A DNA stretch of 64,000 bases, from contig OZ260663.1 of NCBI GenBank assembly GCA_965285935.1, positions 100,812,001 to 100,876,000 of the forward strand, in the 5' to 3' direction. Every line of letters begins with the position of its first letter. The stretch's first letter is position 1. This document shows positions 1 through 64,000 of the stretch, piece after piece. Made by a program: the position numbers and the translations under genes. The notes below the pieces were generated by a model that was not told the origin of the DNA, did no database searches, and worked only from the letters and a program-made list of their open reading frames with translations. The stretch is from Ophelia neglecta (Eukaryota).

Positions 1-834
1 GAGCCAGCTCTCACGAGCGCTTCGCGTACGCCGTAACGTGCGGTTGGGAAAACGCCACACAAGTGCGGTGTAATAGGCCTCGCAGTAAACGGAACCAGTA
101 TGGAACCCAAAGTGATTCCTGGGTATTCTCTCCTCGAATATTGCCAGGGATAGGTATGGGTACCCTTTCATTATATGGTAAATGCTTTATGTACACACAT
201 GTTACTGTCAGAGCCTCGCTGCGCTCGGTATAAGATCACTGGAACGACTAATCTCTTTGCATGTCATTCCATATGCAAACATCTATTTTAGAATCCAACC
301 AAAAACTCAATGTGAATTAAAACATAAAATATATCTAGCTCCTTGTTTAGGATGTCTCAATTGTCCTGCATTATTTTAAGACGGGTGATGCTGGTATATT
401 AAGGAATGGTTTCTTTATCGTCATGCCCCTTTTTCACCCACAAAAATAATCCAACCACACCCAACGTCAACTTCTGCAGGCCTCTTCACATGTTGGGTTA
501 AACTCATGCGGGGTGTGGGGGGTTGGAGGAGGAAGGGTAGGGCCGGGGAGTGAATGCAGTTTTATTTACACTTTAATTAGATGAGACGTGCTAATGAACC
601 ACACCTGTAAACTACTTTTATCGTGCTCAGGATTGCATTTCTCAAGGGCGTTTTTTGTTGTTGTAAAGAGTGCCTCAATTATATTAATATTTCTATTCAT
701 ATATATTAATTGAAATCGAGGCAGGATATCTTTTCTCATTAGTGGCTTGGCCATATAGGTCTATTTAAACCTACAACGGAAATCCAAATTAACAATTTTA
801 ATTTTTTGTTTTGAAAATTCAAAGGTGATAGTTG

Positions 835-870
835 ACTTGGCTGGGACTCGAACCCACCACCCTTGCGGAT
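835..870 (-). other. tRNA-like B-box fragment (possible SINE head remnant)
   Basis: The minus strand reads GGTGGTGGGTTCGAGTCCCAGCCAAGT, a T-arm/B-box consensus. No A box or full cloverleaf was found. Confidence 0.35.
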
Positions 871-2059
871 ATTTTTTCGAAAGCTTGTTAAGAAAGGGTG
901 TTTTTGCATTGTTAAGACAAATTAAGAATTCTTTGTGTATGTGTATTAGTCCGTAAATCGATGCATTGTCAAATAACGCCTCCGTTAACAGCCATTTTAA
1001 TGGATGACATGGATGTTTTGTACATCAGTCAGCACCTGGGTAATGATAACTTCAACGGGAAACGTTGGTTTCTATGCTAATTATACTAGTGATTGTGCTT
1101 TTTTGGTTACATGCAAGAAATTTGGCACACAGGTGATAAATAAAGCTTGCTGATCAAATTTAGATATGGAAGTACTCTTTTTTGGTTGCTATGTTCACCG
1201 GAGTTGAACATAAACCGATATTCGGAGGCAAGATGCTGACAAGGCCTTTATTGGGATTTTTATTCCATTCCAACCCGACATACATGTCCTCAATTTTAAG
1301 CTATGATAGGATTGTCAGAAAAATAGACGCCTTCAAAGATAAGCTGCCGTGTTTTCAATGTTTATTGGCAATTTTACAACAATTTTTCTAGTTTATAAAT
1401 ATACCAAAAAATAGAACAGATGTTTACCTTTCAGACGATATGCTGCATGATGCATTAAGTGATTTGAAGACCATGGCTACCTGATGTAAAGTTGGTTTAA
1501 AATAGCAGAGCTCATTGGCCGCATTTCAACAACAGCTTGATTTCATATCAACATAGGAGAAGTCTGCACACATTGAGAAAGCCTTGGCTGCCATGCACAG
1601 TGGACACTTATTGGACAGGGAGGTGGCGTAACCCTTATCGAAATCAATCTGGGTAACAATGAAACAGGGGCTAACCTCTTATTAACATCTGCAGGATTTT
1701 TAATTGAATAGATATGTAAGGCAAGTTACTGTTCATGCATCTTAATATTCAAAAAAAAGACTATTAGCCTCATTGTATTATGGCCACTGTGCTATATGAA
1801 TAAAAAGCAAGTACCAAGCTTGGTCTGCTACTTCCGTTGAGTCCGAATGGCGAAGTATCCATACATGGCGTGTATTATCTGACGATCGATGGTTCAGAGT
1901 TCAAAGTTCAGTGTTCATGTTTCCGCGTCCTATGCCCCCAATGGAGACGACAGAACTGGGGAGACGGTGCCAGCCCCGTCTCTCAATAGATAAATCTATA
2001 ACAATTGACTTGGAATACCATGGACACAATTACCAACTCTGACAAGTCCAATACATTTA

Positions 2060-4620
2060 GATTGCTTCCAATCTCGACTACTGGTACCTTGGTGAATCTC
2101 TTACGACTGCCTATGGTAATTCGTCTTGGCCTAATCCGTAAACCACAAACTTTGTCCACCATGACCAAAGCCCACTCATTGGGTACTAGCTTCGCCCACC
2201 ACGACCGAAGCTTAGTCCGAACACCTTCCTGTCCGGCTACCGTCTCATTTTATTCACTGCCGGCTCTGACTTATAAAGCCAGCCACAACTTGGCAGGAGC
2301 ACACCTCCGAGCCATATGAGAATAGGACGTGAAAGATTAACTCCATGACCGACTCTCTTGTATAGCTCAGGAAACGCCCCTCTGAGTTCAATTTAAAAAA
2401 CGCGTTAAATGACTCACTCCGTGAACAGCTACCATACGTACAGCCCACACTATCTGCACAGTTCACAAGCTACGAGCTCTTAAGCACTTACTGACATAAA
2501 CATGTCAACTATAGTAGCAAACAGCTACTGTAACCCAGTCAATAAACATGGGGTTTGCAATCATATAGACTAATACCTAATACTATTAAGCCAGGCGTAG
2601 TGCTATATGTAGCACGCATACGTTTAAATGATGAATAATTCTTATAACACATTATAACTGAGTTGCTATGTCTTTATACATATAAGAATAACTAAAGATT
2701 AAAATTATCAAATCTTCAAAGTCATGGAAAAGATATAAATTGACACCAAAAAATATAGGCATTATTCTTTATTAATGATATTGTAATACAAAGCGTAGTG
2801 CCAATTGTTAGTTTTGATATTCCAATACAAAACTGTTGGAAAGCAAATTAAATAGAATATGCAAATATTGCAAGGACCACCGGTATATTTTTTTATGTAT
2901 TTTAAATTTCATAATTTTGAAACGACTTGATCAACACGATCAACGTGCTGATAACTAGTATTTGTACAGCGTCCTTATCAGCATTTGTTGATAACACTGG
3001 CACTCCTTTATGACATACTAAAAATCATACTTAAAAATACATTACTACTTTTAAAAAATGAGTATATTAAACCCTTATTAACTCGATAAAGAGTACTTTG
3101 CTACCGAGAATTGACAATCCACTGTCACAGTGACAAACGACTTCTCAATTTAAGATACAAAACAACAAGTCAACATAATCAAAGCATTTAAAATCAATAA
3201 CTTTGTCTCGGATTTTAATATTATATAAAAATACCTCCTAGATAAATCCACATACATACTTTAAACCATTACATGTTACTTGCTCACATCTAGTTTAATA
3301 TACACTCATCCCTCGAATAAATCTAACAAAATTCTCTAATAAGATTGTCAGCAGATGCATTAAATGATGCATAGGGATGGGGCATATAACATATTGGTAT
3401 TTGTCAGTGTAGTTCATCATATAGGAATATAATCCAATATGAGTTGTTTATTCACAGCAAAATCTGGATAAAAGCACAAATTTTACTATATAACCCAAAA
3501 CCAAATACTAAAACCATCAGAGCTTCATCCAGGCAATAATACCTGACGCACTGGATTCTATCCGAGACTGGGTGTAAACAACATATTCATTGTACTGTAT
3601 TAATGGCAGAAACTGTTTTCTATCGTTCGAAAACACTGTATCCGAATAGACCCTTCTCTGAGATATCACTTTCCACCAAATATGTAAGATTTTTGTCAAA
3701 GCAGGTCCGAGAAAATGGGTCTGTAGGTGTGTGAATAGTAACTTCGACGGTAGCAGAGCTTCCGCATTTCTAAGGAGAAACCAAGTTCCCGAAGGACGCC
3801 CCGGACTTTATACCAAGGGCGGTGAGGTCTGGATTTCAATATGAGTTTGGACCCCCCAATTAATTGTGTTACGTTCACGCCTCCTAATAACTTCAAATAA
3901 CTGCATCCCTATCAGGATACCGCTGGTTGACAGGGTAATTAATTACACAAACTTCTACTTCTTGACGATGCAGTGATCTCGATCAAATACGTCGCCGGCT
4001 AAATTCAGTCCAAACATCGTATTGAGCCCGAACATTTACTCCGGAAATTGCAAACTACGATAACTGTTAAGAAATTCAGCCATAAATTAAAATACAGCGC
4101 CAAAAACTAAAATCTCAGATAGATAGTTAGAGACTACATATCTTGGCGAAACATGTCTCTTTCACAACGAACCCCGAAAATTTCATTATCAATTCGTAGA
4201 AAGGAAGTTAAGGTCATGGAAGGATTTGAACATCAAAAGCGACCTCTAGGATAAATAAATCTTCAGGTAGAGGTCCAGAGTAAAAATACCGTCATAGCAT
4301 AATACAGCGGCCACTTGTTTAAACATATTTGCAATGTTATGTAGTAGTTAAGCTTATAGATGATATTGCGGTGCTTTTACTTTTTCAAGCGTGCATATTC
4401 GATGTTAACTGAGTGTTTTACAAACAGGATGATATATTAGTGTACTGGTGCCAGTTTTTCCTTTCTGTTGGGTTTTGAAATCATATACGGACCTATAAGT
4501 ATGCGACTTTTAGGCAAGCTTGTATAATGGCCAAGTTTTTCATTTGGGTCCCTACTCTGATTTGGAAGTACTGCCTTTAACTTTTTAATGGCCTTGAAGA
4601 AACCAGACATCCTGGAGCTC
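2060..4620. repeat. 3-prime flank unit shared by copies 1, 2 and 4 (paralogs at about 17260-19560 and 57135-59435)
   Basis: Shared strings such as CCAATCTCGACTACTGGT, AACGCGTTAAATGACTCACTCCGTGAACAGCT and GTGCTATATGTAGCACGCA recur in the same order in all three places. Confidence 0.85.
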
Positions 4621-4624
4621 ATCC

Positions 4625-7016
4625 TTACTGGAAGTTGGCGTATGTGGCATATCTGGACATGCAGTTCAAGGCCAGCTCATGGAGGTATCTGTACTGGGCC
4701 TGTAACGACAAGGGTACGGTACAATACTGTATTTTATAGTTGCTAGACCAAGGCCTTCATCAATAAAATACGAAAGTGAAGAACTACATTGACGATAAAT
4801 ATATTAATTTTCCTATAACAGGAAACAATGATATCGAATCGCAGTTAGCATGAGATTATAGAAGGATTAAATACAAGTTATTTTACAAACATAAATCCTG
4901 TAACATGGGTTATTATGAAACAACTATGAAATGAATCCAAATATTATTATAATGCTATGTTCTTATCGTACCAGTGAGTTAACAAACTGGGGTCGCCTGT
5001 CCGAGACGTAACGGAGACAGAGGAACACGTCGACCGCTTGGTCGACTTTCATCTTCTCTAACATACAGTTGGCAGCACAAAACAGACCACTCCTCATCGC
5101 CCCGTCCCTGGAGGAAAAATAACATCTGGTCAGCTGGTTTGGATTTGCTCGAAGTATTTCAATAATCAAATATTCACCAGATGCATTAAACGATGAGGAA
5201 CAAACACCCCCCCCCCCCTTCCCCCCATCCGCATCGCCAAACACGTACATGCACTGTACAATGATTGGTTTGGCTGGGCCTACATCTCTACTCCAACTTT
5301 CTATTGTGTCTATGAGATCCAAGAACGAGTTCATCTCCGGCAGCTCGCTGGTGTCCGGCCAATCTGATAACTGGAACTGTCTGACAGTCAACGGCTCGCT
5401 GATATGCTGTACGAGGAAATCAAAGTCAGCATATATTCAGAGTAATGCTAAAAAGCTATTAAAAGGCCCTCAACTGTTTGGAACAGTTAATATCTTTCCC
5501 GAGCGGGTGAATACATTATTGCGATCATATCTATTACTTGATCACTCTCATACCTCAGGTGGCTCTGTGACTCGGAACTCTCTAACGAGGATAGGCCCGA
5601 CTTTCTCTGTTAACTTGATCTCCACTTGTATACTGCCGTAAATCTGTCTGTGGTACTCGTGATGTTCAGACCAGTACCTCGGAAACAACTTGATAAATAT
5701 GAAGGGAAACGTATTGTTTTCAGACATAGGAAAATAGCATAATTTCTGCAGTTCATAGCGTGCACGATGTGAAGCCATTTACTATCATATCATATACATA
5801 TAACCGGGATTTGAATTGGCTCCTGATTGAAAGTAATGATTTACACTTATTTCATGGTATTAAGATAGTCTTAATGACTAAAAATATCTGGACACGAATC
5901 CGTATGAGGATTAATAGAGGTACTAAATACATTTGATAAACATATGAATATGTAAAATCGCTGTTACAGAATCACTCCCATCTTGTTTGTCCAAAAGAAC
6001 AATAGTAGAAGATTTCTCTTGGTAGACAAGGCGCCAGAAGTCGTTCACTGTGCTGGTCAGCGGCATTTGGGTGGCGATCATTGCCTTCTCCTTCAGGTAT
6101 GTCTGATCATGTAATAAATAATGCGACATATCAGAAAATTCAGCTAATATATTAAGGGGAAGTGGGCGGAACCCTATGATAGTGTCCAAACAGTTCATTC
6201 ATCCATTTAAACCGGCGTCTACAGCTTTTAAAATCGTCAAACACTTTTCCCGGATAGTGTCTAGAAGGTTAAAAGGTTGTTCTTCAGATCCACCCCTCCC
6301 CCTCACCCACTGCAATGGTAAAGGAATTATGAAGTCCTACATACTTAGCACATAATTGCAAAAGGTCGCATGTACCAAATGTGGCATTATATTGTTTTGA
6401 AAGTTAGAGCGATTGAGACCAAATACCTTTCCACTGGGAATATACAACTTTCTTTAATATCATTTACATTCTTACATCCACGTAGACGGCATTAATGTAA
6501 GTTCCCTCGTTTTCTGAAGTCTTGGTCAGTACGGGGAAGTCATCGTCTCCTGTAAATAACATAAGTAAATTAAGGGATATCGTATGCAGAAAACAAAATA
6601 GCAGGTACGAGACACGGTTACGTAGATACAAGGTATTAGGATATTGCCTTTATATATAAGGTTTTTATTAGATTCTTTGCAAACCCAGTGTTAACAGTGT
6701 TAAAACTAAAACTTATTGTATATGTACAAGTGCATCTCGTATTTCACTCATGTCTCGTATTTTATAATATGGCGTAAACCAAGCCACTAATAAAAATGCT
6801 TCTTGACTTACTTTGAGGTTTTTTATTTAGACTGCCATTGCATAATGTCTGACACTGCATAATTTAAATCTTTTGTTTTATCTTCAAATATAAAACCATG
6901 CAAACTTGTCTGAACATACTAGGAACGATCTCGTCATTTCTGTTCTTGTCGGCGTTTTCATCCAGAAGGCCAATCAGGTTTTCCCTTTGGATTGTCGCTT
7001 TGACGCTGTTCAATTT
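4625..7016 (-). other. Copy 1 PTP domain D2 exons and C-terminal YANF motif
   Basis: Motifs KNRNDEIVP, YINAVYVD, IATQMPL, DFWRLV, RYW, WPD, IIVQCMDGAMRSG and QYRY, then YATYANFQ*. Confidence 0.88.
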
Positions 7017-10000
7017 CTAAAAATAATATGAAAAATGTCTGTCCTTTAACAATAGTGCCGCTATAAGTGCCAGGCACAATTGTTGAGACATCCGGGTTCC
7101 ATTGGTAGAATTCCGTGTTTATAGCTCAGATATTGCAGTATTCATTTCATGAAGTCTTGATAGTTTGTCCGAAAAAAAAAAATCAGTGACACATGTGTAT
7201 CCAGAAAATATCTTGCAATGCCAGATTCCTAGCTACAGGGTTAAGAAGTACCTCAAATTGTTCTCGCAGGGGTGTCGTCTCATTTTCATTAACAGTCCCT
7301 AGCACGTTCAGCGTCGCCTGAAGGTTGGCGCATGGAATGGAGGTGTCTCCGCAGGTCACATGGTCAAGCAGAGCTTTATATACGAACTCGTATTGCACCT
7401 GCAATAGACTATGTTTTAGTGTAAGACTATAGGCTAGACATGATATATAAGAAGTACCATGGCAATAGAAACGCCACGAAAGTTACCTAAAAATATTAAT
7501 GTGTTACTCTATCGTGCTGCCTTTTGTGGCACCGATATATGCGTTTATCAAGCCCGTTACCTTAGTTTGTACCATCTTGAGCCGCTCCCGCCTCAGGCAG
7601 TTGACCAATGAGAAGACGTCCACTTTACCTTCCGCCTCGGCCTGTTGTATCAGACAATCCAGAGCGATAAATGTCCCAGTTCGTCCTACCCCGGCACTAA
7701 GGCGAAAAACAACCAAACAATCTATTTCAATACAGTAATATTAGTTCATTATAAAAAGATGTTTTATTCGAAAAGAACCTCCTCCTCTGACTTCTATCAC
7801 CACATGGATTTATTAATTATCCGAGCGAAAATACACTGTGTTGCATTTCTCATTTCAAATAGTTGTTTCCTTTCTGATTACCTGCAGTGTACGACCATGG
7901 GGCCCTTACTGACGCTGTCAAAGGACCTGACCTTCCTTCTGAAGGCAAGCAGAGGGTAGGCCTGCTCCGGAGCCTTCTTGTCAGGCCATTGCAGAAACTG
8001 CATGTGACGTATCGTCCTGGATTCTTTCTGAACAATAAACAAGGTGTGATGGGTAACTCGTGTTAGTTATGTATTGAACACTTTAGTATATTATGAGCAT
8101 TAAAGATGGTATCTTTACAAAGTACATCGACATGACATGGCATTTGAAATGGATTAAACCAATCAAAGATGAAAGTGTGCGATGCATTGACTTTATGGCT
8201 GAAAGTACCCATACCCGTGCTGTCATGTGATCAGCAGAGTTTACCAGACAAGGATTTGCGGCTAAACTCAAGGTAGCGGGGGGAAAATGCGGCCCATGTA
8301 GGTTTTCGGGCGATATTTGAGCTGCTTGAGGACGCACGAATGTTAAACATTCTTACTTTGTTGCATTACAGGTTGTATAGCCCAATAGACAAAATAATTA
8401 AGCTTTAATAAGGGCAATTAATCGATCAAGGTAAAATACACGACGGTCTATCTTTCATATCCTTTCATACTCTTTTTTGCAATTGCAGCCAAGGAGTGGA
8501 TACTATACCCTATGAACCGTGGGTAAGTAACTCTATTGTTGCTATGTTTCGCCAATAGGCTAAAGAACATATAAAAAAAAACTCCTGAAAAGGGGGCCAT
8601 CAAGTTAAGTAACACAATTCTGTCCACACGAAACTGACATTAGTACCTACCCTTTTACAGACGTTGATTATGCAAAGGTTGTAATCCGTAAAGGTATCAC
8701 GGCTGACTGTGGTGATCCGGTAGTTACCATACTGTTCCTGGCCCCCTACAGTCTCAGGCCAGTATCTCTCACACTTCCTCTGTTAACCAAGGAATATGTT
8801 AGTCAAATAACTTAACTGGCCAATATATATGTATATATACCAGTTTTGTACAAATATATATACATTTAGCGATCAGACACACTGTACTCCCCTTTTGTCA
8901 CATAAAAATATAAACATAAATTAAATGTAGTTATTTTAATCATTGTACATCTACTTCAATAATTTTATGAGGAATGCATATCAATATTTGCTTAAATATT
9001 GTGTTAAATACTACATAATTATTAGCAACATATAAACGTTTTAAATATATTAGGGTGACGACTTGAATTTTCAGAATTATCTCATACAGGTATTTGGATT
9101 TCCACATAAGAATCAACTGGTCAGTACCTTGTTATTTTCCACAAAATTGGTGACCATTACAATTCTATTAGCTTTGGATTGCCAAATCATTCTCCACATA
9201 TCACGAGTTGTATGAGGCCTTGGTCCTGAAAGAAATATACCGAATAGAATACCTTTGTTTAAGACCTAAATAATGTAAAGGTTAAGTGTATCTGTGCGTA
9301 TTTAGTAGAAGAACTCGTTGCTGTACACACCTTGTGAAGCAATGTACGCTTTCTTCGTCAAGTTGTATCCCTGTGGATTGATATATTGAATGGCATGGAA
9401 AAGAATGGAGGTGCGAATATGACTTGACCTTGACATTACACGAATGGATTGTATAATTCAGACATTTTTCTATATCTTTTAATATATTATGACAATTTAT
9501 GATTTTCTGATTGTTGTAATATAAATACATCTTACCGTAATATAACTGGCGTTTATGTAGTCTGTTTCTCTAGACGAATCTTCTATTTCTAACACCACTC
9601 TATTATAGTCATCTGTATGTGTATGAAATGTTTATTAGCCTGACTCAACAGTTTATTCCACAATTTGAAAAGTGTTCTAAATAATAATAAAGGAAAATGA
9701 ATTAAATAGCGTTTTATCAGCCTTTAAAATTAATATCATGCGACTTTTGTTCCGCTATAAACAATACTCAAATCACATTATGTTATAAAAAAACTCGTAT
9801 AATCATCTGACTAGTATAGAAATCAGTCAAACATACATGCAGTTATATCGTTAAACCTATTTTTCGGATGGTTTTCAGTCAATCGCCCTACAAGTATATC
9901 AAAAAGGGGTTCGCCTGGAATATTCTAAAAGAAAAGAAAACATAGTTATTTGTTCATTTCGTTGACATCCGGTTAGACATACTTTGATGTTTTATTATAC

Positions 10001-13000
10001 GTTTTTCTAAATAAGAAATAAAAAAACAATGGATTATAGTTCCTTTGGAACCACTGTGATATATTTATTTCTTTAGCAAGTATAAAAATGGACTTTGAGT
10101 CAAAATGTAATGACATTGATATGACAGTAGATTGGCTTAAGTTATGGTTATATTGGCGTAACTTGTATTTGGTAAGGAATGGATCAGCAGTTTAGTATTC
10201 ACACAGGTATTATTACCAGGCGCTCAGACCTCATGAAAAATGAGAGTAGAGTATGCAGATAAGTTCTTGTTCATTAATACAAACACCCCCAAACAAGAAA
10301 TTATCAATCTTTTCAAACCCTAAACTCCTCTTTGAATCCGTCACTCTTCTCCAGTTGGTCGTCGATATAAGTCTTTAGATTGTCGACACTGATGACATTG
10401 GGCTCGAAGGACGGCGGGGACGGCAGGGAAGGCGTCTCATTTGCTGGACGATGTACCGTCACTTCATTACACTCCGGGAATCGCCCTCTCTTAATTTGTG
10501 GGGACAGTTTTTTCAGTTTTTCAAGTGTTGTTGGTTTCGGTGGCGTCTCCGGTTTGGTCTTATTTGGTGGTGACTTGGTTGTCGGTTTGGGCGGTTTACC
10601 AGGTTTCTCAGGGTTTGGGGCTTTCATATCAGGCAAGCATAATATAATATTACATTTTAACTACATGCCCAATTATTCTTTAACTGTATTGGAAGACATC
10701 TTTTATGTCTCATAAAATAAGTGTACACGTCGCTTAAGAAAACGGGAGTGGATACACGGCAGACAAAGCCAAACCATTAATCAGGCCACAGGCCACATAT
10801 GTAAATACCCAGCTCACAGAAAGTAACTAAACTTAATGAAGTAAAAGAAATGAAAACATAAAAATAATATCACTGGAATGAAAATTGGTGAGTAGTTTTC
10901 ATAAAATGTTTCAAAACACAAAACAAACGACTCAGAGGTCAACTTAAACAATACTTATTTCATCAGCTGGAATTATCGGCATTAATTCTCCGCCGGATTG
11001 CGCCACTTTTTGTATTTTGTTTCCTTCGTGTTTTCGACGTATGGTGAACATATGAAACATTTTTTTCCTACGTCTGAAACATTACAAAATTGGGATGCCT
11101 CTATTATAAACCACACATCAGTTTTACTTGCATTTAAAATAAAATTGATAATATGATTACCTCAGCACAATGAATATTAGGACACCAACTGCTAGTGCGA
11201 TCAGTACAACACAGGCGACAACAATCCCAGCTATATGTCCAGGCTCCAGCCCTCTGATAGCTTGTGTTCTGTTGGCTGCCACTGAAATCGAAGTGCTAAC
11301 TGATAAATCGGTTGTAGAGCTGGCTGAGGTAGAATACATGTTTAGATTAAGGATCATTCTAACAATGCTTTTGTCTTTATCGTATATAAAGGAAGAGTAC
11401 CTGGATCCGCAGTAAGTGCCAGGAGCAAGATATGCGCGCTCATGCGATAGGATAAGAAATAGGTAAAACATTTACATCTTGTAAATTTCTTGACACTAAA
11501 TTATGAATTGTGTGGTAATTTGTATTATTGGCCTTAGTGACGTGCGGTGCTACACGTGATCTGGTAGCCATTGATTGCTCTCAGTGTATTTTAATACTGC
11601 ATTTAGGATCTGGCAATGTTTGTCTTATACATTTGATCTTTCCTGACACTTATGGGCCGATCTAATGAATAATTATTAATACATGTAGTTGAAGAGTGTA
11701 CATGTCTTTCAATTTTGAGCTTGCGTATACTAATTCTCACTTTCAGTCATAGGACCCAATAAATGTTAACACCCAACCACCGTTTTGTTCTCTCAAAAGC
11801 AGTAATAGTTTTTTATACCTAAAATCGTAGGTCAGTGTCTATATTGAGGCATGCATACTCTATTATCAAGGGGAAGGTTAAGGTCACACACATTGCAGGT
11901 GATATAATTTTTTTTAATGTTACAAGTCTGTGGGATGTGGATTGATGTATGTGGACCTTTGGTGTGTGTTTCCTGATGATTTCTGACTTATTTAAAGGAC
12001 TTTTCTTAATCATTGGTTTACCTTTGTCTGCTGGGTATCCACATTTTAGCGTCATTTAATATCTGTAATGTATACGGCTTTCGATGAAAGAAGAAACGCT
12101 GTCTGAGATAAGTCACATACCTTCAATCTATAGCCACATTTATCGGAGAGTTTAGTTCATCAAAAACTCACCAAAGTGACAGTACCGGATGACTCTCATC
12201 ATCTTTAATTGTTAACCAGCTCCCATTGCAAGATATATCAATTTTTTTCTATTGCTGTACTTGAATGAAGTGTGGACTTATATATTAATTACACTACCAA
12301 AGTGACAGTACCAGATGTCGTCTTCTCCGATGTACTTCTAATGGGCACTTTACCTAATGTAAGGACTGAGAAGGCAGTGGATGATGGACCAGGAGGTGTC
12401 ATGGCTGTAGTCACTGATACACCAGATTCTTCGCTTGTATCTGAATTATATAATGTGCATCAATGAACGCGCTGTATGGGCCAATATCAGTGTAAACATT
12501 TCAAGTAAATCAGAAAGACATCTCAAACATATATCGGACATTTTCAACACTGGGGTGCTTCTAAAACTGACCTGTTCTGATGTTATTGCTCATCAATTGA
12601 ACGTTGAACCAAGGAAATGCCGGACGTATGTTAATGTATACATTAATGAATATGCGTGCATCATATGTACTTAGGTACAGGCTGTGACTGCATTTTCGTA
12701 TATGATAATTGGCGCATTTTTGCCTATTTAAAATATTACTGTGGCTTGCTGTTTATTGCTCATATTAAAATGTTTCACCTGACAATGTGCGGACATCCAA
12801 ATACGACAATTTGTACTTGTAGTAGGTTTCCAGACTTTCTACTTTCTGTCCAGTGGAGTTGATCCTGTACACAGCCAGATCAAACTGATACCTAGTGCCA
12901 GCCCGTAATCCCGATACAGTTCCCTGCTGCCAGTCTGTTTTGTTGTATTTGACGTCAGCTCCCAGTGTCCAACCCCCCATTAACGTGGTATACAGTCTGT

Positions 13001-15170
13001 AGTATATGTGGTATCCGATGTAAGGAGCGGCGCTGTCTGAGATGCCCGTCAGACCTTCCCTCCATTTCCAGTTTACCGAGTATTTGCTAATAGATAGAGG
13101 TGTTGTATCAACCACATCAGACCCACCGAACCGCATAACGGCTGGAAAAATATGTCTGGTTGTTATATTGCTTGTTAATATTAGCTTAAACATTATTCAC
13201 AACGGGGTTGAAATTCATGGCAGATTAACATCTAGCTTCAAATTAGTGAAGAAAACTAAAATTCGACTGATCCATACTGTTATAATTCAGAGATACATTC
13301 GACCGTACTATGTACAGCAAGCTTAGAGACCCATAGTATATCTATTGTGCAGGTTACTTACGTATTATGATTTCACACTGGTCCCCTGCTCGCCAGTCAT
13401 CGCTCACATAGAAATCACAATCAGTACAAGCCCCGCTCTCCCTGTCACAGCCATCCTTACACAGGTTGTTACACCGTCTTGTACAGGCAGGGCCGTAATA
13501 AGCAACCGGACATTCTGATAAATATACACAACAATTTTCTTATCTTTTATGAATATTTTGTGAAAATGAAAAATAGTGTACCATCATTGCAATTAGGGAT
13601 ATAAGTGCAAATGTTCTACCTGTATAGTTCGTTGTAGCAATAAGGGTATATCCCCTTGACGTGTAATATGTGTTGACATTTTCTACTGGCTCTTTATCAG
13701 TCATTTTCCTGTAGACAACCAGATTAAACTGGTACCGTGTCCCAGGCAGTAGTCCTGATACAGTCCCCTGCTGCCACTCTGTTTTAGAGTAACGCACGTC
13801 AGCTCCTAGTAACCACCCCTCTGATGACATTGTATACAGTCTGTAATATACATGGTATCCGATGTAAGGAGCGGCTCTGTCTGAGATGTCTGTACTCTCC
13901 TTCCATCTCCACGTGACCGAGTTTGTGGTCAATGATACCGGACTAGTCGGAACCTCGTCAGAATGGCCGAAATTCATCTGTGCTAGTAAAACCAGAGTAA
14001 ATCACTTTGAAAAAAGGAAGCATTTTCTTGAATTAATGTATATATTTGCTTCGTTCTACGCATACGACGAGTTGAGCGCGAAAAAACAACAAATTCCGAG
14101 TTAGTTACAATAACGATATATATATAATGATAGTTGACACTCACGTATTATGATATCACACTGGTCCCCTGTCAGCCAATAACCCGTCCCCTGGATATCA
14201 CCACAGCCATCAGTACACACCCCGCGGTCCCTGACACACAGTCTGGCCTTACACCCAGGGTTACAGACGTCATGGCATTCAGAGGCATCCCGGCAGGCTG
14301 GAAGCACAGAAAATCATGTTGAAGATTACCTTTAATTGATGTGCGTCCGACGGAACACTCATCTAAAGGAGTAATAATTCACTGATAACATGGGCCACGT
14401 GTATAATCACAAAGTGGTCAGTTAAATACTAGGGAATTGTGTGAATACAAGTTTATTTATTTTTTAAAGTTAATTAAGCTACCTGTTTTTCCGCATAACG
14501 TTTGCACGTGCCAAATATAGCTAATAATGTATATGAAACACGTGTGTTATGTATGTATGAATATTTTCGCATTATCTTATGTCCACGTATATGTACGTAT
14601 GTTAATAATTTCCAGAAATTGAAAAAGAAGAAACAATTTAATTCCTCAGCCCCCCCCCCCCCTTAACACACACACCTCATCCCTTTCCTTCTATGCCTCT
14701 CCCCTCTCTCCCTCCTACTTCCCAAACCCCTCTTGATACAAAGAAAGTTTCGCCCCCATCCTAGTTGTTTGTTTACGGCCAAGACGAGGCCCATTACATA
14801 CCCCTTTTTTTCTTCGAAAAAAGTGGGAAATAAACAGGAACTGGAATAACCGTACCAGAAGGAGGCAGACAAGGAGGAAATAATGCTGATAAGTGAATCT
14901 CGTTAATATTACGCCCATTGGATAATATTCGCTACGGTTCTCAGCGGGCACAAGCTTTAAAATGGAGGAATTATAGTTGAGCTCTTGGTCCATAAATGAA
15001 AGAGTCGTGACTACTATATTATAATGGTGTACACCACGATAACACTATGTTTTTGTTAAAGTTGAAAAGAGCGTCCTACACTGCTCTAGAGTGATATAAA
15101 ATAAAGATGTACCTTGTGTGTCCGCCAAGGCCAGGAAGAGCATCGATAGACATATTTTCATAGCTCCCAT
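4625..15170 (-). CDS. Copy 1: receptor-type protein tyrosine phosphatase with an EGF-FN3-EGF-FN3 ectodomain and tandem PTP D1/D2; apparently intact, 24 exons, about 1157 aa
   Basis: Hand-spliced exons, all GT-AG and phase-consistent, total 3474 nt. 15113-15170 signal peptide MGAMKICLSMLFLALADTQ; 14145-14297 EGF; 13620-13982 FN3; 13362-13514 EGF; 12779-13141 FN3; 12312-12440 S/T stalk; 11161-11323 TM IAGIVVACVVLIALAVGVLIFIVL; 10955-11073 RRRKK juxtamembrane; 10319-10620 Pro-rich; 9837-9924 KNRFNDI; 9536-9612 DYINAS; 9331-9370 YIASQG; 9128-9225 DMWRMIW; 8651-8779 KCERYWP; 7882-8027 WPD...VVHCS; 7561-7696 AGVGRTG...MVQT; 7252-7398; 6920-7016; 6476-6549; 5968-6102; 5554-5688; 5249-5406; 4972-5107; 4625-4699 ending YATYANFQ*. 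Exon sizes of 88, 77, 98, 136 and 135 nt match the classic conserved RPTP exon structure. Orthology (PTPRA/E versus PTPRK/M/T type) cannot be resolved by eye. Confidence 0.88.
7252..9924 (-). other. Copy 1 PTP domain D1 exons, catalytic motifs intact
   Basis: Motifs KNRF, DYINAS, YIASQGP, WRMIWQ, KCERYWP, WPD, VVHCSAGVGRTG (split across the 7882/7696 junction) and QTKVQY. Confidence 0.9.
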
Positions 15171-18100
15171 TTTTTTGTAGGGATTGAACCTAAAGGGAGT
15201 TCCACTGGTGAAATGCTTCGCTGTTTTCCTTCTTCGTTAACTTTTACCAAAGTATATTAAGGCTGCATTCATTACCTCTGCATGATAAAAGGTGTCGGTA
15301 GAAATGTCAAATATGACTCGGTGCGTTCCCTTTAATCCGGTATTACGCAGTATTAAACTCAATATTCTGCTGCCCAAATAATCTCCGGTAGAGTGGGGAT
15401 TCAAAATTTGTACTTCCTTGTTTGTGACATAGATCCAACCAACCGAGAACGCTTCATTCACAAATTTCTATACGTGAATATCGCGCCAGGGCAAGGGATA
15501 TGCATTTGCGCTTTGCCTTAAGTCTGGTTAGCACGTTTCAAATGCGGATCCTTACCTTTTAACAATGATTCGTGAAGCAGTGATGGCGTAGTCAACCTTC
15601 ACAAAAACTTACCTCTGTTGACGAGGTAAGGAGAATGGGGATAACTGTAAAACCCAGATACGAGACACCGATAATCAGATATGATATACAAGGAATTTAA
15701 AACGTAGCCGTTTAATGTAGGTTTGTGGTAGGGGTTAGGCTTAAGGATGGAAAGTTTCACTAAGGTTGTTTGCTAAACCCTACCCTCCTCGCACATAGAT
15801 TATTGGCCTCAGTCCGCCCCTGTCTACATAACAAAGGACATCTCACAGCATTCAAGGTAACCCAGCAAAATCCATATGTACCTTTAGAAATGTGTTAAAC
15901 GTCTGCGATAAAGCCCAGTAAACTGTCTCATAGAAAACATCCATTATAGCTCCCGACGGAGTCATTGAACCATGTCTTACAGTGATGTATTTACTATTTA
16001 AGGGCGCCGAGTGTAAGTTTAAGCAGCCGTACTTGACAATACGGTGTACATATTATATATTAACGTATATAGTATCGTATCTTAACGGAGTATCTAATAT
16101 ATTTATTAGATATCACATTGAAAACGATATACAGTGACCGCAGGAAAGCTCCTTCCTGGTACACCGTATATACCAAGGCGTCTGTATATTTAAAGCTTGT
16201 GTTGAATTGAAATGCAGACGACATTCCTGTTTGAACACGTTATGTATATATGATGACATTGGATTTTTTCTTGTATCATATAAAGAGCAGGCGGGGGGGG
16301 GGGGGGTTACCATGTAACCCAGCAATAAATGGCAATTTGAGTAAGTGTACCGGAAACTAATGATTATCCGACTAACATGCTGTCGTACTTTTTCCAATCA
16401 TCCATTAGTCTACCTTTTTCAAATCGTATTTCAACCACTGATATATTACTCAGAACCAACACTGACAACGAGTTACAAAGAACGCTGGACATAAAATCGC
16501 TGTACAAATCAGGTCAACCATACCATAGTGTCATTGCAAGGATCGGGCCACGTCAAGTGTTTGATTGAAAGAGTAATGTAGTTGCTGAATGTGTAGCAGT
16601 AACCATATTTGAATTTGAACCATATTTGAAGTCATTAAATGCACAAAGTCTGTCTTTAAAGGCTATATCCTGTGTTGTCATAGCAACGCATTTACCAGTT
16701 ACAACTAATTTTGAAACTTGATGCAACAAAGAAACTTAACTGGTAACTGGGTGAATCAAGTGGCGGCTGATATTTATCTTTACCGGATGATATAGTGAAT
16801 GTAATAGAAAGTAGGGTAATATGCCTATTCAATAACAGCCGTTTCAAATCAGCAATGTTGCTCCATCCTCTCTAGTCGGAGCGCCGATTTCTAGGTTGCA
16901 GGAAACTAAATAAATCTCCTATCGTTTACATGTTAAATGAACATTATTCGACATCATTTTTCACATATTTAATAACATTTCTGCCCAGTGGCCTACATTT
17001 CAGGGGAAAATAAAATTAACACAGCATATGTACAAAAAAGTTGATAGAGGCCCGGGAAGAAAATATGGCTTCTTTACGTGTTTTTTCACACGAACCCATG
17101 AATATCCACTTATCTCGTTCACAATCCCACATTTCCAAATAATACCCTTGCCTTAAATTGTTTAGTGTTCATAAGCATAGTATCTATATTTTACTATCAA
17201 TATATATTCCAGGCATTCCACGCACGTTTCTGCCTTATTGGCCTATCACAGGTCAGCTTGGCCAATCTCGACTACTGGTATCTTGGGGAATCTCTTATAC
17301 GAATTCCACAAGCTTTGTCCACCGTGCCCAAAGCCCACTCATTAGTTACTAGCTTCGCCAACCACGACCGAAGCCTAGTTCGAACACCTTCCTGTCCGGG
17401 TACCGTCTAATTTGATTACCTGCCGGCTCTGGCTTATAATGCCAGACACAATTTGGCAGGAATACACCTACTAGCCCTGTGAGAATAGTATGTGAATTGA
17501 TTCACTTCATGACCAGCTCTCTTGTTTAGCTCAGGAAACGCCCCTCCGAGTGCTGCATGAACAACGCGTTAAATGACTCACTCCGTGAACAGCTGCCTTA
17601 AGTACAGTACACACTATCTGCACAGTTCACAAGCTACAAGAGCTCTTAAGCACTCACTGACATAAACATGCCAACTATACTAGCTACTATAACAGCTACT
17701 GTACACCAGCCAATAAACATGGGGTTTACAATCTTATTTACTAATACCCAATATTATTAAACCAAGCACTGTGCTATATGTAGCACGCACACGTTTGAAT
17801 AGAGAATAGGTCTTATTATACATTTTAATATTCCTTGAACTGAGGTTTCTTACTTCAGGCATGAATAACTACTAAAAAAACTGTTTCCTAGCTGTAGAGT
17901 TTGTGAAGGTATGTTTCTAAATATATTTGGGCGTACCAGGAGAATAATTGATCATAGCATTGCCTGTGGTCTTTTCAGCACATTAAATGGTACGTTTTTG
18001 TATTGCATAGCTTAGTAACGATTAAATCATCAAATCTTCCACGTATAAACACAAATCTACAAAAAAATTAAAGTTTTAATGGTATTATAATAAAAAGCGT

Positions 18101-21100
18101 TTTATTAATTTTTTATATCATAATACAAAACGTTTGGCAAGCAAATTACAAATAGAATATGCCAATATGGCAAGGGCCACCGGTATGTTCATTATTTTGT
18201 TATATTTCATAATTTTTAATTAACTTGATAAACTAGACCAACATGCTGATAACTTGTATTTGTACAGCGTCCTTATTAACATTCATTGCTATCACTGGCG
18301 CTACTTTATTTCACATTAAATGTATAACACTTAGTAACTGCACTATCGGGAATTCACAAGTCCTCTCTCACAGTGACACACGACTTGTCAATATAGGAAA
18401 TTAAACGACAAGCCTATATAGTCAAGGCATATGACACCCATGTCTATGTCTCGAATTATTACATCATATAAGAAGAATTTCTAAATAAAGTCACACATAA
18501 ACTTTATATCATTACAAGTTACATTGTCACATCTTGTTTAAGATGCACTCATTCCTCGAATAAATCTAACAAAAAAGCAAAACTTATCTAAACAGACTGT
18601 CAACAGACGCATTAAAAGAATGCAAAGGAAAGGGGCATATAACATAATTGTATTTGTCAGTGTAGGTCATCAGATAGGAAGAAAAATCAATATGAGTTGT
18701 TTATACACAGCAATATCTGGACAAATAAAACTATATAAAATAAAACCAAAAAGCTATAGCCATCAAAGCTAGAGCCAGGCAATAATACCATCCGTACATG
18801 AATCTATCCCAGACTTGGTGGAAAACAACATTGTCACCGTACTGCATTTATGGCAGAAACTATTTCTGCCCTTGGGATATAAAAACTATATCCGAATAAA
18901 CCCTTCTTCGATATATCACTTTCCACCAAATATGTAAGATTTTTTCAAAGCTGGTCCGAGAATACAGCCCGGCGGTAGCAGAACCATCAGGATCCCGCTG
19001 GTGAACAGTGCAATTAATCACACAAACTTCTATTTCTCAAAGATGCAGTTTTATCGGTGAAATACAGCGCCGGGCTAAATTCCCTCCGAGCCCCCCATTT
19101 ACTGATATTCACAAAACCATCAGCCAATGAAGGGCTCGGAAGGCATTAAGCCCGGACATCTTCTCCGGAAATGGCAAACAACGAAAACTGCCAATAGATT
19201 CAATCATAAATTCAAATAAGGCGCCAAATCTAAAGACTCAGATTGATAGGTAGAAAGTACAAATGGTGGCGAAACATGATTCGATCACAACAAGCTCCAA
19301 TCTCTGTGCTGTTTTTTCATGGGTGTATATAAATACACATTGTTAAATTTAGTTTTGTACAAACAGGATGCTATATAAGTGTTCTGGTGTACTTTGTCCT
19401 TTCTGTTGGGTTTTGTAATTATATACGGAACTATAATATATGTGATAAAAGGGCAAGCTTGTACAATGTCCAAAATTTGCTATTTAGGTCGCTACTCCGA
19501 GTTGGACGTACTTCCATTAATATTTCTGGCGTTTAAGATACCGGATATCTTGGAGCTCTTCCTTACTGGAAGTTGGCGTATGTGGCATATCTGGACATAC
19601 AGTGCAAGGCCAGCTCATGGAGGTATCTGTACTGGGCCTGTAACGACAAGGGTACGGTACAATACTGTATTTTTTACAGTTGCTAGACCAAGGCCTTCAT
19701 CAATAAAAAACAAAAGTGAAGAGCGGAATTCGAACACATATTTACGATACCTACATTGATGATAATTATATTGATTTGACGGAAACAATGAAATCCAATA
19801 GCAGTTAGCATAAGGTTACAGCAATATTGAATACTCGAAGTCATTTAAAAGAAGTATATCCTGAAACTTGGGTTATTATGAATCACTATAAAAACATTAT
19901 AAAACAATACATATATAATTGTAATGCTATGCTCTTTTCGTACCAGTGAGTTAACAAACTGGGGTCTTCGGTCGCAGACGTAACGGAGACAAAGGAACAC
20001 GTCGACCGCTTGGTCGACTTTCATCTTCTCTAACATACAGTTGGCAGCACAAAACAGGCCACTCCTCATCGCCCCGTCCCTGGAGGAAAAATAACATAAG
20101 CAAGTTGGTTTGGATTTGTTCAAAATATATCGGATGCATTTTCATATTTTCATATGTAGGACGAGGAAACAACCTACGGCCTCCTTCGATCCCACCCCCA
20201 AATACTTACATGCACTGTACAATGATTGGTTTGGCTGGGCCTCTGTCTCTCATCCAACTATCTATTGTGTCTAAGAGATCCAAGAGCGAGTTCATCTCCG
20301 GCAGCTCGCTGGTGTCCGGCCAATCCGATAACTGGAATTGTCTGACAGTCAACGGCTCGCTATCATCCTGTACGAGGAAATAAAAGTCAGCATATACTCA
20401 AGGTTTGTTAATTATGCTAAAAAGCTATTAAATGCCCCCAACTGTATGGAGCAGTTTAGATTGTTTCGTAGCGGGTACTTTTTCTTATATCATCAAAGTC
20501 GGTTTTACCAAGAACCCACAAAGAGAAGACATCAATGTTTATTTCACTATTTGGCCATGTGTATACCTCGTCTGGTTCTGTGACTTGGAACTCTCTAACA
20601 AGGATAGGCCCAATTGTCTCTGTTAATATGATCTCCACTTGTATTCCGCCGTACATCTGTCTGTGGTACTCGTCGTCGTCTGGCCAGTACCTCGAAAACG
20701 ACTGGACAGAGATGAAGAGAAACGTGTTGTTTGCAGAGATTGGAATAAGCATAATTCATGCACCTAATGGCTCGCAAGATAATTAGCACTTGACTAAATT
20801 CATTTCATATACACTTTACCGTGATTGTAATTGTGGGCATTGGTTCCTGAAGGTAATGATTCATGCTAATACTATTATCTTATGTTAAGCTTTTTTACTT
20901 CATATATCAGGGTACGAATCATTATGCGGATTACTAGACATACTAAATGCATTTATTAAAAATTATAGATATTGATAATCGCCGTTACCGAGTCATTCCC
21001 ATCTTGCTTGTCTAGCAGTACAATAGTAGAGGATTTCTCTTGGTACACCAGACGCCAGAAGTCGTTAATAGTGCTGGTCAGCGGCATTTGGGTGGCGATC

Positions 21101-24100
21101 ATTGCCCTCTCCTTCAGGTATGTCTGATCATGTAACAAATAATGCAACAAATAGGATAATTTTGTTTATATCTTGTTTTGGGGTGAAGGGGACGGAACCC
21201 CATGATAGTGTCTAAACATTATATTTCACTACCATCATTTAAACGCTGTCTACAGATTTGAAAACCGTCAAACACTTTTCCCGGATGACGGGACTTATAT
21301 ATTTGGCTAGAAGCTTAAAGGAAATACAGTTGTGGTTAAGATCGAACCCTCCATTTTCCCCAAACTCCTGTAATGATAGAGGAAAGAAGTCCTATATACT
21401 TGGTACATAATTGCAAAGTTTCGCATTTACCAAATGCGGCATTATATTGCTTTGAAAGTTACAGTGATTAAGTCCAAATAACCTCCCACTTGCCATATAC
21501 GACTTTCTTTAATATCAGTTACATTCTTACATCCACGTAGACGGCATTAATGTAAGTTCCCTCTTTTTCTGACGTCATCTTCAGTACAGGAAAGTCATCG
21601 TCTCCTGTATGAAGATTAATTAAAGTTAATTAAGGTATACCTTAAGCATAATACAAAATTGCAGATACGGATACAGAGTATAAGGAAATTGGCTTCATGT
21701 ATAAGGTTTGGTATGTTTCAGTCAAATTCATAGCAAAACCATACGACTAACACCGTTACAACTAAAACTAATTGTTTCCGTACAAGTGCATCTCGTAATT
21801 CACTCGTGTCTCGTATCTGTTTTTAAAATATGGCGTAAACCAAGCTAAAGAAAATGCTTCTTGATTTATTTTTTTCTACAAATATAAAACCATGCAAACT
21901 TGTCTGAACATACTAGGAACGATCTCGTCATTTCTGTTCTTGTCGGCGTTTTCATCCAGAAGGCCAATCAGGTTTTCCCGTTGGATTGTCGCTTTGACGC
22001 TGTTCAATTTCTAAAATAATATGAAAAATGTCTGTTCTTTAACAATATTGCCGCTTTAAGTGTCAGGCACAATTATTGTGACAGCTGCGTTCCATTGGTA
22101 AATTTCAGTGTTTATAGCTAAGATATTACAGTATTCATTAAATGTAGTCTTGATAGTTTGTCCGAAAAAAAAATCGGTGACAAGTGTGTATCCAGAATAT
22201 ACTTTGTATTGCCAGATACCTAGCTACAGGGTTAATAAGTACCTCAAATTGTTCCCCCAGAGGTGTCGTCTTATTTTCATTAACAGTCCCAAGCGCGTTA
22301 ATTGTCAATTGAAGGTTGGCGCATGGAATGAAGGTGTCTCCGCAGGTCACATGGTCAAGCAGAGCTTTATATACGAACTCGTATTGGGCCTGAAATAGGC
22401 TATACATTAATGTTAGGATATAGGCTTGACGTGATAAGAGATGTATCAGGCAATAGAAACGGGGAGAACGTTGAATATTCCCTAGATGGGTCCATTAACC
22501 CAAGAACTATTAAAGTGCTCATGTATTGTACTAAAGTTTGTGGCGGCGTATAGCTACTTTTATCAAGCCACCTTTTGAGGCAGCATGTATATGTGTTTAA
22601 CAAGCGTGTTACCTTAGTTTGTACCATCTTGAGCCGCTCCCGCCTCAGGCAGTTAACCAATGAGAAGACGTCCACTTTACCCTCCGCCTCGGCCTGTTGT
22701 ATCAGACAATCCAGAGCGATGAATGTCCCAGTTCGTCCTACCCAATTACAATACAGTGAGTAATAGTATGTCTTTATTTGTAATATTATTTTATTATAAT
22801 TAAGATGTTTTCTTCGAAAAGAAATCATGTTTCTATAACCCAACCACCACAACATTTATAAATTATACGAGCAGAAATTGTATTTCTCATATTAAATAAT
22901 AGTTTCCTTTTTGTTTACCTGCAGTGCACGATCATGGGACCCTTACTGACGCTGTCAAAGGATCTGACCTTCCTTCTGAAGGCGAGCAGAGGGTAGGCCT
23001 GCTCCGGGGCCTTCTTGTCGGGCCATTGCAGAAATTGCATATGACGTACAGTCCTGGATTCTTTCTGTACAATTAACAATGTATGATTAGTTTCGCATTG
23101 GACACTTATTCATATTTTGAACATTAAAGGCGGTTTTTGGTGTATTTTGACATTTGCTATGGCTTAAACTAATTAAAGATGAATCATTCTTATGCATTGA
23201 CTTTATGGCGGAAAGTACCCATACACATGCTGTTATGTGATCATGAGTTTTCCGGACAAGGTGTTGCAGCTAAAACTCATTAGGTGGCGGAGAAGAAGCC
23301 CATGTAGGCTTTGGGCGATATTTGATTTTCCATTGGACACACAGATGCCAATCAGTCTTAAGTGCAACCAAAGTTGGCTCACTTTGCTGCATTACAGGTC
23401 GTTTAGTCCAAGAACCAAAATACATGAAGCATTGATAATGGCACTGAATCGAGGTGGAGTGCAGGACGGTTTATCTAGCACAAAGTACCCTGGGTATACT
23501 CTAATGGCCCATAGGTGGATACTCCTCCCTATTAACCGTTGGTTAATAACACTACCGTGAGTATGTATCGTACATGAGCCAAAGAAAATAAACTGCTGGG
23601 AAAGGGATCTTCAAGTTAAGTACCACAATTCTGTTCACACGAACCTGACATTAGAACCTACCCTTTTACAGACGTTGAGTATGCAAAGGTTGTAATCCGT
23701 GAAGGTATCACGGCTGACTGTGGTGATCCGGTAGTTACCATACTGCTCCTGACCCCCCACCTTCTCAGGCCAGTATCTCTCACACTTCCTCTGTTAACCA
23801 GGGAATAAGTAAGTCAAATAACTTAACTGTTAAATAGATATATGTATCTATACCGGTCTTGAACAATCAAACCTGTTGAATTCCGCTTTCGTCAGATAAA
23901 AATTAATGAACATAATTCAAATATAGCATTGGCTTGCTTAAACATAGTCTTAATAAACTTAGCTACATAGACAATGATAGACTTTGATAATATGGTGACC
24001 TCTTTCGTTTTCATATATCTCATACAGGTATTTTGATTTCCATAACAACTGAATATCAACTGGTCATATACCTTTTTATTTTCTACAAACTTGGTGAGCA

Positions 24101-25910
24101 TAACAATTCTATTAGCTTTAGATTGCCAAATCATTCTCCACATATCACGAGTAGTTTGAGGCCTTGGTCCTGAAAAAAAAAGAAAAGAATACCGACCCTG
24201 TAAGCTGTGTTAATTAAAGACGTTTTTAATGTAAAGGTTTAGTGTATTTGTGTATATTTAGCAGAGGAAGTCTTTGATGAACGCACCTTGTGAAGCAATG
24301 TAAGCTTTCTCCGTCCAGTTGTATCCCTGCGGATTGATATATTTAATGGCATGGAAAAGAATGGAGACACGAATATGAGTTGACAGTTGACGTGAATGGA
24401 ATTGTATAATTTAGACATTTTACAGTCTATCTGGCGATTAATTAAACCATCACGTATACTTATATATTACTAAAATGTAAATAAATGTTTCTTATGTCAT
24501 AAGATATTATGACAATTGATAGTTTCCTGATTGTTGTAATATAAGTACATCTTACCGTGATATAACTTGCGTTTATGTAGTCAGTTTCCCTAGCCGATTC
24601 TTCTATATCTAACACCACTCTATTATAGTCATCTGTATATGTATGAAATGTTTATTATTCTGCATCTACAGTTTACTCCTCAATTTATAAAGAACTCAAT
24701 AAAGCCAACACTTTATCAGCCTCAAAAATGAAATATCATGTAGTTGTTGTTCCTCTATAAACAATACTCAAATCACTTTATATCATAAAACAATCTTATA
24801 GCCTTTAACTAGTTCAGCAGTCAATCACACATACATGCAGTTATATCGTTAAACCTATTTTTCGGATGGTTTTCAGTCAATCGCCCTACAAGTATATCAA
24901 AAAGGGGTTCGCCTGGGATATCCTGAAAGAGAAGAAAACATACTGATTTGCTAATTTTGCTCCTCACATCCGGTTAGACATATTCTGATGTTTTATTTTA
25001 ATTTTTCCTAAATCAGAAATAGAAAAAAACTATAGACTGTATTTTATTTGGAATCACTTTGGTAGATGAATTAGTGTATCAAGTGTGATAAATGGTCTTT
25101 GGATCAATATTAAATTACATTTTTATGACAGTATATGACAGCTTTAAGTGTGGTTCTATTGGCTGAAGTTGTGTTTTGGAAGAAATCGATCAGCAGTTTA
25201 ATATACGTACCGGTGCTTTTACCAGGCGTATACAATTCTGACCTTATATAATATAAGTATAGAGCATGCAGATAATTTTACTTATCAAATACTTGTCCAT
25301 TAATACAAATACCCCCAAACAAGAAATGATCAATCGTTTCAAACCCTAAATTCCTCTTTGAATCCGTCACTCTTCTCCAGCTTGTCGTCGATGTAATTCT
25401 TTAGATTGTCGACACTGATGACATTGGGCTCGAAGGACGGCGGGGACGGCAGTGAAGGCGTCTCATTCGCTGGACGATGTACTGTCACTTTATTATCCTC
25501 CGGGAATCGCTCTCTCTTAATTCCCGTTGACAGTTTTTTCAGTTTTTCCAGTGCTGTTGGTTAAGGTGGCTTCTCCGGTTTGTGCGGATTAGGTGGTGTC
25601 TTGGTTGCAGGTTTTGGTGATTTATCAGGATTGGCCGCTGTGAAATCAGGCAATCAGAATAAATCACAACAATTGAAATGCATCGAATTCTACAACAACA
25701 TCGCCAGTCATCCTTTATATTGTTGAGCTTATATGGATCTAAGTCAAAAAAAATTTAAATTGCAGTTATCAGTGAATTCAGAGCTTTCTGGCTGTTTAAT
25801 CTAAGCCTCGTGCATATGCACATCAACATAAACATGGATTTTTTAATGTTTACTGATTTGGTAATTCTCTTTTTTTAAAGTAACACATCATTTTCAAAAT
25901 ACCTATTTGT
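14750..25910. repeat. Segmental duplication block A (copy 1 5-prime end, intergenic DNA, copy 2 3-prime half); paralogous to about 47220-64000 once the BEL element is removed
   Basis: Collinear non-coding similarity: 15100-16970 with 47600-49591; 16971-19620 with 56846-59485; 20570-25910 with 59485-64000. Confidence 0.88.
19070..19155. repeat. Short inverted-repeat element (24-bp arms), with a paralog at 58971-59056
   Basis: Arms CCGGGCTAAATTCCCTCCGAGCCC and GGGCTCGGAAGGCATTAAGCCCGG. Only a collapsed remnant is present at about 3995-4030. Confidence 0.75.
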
Positions 25911-28900
25911 TCCGTAGGAATAATCGGGAGTAATTCTCCGCCATGCTCGGCATCATTTTGTTCCTTGCCTCCACCATGTACTCGGCACCTGGTGCACATA
26001 TGACACGATTTCTTCCTACGTCTGTAAAAGTTCCAAAATGTGATAAGTGATAAGTGTATATTCTAAAATCCGTTAGGAGAAATAGCCATGAGATCTTAAT
26101 CAGATGACATTTCTGCGAAAAGTTTGCCATATTTACAAGCATTTTTTTGATATTTGGGTCCGGTGTGCTCTAAAGGCAAATAACATTCGTATTTATATTA
26201 AATGGTCAAACAGACTGCATTTAAAATCTTTAATAATTCTTTATGCAGTGTACCTTGCAATAGACAGTCAATACTCTTGTATTATTGCCTAAATATATCA
26301 TATTGTTACCTCAGAACAACAAATATCAGGACGCCAGCAGCTAGTGCGATCAGGACTACACAGGCAACGACAATTCCAGCTATATGTCCAGAACCCAGCT
26401 CGATGATAGTTTGTGGGTCGTTGGTGGCCACTAACGTCGAAGTGCTAACTATGAATTCATTGAACCAAGTCGTTCCTTTAGACGTGATTTCCGGGATAGG
26501 CGCAATAGTCGTACTCGGTTTATGGGACTGAGTTGGCTTTACTGACGTTGTTGTCGATGAAATAGACATTTCAGTTGAAGGAACTGCAGAGGAAGGAACA
26601 AAAGAATTCACAATACATGCTCCGAATGAAACACTCATGATGAAAGAGGTAAGACACTTATGAATAGGACGTTGTCGAAGTGCAATCATTTTTTTTCCAG
26701 TAATGCTATGTGTTGAAGGCATTGCCTTATGTAAAACGTTAGGCGCATCATCTTACATGCGCATTGTGTGATTAAAAATTGGTTCTGTTCAAATATAAGT
26801 ATGATTGTACTGGCTAAACGCCTGCTTTGTTCTGTTGCTAATAGCCCATTGCTTCAGCCAGTGGTTACCTTCAAGTGATTCTTGGGTGATCGGTTCAGTG
26901 CAAATATTACATGCAACAAGAAATGTGTACACAGAACCGATCACCAAGGGATTGCCTGAAAATAATCACTGGCCGAAACAATAGGTTACACCACTAAGTA
27001 AGCTTTACGTATCTAAACACATTTATCGATGTGGTTTGTATAGGAGAAATACTAGAATCCGGCGTTCAATGCTGGCTTGACGATTTCGGCCTGACTTTTC
27101 TAGATTATGAATTGGTTTCGCTTGCCGGGTGTCCATTCCCTTTTTTATAGTGTCCTGCGATGTAACATGTTGTATGTATTAATATCATTTACGTAAATTT
27201 GTGCAGTAAGGATCTGTCGATTTTGGTTGCATGAAGGTGAAGGTTTCGGGATAAGATTGGACAATTTAATGACTATATTCTTGATGACATTATCCTTGGG
27301 ACGTACGTTTGTTGGTACACTTTTCGTTTTTATTAATATAGTCATAAGTTCTTCATATTACCAGTTATATTCGTTGACACGGCCTATTTATTCGTGTCAA
27401 TAGTGCAGTTTAAATTGTAAATATCCCTTGTACTTTGATTCTTAGACGCAGACATCCATAAGCATGTATGAGACCTGCGTAATGTTATAACTACTGACCA
27501 TCATAGCTAGGTCTGAGATAGGTCAAATATCTTCAATCTTTAGCCACAATTATGTGAGAGTTTAGTTCATCAAAGACTCGCCAAAGGCGTATTTCATCTT
27601 TGACCTAGATTGAACATTGACAAGGGGGTTTTGTGCAGTGACTCGCACCATAGAAAATGTATAACCAGATCCCATTACAAGATATGTCAAATTATTTCCT
27701 CTTAATATTTTCGTTAAGAGCTTATTTACTATTTAGGAGCTTTCGATAGATCTTTTCAGCCTTCACCTGGAGGTTTCTGATTGTTTCTGACCGATTTGAT
27801 TGTATATTCTTGATTAATGCTGAGACTTCCTCCGTCGAGAATACTCTCCTGTCTTATCAGTATGTTGCAGTCATTCTCCTGATCATAGCTTATAATGAAT
27901 GGCTTATAATGAGATCAACTACGATGAATGGCAAATACTACAAAAAGATCAAGCTGATGCATGTGAGTAGATCTTATCATTGGGGGTGCTTATTTTCCCT
28001 TGGTATTTAACACAATTTAATTATCCTGCTTATCAGAAAGCAAATGGACAGGTGAAAATCATCTATGTAAGCAACTGTTAAATGCTTGAAATGAGCTATT
28101 TGATAAAATACTTGTATTTGATATTTCAGCTTCCACAAACCCCGTGCCTATGTTAGTTAGGTTTTACTTAAGTGCATCCTCGCGAGCTCCCTCCAACCAG
28201 TCTATGATGCCTTCATGGTTGATGCTAGTTGGATTGTACATTACTAATTAATGAAACAATATGACTATTTACCTGTCTTGGTTATGGCTTCCAAAGCGCT
28301 CTTCTCGTAAGTGTATCTATACGCCCCTTCTACTTTATTGCCATTTGATTGTACCCTGTAGGCAGCTAGGTCAAACTGGTACCGTGTGTCGGGCTGAAGT
28401 TCGGATACAGTCGCCTGTTGCCATTCGTTGTGGCTGTAAGGCACGTCAGCTCCCAGTGACCATCCCCCTGATGACGTGGTATACAGTCTGTAGTATATAC
28501 GGTATCCGATGTAAGGGGCGGCTCTGTCTGAGATGTCTTTCCGACTCTCCTTCCACCTCCAGGTCACAGAGTCAGCGTTCACTGATACCGGGCTCGTCTG
28601 AACGTAATCAGAAATGCCAAACTGCATCTTGGCTGAACAAATTTTAAAATATATAAGGATTGCAGTAATACGGAAATAAAATAATAATAATAATGGTTTG
28701 CTTATAAGAACTAATTAGCCATCTACAATATGCCGTACGTATTCTGACGTCACACTGGTCCCCTGCCAGCTAATCTTCGTTGTTGTCGTAGTAACAGGCT
28801 TCACACGCGCCGTTCTGCTGGTCACATACACGCTTACACCGGGAGTTACATCCCTGGCGACAGTCAGATTGGTAGAACCCACAAGGACAATCTAACAACA

Positions 28901-31900
28901 GCATTAATATAATCAGTTAACGTTCAATCAGACAAAAAGGAATTTATATCAACAGCAAGAACCTTAAAAACTCAATTTAAATGTTTGGAGTATGTTATCA
29001 CTGAGAATTATAACTACAAAATTCAGTTCTTGCATGAAGTATGGACTTAAATATTAATTTATAATACCAAAGTGACATTACCAGATGTCGTCTTCTCCGA
29101 TGTACTTCTAATGGACACTTTATCTGATGTGAGGACTGAGAGAAAGACAGTAGATGATGGCTTGGGAGGTGCGATTGCTGTAGTCACTGATATACCAGAT
29201 GTTTCCTTTTCATCTGAATTATATAATGTGTATCAATGAGCGCGCTGTATGAGGTAATAAAGGTATGTTCATTTATCTTTAAACAATCTTATTTTGCAAT
29301 TCCCAGTAAATCAGAAAGTCTGCTGTCTATTGGTTATTACCAGACATTGTCCATGCTGGGATACTTCTTAAACTGGTCTGTTCCGATGTTACAGAAAATG
29401 TGGACACATCTTCTATGCCAATCGTAGTAGTAGTGGTTGGTGCACGCGTCGTTATACCAGCAACTGAAAGTTGAACAAACGAAATGCCAGGCGTACGTTT
29501 CGTGTATTCATTGATAAATTTATATGTACCAAAAAATATTGCCATAATATATACAGGTACTGGCTGTGAGAGAATTTTCGTATCTGATAAATTGTGTATT
29601 TCTTGCCAACTTAAAATGTGACGGTGGCTTGCTTTATACTAATCAAATCAAAATGTTTCACCAGACAATGTCCGTGCATCCAGATACGACGCTTGGTACT
29701 TATAGTATGTTTCCAGACTTTCTACTCTCTGTCCAGTGGAGTGGATCCTGTACACAGCCATATCAAACTGATACCTAGTGCCAGCCCGTAACCCTGATAC
29801 AGTTCCCTGCTGCCAGTCTGTTTTGTTGTATTTGACGTCAGCTCCCAGTGTCCAACCCTCCAATGACGGTATGGTATGCATCCTGTAGTATATACGGTAT
29901 CCGATGTAAGGCGCAGCGCTGTCCGAGATGGGATGAAGACCTTCCCTCCATCTCCAGGTTACCGAGTCAATGCTAACAGATAGAGGGGTCTTATCAACCA
30001 CGTCAGACCCTCCAAACCGCATAACGGATGAAAAAAAATATGTGTGGTTGTCATATTGCTTGTTAATAGTAGCACAAACATTATTCATAACACGGTTGAA
30101 ATTTTTGGTTGATTTATCTCCAATTTGTAAGGTAAACTAATCTTCTGCTGAAGAAGACTATTATAGTTAAAAAGATACCTGTAATCAAAAGGTGTAATGC
30201 AAGCTTAGAGACCCATAGTATATTTAGTGTGCTGGTTGCTTACGTATAATGATCTCACACTGGTCCCCTACTCGCCAGTCACCACTCACATAGAAGTCAC
30301 AATCAGTACAAGCCCCGCTCTCCCGGTCACAGCCATCCTTACACAGGTTGTTACACCGTCTTGTACAGGCAGGGCCGTAATAAGAAACCGGGCATTCTGA
30401 TAAATATACATTGCAATTGTCTTATATTTATTCAATATTTTATTTAAAAAATAATAGTGTACTTTCATTGCAATTAAGGGGTATAAGTGGAAATATCCTA
30501 CCTGTATAGTTCGTTGTGGTATTAAGGGCAAATCCCCTTGACATGTAATATGTGTTGCCACTTTCTACTGGCTCTTTATCAGTCATTTTCCTGTAGACAG
30601 CCAGATCAAACTGGTATCTTGTCCCTGGCTGTAGTCCTGATACAGTTCCCTGCTGCCACTCTGTGTTAGAGTAAGGAACGTCGGCACCCATTGTCCACCC
30701 CTCTGATGACGTTGTATACAGTCTATAATACATATTGTACCGGATATAGGGAGCGGCTCTGTCTGAGATGTCTGTAGTTTCTTTCCATCTCCACGTGACC
30801 GAGTTTGTGCTCACTGACACCGGACTAGACGGGACCTCGTCCTGAAGGCCGAAATTCATCTTTGCTAGTAAAATGAGAATAAATCACTTTGAAACAAAGG
30901 AGGTATTTTCTTGAAATTATGTTTATATTTGCTTCATTTTTTGCATACAACGAGTCGAGTGCGAAAAAACAACAAATTCCGAGTTAGTTACAAAGACGAT
31001 ATATATTGATAGTTAACACTCACGTATAATGATATCACACTGGTCCCCTGTCAGCCAATAACCCGTCCCCTGGATACCACAGCCATCAGTACACACCCCG
31101 CGGTCAATAACACACAGTCTGACCTTACACTCAGGGTTACAGACGGCATCGCATTCAGTGGCATCCCTGCAGTCTGGAAGCAAACAAAATCATGTGGATG
31201 TTTAGTTGTATCTGATTTGCGTCCGCTGGAACACTGATCTCCAAGATTATTAATACACTGATAACATATGCCACGTGTAAAATCGCATTGGATTCAACTA
31301 CACACACCAAGGAACTGTGTGAATACATTTCAAAAGTTAAGCATGGTAACATCCCTAGTTTTCCGCATTGTTTTAATATGTATGTATTAATGAACTGTTA
31401 TGTTTGCCCTTCTAAAGAAAGATTTTATTCGTTACTATATTTTGCTTGCCTATTTTAGGGTGCACCTCATCAAATATAACGCATGCAGGACTTTGCTCAT
31501 TTACTACCGGAATAAACAGGAACATGTCTGTCGGGCAGATCGCTGCCGACTGGGATGAAAATAAAGTACTAGCGTATAAAGAGTTTTCTTTATTTCCTTA
31601 AGCACCTGCAATGTCCAGAAATTGAAAAAAAGAAACCATTAACAATCCTTCATCCGCCCCTAGACCCCTTTTGACTATGCCCCTCCCTTAACTCCCTCCT
31701 GCTCTCCAAACCACCCCGACTTTTTCTTCTCTGACCATCATCCTCCTCCCCTCCCCAATAGTTTTTATTATCTAAAGCCAATGTCAAGTGCAAAGAAAGC
31801 AACAAAACTCAACACCAGCCTAGATCTTGTCACCCCCATGAGTCAGTTATTTTTATTACTGATCAGCATGCAATAACCTAAAATGTCTTATAACATTACT

Positions 31901-32747
31901 GGCGCTTATAGCTCCAGTTTGTCTTGCCTAAATTGGAACAATGTTTTTTTTACACAGAATAAAATAAGAAATCACAGCTTAGTTTGGATAGAACTACATG
32001 ACAGTGTAGTGACCCCCCCCCCCCCCAAAAAAAAAAAAAACACTTTTATTGTATTCTTTCTTTCTCAAAACAGTAGAAAACACCTATAATGAAAAGAAAT
32101 GGCAAAAAGAAAAGAAAGATCTACACATTTTAAGCATTAATTGTTCATCGTTGCCTTGGCAGCTAATCCATTTAAGGTAATAATTTTTCCAGTATTTCGC
32201 TCACGAGAGCAGTGGTTTTAATTTCGTAACTCGAGTAGTAGCAGTAATAACTATCTGAAAGATTTCCCTAAATATTGCCAAGTCTAATATGAATGAAGAA
32301 TGAAAATATCATTCAATGCCTCAGGAAGATGCTTGTTTACGGCTAGCACGAGGCCAAATACATTCCCCCTTTTATTTCTTTGAAAAAGGTGGGGGCATAA
32401 AATAGCATGGAAATAAACAAGAACTGCAAATGCCGTACCGGTAGGCGGCAGGCACGGAGGCAATAATGCTGATATCTGAATTTCTCTAATCTTAAGCACA
32501 TTAAGTACACGTGTACAATCTGATAGTATTCCAAGTTTCAAGTTTGCATAATGCCACACACATTAAAATGTTTTACCGCTAATACAAGAGTCGAGTCTAT
32601 TATTATGATGGTTTGTACCACGATAACAAAAAACTTTGATGAAGAGCGCGTCCTACATTGCTCTGGAGTAGTTTAAAACAATGATTTACCTTCTGTGTTC
32701 GCCAAGGCAAGGAAAAGCATAGACAGACATATCTTCATAGCCGCCAT
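19563..32747 (-). pseudogene. Copy 2: three-module (EGF-FN3)x3 RPTP paralog with multiple disabling lesions
   Basis: Exons: 32690-32747 signal peptide; 31024-31173 EGF; 30502-30864 FN3; 30244-30396 EGF; 29662-30027 FN3; 29341-29463 and 29082-29213 S/T; 28739-28891 EGF; 28273-28632 FN3; 26310-26583 TM; 25903-26021; 25345-25637; 24835-24922; 24556-24632; 24287-24326; 24072-24169; 23662-23790; 22919-23064; 22613-22743 (broken); 22243-22389; 21914-22010; 21531-21604; 20989-21123; 20567-20701; 20210-20367; 19944-20079; 19563-19637. Lesions: acceptor AG>AT at 30028; TGG>TAG at 28770-28772; AAA>TAA at 25561-25563; a deletion of about 30 bp removing the acceptor and first bases (end of the Ser codon, Ala codon) of the catalytic P-loop exon near 22744. 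Confidence 0.85.
26845..26985. repeat. Long imperfect inverted repeat (MITE-like hairpin) in a copy 2 intron
   Basis: 64-bp arms (26845-26908 and 26922-26985) match at about 48 of 64 positions without gaps, around a 13-nt loop. Confidence 0.8.
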
Positions 32748-32969
32748 CTTTCCTAGGTATTAAACCTTAAAGGAGTTCTCGAGGTGAAATGTTTAGCTGT
32801 ATTCCTTGTTTATTCACTTTATCAAAGCGTATTGGACCTGCAGTTATTACTTGTGTATAGGAAGATGTCGGTAGAACCGAGAATATGGCTTGGTGCTTTC
32901 CCTGTCATCAGGTATCATGCAGGTATTAAAGCCACTAATATTCTGCTGACCATATACTCTGCATAAAGG

Positions 32970-32979
32970 GGGAGATTCC
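32970..32979. promoter_or_regulatory. Possible NF-kB/Rel site upstream of copy 2
   Basis: GGGAGATTCC fits GGGRNNYYCC and lies about 225 bp upstream of the ATG. Motif match only. Confidence 0.25.
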
Positions 32980-33024
32980 CAACTTCCTCGTTCGTGGCGT
33001 CGATCCTACATATCTAGAACCCTC

Positions 33025-35420
33025 CATGCACCAAATCTCTGTAAGGGTATACTGCGCTGGAGCCAATGACATGCCTGGGCGCTTTGCCTTAAATATTGTT
33101 GAGAAATCTCAAGGCCGGATCCTTAAATCTTGAGACGGCTTAAGGTCTCAGACAGGGAGTAGATACCCTTCCTAAAAGCTTGCCTCCTTTTATAAGCTAA
33201 GGAGAATGGGACATATCTCAAGGGTGGGGTGGGGGGGGAAGGCATACAGAAAACCTGACATTTGTTGGAGATAAAAGACATAGCTACGAGATACGAGCAA
33301 TTTAAAAGTTAGCTTTAAAGATAAGGTTTGGAGTTGGAGTTAGGATCAAAAATTGGATTTTTTTTACTTAAGGTGTTAACATAACCCTGCTAGTAGCCCT
33401 ATCATAACCCATACTTAACTAATGGTTATCGTATGTGTGTATCTTGCATTTCTCTCACATCTCGTATCAGGTTTTACTATCTACCGTCTCCTCCTCGCAC
33501 GAGGACTATCGGCCTCAGTCCGCCCCTGTAAACACCATACAGGTAATCTGACAGCATTCAAGGCCACCCAGTTATGTTTACATGTGGCAATAATAATCTT
33601 TGGAAATGTGTCATATGTCTGCATTACAGCTAAGGACAACGTACTCATAATGATAATAGGTCCCAACGGTAGTCAATAAACCATGTCTTTCAGCGCTGTA
33701 TTTACAGTTTGAGATCGCCGAGTGTTAGTTTAAACAGTTGATAATACGCCTCTTACAAGTTCTACCGTGTATCAACAAGTCTCTACGCAAGTGATATCTC
33801 TACAAGATGAATATTTTTTGGATTGTCTAACGTTTATATTGTCACACTATGTACAAGTACCGTATATATCTATACGATATTAGTATAGGCAATAAAGCCT
33901 GCATATCAGCATTGATGCTCCGAGTAACAGCCAGCACGCACCACAGTAATATGTCCTCGCGAAGCAAATCGTAATATTTAATGCATTATTTCTGATATTT
34001 GCCTACTGCGAGCTATTCTAGAATAAACCCAATACAATCTCATTCAGCCAACAACGATAAACCGTTCAACTCCACATTGTTGGTCTCAAGTGCTGAAATA
34101 GAACAAAAACCTTATAAGTGCTGCAAATGGCTGCTAAACATACCAAGGGTAACTGTTTCATAGCGGCTATATTAAAACAGAAATTGTCGCAGTCCCGATT
34201 CCCTTTCTTATGCTACGGGCTTCTTTTTTTTTTGGTATTAGCAGTTTTGCTCCCCCTGTCGGCAATCTTCAATTCACCGATCAAATAATACAACTTGCAT
34301 GCATCAAACATGAGAAGCCTCCAGGCACCAAATCTCTGTTAGTGTATACCCCGCTGGAGCCGATGACACGCCTGGGCGCTTTGCGTTTAATACGATTAAG
34401 AATCTCAAGGACGGATCCTTGTATCTTGACACGGTTTAGGTCCCAGACAGGATGTATATACCCTTTCTATAAGCTGGCCTACTTTTACACGCAAAGGAGG
34501 ATTTGGCATATGCAGTATAACCTGACATATTCTGTAGATAAAAGACACAGCTACGACATAGGAGTACTTTAAAAGTTAGCTATATTGTTTAGGTTTGGAG
34601 CAGATGTTAGGATCAAGGAGGGATTTTTTTTTACTGAGGGAGTTAGCATAACCCTATCACTAGCCCTTTCATAACCAAACTTCAGGTTTCCGTATATGGG
34701 TACTTTGCATTTCTCTCGCATCTCATATCAGATTTTGCCATCTGCTGCCTGGAAAGTATCCTCCTATCAAAAGGATTATCGGTCTAAGTCCGCCCCTGTC
34801 TACACCATAAAGGGGATTTCACAACATTCAATGTAACCCAGTTATGTTTACATGTGGTAATAACAATCTAGAAATGTCTGCAATAAAGCCTGCGACTCAC
34901 AGGAAACGTTCGCTTTAGCCCCCGGGTAGTCAATAAACCATGTCTATCAGTGCTGTATTTACAGTTTGAGATCGCCGAGTGTTAGTTTAAACAGTTGACA
35001 ATACGCTTCTTACAAGTTCTACCGGGTATCAGCAAGGACTCCGCAAGTTATATCTCTACAAGATGAATATTTCTAGATTTTCTAACATTTATATCATCAC
35101 TGTATTTGAGTGTACCAGGTAAATCTACATAGTATTAGTTAAGTCAATCAGGCCTGCATCTCAGCCTTGATGTTCGTTGAAACTGCCCGCACCCGCCCCA
35201 AGTAACTCCTCAAAGCCCAGCAAATCTTAATTATTAAAACATTATTTCCCAATATTTGCCTCACGCAAATTTTTTTATATTAAGCCCAAAATAGTCTCAT
35301 TCAGCCAACAACGATAAACCGTTCAACTGCATTTTTGTTCGTCTCAAGTACTTGAATAAGCAAAAACCTTTATAAATGCCACAAATGGCTGATAAACACA
35401 CCAGGATAACTGCCTCATAG
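33025..35420. repeat. Diverged tandem duplication (about 1.3 kb period) of the upstream region of copy 2
   Basis: GCACCAAATCTCTGT at about 33028 and 34325; TGTATTTACAGTTTGAGATCGCCGAGTGTTAGTTTAAACAGTTGA at about 33697 and 34954; TCTCATTCAGCCAACAACGATAAACCGTTCAACT at about 34038 and 35295. Confidence 0.85.
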
Positions 35421-38400
35421 CTGAACACAATACCCTACAGTCTTGAATTAATCTAGTATTTCAGTACTACTTACGTGGCCAAGTGTTAGGCAAAGCCTCT
35501 ATGCGTGAATGTCGGCCTTTGTTAATCCAAATATCTGTGTGTTTCCCACCAAGATATATATTCACGTGAGATATATTTTCAGATTTTACATCAATAGTTT
35601 CACGGTCTTGACAAGCAGTGGCATTTTTTTTTATCTCAATAAATATATTTATGTACATTATAATATAATTTAATAACGTGCCTGATCTCGACATTGTAAA
35701 TGCAGTGATAAGGTATGTTTTCTTCTGGCATCATTCATGCCAAATTTCGGAAATAATATGGTAAATAAACGATAAAAGCAGGGTTTTTATAAGTTAATTG
35801 TATTTTTGTAAGATGCCGAGCTGTATAAACTTTTATAATATCGAATCTTAATGAAGCTTCTTATATATTAATAAGAAATAACACTGAAAACGAGTTACAG
35901 TGACCCCAGGGAAGCTCCTACCTGGTACACCGTATATACCAAGGGGAATGTAAATATCAAACTTGTGGTGAATGAAATGCAGACGACATTCCTGTTTACA
36001 CACGTTGTATATACAGTATGGTTTTCCTTGTATCATATAAACATAACGGGAAGGCCCCCGTGTGTGTGTGTTGGGGGGGGGGGGGGCATTATTCAGGTGT
36101 GTGCATGGTGTTAGAGGATATCGTGTTGTCAACCCAGCATCAGGTGATTAAAAACGTTATTTTGTGTCTTTGCGCAACTGTCTTAAACTATAATATTAAT
36201 GTATTTTATTGTCATTCCCATGATACATGATAAATATACAAACATATATAGTTTTAAGGAAACTAAGTCTAGCTTTTAATGGCCTTTGTAATTAATTACT
36301 ATAGATGTGTATTACTATAATAAACATGTATAGAGTTAATGATTAACCCTCTATAACATGGGCGCAGGAGAACGCAGGAGAACGCAGGATGTGAATTCGC
36401 ACAGTTTACACTGTAAACATTAGGTCGACCATTCTATAATGCAATTGCAGGTGTCATTCAATAGTAGATGTTTTATTAAAGCTTAACTTAGTTGCTGAAA
36501 AGATATTCCTGTGCATATTTCGAAATTTGTGGCCTATGTGCGATCAAGTGATTTCTGTCTGATTTAACCAAAACAAAAACACATGTAATACTGAAATTGC
36601 TGACCCAGGGTTATGATGGCTTTAACGTTTAAGACGGCCATTTAACTAATTTACAGATACATGTTCCGTCAATTTATTCAATTATGACGTACGTCTTGAG
36701 TATTTGTGGAATGCAATCAAGGATACCATCCATATAGAACTCACTCTTAGACTGTTTATATTGTGGTTCATGTTGCTATTATGTTACGCCTTGGTGGTTA
36801 AAGATGGCGCTCATCTCAGGGCTAGGGGCCATGTGCATCTGCTTCATACTGATATAACATCAAATGCAGCAGTGGCCCATGTTCGCATAGTTCTAACATC
36901 AATTATCCTCATTAGTATGATATTATTTTAAATAAGTCTCTTCTCTTGTGTTTTCGAGACAATTTCATGTATGTTCCAAGGATTAAGAGAGAGCTAAGCC
37001 CATGGTAACTTGTCCTAGGGTTTATCTTATATTTGTCCTACGTTGGACACTGACTCTTTGTGTTCGGTACTCTGAGTAACACCATGGGGAATTGTGTACT
37101 ATTTCTCATTAAAAGTGTTGATCAGCATTTTTTTTTATAACCGTCGTAACCAGCCTATTTAACCTTATGGAGCTTGAAACTAATATATTTGGAGGATTGC
37201 GGGTGATGGCATGTTGGTGAGTTCAAGACAATTTAATGGAATACTCTGTTAAAACGATTTTCTTTGTCGGCTGGTTTGCCATCCCCGGCTTTGTTTACAC
37301 ATATGATACGTAAATGCAACCATACGAAATTCTACTTTAGTGGAATATTTATAAATTGCTATGAGATCCATGTAGGCCTCCGGTTTAGCCCAGAAACCAT
37401 ACTGTGTTAGCCTCGATAGTTTCAACATTGGTCTGCTTTTAGGTTCTATCTCTAATAAATTGATGTCAGTTAATTAAAGTACTCGGACAAGGACGAAACT
37501 TAGTGTGTTCCAGTGGGCTCCGGACCAACACGCCCTGATTTTTAATTTGAGAGCGTTGTTGTTAGCATAAGCAGCCGTGCTTGCTGAACTCACCGCAATT
37601 AATAACTCCCTGTGATGAATAATTCTAGATTTTTCACCTTCATTTCAGCAATTAAACAGTTAAGCTTGACAGGTGTTAGTGTGATCAGTCAGGCCTACAT
37701 CGCTGTTTGTACGTCGAAACAGCAAGAACGTAACCTTATTTTTAGAAAAAAGAACATTATTTTCTAGTGTACGCCCAAGTTAGTTTATAGTAATTAAATA
37801 ATACAATCAAATCAAACAATTAAAGATACCTTTTTGTGGAACCATTCATGTGTGTTTTAGCGCCTCAAATGGGGCTATACAAACCTTCATAAAAGCTATA
37901 AATGATTGCTAAGCAGACACAGGCCAACCGACACAGGCAATGCTATCACATTTACTCTACCGCTAAGAATGTATACTTTGTCAAAAATATACTATGATAC
38001 TTATTCAACCCGGATGGTACCAAAAATTTGAGACCAGAGTCATGGCCTATAAGATGATCGCTGCCAATTTCCTAAACTATAAGGAATCAAAGTTGAATAA
38101 TTCATTGCAAAGATGTTGGTTAGGGTTTCATAAATCATGGAAATCTACTGAAGAAACGTTTAAACAAATGTGCATAAATATTACAAGATTTTAAAATATA
38201 CATATATTATTCATATGTACATTCTACTAACAGTTGTTTAATGAATAACAAACTATGAGAATTTATCATGATGCCCTAGTCCTCGATCCTTGGGCTTGGT
38301 CCTGGCCTTCACGCAGATTATATCAACAGCTGTCCTGGTAAATAAACGATCTAGAAAGTTTTCACGTGTTTTGTAATGTCTTGACTGTTGTGTAAGGCAC

Positions 38401-38952
38401 TGTGAATCGCTTATCTTATCCAAGTAGAAATATACGCCTCAAGCGAGTAGAACGGTTACACACAGCTGGGCATGTGGGAAGTCACCTAATTTATCATAAA
38501 ACATTGTGTTTGGAACTTGTTCTTTACTGAAGGTGATGCATGTAGATCACATATTAAGCACTTACGCGATGAATTCACTTGTACACCGCGGTATTCAAAA
38601 CTTGTCAACTGAAGCAAACTTGAGTATGTCAATATCTTAATGCCAAGGCCAATTTATTTACTCAACAATAGGGTATTATTGCCAAAGCTAAGCGAACAGT
38701 AGGGTTACAAACCAACCGGAGGCCATCTCCAAAGCAGTTCCCCTTTATATTTTAGTTGACTTACTATTAACCTGTATGTTTGAAGAAGAAAAAATGCAAT
38801 ACTGTGTGAACTATTTATGTTATATTTATTCCGTCCATCAAATCAAAACCATATGTTACATAAGTTTATTATTATGTCAGTCTCATTAAACTAATAATAA
38901 TAAGTTTATATTTGCTTGATTACTAGTTTGAATATAATATTACTGAATGTAA

Positions 38953-41900
38953 TTACAACACAATAGGACATGGTGTGATGTTTTCATACTTATTATTGTA
39001 TATATTGACGTCTTCATACTCGTCATTGCTGACCAACTGAGGTAAAGTAAGTGACTCGTATTGTCCCATGCCGCTGTTTCCTAGAAATAAATTCATATTA
39101 TATTAGCATGAACATATGAACGCATTTTAACGTTAACGTTGTCTTTAAGCATGATCCAGATTCAGTTAAAGACTCAAACTGAATTAGGAGCAAGGGGCTG
39201 TTTCTGGTACTTTAAAATATAAAAACCAAGAAACTTGCACTGACGGGATATAATGGAAAAGGAGTAAATGAAAAAAAACGTCAAAGGGTACTTGCCATAC
39301 TGAAACACATTATTTGAAATCGGAATTTCATAAACATGGACATTTTCAAGTGGTACATCCTCCGTCTGGGTCTTTGACACATTAATATCTTCATACTGGT
39401 CGGGTTGGTGGTCGCAGGGCACTTCAATGGCTGGCTTTGCCGATCTCCTTCTCTGAATAAACATTCTGGATACAACAACATTTTAATTTAGCGTGAGTCT
39501 CCTTATTGACCTATATACAAGCAATATGTTCATAGAGTATTACACAACTTTACATGTACCCTTATATGCTGCATGCTCTGGTTTTTGGTGTTCTCGTTAA
39601 TCAAGTACAAATTTATTACATAGCTATGATGCAATTGTGCAAAACATTACAACATGACCCCTATCCCTAGGTCGAGCGACATAGATCACTATTTGAATAC
39701 ATTATTTTTTCAATGTGAATGTGTTGAAATAATGGCAACTAGAAGCTAAACGTGGGAAGTCTAAGAAACTAAATCACTGTACATTGACCCGCCTCAACCT
39801 TGATAAAATCATTTCTAGGATTTCGCAAGTCCAAAGGCGTGTGTAATAACTAAAAAAAATGGCGGAATATAAATATTTGGGAAACGGAAGGGTTCTGTTT
39901 TATAAAATCCACATAGGTTTTGTTTCCGAGTAAGGATGAGCAGCAATCCAGTTCATTTCCCAATGTTCTTTAACACCATGTGAAGCTCTCGTAGGCGACG
40001 CTGAAAGTCTTTGGTAGTACATGCTGTACATCCTGCTATGAATATTTGTTTTATTGGCTCGTGTGCATTGAGGTTACAATTATTTGCTCTCGAAGGCCCG
40101 TACTTAAAGATCTTTCGTGTTAATTTCTGTAGACCCTGCTATGAACTGTTGTTTATATTAGCTCGTGTGCATTGTGCTGGCAATTATTGTATAGGTTGAT
40201 CCAAAATAAAAGTATGAATGTTATTAGTTTTAAGGAATTCAATATGTCAAACAGTTTCGAAACAAATCCAACATCATTTTGCGTAGTCAATTCAAACAAA
40301 GACAAAGCGCTTATGGAGAATTGATAACTAAGGGTGTACTTCTGGAACGTCTAGAACGAGAGCAGGAAGTTGGACAATCTTGTAACGTAAATTGTAATAA
40401 AACTTTGCATTTATGATTTCTAGGCACACCATTATTGAAACAACTCGAGTCAATACCAAAGAGAAAAAATATTAAGAATTGTCTTAAATCCGTCCAAATT
40501 TATCAGCAACCATCAGCAGAAAAAAACATAGTAACGGAATCATGTACAAAACTTTAATTGATATCAATTGCAAAAGGAAACAGTGAATATTAATCCATGA
40601 TGTCAGCCAGGGCACAGAACAATCAGAGCTAGTAACCAAAGTTGGAAATATGCACGAGGATAGCCTATGATGGATTAGGCTCTCACTTAAATATGAGACT
40701 ATGGATAGCGACCTACGGAACAGAAGGATGTAAAAGATCCTTCCCAAAAGGATATAGTTTTGAATATTCTCAATAATGTAATAATTGGTTAAATCAACAA
40801 TGGGAATCAGTTACTCTTTTATAGTGAATAAGATTGCATTAGTATGGAGCAGGTACCCACAGTCCCTAACCCTAGGATGAGAATACACCACTATAAGCCC
40901 CAGAGAAAACTTGAAACGCAATATCATGCGTCTATTTTTCAAAAACTTTAATTGAAGGCAGGCAGTCTACTTCCATCAGATTCTTCTCTGTTTCCTGTAT
41001 TAGGGACATTTACAATTTTCTTTCTAAGCTGATGGTTACCGATGAAGTCGAGTTCACTACCTCAAAATTCACCACTAGGTTTATATTTATAGCCAGAAAA
41101 CTGCGTGTTATTACAAAAGCAGAGGTAGCTGTAAATGTTACGTGTGAACTGATGAAAATGCAGTTAATATCCTCGTCTCTAAAGTTTATTTTTAAAATTG
41201 TACGTGGTTCTACTTGGTAAGACCCACTTTTAATAGAGTATATGAACTAGAATATAGGCTACGTGTGAAATATGCCCTAAAACTGTATAAATAATCACCC
41301 AAGAACACCCTAGTGATATCCATCCCTTCACACCTTCATCAATGGCAAGACCCTTCCAGTTGTCTCAATAGATGTCTCAAATATAAAGACTTAAATATTA
41401 AACACACTCACCCTAGACAAACCAACAATCCAGATACTACTGCCAGAAAGACCACCCCGGCAGCGGTAACTCCTCCGATTACTGCCACGCTTACTCCTGA
41501 CCCCTGATATGGCTTATTGTACGGTATAGTAATACCAGTAGATGGGGATGTGGCTACTGCTACGATGGTGGTTTTGGTGTTGTCACTAGTTGGTAATGTC
41601 GTAGATAGTTTAGCTCTTGACTTGGTTGTCATTGTTTTTATAGCCGTTAAGGTTGTAGTTTTTCCCTTTGTCGTGGTCGACGGGGGTTTCTTCGTAGTAG
41701 GTACTGCTGGAAAAAAATACCGGAATGGTTACCCAGCAGACGAGTGAAATCATTTGAAATAAGAGCAGCAAGTGATCTTAATATCAGTTAAGATAACGGA
41801 AAATGTGATTAAAAAGCAATTAAGTTGAAAAGATAAAAGTTGAAATGACTGTTAATGTTAATAAATAGTCCAGAGGTTTTCATGAGGAGGGAGACCACCA

Positions 41901-44900
41901 TACAAATGTGGTGGTTGACGATTTGAACTAGGCATTTCGAGAGCTTTTGGTAGACTGATATTAGAGACAGGGGCAAGCCATGATAGCAAATACTTTAGAA
42001 GTTAGATGAAATATGGTAAAGACGTGTATAGCGACTCATTTGATCTACTTGCCCACAACATGTGATCAATGAAGGTATCTCATCATAATTGTCGATAGGT
42101 CATAATTCATAGCTCTCGAGGAAGGTAATTTGTTTATAGTATAATGAGTAGTAGACATACTAATAACGGCCCATCCCACCTCTATCCTAATATTTCACTT
42201 TACAAAAAGAATTTTCTAATTAACTGAATAATAATCATGGTTAGAGTATCCAAGCCTCAAGAATCCGCAATACTTTACCATAGGCCATATATATGGTATA
42301 GTCTTAAACAAGGGAGAAGAAAATATTACTTTGCATTTCGCCTACGACCTTATTACAGCTGTTAATTTACATGCAACTCTTACTGTTTGTTTTCTTGTTA
42401 AGTTGATTGATTCGATCCTAATTTATATGACATACATTCTATAATTTGTAATTAATGCAAGGAAAAATTTCTTCTAAAAAAGGCTTGACAAATTGAGGTG
42501 TTAACCATGACCGAAATGACAAAATGGTCTTTTTACACAATGACCGATGGAGCCACGAAGACATTCAAAGAGAAATGTACAATTTCTTCCTTTTAAACTT
42601 TTAACTTTGGGAAGTAATCTAATTAACGCTATTTTTAATTATTGTTAGGGTGGGTAAAAGATGCAAAGCAGATCACAGGCCGCCGAAGGTAGAAATCCGC
42701 ACCGCAGTTTTGGCGCATTCCTGCCCTCGCAAATTATGGGTCTCAGTTTAGACAAGCGTCCCGCCACAGTGGATGCCCGGGTTTTGTCAATGCTTGTGTT
42801 CCACACCCCACCGGCATCTGATAGAAATCAGGATTGGCTTGAGAAACAGCAATACTGACCTGTGCGGGGTAGGACGCCCACTGGCGCTGCATATTGCACA
42901 TCCCAATGAGTGCAAAGTGTTACAGTTTTAGAGACCTAATAATAATAATAATATTGGCATATCTACAGCACTCAGTATCCTATGTATGCCATGTTCAAAG
43001 GCCCTTCACAATAAAATATAATATGGATTAAGATATAGGAATTCTTTATCAAATAGCAGAAAGATTTGGAAAAAAGGGTTATTCCATTTTAAAAGATGTG
43101 CAATTAAATACCAAGTATCCTTGATAAACAAGATCAGATACATAAGCATTATCGGTCTTCATAGGCTAGTGGGTCTTGGGCTTTGAACGCACCTACCGAC
43201 TCAGCAGATCTTGCATGAGCTGGTAAAGAATTCCAGAGCCTGGAGTCGTGTGATCTTAAAGATCGATCACCAGCTCTAGAGAGTTTTGTTTTCAGTACCA
43301 CTACTAGTAATAGCACTACTAGAAGTAGTAGTACACGGTAGATCACGAGTTGGTTCGTATCTTTGCAGCTCTTTAGAGACGTACAAGGGGGCATATTCAT
43401 TCAGGTCCTTGTACACAATGGACGGAAGCTTAAAATCGACCGGTGTAATGTGTTCAAGTATTTCGTTATGGTTAACCAATTTAACAGCAAAGTTTTGCAC
43501 TTTCTGAATCTGTTTAAGCTAAGCTGCAGAGACACCACACAGCAGAGAATTGCAAAGGTCAATGCAGGATGCCACAAATGCCTTTACCTACTGCTTCGTG
43601 GCATCAGTTGTCAGAAATTTTCTGATGCGTCCAATATGACTCCCAAGTTCTTAAAACGCTGGTTCAGAACGGCTACAATCTTCCAGGCGACTGAGACGCT
43701 AGAGGCCGGACTTTTGGAAAGCATTTGGTGTTAGCCAATTACAAGTACCTCTGTTTTATAAGTGTTTTGATTTGAGAAAATTTAGTGTCAAACAGTTCTT
43801 TACCTCGTAGAGTCATTCGTCCACCCAGGAGACATGGTCCGCAGATTTGGGTTTTCACAGCCAGAAATATCTGATTATCATCAACGTATGTGTTAAGGCC
43901 GAAGCCATATTGTTGGATGGGCAAACCGAGAGGAAGAATGTATATGAGAAATAATAATAAAAAGAAACTGTCGAGAGCCGACTGCAGTCATAGGTAGCGT
44001 TATTAGTTACCCAGATGGGGCGGGACGAGGTGTGGGGGTCGGGGGTGTGGGTGGTAGATCGATGCTAGTTCGATTGTACATAACAAATTTATGAAACGAT
44101 ATGACAATGTTTACCTCTGGCTGCTGTGGCTTCTAAAGCGTAAGTGTATCTATACGCCCCTTGATGACGAGGTATACAGTCTGTAGTATACACGGTATCC
44201 GATGTAAGGGGCGGCTCTGTCTGAGATGTCTGTCCGACTTTCCTTCCACCTCCAGGTCACAGAGTCAGCGGTCACGGATACCGGAATCGTCTGAGCGTAA
44301 TCGGAGCTGCCAAACAGCATCTTGGCTGAATAAGTGTCAAAATATACAAGGATTGAGTAATAAAATAAGCTTTTAATATTTTGCTTATAAGATTTAGTTA
44401 GTCATATACAATATGCCCTACGTATTCTGACGTCACACTGGTCCCCTGCCAGCCACTCTTCGTTGTTGTCGTAGTAACAGGCTTCACAGGCGCCGTTCTG
44501 CTGGTCACACACACGCTTACACCGGGAGTTACATCCCCGGCGACAGTCAGATTGGTGAAACCCACCTGGACATTCTAACAACAGCATTAATTTAATCAGT
44601 TAAAGACTAATCAGACAAAAAGGGATTTACATCAACAACTATAACTTTAAAAACCCACTTTAAATGTTTGGGATATGTTATCACCCAGAATTACAACTAC
44701 AGCTACTACAACTAACTTCTGTTTTTGCATGAAGTATGGACTTAAATATTAATTTATACTACCAAAGTGACATTACCGGATGTCGTCTTCACCGATGTAC
44801 TTGTAATGGGCACTTCATCAGATGTAAAGACTGAGAAGGCAGTGGATGAATGCTCAGGAGGTGTCATGGCTGTAGTCACTGATACACCAGATGTTACCTT

Positions 44901-47671
44901 TTTATCTGAATTATACAATGTGTATCAATGAACGCGTTTTATGGGCCAATATAGGTATATATATATATCTCTTTAAACAATCTCTTTATGCAATTACGAG
45001 CAGATCACTGTCTACTGGCTGTTATCAGACATTGTCCAAAATGTGGTGTTTCTAAAAGTGGTCTGTTCCGATGTGATGGCTGTTGTTGACATGCCGTTTA
45101 TGTCAATCGTTGTAGTTGTTGGTGCAACCGTCGTTATACCAGCAAATGAACGTTAAGGAATGCCAGACGTATGTTTCATGTATTCACTAATGAATATGTA
45201 TGTACCAAAATAAATTTGCATTAGATGCAGGCTGTGAGTGAATTTTCGTATCTGATTTCTTAACTTCTTAAAATGTTACTGTGGCTTGCTTTATATTGAT
45301 CAAATCCAAATGTTTCACCTGACAATGTCCAGGCCTCCAGATGCGACGATTTGTACTTATAGTATGTTTCCGGACTTTCTACTTTCTGTCCAGTGGAGTT
45401 GATCCTGTACACAGCCAGATCAAACTGATACCTAGTGCCAGCGTGTAGCCCTGATACAGTTCCCTGCTGCCAGTCTGTTTTATTGTATTTGACGTCTGCT
45501 CCCAGGGTCCAACCCGACGTGGTATGTAGTCTGTAGTATATGTGGTATCCGATGTACGGAGCGGCGCTGTCTGAGATGCCTGTCAGACCTTCCCTCCATC
45601 TCCAGGTTACCGAGTCAATGCTAACAGATAGAGGTGCCGTATCAACAACGTCAGGCCCTCCAAACCGCATAACGGCTGGAAAAATATGTGTGATTCTTAT
45701 ATTTCTTGTTAATAGTAGCACAAACATTATTCACAACATAATCGAGATTTATGGTTGATTTTGATTTTATCAAGCTCCAATTTTTAATGTAATCTAATCT
45801 TCTACTAGTATAGCTTAATAGATACCTGCAATCTAAGGTGTAATGCTAGCTTAGAGACCCATAGTATATTTATTGCGCTGGTTACTTACGTATTATGATC
45901 TCACACTGGTCCCCTGCCCGCCAGTAACCACTCACATAGAAGTCACAATCAGTACACGCCCCGCTCTCCCGGTCACAGCCATCCTTACACAGGTTGTTAC
46001 ACCGTCTTGTACAGTCAGGGCCGTAATAAGAAACCGGGCATTCTGATAAATATACATAGCAAGTGTCTTATATTTATTCAATAGTTTATAAAAACAAATA
46101 GTGTACTTTCATTGCAATTAAGGGGTATAAGTGGAAATGTCCTACCTGTATAGTTCGTTGTGGCAATAAGGGTATACCCCCTTGATGTGTAATATGTGTT
46201 GACACTTTCTACTGGCTCTTTATCAGTTATTTTCCTGTAGACAACCAGATTAAACTGGTACCGTGTCCCAGGCAGTAGTCCTGATACAGTCCCCTGTTGC
46301 CACTCTGTTTTAGAGTAACGCACGTCAGCTCCTAGTAACCACCCCCCTGATGACGTTGTATACATTCTGTAATATACATGGTATCCGATGTAAGGAGCGG
46401 CTCTGTCTGAGATGTCTGCTCCCTCCTTCCATCTCCACGTTACCGAGTTTGTGGTCACTGATACCGGACTAGTCGGGACCTCGTCAGCAAAGCCGAAATT
46501 CATCTTAGCTAGTAAAATGAGAATAAATCACCTTGAAACAAAGGAGGTATTTTCTTTAAATAATGTTTATATTTGCTTCATTCTTTGCATACAACGAGTC
46601 GAGTGTGAAAAACCAACAAATTCCGATTTTGTTACAAGAACGATATATATTGATAGACAACACTCACGTATTATGATATTACACTTGTCCCCTGTCAGCC
46701 AATAACCAGTCCCCTGGATATCACCACAGCCATCAGTACACACCCCGATGTCCCTGACACACAGTCTGACCTTACACTCAGGGTTACAGACGTCATGGCA
46801 TTCAGAGGCATCCCTGCAGGCTGGAAGTAACGAAAAGCACGTGGTAGCATGGTTTTACCTGATCTGCGTCCGATGGAACACTCATCTTAAGGAGTAATAA
46901 TTAATTGATAAAATGTTACACGTGTATAATCACACTGTAGTCAGGTACACACACCAGGGAACTGGGTAAATACAATTCATTTTTTTAAAGCTTAATATGC
47001 TACCTGTTTTTCCGAATAACATTGACGCCTCGTGCCAAAAATATCTAACAATGTATATACTACATTCTGTTATGTATGTATGAGGATTTTCACATTCTCT
47101 TATGTGTACCAGTTCACATCGGACTGAGATGAAATAAAAGTACTAGCGTATAAAGCTTTTTCTTCTCTTTATCCCCCCCCCCCCCCCTTGCAATATCCAG
47201 TAATTTAATATACTGCAAAGAATGATCCGCCCCCATCCTAGTTGCTTGTTTACGGCCAACACGAGGCCTATTACATACCTCCTTTTTCTTCGAAAAAGGT
47301 GGGGGCAAAAAATAGCATGGAAATAAACAGGAACTGGAATAAACGTACCAGAAGGCGGCAGGCACGGAGGAAATAATGCTGATAAGTGAATCTCGTTACT
47401 ATTATGCGCATTGGATAATATTCGCTACGGTTCTAATCGGGCAGAATGTCGCACAAGCATCAAAATAGAGGAATTATAGCTGAGCTCTTTGACCGCTAAT
47501 GAAAGAGTCGCGGCTACTATATTATAATGGTGTACACCACGATAACACTAAGTTTTGGCTAAAGTTGAAAAGCGCGTCCTACACTGCTCTAGAGTGATAT
47601 AAAATTGATTTACCTTGTGTTTCCGCCAAGGCCAGGAAGAGCATCGATAGACATATTTTCATAGCTCCCAT
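38953..47671 (-). CDS. Copy 3: EGF/FN3 single-pass receptor with no phosphatase and a tyrosine-motif (ITAM-like) cytoplasmic tail; about 652 aa if the broken third FN3 exon is skipped
   Basis: Exons: 47614-47671 signal peptide; 46668-46820 EGF; 46146-46508 FN3; 45890-46042 EGF; 45319-45675 FN3; 44777-44905 S/T; 44422-44574 EGF; [44115-44325 frameshifted FN3]; 41412-41706 Thr-rich stalk plus TM VAVIGGVTAAGVVFLAVVSGLLVCLG; 39296-39465 MFIQRRRSAK...QYEDI...VYEIP, with a GC donor; 38953-39080 GQYESL...DEYEDVNIYNNKYENITPCPIVL*. Phases are consistent throughout, and no PTP exons lie between 33 kb and 41 kb. Confidence 0.72.
42937..43950 (-). mobile_element. 5-prime-truncated, degraded LINE (L2/CR1 group) within an intron of copy 3
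   Basis: RT segment IYILPLG...YVDDNQIFL (YVDD at 43877-43888), the typical ORF2 C-terminus GDRS...RLWNSLP...FK, and a (TTA)n 3-prime tail at 42937-42953. Confidence 0.82.
44115..44325 (-). pseudogene. Frameshifted remnant of the third FN3 exon of copy 3
   Basis: 211 nt versus 360 nt in copy 2 (28273-28632). An internal deletion joins two CCCC tracts at about 44160 and gives ...YTSSSRGV*. Splice sites are still AG/GT. Confidence 0.8.
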
Positions 47672-49591
47672 TTTTCGTAGGGATTGAACCTAAAGGGAGT
47701 TCCACTGGTGAAATGCTTCGCTGTTTTCCTTCTTCGTTAACTTTTACCAAAGTATATTAAGGCTCTGCATGATAAAAGGTGTCGGTAGAAATGTCAAATA
47801 TGACTCGGTGCGTTCCCTTTAATCCGGTATTACGCAGTATTAAACTCAATATTCTGCTGCCCAAATAATCTCCGGTAGAGTGGGGATTCAAAATTTGTAC
47901 TTCCTTGTTTGTGACATAGATCCAACCAACCGAGAACGCTTCATTCACCAATTTCTATACGTGAATATCGCGCTAGGGCAAGGGATATGCATTGGCGCTT
48001 TGCCTTAAGTCTGGTTAGCACGTTTCAAATGCGGATCCTTACCTTTTAACAATAATTCGTGAAGCAGTGAGGGCGTAGACAAACTTCACAAAAACTTACC
48101 TCTGTTGACGAGGTAAGGAGAATGGGGATAACTGTAAAATCCAGATACGAGACACCGATAATCAGATATGATATACAAGGAATTTAAAACGTAGCCGTTT
48201 AATGTAGGTTTGTGGTAGGGGTTAGGCTTAAGGATGGAAAGTTTCACTAAGGTTGTTTGCTAAACCCTACCCTCCTCGCACATAGATTATTGGCCTCAGT
48301 CCGCCCCTGTCTACATAACAAAGGACATCTCACAGCATTCAAGGTAACCCAGCAAAATTCATATGTACCTTTAGAAATGTGTTAAACGTCTGCGATAAAG
48401 CCCAGTAAACTGTCTCATAGAAAACATCCATTATTGCTCCCGACTGAGTCATTGAACCATGTCTTACAGTGATGTATTTACTATTTAAGGGCGCCGAGTG
48501 TAAGTTTAAGCAGCCGTACTTGACAATACGGTGTACGGCGTGTTAGCAAGAACTCACCGCAGGTAACATCTTTATATGAATATTACTAATAGTTTCTAAT
48601 AATTATTTCATTTGTTTGTAGCAATAGAAACATTTAGAACAAACAATGAATGTGCAGTAAAACATCTTTTCTGATCTTGGCATAGTTAACGCTGTGACAA
48701 GAGATATTCAAAATTATCTTCTTGCATCCTTCATGCCAAAGTCCGATAAAACATGTAGTCAATAAACGATGATTTTCTTTATAGTTAAATGTACTTTTTA
48801 TAAGATAAATATCTGTATTAACGTATATAGTATCGTATCTTAACGGAGTATCTTATATATTTATTAGAAATCACATTGAAAACGATATACAGTGACCGCA
48901 GGAAAGCTCCTTCCCGGTACACCGTATATACCAAGGCGTCTGTATATTTAAAGCTTGTGTTGAATTGAAATGCAGACGACATTCCTGTTTGAACACGTTA
49001 TGTATATATGATGACATTGGTTTTTTTTCTTGTATCATATAAAGAGCAGGCGCGGGAGGGGGGTTACCATGTAACCCAGCAATAAATGGCAATTTGAGTA
49101 AGTGTACCGGAAACTAATGATTATCCGACTAACATGCTGTCGTACTTTTTCATTGCAAGGATCGGGCCACGTCAAGTGTTTGATTGAAAGAGTAATGTAG
49201 TTGCTGAATGTGTAGCAGTAACCATATTTGAATTTGAACCATATTTGAAGTCATTAAATGCACAAAGTCTGTCTTTAAAGGCTATATCCTGTGTTGTCAT
49301 AGCAACGCATTTACCAGTTACAACTAATTTTGAAACTTGATGCAACAAAGAAACTTAACTGGTAACTGGGTGAATCAAGTGGCGGCTGATATTTATCTTT
49401 ACCGGATGATATAGTGAATGTAATAGAAAGTAGGGTAATATGCCTATTCTATAACAGCCGTTTCAAATCAGCAATGTTGCTCCATCCTCACTAGTCGGAG
49501 CACCGATTTCTAGGTTGCAGGAAACTAAATAAATCTCCTATCGTTTACATGTTAAATGAACATTATTCGACATCATTTTTCACATATTCAA

Positions 49592-49896
49592 TGTGGCTGC
49601 AGTAGGAGAAACGATGACTAGGTTTATGTTTCATACGGCTTTATTGTTTCTTACATGAATGCCATGGACACCTTGGGTACCGTGAAACTGTAACAAATAA
49701 ACTCACGATATATTCTTTACATATTGCACAGAGATCACAACACAATTACATATGATAACATATACAAGTAAACGATGTAACGAACCTCTTTGGCCTCTTA
49801 CAGTTCTGGCTCCTACATACATTTATACTGTCGACCGTATCGCTGTCGACATCACCGAGAACACATGCACTGTCGCCGCTCACATAACGACAACCG
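49592..49896 (-). repeat. Truncated 3-prime LTR of the BEL element (305 bp remain)
   Basis: Identity to the other LTR ends at ...GACAACCG (49896), where integrase coding sequence abuts directly. The integrase C-terminus, the PPT and about 250 bp of the LTR are deleted. Confidence 0.92.
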
Positions 49897-52800
49897 GTAG
49901 TCAGGATGGATCTGACAGAGCGAATCTGTCGCTCCCAAACGCCACCAAAATGACTAGAATACGGTGGGTTCATCTGGAAAGAGAAGTCACAGTTGTTGCT
50001 TAGGAGAAATTGCTTGATACTACTGTGGTTCATCTCCTTCCAACATTCAGAAATTTCGCGTTTTGCTCCTACGAAATTTGTGCCCTGATCAGACCGCAAT
50101 ACGCGAATGGGTCCACGGAGGGCAATGAAACGACGGAGTGAATTGATGAAAGATGAGGTATCTAATGATGGAACAACTTCGATATGGACGGCTCTACACG
50201 CTAGACATGTATAAAGCGCCCCGTACCTCTTTACGCGCTTACGACCTTCAGTTACACACCATGGACCAAAGAGATCTACGGCACAGAAGGAAAAGGGTGG
50301 AGCAGAATCCAATCGATCCTTGGGGAGATCGGCCATTATCTGAGAGACTGGCTGACCACGATATTTTCTGCACAGGACACATTTGTGAAACAGCGGAAGA
50401 ACAACCTATGACCCAAAACCCACTATTTCGGATCATGTTAACGGTCATGCCACGGCCTTGGTGCTGTACAAGTTCATGACAGTATTGGATAATGAGGCGT
50501 GTAGCCAAATGCCTCCTCGGTAGGACCAGTGGAAACATTTCGTCAAATGTCAAGTCCGCTCGTCTCAAGCGACCACCTACCCTTAAAAGGCCGTCTTCAT
50601 CAATGAAAGGGTCCAATTTATACAATTGACTGCCTTTCTTCAAGACTGCGTGGCGTTCCTTTACACGAACTCTATCGGTTTCGGAGGCAGAAACATTAAA
50701 AGAAGACAGAACCCTCAGTTCAGTTTCGAAGGCTTCGGCTTGGGTCAGCCGAACAATCTCCCTCCCAGAAATGGAGATATCTTCTGGTGTAACGGGTAAG
50801 TTTGCAGGTTTCTGTCTTGATCGTGCTTTATATTTCAGACAAAGTGCGATGGCTCGTTTTGCTTTGAACCAGTCTGAGAAATAACCAAGAAGGCTAGACA
50901 CGGACATGATCGGATAGTTGACTGACAACGAGTGCACTTTAACTGCCTTGACTTCGGGATCGGAGACTGTGAATTCGAGATCCTTCCCGAGAGATTGAAC
51001 CGGAAGCTCTGGCTTCCACAAAAAGGGGGGGCATCTGAGCCATATGGAACTTTCAACAAACTGCCTTGTGGACATACCTCTCGACGCTTCATCGGCCGGA
51101 TTTTCACCCGTCGCTACGTAACCCCATTGGCATGGCTTGGTCTGATCCCTAATTTGTTGGACTCTATTGGCTACAAATGTGTGAAATCTCTTTGCATCAT
51201 TTGAGATATAACCTAGCACAATCATACTGTCCGACCAGAAGTACTCCACAACGTTTTCATAATCAAGCTCTTTCCTTAGAATATTGCTGACCCTTACAGA
51301 TACGAGAGCAGCGGTCAGCTCCAGTCGTGGTACGGTGATCACCCTCATAGGCGCTACCCGAGCATTCCCATGCCGAATGAGCAATGAACTCGCCCTGTAC
51401 CGTCAATCAAGCGAAGGTAAGAACATTGACCATAGCCAAATGTACTAGCGTCGGAAAAGTGATGCAACTGCACCCCAACACAATCGAAACTGCGGGGACA
51501 AAACGATCTATTGATTTGGAGTGAGTCAAGGAGAAACAGACTTTCACGCCACTGCTCCCACAGCATTCTGCACTCTTGGGGAATCGTTTCGTCCCAGCCT
51601 GCGCCATCTCGACAGAGCGACTGCAAAATCGACTTTCCGACTAAAACCACAGGTGTTATCAGACCCAGCGGGTCGTAGATAGAACTGACTGTGGACAGAA
51701 CTCCTCTGCGAGTGAGGGGCCTATCCTGCAGGGTTATTCGGAATTTTATTGTATCTGACTCAATACACCAATAGAGACCGAGGGCTTTCTCGATGGGGAG
51801 TGGATCGTTCGACAGTACATCGAATTCTTGAAGACCACAGGCCCGGTCTTCCGGCCTCACAGCATCAATCAATTCCCTAGCATTGGAAACGATTTTGTGC
51901 AAGCGTAAACCACCATTAGCACAGAGAATTTGGGCTTGTTTAACCAATTCGATTGCTTCATCCACTGTTGGGAGAGAAGCGAGGCCATCATCAACGTAGA
52001 AATTGTGGCGAATGAAATCTGCGGCTGGTCGACCGAACTGCTCTTCGCCGTCGTCAGCCAACCGTTTCAGACCAAAATTGGCGCAGCCTGGGGAGGATGA
52101 TGCGCCAAACAAGTGGACAGTCATACGGTACTCCACAATCGCCTTGCCGTCAAACCACAAGAAACGCAAGTAATCTCGGTGCCTTGCACTGACTGAAAAC
52201 TGGTAAAACATTTTTTCAACGTCACAAGAAAAGGCAACCGAACACTGTCGAAACCGACAGAGAACTCCTATGAGCGTGTTTGTCAGATCGGGTCCTGTAA
52301 GGAGATGACCATTCAAAGATTCGCCCTTGAATGAGGCACTGCAGTCAAAAACCACCCTCAACTTACCCTTATTAGGACCATACACAGCGTGATGAGGAAT
52401 GTACCAAACGTGCCCTGGGGTGCCGTCAGACGTGACTCTTTCAGCATATCTCCGTTGGATCATGTTTTCAGTGAAATCACTCTACTCCCGGTCAGGTTTC
52501 AATCGCATGAGCCGGCGCAAGGCTAGGTGTTTGTTGTTTGGCATAATCGGGTCGTCTTCCTTGAAGGGTAGAGGCATTTCATAGTGTTTATCTCCCCTTT
52601 TGATTATCCCCTTCGACATCATAAATAAGAACTGACTGTCTTCAAAGGAAAGAGGAGGGCCACACTTGTGGTCATCGAAATCCATCTCAAGGATGCTAGT
52701 GACCCTTTCAGTGAGGACCTCATGTACGCTAGTTCGCAAAGTAATAGCGACAGAAGGTAGCTCACTCGTGATGACACAATGGCTCGAACCAAAACCATCA

Positions 52801-55800
52801 CTGTCAACTCCCCTGTTATCTACGATGCCAACTATACCCCAACCCAAATCAGTCCTTATTGCAAAGGGTTCATTGTACAAAGGGGGTATGACATCACGAG
52901 GAGCCAAGGCACGGGAACAGTCATAACCAATGAGGAGACCGATGTGACAGTCACCCAGTGGCATAAGAGAATCGACAATTTTCTCCAAGTGAGGCCATTT
53001 ACTGGCCATTTCAGGGGTAGGAATGTGTGTCCGATCTGCTGGCATAATTTCCCTGGTATATGTAGAGGGCAGCTGTAATTTCAGATCACTGTTGTAACCT
53101 CTAACAACTAAACCGTCTACACGGCAGCTTCGGATGGGTTGGTTAACACACGACATTGTTGATAGGGATAAGTTCACTGGAACACCTGTAATTCCCAATT
53201 TCTCAGAGGTATTTTCTAATACAAATGTGGAATCAGACTGTGAGTCTAACATAGCGTAGACTAACATTTCACGATTTGGTTCGGATTCGTGTGATAACCA
53301 TACGGGGACGATCATAGTGCTTTTTGAGCGAACACTCTCAGACCTATGAATACAGTGAGCCGTTGAACTTGCTTTAACCTCACCTGGCGAGGTTGGTGTT
53401 GTCCTTTCAACACCAGATGACACATTTCCCGGTGAATCACCGTGGAGCAGAGTGGGATGCCTTTTATGACAAGTGTCGCAAGTATCCCGATTCTTATAAA
53501 ATTTGGATCTATGACCGAACTGCAGACAGCCAAAGCAGAGCCTCTGGTCAAAGACAAACTGCCTTCTCTCTTGTAGAGACAAGGCAGACAATCTTCCACA
53601 AGAGCTAGTTTTATGTGTTCCATTACACATAACACATAAAGGTATATACGACGGAACCGTACTGTCATTACTTCTGTGATCAGCGGTCTGCTGCGTAGGC
53701 CTTGAATGTACAATTGATGCGAGCACCTTTTTGGATAAACCCTGCCCTTTATCTGACGAACGATCCTTATCACAGGGAGGAGAGGACCCTCCACCTTTTA
53801 GAGCCTGGAACGAAGTAATGGGGTCACAAGCGATCTCTGCTTCCTGCACTACAAACTCTACAAATTCCTGAAACAAGGGAAAGGACTGGGCTTCCCTTTT
53901 ACCAGTGGCAACAATTCGTGCCCATCGAACAATGACCCTATCGGGGAGTTTCATTAACAATTTCTGGTTTTCCTGTTCATCATTCAGAACAGTGAGCGAG
54001 CGTATAGTCCGCATGGCTACCAAACATTGACGTAAAAAATCTGCAAATTGGCGCAGAGCGGTCCCATCTCTGGGCTGTATCTTAGGCCAAGAAGAAAGCC
54101 TATCTCGAAAGGCCTTTGCTACAATGAAAGGATCTCCGTATCGCTGATCGAGCAAAGTTTTAGCTTCACTATAAGCATCTTCGGTAGACAAAATAAAGCA
54201 ACCCTCTACAACACTTCTGGCCTCTCCACCAAGATAACAATTTCTGGTTTTCCTGTTCATCATTTAGAACAGTGAGCGACCGTATAGTCCGCATGGCTAC
54301 CAAACATTGACGTAAAAAATCTGCAAATTGGCGCAGAGCGGTCCCATCTCTGGGCTGTATCTTAGGCAAAGAAGAAAGCCTATCTCGAAAGGCCTTTGCT
54401 ACAATGAAAGGATCTACGTATCGCTGATCGAGCAAAGTTTTAGCTACACTATAAGCATCTTCGGTAGACAAAATAAAGCAACCCTCTACAACACTTCTGG
54501 CCTCTCCACGAAGATAACGCTTGAGATAATGTATTTTCTCTTCTTGGGGGATATGTCTATGGTCAACCAAGGCAGAAAAGGCTGATTTCCACGCAGGATA
54601 TTGCAGGGTATTCCCTGAGAACACACCGGGCTCGGGAGGGGCCAGCCTATTCAACGACAACTGTTCTGCCAACAGACCTACCATGGCCTCGTTACTCAAA
54701 CCTTGTTGAGATTAGGACGAATGACCAAATGGACATTGCGGAGGGTTTATCAATGGAGATTCTTGCCTGGACGACATCACTGGGCCAGACACGGAAATAG
54801 AGGGAACAAGCGGTGCATATCCATGATAGGGCGCACCTGGCTGAAATTTTGTGAAATGACCAACAGAGGATTGCAACAAGTGTGTTCGTGAAGACTCTTG
54901 TCCAGGAAACGACACTTGATTTGACAACGAACTTGAAAGACCAGGCGGTGCATAGCTATGAAAGGACACAGCAGCTTGGCTAGATGCTAGTCCAGTCATA
55001 GTCGACGATTGCTGCCCATACGTCGGCTGCGTATGCACGGAAATTGTAGAGGAATACATAGTTGACGCCACCGAAGACAAAGTCGGTGCCCTATCGCAAG
55101 ATTTAGACGCAACTGTGGCAGTCGGTTGCATTGTCAGAGTCCGAGCAATCTGATAAGTACTCGAGCCAGCGGAGGGAGTTGGGGCAGGTTCCATCGAAGA
55201 CGTTGATTGGGCAACCTGGTACGATACTGATGCCGCAGCTGCCACCGGACATTCCCCAGGAGTACGTGAGGGAGCAGGGTTTGGATATGTGGTTTGAGAA
55301 TCTAAAAACTTGGATAAAATGATAGATTTATTTTCCACCTCTGACACATCATCCTTTCCCTTACCCAGAGATGCTAAGTCATCGTATTCCTCAAAGGTAT
55401 CTATCACTTTGAGTTGGGCTTCGGTCTCTTCCATTTCCCTCATAGTCTGTAATTGCTCTAAGGCATATTTTTGCTCTGACTCTGCCTTAAGATATTTTGA
55501 TTTTACTTTCAGGGACTCAGAATGCATAGCCAGTTCTAAACGTTTTTGTGAAGTGCTACTAGCACGAGAACTTTTCCTAGACTTTAGGCTCCTGCATCCT
55601 GAGCCTTCACGGTTTGACTTGGGGGGAGGAAAATACAGTCTACCTTCATATACGAGTTTAGACAAGGTACCCCCCGGTATATCAGGTATATTTCCTATGT
55701 CTAAATTGTCCAGTGGACGCCCTAGATTATTTCTATATTCTAGAAATTTCTCTGCCCTGACTGGACCTATTCCATAGATGGTTAGTAAATCATCTTTCGT

Positions 55801-55818
55801 GATGTCATTCACGTCCAT
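49897..55818 (-). pseudogene. Disrupted BEL gag-pol polyprotein (HhH - Gag/DUF1759-like - zinc knuckles - protease - RT - RNase H - integrase)
   Basis: ORF pieces 54712-55818, 54169-54699, 52482-54263, 51354-52463, 50248-51384 and 49746-50336 are collinear. Interruptions: in-frame stops at 54712-54714 and 52482-52484, a 280-bp duplication, and frameshifts near 51370 and 50385. Protease motif is AMLDSQSDSTF. Confidence 0.92.
53955..54518. repeat. 280-bp direct tandem duplication inside gag
   Basis: 53955-54234 is repeated at 54235-54514, with TAAC microhomology at all three junctions and about 6 substitutions between the copies. Confidence 0.93.
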
Positions 55819-56284
55819 GATTGAATGTATGAGTTAGTAAATGGTTGTCACTGTGCAAATGAAGATGAATGAAATCGTTGTTGGTTCCCACAAGTACCTT
55901 TCAAATGGGGTTCGCAAATGAAGGACCAACAACGAAACACAGTATTAAAGGTGCAACACAGTATGAAAATGCCCAAGGAATTGAACTCAATGTCCCTTGG
56001 AAAAGTCATGCATGAAAACTCGAAGTACACACGTGAGCACAATAACAAATTCAAATACAACATGCACATGTTCATTCAAGAGAATACGAAGACTATCAAT
56101 CCATTTAATGTAAAACGATGAAAATGAATTTAAATCACAATAAATTACAGTTCAAACAAGTCCGCGAGAAGAAAGTGCGCCATGCTAGAAATCACAAAAT
56201 GGTGGCTCTGCTATCCTTGACGGAGGAATCCAGGTAGCATACGACACAGCGTAGACGTCGTGAAGGAGTGGCATAGAGTTTCAC

Positions 56285-56842
56285 TGTGGCTGCAGTAGGA
56301 GAAACGATGACTAGGTTTATGTTTCATACGGCTTTATTGTTTCTTACATGAATGCCATGGACACCTTGGGTACCGTGAAACTGTAACAAATAAACTCACG
56401 ATATATTCTTTACATATTGCACAGAGATCACAACACAATTACATATGATAACATATACAAGTAAACGATGTAACGAACCTCTTTGGCCTCTTACAGTTCT
56501 GGCTCCTACATACAGTTATACTGTCGACCGTATCGCTGTCGACATCACCGAGAACACATGCACTGTCGCCGCTCACATAACGACAACCGCTACCGCAGAC
56601 GCGTTGATGACCACTGACCAAATCTCAATATACCAGATATCTTAGTGCCTTACGCAACAGAGCCGAGTCTCGGTACCGGAAGGTAAGGAAAGATCCGAGA
56701 TCGCTGGTCAGGTACCCTGGTCATCAGTAGTGGTCAGCGGTCAGTCACACATGGCTATTTACAGTATACATAAACAGTAGTAACTACTTTCCGACCGGCC
56801 ACTTATACGGCCACTTATACTAATAAAGTAGCAACATTTACA
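56285..56842 (-). repeat. 5-prime LTR of the BEL element (558 bp)
   Basis: Bounded by TG and CA. 56285-56589 matches 49592-49896 with one mismatch by eye. Contains AATAAA on the minus strand. Confidence 0.93.
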
Positions 56843-59437
56843 TTCAATAACATTTCTGCCCAGTGGCCTACATTTCAGGGGAAAATAAAATTAACACAGC
56901 ATATGTACAAAAAAGTTGATAGAGGCTCTGGGAGAAAATGTGGCTACTTTACGTGTTTTTTCACACGAACCCATGAATATCCACTTATCTCGTTCACAAT
57001 CCCACATTTTCAAAATAATAACCTTGCCTTAAATTGTTTAGTGTTCAAAAGCATAGTATCTATATTTTACTATCAATATATATTCCAAGCATTCCACACA
57101 CGTTTCTGCCTTATTGGCCCATCACAGGCCAGCTTGGCCAATCTCGACTACTGGTGCCTTGGGGAATCTCTTATACGAAGTCCACAAGCTTTGTCCACCG
57201 TGACCAAAGCCCACTCATTAGTTACTAGCTTCGCCCACCACGACCGAAACCTAGTCCGAACACCTTCATGTCCGGCTACCGTCTCATTTGATTACCTTCC
57301 GGCTTTGGCTTATAATGCCAGCTACAATTTGGCAGGAATACACCTACTAGCCCTGTGAGAATAGTATGTGAAATGATTCACTCCATGATCAGCTCCCTTG
57401 TTTAGCTCAGGAAAGGCCCCGCGGAGTCTGCATGAACAACGCGTTAAATGACTCACTCCGTGAACAGCTACCTTAAATACATCCCACAGTATCTGCACAG
57501 TTCACAAGCTACAAGAGCTCTAAAGCACTCACTGACATAAACATGTCAACTATAGTAGCTTCTATAACAGCTACAGTAAACCAGTCAATAAAAATTGGAC
57601 TAACAATCAAATTTACTAATACCTAACACTATTAAGCCAAGCACAGTGCTATATGTAGCACGCACACGTTTGAATAGAGAATAGGTCTTATTATGCATTT
57701 TACTATTCCTTGAACTGAGGTTTCTTACTCCAGACAAGAATATCTAATAAAAAACTGTTTCCCAGCTGTAGAGTTTGTGTATGTATGTTCCTACATATAT
57801 TTGGGCGTACCAGGAGAATTGATCATAGCATTGCCCGTGGTCTTTCCAGCACATTAAATTGAACGTTTTTGTATTTCATAGTTTAGTAACGCTTAAAATT
57901 ATAACACAAAGTTATAAACAGTTTTATTTTGTAATGATATTATAATACAAAGCGTAGTGCCAATTATTAATTTTCATATCTTAATACAAAATGTTTGGCA
58001 AGCAAATAGAATATGCCAATATGGCAAGGACCACCGGTATGTTCATTAGTTTGTTTTATTTCATAATTTTTAATTAACTTGATCAACACGATCAACATGC
58101 TGATAACTTGTATTTGTACAGCGTCCTTATTAGCATATGTTGATATCACTGGCGCTACTTTATGACATATTAGAAATCATATCATGACACACTACTTATA
58201 AATACATAACTACTTTGCATATTAAATTTGCAACACTTAGTAACTCGATAAAGAGTACTTTGCTATCGGGAATTGACAAATCCACTCTCACAGTGACCAT
58301 CGAATTGTCAAAATAGGATATAAAACGACAAACCAACATAGTCAAGGCATTTGACATACCTATGCCTCAAATTATAATATCATATAAGAAGAATTACTAA
58401 ATAAAGTCACGTACATATTTTATATTATTACATGTTACTGGGTCACATCTTGTTTAATATATACTCATGCCTTGAATTAATCTAACAATAAAGCAAAACT
58501 TATCTAGACAGACTGTCAACAGACGCACTAAATGAATGCAAATAACACATTTGTATTTGTCAGTGTAGGTCATCAGATAGGAAGAAAAATCAATATGAGT
58601 TGATTATACACAGCAATATATAGACAGATTTTACTAAATAAAAACAAAACCAAAAACATATAGCCATCAGAGCCAGAGCCAGGCAATAATACCAAACGTA
58701 CTTGAATCTATCCCAGACTGGGTGGAAACAACATTGTCACCGTACTGCATTTATGGTAGAAACTGTTTGTGCCCTTCGGATATAAAACTATATCCAAATA
58801 AACCCTTCTTCGAGATATCACTTTTACCATATATTTAAGATTTTTTCAAAGCTGGTCCGAGAATACAGTCTGGCGGTAGCAGAACCATCAGGATTCCGCT
58901 GGTGATCAGTGCACTTAATCACACAAACTTCTATTTCTCGACGATGCAGTTTTATCGGTTAAATGCAGCGCCGGGCTAAATTCCCTCCGAGCCCCCCATT
59001 TACTGATATTCACAAAACCATCAGCCAATGAAGGGCTCGGAAGGCATTAAGCCCGGGCATTTACTCCGGATATGGCAAACAACGAAAACTGCCAAGAGAT
59101 TAAGTCATAAATTCAGGCGCCAAATCTAAAGACTCAGATTGATAGGTAGAAAGTACAAATGGTAGCGAAACATGATTCGATCACAAGAAGCTCCAATCTC
59201 TGTGCTGTTACATTTTTTCATGCGTGTATGTATATACATTGTTAAATTTAGTTTTGTACAGACAGGATGCTATATAAGTGTTCTGGTGTCCTGTGTCCTT
59301 TCTGTTGGGTTTTGTAATTATAATATAAATGATATATGGGCAAGCTTGTACAATGTCCAAAAGTCCCTACTCCGAGTTGGACGTACTTCCATTAATATTT
59401 CTGGCGTTGAAGATACCGGATATCTTGGAGCTCACCC

Positions 59438-62400
59438 TTACTGGAAGTTGGCAAATGTAGCATATCTGGACATGCAGTGCAAGGCCTCATCTGGTTCTGT
59501 GACTTGGAACTCTCTAACAAGGATAGGCCCGACTGTCTCTGTTAATATGATCTCCACTTGTATACCGCCGTACATCTGTCTGTGGTACTCGTCGTCGTCT
59601 GGCCAATACCTCGGATACGACTGGACAGAGATGAAGAGAAACGTGTTGTTTGCAGAGATAGGACACAGCATAATTCATGCGCTTAATGTCTCGCAAGATG
59701 CTTAGCACTTAACTAAATTTATTTCAGATAAACATTACCGTGATTGTAATTGTGGGCATTGGTTCCTGAATGAAGGCAATGATTCATGCTAATACTATTA
59801 TCTTATGTTAAGCTTTCTTACTTTACATATCAGGGTACGATTCATTATGCGGATTACTGGACGTACTAAATGCATTTATCAAAAATATAGATATGGATAA
59901 TCGCCATTACCGAGTCATTCCCATCTTGCTTGTCTAGCAGTACAATAGTAGAGGATTTCTCTTGGTAGACCAGGCGCCAGAAGTCGTTCATTGTGCTGGT
60001 CAGCGGCATTTGGGTGGCGATCATTGCCTTCTCCTTCAGATATGTCTGATCATGTAACAAATAATGCAACAAATAGGATAATTTTGTTTATATCTTGTTT
60101 TGGGGTGAAGTGGGCCGAACCCTATGATAGTGTCTAAACATTATAGTTCACTAGCATCATTTAAACGCTGTCTACAGATTTGAAAACCGTCAAACACTAT
60201 TCCCGGATGGTGGGAGTTATATATTTGTCTAGAAGTTTAAAGGAAATACAGTTGTGCTTAAAATCGAACCCTCCATCTTGCAATGACAGAGGAAATAAAA
60301 ATCCTACATACTTAGTACAAAATAGCAAAAAAGGCCGCATTTACCAAATGCGGCATTATATTGCTTTAAAAGTTACAGCCATTAAGCCCAAATAACCTCA
60401 CTGGGCATATACGACTTTCTTTCATTACGTTCTTACATCCATGTAGACGGCATTGATGTAAGTTCCCTCTTTTTCTGAAGTCTTCTTCAGTACAGGAAAG
60501 TCATCGTCTCCTGTAAGAAGATTAATTAAAGTTAATCAAGGTATACCTTAAGCATAATACAAAACTGCAGATACGGATACAGAGTATTAGGAAATTGGCT
60601 TCATGTATAAGGTTTGGGATGTTTCAGTTAAATTCGTATAGCAAAACCATACTACTAACACCGTTACAACCAAAACTTATTGTTTTTGTACAAGTGCATC
60701 CCGTAATTCACTCGTGTCTCGTATCTAGTTTTAAAGTATGGCATAAACCAAGCTAAAGAAAATACTTCTTAACTTACTTTGAGTTTTTTATTTAGTCTGA
60801 CATTTTTTAATTAAAATCGTTAAAAAAAACCATTCAAACTTGTCTGAACATACTAGGAACGATGTCGTCATTTCTGTTTTTGTCGGCGTTTTCATCCAGA
60901 AGGCCAGTCAGGTTTGCCCTTTGGATTGTCGCTTTGACGCTGTTCAATTTCTAAAGATAATATTAAAAATGTCTTTTCTTTAACAATATTACCGCATTAA
61001 GTGCCAGGCAAAATTATTGTGACAGCCGGATTTTGGTGTCTATAGCTAAGATATTACAATATTAATTCCATATAGTCTGTTTAGCTTGTCCAAAAAGAAT
61101 CAACATTGACACATGTGTATTCCAGAATATTCTTTGTAATACCAGATACCTAGTTACAGGGTTAAAAATACCTCAAATTGTTCTCGCAGGGGTGTCGTCT
61201 CATTTTCATTAACAGTCCCTAGCACGTTCAGTGTCGCCTGAAGGTTAGCGCATGAAATGGAGGTGTCTCCGCAGGCCACATTGTCAAGCAGAACTTTATA
61301 AACGAACTCGTATTGGGCCTGTAATAAGCTATGCTTTAGTGTAAGGCTAAGCATGACGTGATAAGAGAAGAATCAGGCAATAGAAACGACGAGAAGTCGT
61401 TGTGCTCATGAATTGTACTAAAGTTTGTGGCGGCGTAAAGCTACTTTTATCAAGCCACCTTTTGAGGCTATTTAATGCCAATCAGTCTTAAGTGCAAATA
61501 AAGTTGGCTCACTTTGCTGCATTACAAGTCGTATAGTCCAAGAACCAACATACACGTACCATTGATAATGGCACTGAATCGTGGCGGAGTGAAGGACGGA
61601 TTATCTAGCACATAGTACCCTGGGTATACTCTAATGGCCCATAGGTGGATACTTTACCCCATGAACCGTTGGCTAAAGAAAATAAACTGCTGGGAAAGGG
61701 ATCTTCACGTTAAGTACCACAATTCTGTTCACACGAACCTGACATTAGTACCTACCCTTTTACAGACGTTGAGTATGCAAAAGTTATAATCCGTGAAGGT
61801 ATCACGGCTGACCGTGGTGATCCTGTAGTTACCATACTGCTCCTGACCCCCAACCTTCTCAGGCCAGTATCTCTCACACTTCCTCTGTTAACCAGGGAAT
61901 AAGTAAGTCAAATAACTTCACTGTTAAATATATATATGAATTTATACCGGTCTTGAACAATCAAACCTGTTGAATTCCGCTTTCGTCAGATAAAATATAA
62001 TGAACATAATTTAAATATAGCATTGGCTTGCTAAAACATAGTCTTAATAAACTTAGCTACATAGCCAATGATAAACTTTGTAAAGATAATATGGTGACCT
62101 CTTTAGTTTTCATATATCTCATACAGGTATTTTGATTTCCACAACAACTGAATATCAACTGGTCAATACCTTTTTATTTTCTACAAACTTGGTGAGCATT
62201 ACAATTCTATTAGCTTTAGATTGCCAAATCATTCTCCACATATCACGAGTAGTTTGAGGCCTTGGTCCTGAAAAAAGAAAAGAATACCGACCCTGTAAGC
62301 TATGTTAATTAAAGAACTTTTTAATGTAAAGGTTTTGTGTATTTGTGTATAATTAGTAGAGGAAGTCTTTGATGAACGCACCTTGTGAAGCAATGTAAGC

Positions 62401-64000
62401 TTTCTCCGTTCAGTTGTATCCCTGCGGATTGATATATTTAATGGCAAGGAAAAGAATGGAGATACGAATATGAGTTGACAGTTGATGTGAATGGAATTGC
62501 ATAATTTCGACATTTCACAATCTATCTGGCGATTAATTAATCCATCACGTGTACTTATGTACTACTAAAATGTAAATAAATGTTTCTTAAGTCATAACAT
62601 ATTAAGACAATTGATGGTTTACTGATTGTTGTAATATTAGTACATCTTACCGTGATATAACTGGCGTTTATGTAGTCGGTCTCCCTAGCCGATTCTTCTA
62701 TATCTAACACCACTCTATTATAGTCATCTGTATATGTATGAAATGTTTATTATTCTGCCTCTTCAGGTTACTCATCAATTTATTAAGAACTGAGTAAAGC
62801 CAACATTTTATCAGCCTCAAAAATGAAATTTCACGTGGCTGTTGTTACACTATAAACAATACTCAAATCACTTTATGTCATAAAACAATCTTATAGCCTA
62901 TAACTAGTTCAGCAGTCAATCACACATACATGCAGTTATATCGTTGAACCTATTTTTCGGATGGTTTTCAGTCAATCGCCCTACAAGTATATCAAAAAGG
63001 GGTTCGCCTGGGATATCCTGAAAGAGAAGAAAACATACTTATTTGCTCATTTAGCTCCTCACATCCGGTTAGACATAGTCTGATGTTTTATTTTACGTTT
63101 TCCTAAATCAGAAAAAAAAGATTGTATTTTAGTTGGAACCACTTTGGTAGATATATTAGTGTAGCAAGTGTGTTAAATGGTCTTTGGGTCAATATCTAAT
63201 TACATTTATATGACAGTATATAACAGCTTTAAGTTTGGTTCTATTGGCTGAAGTTGTGTTTTGGAAGAAATCGATCAGCAGTTGAATATGCATACGGGTG
63301 CTTTTACCGGGCGTATAAATTCTGACCTTATGTAATATAGGTATAGAGCATGCAGACAATTTTACTTATCAAGTACTTGTCCATTAATACGAAATACCCC
63401 CAAACAAGAAATGATCAATCGTTTCAAACCCTAAATTCCTCTTTGAATCCGTCACTCTTCTCCAGTTGGTCGTCGATGTAAGTCTTTAGATTGTCGACAC
63501 TGATGACATTGGGCTCGAAGGACGGCGGGGACGGCAGGGAAGGCGTCTCATTCGCTGGACGATGTACTGTCACTTTATTATCCTCCGGGAATTGTACTCT
63601 CTTAATTCCCGTTGACAGTTTTTTCAGTTTTTCCAGTGTTGTTGGTTTAGGTGGCTTCTCCGGTTTGTGCGGATTAGGTGGTGTCTTGGTTGCAGGTTTT
63701 GGTGATTTATCAGGATTGGCCGCTGTGAAATCAGGCAATCAGAATAAATCACAACAATTGAAATGCATCGAATTCTACAACAACATCGCCAGTCATCCTT
63801 TATATTGTTGAGCTTATATGGATCTAAGTCAAAAAAAAAAAATTTAAATTGCAGTTATCAGTGAATTCAGAGCTTTCTGGCTGTTTAATCTAAGCCTCGT
63901 GCATATGCACATCAACATAAACATGGATTTTTTAATGTTTACTGATTTGGTAATTCTCTTTTTTTAAAGTAACACATCATTTTCAAAATACCTATTTGTT
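59438..64000 (-). pseudogene. Copy 4 (3-prime part; 5-prime part is outside the window): RPTP paralog with both catalytic exon pairs deleted and a premature stop
   Basis: Exons: 63992-64000 (partial); 63430-63722; 62930-63017; 62651-62727; 62382-62421 with TGG>TGA at 62410-62412; 62170-62267; 61756-61884; 61172-61318; 60854-60950; 60437-60510; 59911-60045; fused exon 59438-59620 ending EPDE-ALHCMSRYATFANFQ*. The WPD and HCSAG exons are absent at a junction near 61470. Confidence 0.85.

Follow-up and report, generated by a model that had tools for sequence, protein, structure and literature searches.

In the 64,000-nucleotide stretch of Ophelia neglecta contig OZ260663.1 analysed here (the window), a cluster of receptor tyrosine phosphatase (RPTP) genes includes one member, copy 3, whose RPTP-type ectodomain is followed by an unrelated transmembrane (TM) segment and a tyrosine-rich tail. 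The question is whether copy 3 is a gene that joins these two parts, and whether it could form a paired-receptor switch with the phosphatase copy 1, as an earlier note on this DNA had proposed.

The RPTP array and its intact member

Copy 1 is an RPTP with a signal peptide, an FN3-containing ectodomain, a TM segment, a first phosphatase domain (D1) and a divergent second one (D2). The earlier description of it as a tandem phosphatase is borne out by the two PTP domains that it carries, with WPD and HCSAGVGRTG in D1, the latter motif being split by an intron (VVHC|SAGVGRTG). This is the only intact-looking D1 in the cluster. In copy 2 one acceptor is gone, an in-frame TAG is present and the P-loop exon is also without its acceptor; copy 4, which matches copy 2 at 86–93%, is missing the D1 catalytic exons. 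Since copies 2 and 4 carry these disabling lesions, the array of receptor tyrosine phosphatase genes is decaying. All full copies have a common 3′ flank that is absent from copy 3, and the stretch 36041–44061 is unique within the window by blastn.

Copy 3 carries a putative RPTP-type promoter region and an RPTP-type ectodomain

The 5′ part of copy 3, read on the reverse strand, comprises the following features.

47672–49592, reverse strand: 5′ flank, putative promoter region, shared with copy 1
47614–47671, reverse strand: exon 1, ATG and signal peptide, donor AAG|GTAAAT, phase 1 end
46668–46820, reverse strand: exon 2, first EGF-like module (8 Cys), phase 1-1, 45/50 residues as in copy 1
46146–46508, reverse strand: exon 3, first FN3 (FN3-1; Pfam fn3, E=1.7e-7), 109/120 residues as in copy 1
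45890–46042, reverse strand: exon 4, second EGF-like module, 46/50 residues as in copy 1
45319–45675, reverse strand: exon 5, second FN3 (FN3-2; Pfam fn3, E=1.8e-5)
45016–45140, reverse strand: relic S/T-rich exon (E6), acceptor AG lost in copy 3 (CAT)
44777–44905, reverse strand: exon 7, S/T-rich (mucin-like) linker, phase 1-1, splice sites conserved in all three copies
44422–44574, reverse strand: exon 8, intact third EGF-like module (8 Cys), donor TAC|GTAGGG, phase 1 end
44115–44325, reverse strand: exon 9, third FN3, with 140-nt and 9-nt deletions, acceptor and donor intact

The earlier note held that promoter, signal peptide and EGF-FN3 exons are shared with copy 1 almost residue for residue. 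The sharing itself is clear: by blastn, flank 47216–48536 is 93% identical to 14739–16049 of copy 1 and flank 48816–49592 is 97–99% identical to 16058–16973, the last 89 nt before the ATG contain one difference, 18 of 19 residues of exon 1 are the same, and exons 1–5 are collinear with copies 1 and 2. The closeness was overstated, since identity over the shared ectodomain is 87.7% with copy 1 (350/399 residues) and 82.5% with copy 2. Exon 2 has no Pfam match, its EGF-like assignment being based on the cysteine pattern, and exon 5 contains a single copy-3-specific deletion of 6 nt, in frame. The relic exon is probably not spliced in; its counterpart has kept the acceptor and lost the donor in copy 2, and is mostly deleted in copy 1. 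The third EGF-like and third FN3 exons are found in copies 3 and 2 and are missing from copy 1, and the exon order of copy 3 reads as the copy 2 type, with a third EGF-FN3 unit. Exon 8 agrees with copy 2 at 45 of 50 residues, and the copy 2 counterpart has an in-frame TAG.

A broken exon beside the breakpoint

Exon 9 is frameshifted by its 140-nt deletion and contains an in-frame TAG near 44150; the 210 nt left are 90% identical to copy 2. A chimeric frame of 652 codons requires this exon to be skipped, yet its acceptor and donor are good, so that default splicing would include it and the frame would end early, which predicts a secreted stub or NMD. The junction 44422>41706 proposed earlier fits in phase but silently passes over an intervening exon with intact splice sites.

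44010–44061, no strand: homology breakpoint with a C-rich tract, where the RPTP copy matches end (blastn)
42930–43950, reverse strand: 5′-truncated, degenerate non-LTR retrotransposon-like fragment, within the intron that precedes the TM exon

The switch that had been placed near 44060 is confirmed, since blastn homology to all other parts of the window stops at 44061. The fragment downstream shows YVDDNQIF and GDRS..LWNSLP in shifted frames and an (ATT)n tail; it has no Pfam match, and from general knowledge of such elements we take it to be of the non-LTR type.

Exon-like stalk/TM and tail segments

41412–41706, reverse strand: S/T-rich stalk and TM exon, 295 nt, phase 1 in, phase 2 out
39296–39465, reverse strand: tail exon 2, stop-transfer RRRS, QYEDI and VYEIP, GC donor ATG|GCAAGT
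38953–39080, reverse strand: tail exon 3, QYESL, EYEDV and KYENI, stop TAA at 38955–38953
38825–38870, reverse strand: two AATAAA signals, 83 and 123 nt past the stop

The unrelated stalk/TM exon and two tail exons described previously are open in the frames then given, and their phases and splice sites fit. The acceptor of the TM exon is a CAG preceded by a Py-tract, its donor (AGG|GTGAGT) matches 8/9 of the consensus, its phases are those of the copy 1 and copy 2 TM exons, its GC content is 0.46 against 0.34–0.36 in its flanks, and its codon score is above that of 137 of 138 null ORFs; its TM helix lies at about 41494–41414, and an in-frame ATG at 41632. Tail exon 3 scores above 136 of the 138 null ORFs, the codon score of tail exon 2 (GC 0.42 versus 0.34) is not distinctive, and the increase in GC is seen over all three 3′ segments. 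The two AATAAA signals are weak evidence because the local sequence is only 23% GC. The region 33300–44100 contains no PTP-like sequence, in agreement with the claim of a tail without a PTP domain.

All five motifs reported earlier are present in the 98-residue tail. The pattern YE.[ILVP] is observed five times against 0.04 expected from the six-frame background, a density equalled by no six-frame window, and since the cluster spans both tail exons it supports both of them together with the frame set by the GC donor. The junction 39296>39080 accordingly gives the frame with all motifs, but at the cost of a rare donor: it matches 7/9 of the consensus (a nearby GT matches 4/9), and GC-AG introns make up <1% of introns (PMC7072748). 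Use of the GT five bases upstream of the GC donor leads to a frame without the last three motifs. The proposed ITAM-like spacing is not canonical: no Yxx[LI]-x6-8-Yxx[LI] is found, and obtaining a match requires accepting either V at +3 or a spacing of 10. A canonical ITAM, an ITIM, NPxY and a charged TM residue are all absent from the copy 3 tail and TM segment.

Gene, relic or artefact

Our main reading, to which we give a probability of roughly 0.45, is that copy 3 may be a chimeric gene that arose by duplication, with breakpoints in two genes. The resemblance of copy 4 to copy 2 and of the copy 3 flank to that of copy 1, and the absence of any PTP relic, argue for this origin. Productive expression of such a chimera is, judged from the sequence, about an even bet or slightly worse.

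Copy 3 could instead be a dead pseudogene, truncated at its 3′ end, within a birth-and-death array. Any transcripts would then include the frameshifted FN3 exon and terminate, and the TM and tail segments would be orphans of a disrupted gene, yielding no protein here; we regard this as unlikely, though it deserves serious weight. The lesions of exon 9 behind intact splice sites, the dead relic exon and the similar decay of the neighbouring copies 2 and 4 all fit it. So do the specific substitution rates in exons and introns, which are 0.039 and 0.055 in copy 3 (ratio 0.71) and 0.040 and 0.133 in copy 1, suggesting a much weaker constraint on copy 3. A tail homologue was not found among 1.84 billion representatives, in a word-indexed collection or in metagenomes, which also suits a pseudogene but carries little weight, as the databases appear to lack the lineage itself. 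Against a pseudogene, exons 1–5, 7 and 8 hold 1.36 kb of coding sequence with neither stop nor frameshift and retain 13/13 essential splice dinucleotides, despite seven copy-3-specific indels in 946 intron columns (6/7 of a length not divisible by 3); the 1167 exon columns contain one such indel, in frame, so that no exon frameshift is observed against ~7 expected (Poisson P(0) ~6e-4). Likewise, although the DNA is AT-rich, the TM and tail exons remain open over 196 codons, their splice sites are undamaged and their motifs cluster non-randomly. On the copy 3 lineage, 18 synonymous and 27 non-synonymous substitutions give a synonymous excess over neutral (p=0.04, omega ~0.56). These tests of constraint are weak or confounded: the probability of no stop under neutrality is 0.11 for copy 3, the S:N ratio of the damaged copy 2 resembles that of copy 3, and the mosaic identities point to gene conversion, which is able to keep a dead copy intact-looking. 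For a recent truncation, the intactness of the exons would be uninformative on the chimera.

It is quite unlikely that the TM and tail exons are part of another gene that is not joined to the copy 3 ectodomain exons, either one with 5′ exons beyond copy 4 or a stand-alone adaptor of ~173 residues starting at ATG 41632. This ATG is in frame with an A at −3, the resulting short S/T-rich N-terminus, TM helix, RRR and Tyr-rich tail have an adaptor-like (LAT/PAG-like) layout, and the 36–44 kb segment shows no relationship to the RPTP unit. However, S/T/K-rich coding extends 25 codons above the ATG to a strong phase-1 acceptor, so that the exon looks internal and in need of upstream exons; no signal-peptide-like or Cys-rich exon is visible in 41707–44061, the only same-strand upstream exons within 15 kb are those of copy 3, and a gene reaching beyond copy 4 would need an intron of >22 kb to cross that copy, an LTR element and copy 3. 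Still less probable is an assembly artefact at ~44061, a collapse or mis-join behind which the true copy 3 runs on into normal RPTP exons. The break does lie inside a tandem array of 84–99% similar units, at a C-rich low-complexity tract ~100 bp from the retrotransposon fragment, but the window has 0 N runs, the far side at 36041 joins smoothly to the upstream repeat structure of copy 2, and the private exon 9 deletions with 20–25% divergence from copy 2 over the last 170 nt suggest an old, natural junction.

Comparison with known receptors

In vertebrate paired families, the inhibitory member recruits a phosphatase through its ITIMs, and its activating counterpart is short-tailed and pairs with an ITAM adaptor through a charged TM residue. 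As in KIR, LILR, SIRP, Siglec and CD200R, the genes here are clustered recent duplicates with similar ectodomains (88% of residues) and differing cytoplasmic parts, and birth-and-death evolution, pseudogenes and gene conversion are common to both. In contrast to those families, the putative inhibitory partner would be the tandem-domain RPTP itself, copy 3 has its own Tyr tail with no ITIM, canonical ITAM or charged TM residue, and the ectodomains are EGF-like/FN3 instead of Ig or lectin. To our knowledge, an alternating EGF-like/FN3 ectodomain matches no vertebrate RPTP subtype. Copy 1 otherwise resembles the classical tandem-domain receptor PTPs (nearest solved: PTPRE, PTPRA, LAR/PTPRF and PTPRS), from which copy 3 differs in combining an RPTP-type promoter region and ectodomain exons with the entire absence of a PTP domain.

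An invertebrate precedent for one ectodomain with opposing tyrosine-motif tails is Draper, where the Draper-I ITAM is read by Src42A and Shark and the Draper-II ITIM recruits the phosphatase Corkscrew (PMC4503800). Copy 3 is like Draper (CED-1/MEGF10 family) in kind, with Cys-rich EGF-like modules and acidic Tyr motifs. However, the Draper forms come from alternative splicing of one gene and not from two genes, the Draper ectodomain combines EMI with numerous EGF repeats and has no FN3, NPxY and a defined ITAM are found in the Draper tail but not in that of copy 3, and no sequence similarity between the two is detectable. On the stand-alone reading only, the short extracellular part, single TM and Tyr docking motifs including YxN recall LAT, PAG, LAX and SIT, but the juxtamembrane CxxC palmitoylation motif and detectable homology are missing. 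Copy 3 also resembles duplication-born chimeric genes (exon shuffling), in which the 5′ part of one gene acquires the 3′ exons of a neighbour; it departs from typical cases in the frameshifted exon left between the two parts of the putative fusion and in a 3′-exon parent that is not in the window.

The paired-receptor idea is thus partly supported. Its structural half holds, with a putative RPTP-type promoter and an RPTP-type ectodomain lying upstream of an unrelated TM segment and tyrosine-motif tail, in the neighbourhood of an RPTP gene whose ectodomain is 88% identical. The functional half (a common ligand, co-expression, opposite outputs, a tail that is a copy 1 substrate, an immune or allorecognition switch) is not supported. 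It is weakened by the frameshifted exon with good splice sites between ectodomain and TM exon, further by the rare GC donor needed in the last intron, by the missing canonical ITAM, ITIM and activating-type charged TM residue, and by an ectodomain dN/dS of ~0.4, which is not diversifying, together with the decay of the array. A working switch between copies 1 and 3 is very unlikely.

Proposed origin and product

For the chimeric gene, we propose that copy 4, intergenic DNA and copy 3 arose together as a duplicate of a unit made up of copy 2, intergenic DNA and the 5′ part of copy 1. One breakpoint would lie in the RPTP intron just past the third FN3 exon, at 44061, and the other upstream of the stalk/TM exon in an unrelated neighbouring gene, which would place the RPTP promoter, signal peptide and EGF-like/FN3 exons upstream of foreign exons encoding a mucin-like stalk, a TM helix and an acidic tail with the five YE.[ILVP] sites. 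The damage to exon 9, ~50–100 bp off the junction, may be collateral of the same event. Frames would be kept across the fusion because all modules are phase 1-1: with exon 9 skipped, the phase 1 end of exon 8 would meet the phase 1 start of the TM exon. The predicted product is a type I receptor without a phosphatase, whose clustering may lead Src-family kinases to phosphorylate the YE.[ILV] sites, and these would then dock SH2 proteins, of the Src/Syk type and, at YEN, of the Grb2 type.

A decaying array of receptor phosphatase genes

The DNA studied here is AT-rich and of animal character (35-42% GC, 0 N), and it carries four tandem receptor tyrosine phosphatase (RPTP) genes, copies 1 to 4, together with one large retrotransposon.

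Genes and retroelement of the window
about 4.9-15.2 kb, minus strand: copy 1, RPTP gene
about 19.8-32.7 kb, minus strand: copy 2, RPTP gene
38.95-47.67 kb, minus strand: copy 3, truncated RPTP-type gene
49.6-56.8 kb (49593-56841), between copy 4 and copy 3: BEL/Pao LTR retrotransposon
56.8 kb to the window end, minus strand: copy 4, 3′ part, RPTP gene

The complete copies all have PTP exons and a common 3′ flank (2143-4673, 17306-19291 and 57182-59486), both of which are missing from copy 3. Within the window, a catalytic first PTP domain (D1) looks intact in copy 1 only, where the WPD and VVHC/SAGVGRTG motifs of a catalytic PTP are kept and the second domain (D2) is divergent. Copy 2 is probably a pseudogene, though its exons keep more synonymous change than a neutral sequence would. 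The acceptor of its FN3-2 exon has changed from CAG to CAT (~30036), an in-frame TAG is present in its third EGF-like exon (within 28894-28739), and its D1 P-loop exon (~22750) is without its AG acceptor and without the codons that begin SAGVGRTG. In copy 4, about 770-880 bp are missing at 61388-61475, corresponding to 22581-23345 of copy 2 and 7473-8352 of copy 1, and this segment contains two D1 exons, the WPD/HC exon and that of the P-loop. The RPTP array is decaying, with copies 2 and 4 disabled.

The BEL/Pao element encodes DUF1759 gag-like, Peptidase_A17, RVT_1 and rve domains. It is bounded by TG...CA and by a target-site duplication, ATTCA(A), read against the empty site in the copy 1 flank (16967-16973). 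Its insertion is recent, since the LTR parts at 49587-49899 and 56280-56592 are 99% identical (the low-coordinate LTR has about 310 of about 556 bp in common). The pol region is broken into several ORFs, with a 284-bp internal tandem duplication at 53955-54518, and the retroelement ORF had no exact protein match on record, its best relatives being just 45-47% identical (bivalves, echinoderms, fish). Other repeats were also seen. Upstream of copy 2 there is a direct repeat of 1.1 kb (75%; 33016-34164 and 34313-35421), and an element carrying a '...KQECRLHF...' ORF is dispersed upstream of copies 1, 2 and 3 (16058-16394, 48816-49151 and 35824-36041). Copies 1 and 2 have in common a 76-bp block (88% conservation; 12101-12176 and 27511-27586) in the intron that precedes the TM exon; it is non-coding, because all frames carry stops.

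Copy 3 joins an RPTP-type ectodomain to unrelated 3′ sequence

Exons of copy 3 and the exon-like pieces downstream
47671-47614, minus strand: E1, signal peptide
46820-46668, minus strand: E2, EGF-like, 8 Cys
46508-46146, minus strand: E3, FN3
46042-45890, minus strand: E4, EGF-like
45675-45319, minus strand: E5, FN3
44905-44777, minus strand: E7, S/T-rich linker
44574-44422, minus strand: E8, third EGF-like module
41706-41412, minus strand: S/T-rich stalk and 27-residue hydrophobic helix (TM exon)
39465-39296, minus strand: tail 2, with stop-transfer RRRS, QYEDI and VYEIP
39080-38953, minus strand: tail 3, with QYESL, EYEDV and KYENI, then TAA

Copy 3 combines a signal-like exon 1, an FN3 ectodomain and a single TM segment, the hydrophobic stretch being followed by RRR. 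From E2 to E8 its exons are all phase 1-1, and Pfam fn3 matches exons 3 and 5. The label 'EGF-like' is given from the Cys pattern alone, because Pfam does not recognise the Cys-rich modules of copy 3 as either EGF or EMI. The earlier note described the promoter as common to both genes, and the 5′ flanks of copies 3 and 1 show 93-99% identity. The same note described the ectodomains as shared almost residue for residue; they are of the same type, but this wording is too strong, since amino acid identity over the 399 codons in common is 87.7% with copy 1 (82.5% with copy 2). Thus copies 1 and 3, 24 kb apart, are clustered genes with similar ectodomains and unlike downstream parts. In its architecture copy 3 resembles copy 2, the third EGF-like/FN3 unit being absent from copy 1. 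A relic S/T-rich exon (E6) has been disabled in three ways, through loss of the acceptor in copy 3 (45016-45140), loss of the donor in copy 2 (29331-29468) and deletion of most of the exon in copy 1 (12533-12601).

As checked by blastn, the similarity of copy 3 to the rest of the window ends at 44061, in a C-rich tract of the intron after the third FN3 exon, and the proposed switch to unrelated sequence downstream of about 44060 is borne out. Between 36041 and 44061 lie 8 kb without a counterpart elsewhere in the window, and these include a degenerate retrotransposon-like fragment at 42930-43950 (assigned by motifs; Pfam silent). Blastn gave no PTP match for copy 3, and tblastn with all copy-1 cytoplasmic exon peptides found no PTP relic between 33300 and 44100 (nothing below E=0.06). 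This empty protein-level search confirms that the copy 3 tail is without a PTP domain; neither a WPD loop nor an HCX5R P-loop follows the TM segment.

The putative stalk/TM and tail exons

There is evidence that the three 3′ segments are, or recently were, coding, as judged from several sequence features. They have strong acceptors, the TM exon has the donor GTGAGT, and the GC contents of the TM exon, tail 2 and tail 3 (0.46, 0.42 and 0.39) stand above the 0.23-0.36 of their flanks, a rise also seen in verified exons. The phase pattern of the TM exon (1 in, 2 out, with the end just past the helix) is that of the TM exons of copies 1 and 2. All the tyrosine motifs reported earlier (QYEDI, VYEIP, QYESL, EYEDV and KYENI) are present, giving five YE.[ILVP] matches against 0.04 expected, a number equalled by no 98-residue window in six frames. 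Because these motifs are split between both pieces, the two tail pieces appear to belong together, and the frame of tail 3 is supported. The codon-usage score, which is poor at telling frames apart, largely compositional and used here as weak support, placed the TM exon above 137 of 138 null ORFs and tail 3 above 136 of 138; tail 2 was not distinctive. We also considered descent of the copy 3 TM exon from that of an RPTP gene, and rejected this, since a raw shuffle p of 0.0045 became 0.14 when the stalk and TM compositions were kept. The TM-to-tail intron contains a 103-bp tandem pair (39985-40188).

A motif scan of the copy 3 tail revealed no ITIM or ITSM, and no NPxY. A regular expression for the canonical ITAM, Yxx[LI]-x(6-8)-Yxx[LI], had no match in either tail exon, and the ITAM-like spacing noted earlier stands only in a relaxed form (V at +3, spacing ⩽12), which YESL-x10-YEDV and YEDV-x6-YENI both match. 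Acidic pYE[E/D/N][I/L/V] is the optimum of Src-family SH2 domains, and pYxN is of the Grb2 type.

Obstacles to a productive transcript

The third FN3 exon (exon 9, 44325-44115) lies between E8 and the TM exon, and its acceptor and donor are intact. Compared with copy 2, it has suffered deletions of 140 nt and 9 nt, causing a frameshift and a TAG three codons on. Ordinary splicing would include exon 9 and end the frame. The junction 44422>41706, put forward previously, skips this exon. The phases on its two sides agree, being phase 1 both at the end of E8 and at the start of the TM exon. A search within exon 9 for other in-phase donors by which the stop might be avoided gave weak sites only. 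Another proposed junction, 39296>39080, needs a GC donor; this one, ATG/GCAAGT, is good (7/9 consensus), and the GT five bases upstream scores 4/9. GC-AG introns nevertheless make up <1% of introns (PMC7072748). When the lengths of the exons are summed, with the broken exon 9 and the relic S/T exon omitted, 652 codons (1956 nt) are obtained in one frame.

Constraint on copy 3 and competing readings

We consider it possible, with a probability of about 0.45, that copy 3 is a chimeric gene formed where a duplication joined two genes, and that it yields a product only when the broken exon is skipped. The sharp breakpoint at 44061, a nearby parent copy and the phase-compatible foreign 3′ exons are the features of a partial-duplication chimera. 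A somewhat unlikely alternative is that copy 3 is a dead pseudogene with orphaned TM and tail exons, and the evidence from the ectodomain cuts both ways. The 1.36 kb of ectodomain coding sequence have no stop and no frameshift, and keep all splice dinucleotides. Copy-3-specific indels number seven in 946 intron columns, six of them not a multiple of three, and one in 1167 exon columns (6 nt, in frame); about seven exon frameshifts were expected and none was found (P(0) ~6 × 10−4). Substitutions in the copy 3 lineage, 18 synonymous and 27 non-synonymous, give an omega of ~0.56 (p=0.04), and pairwise dN/dS is ~0.4. Against life count the P of just 0.11 for finding no stop under neutrality, and the similar S:N ratio of the damaged copy 2. 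The exon/intron substitution ratio is 0.71 for copy 3 vs 0.30 for copy 1, and on these counts constraint is far weaker on copy 3. The identities are also mosaic. The flank and E1 of copy 3 diverge from copy 1 by 1-2%, and E2 and E3 by 5% (44040-47760 vs 12200-15290); introns I2 and I3 are nearer to copy 2 (7.5%) than to copy 1 (15-17%), and E3 diverges more from copy 2 (14%; 28200-32850) than the introns flanking it. This mosaic points to short-tract gene conversion, or to exchange with copies outside the window, and such active conversion could refresh a dead copy. The constraint evidence, for and against, carries no date for the truncation.

That the TM and tail exons form a separate gene or a small adaptor is quite unlikely; in 36041-44061, translated open frames read by eye showed no further exon relics and no signal-peptide exon. 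Least likely is a mis-assembly at 44061, because copy 3 diverges from copy 2 by 20-25% near this junction, which suggests that it is old rather than an assembly slip.

Relatives and known systems

HMMER searches of 1.84 × 10⁹ representatives with tail 2 (56 aa) gave 0 matches at E⩽0.001, excluding close relatives alone, since a query of this length passes the threshold only at ~65% identity or more. The tail 2 ORF found nothing in a word-indexed protein collection, whose length filter hides full-length proteins. Neither did the FN3-1 ORF, so the collection appears to be without fragments of this lineage. A metagenome scan with tail 2 returned a single locus, on a bacterial contig (CENV01040191.1) with hisS, prfA, lnt and metK; the match is a chance HQPDQYED word within an apolipoprotein N-acyltransferase-like ORF, and was dismissed as a pattern-scan false positive. 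Among PDB sequences, neither the EGF-like exon nor either of the tail exons had a meaningful match.

Like copies 1 and 3, vertebrate paired receptors are clustered and have similar ectodomains with different tails. Their defining features, an ITIM and a charged (K/R) TM residue with its adaptor, are not seen in copy 3: its tail has no ITIM and is not short, having 98 aa with Tyr motifs of its own, and its TM segment (41494-41414) has no charged residue. Whereas the vertebrate inhibitory member recruits an SH2 phosphatase through its ITIM ([SIVL]xYxx[ILV]), copy 1 encodes the phosphatase itself. CED-1/Draper/MEGF10 receptors have an EMI domain, an EGF-repeat array and a tail with NPxY and YxxL/ITAM motifs, a combination that copy 3 does not have; in copy 3, FN3 alternates with Cys-rich modules. 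Among invertebrates, the closest precedent for tyrosine tails of opposite effect on one ectodomain is the pair Draper-I and Draper-II, products of alternative splicing, of which Draper-I carries an ITAM read by Src42A and Shark and Draper-II an ITIM that recruits Corkscrew (PMC4503800). Our literature searches on RPTP-based paired receptors, or on an expansion of EGF/FN3 RPTPs, yielded nothing pertinent.

Proposed origin and possible role of the putative chimera

Copy 4, the intergenic region and copy 3 parallel copy 2, the intergenic region and copy 1. The simplest history would be a single duplication of a unit of copy 2, intergenic region and copy 1 type, with one breakpoint in the RPTP intron that follows the third FN3 exon and the other in a neighbouring gene, upstream of its stalk/TM exon, so that the chimera would arise at the junction. 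The same event may also have caused the deletions in exon 9, which are within ~100 bp of this junction. The model predicts that the parent gene lies upstream of copy 4, past the end of the window, within a second copy of the 36-44 kb segment.

The product of the chimeric gene would consist of a signal peptide, two EGF-like/FN3 pairs, a mucin-like linker, a third EGF-like module, a stalk, the TM helix and the 98-residue tail. If it is expressed, clustering could lead to Src-family phosphorylation of the YE sites and then to SH2 docking, and it is conceivable that copy 1 opposes this signalling. A working paired-receptor switch is a long shot. It would consist of two co-regulated genes, with near-identical promoters and 88% identical EGF-like/FN3 ectodomains, linked to a tandem phosphatase or to a Src/Syk-type docking tail, giving opposing outputs from one ligand, the copy 3 tail perhaps being a substrate of copy 1. 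With dN/dS below 1, the EGF-like and FN3 exons show no trace of the diversifying selection that would be expected at an allorecognition locus.

Taken together, the observation that started this work is partly confirmed and its interpretation partly supported. If the hybrid is not expressed, it would be one of the ordinary losses that birth-and-death evolution brings to tandem arrays. If it is, it would be a signalling receptor caught mid-rewiring by one duplication, its phosphatase swapped for a phosphotyrosine docking tail, and paired receptors would have been reached by a non-Ig, non-vertebrate route, with an enzyme and not an ITIM as the inhibitory arm.
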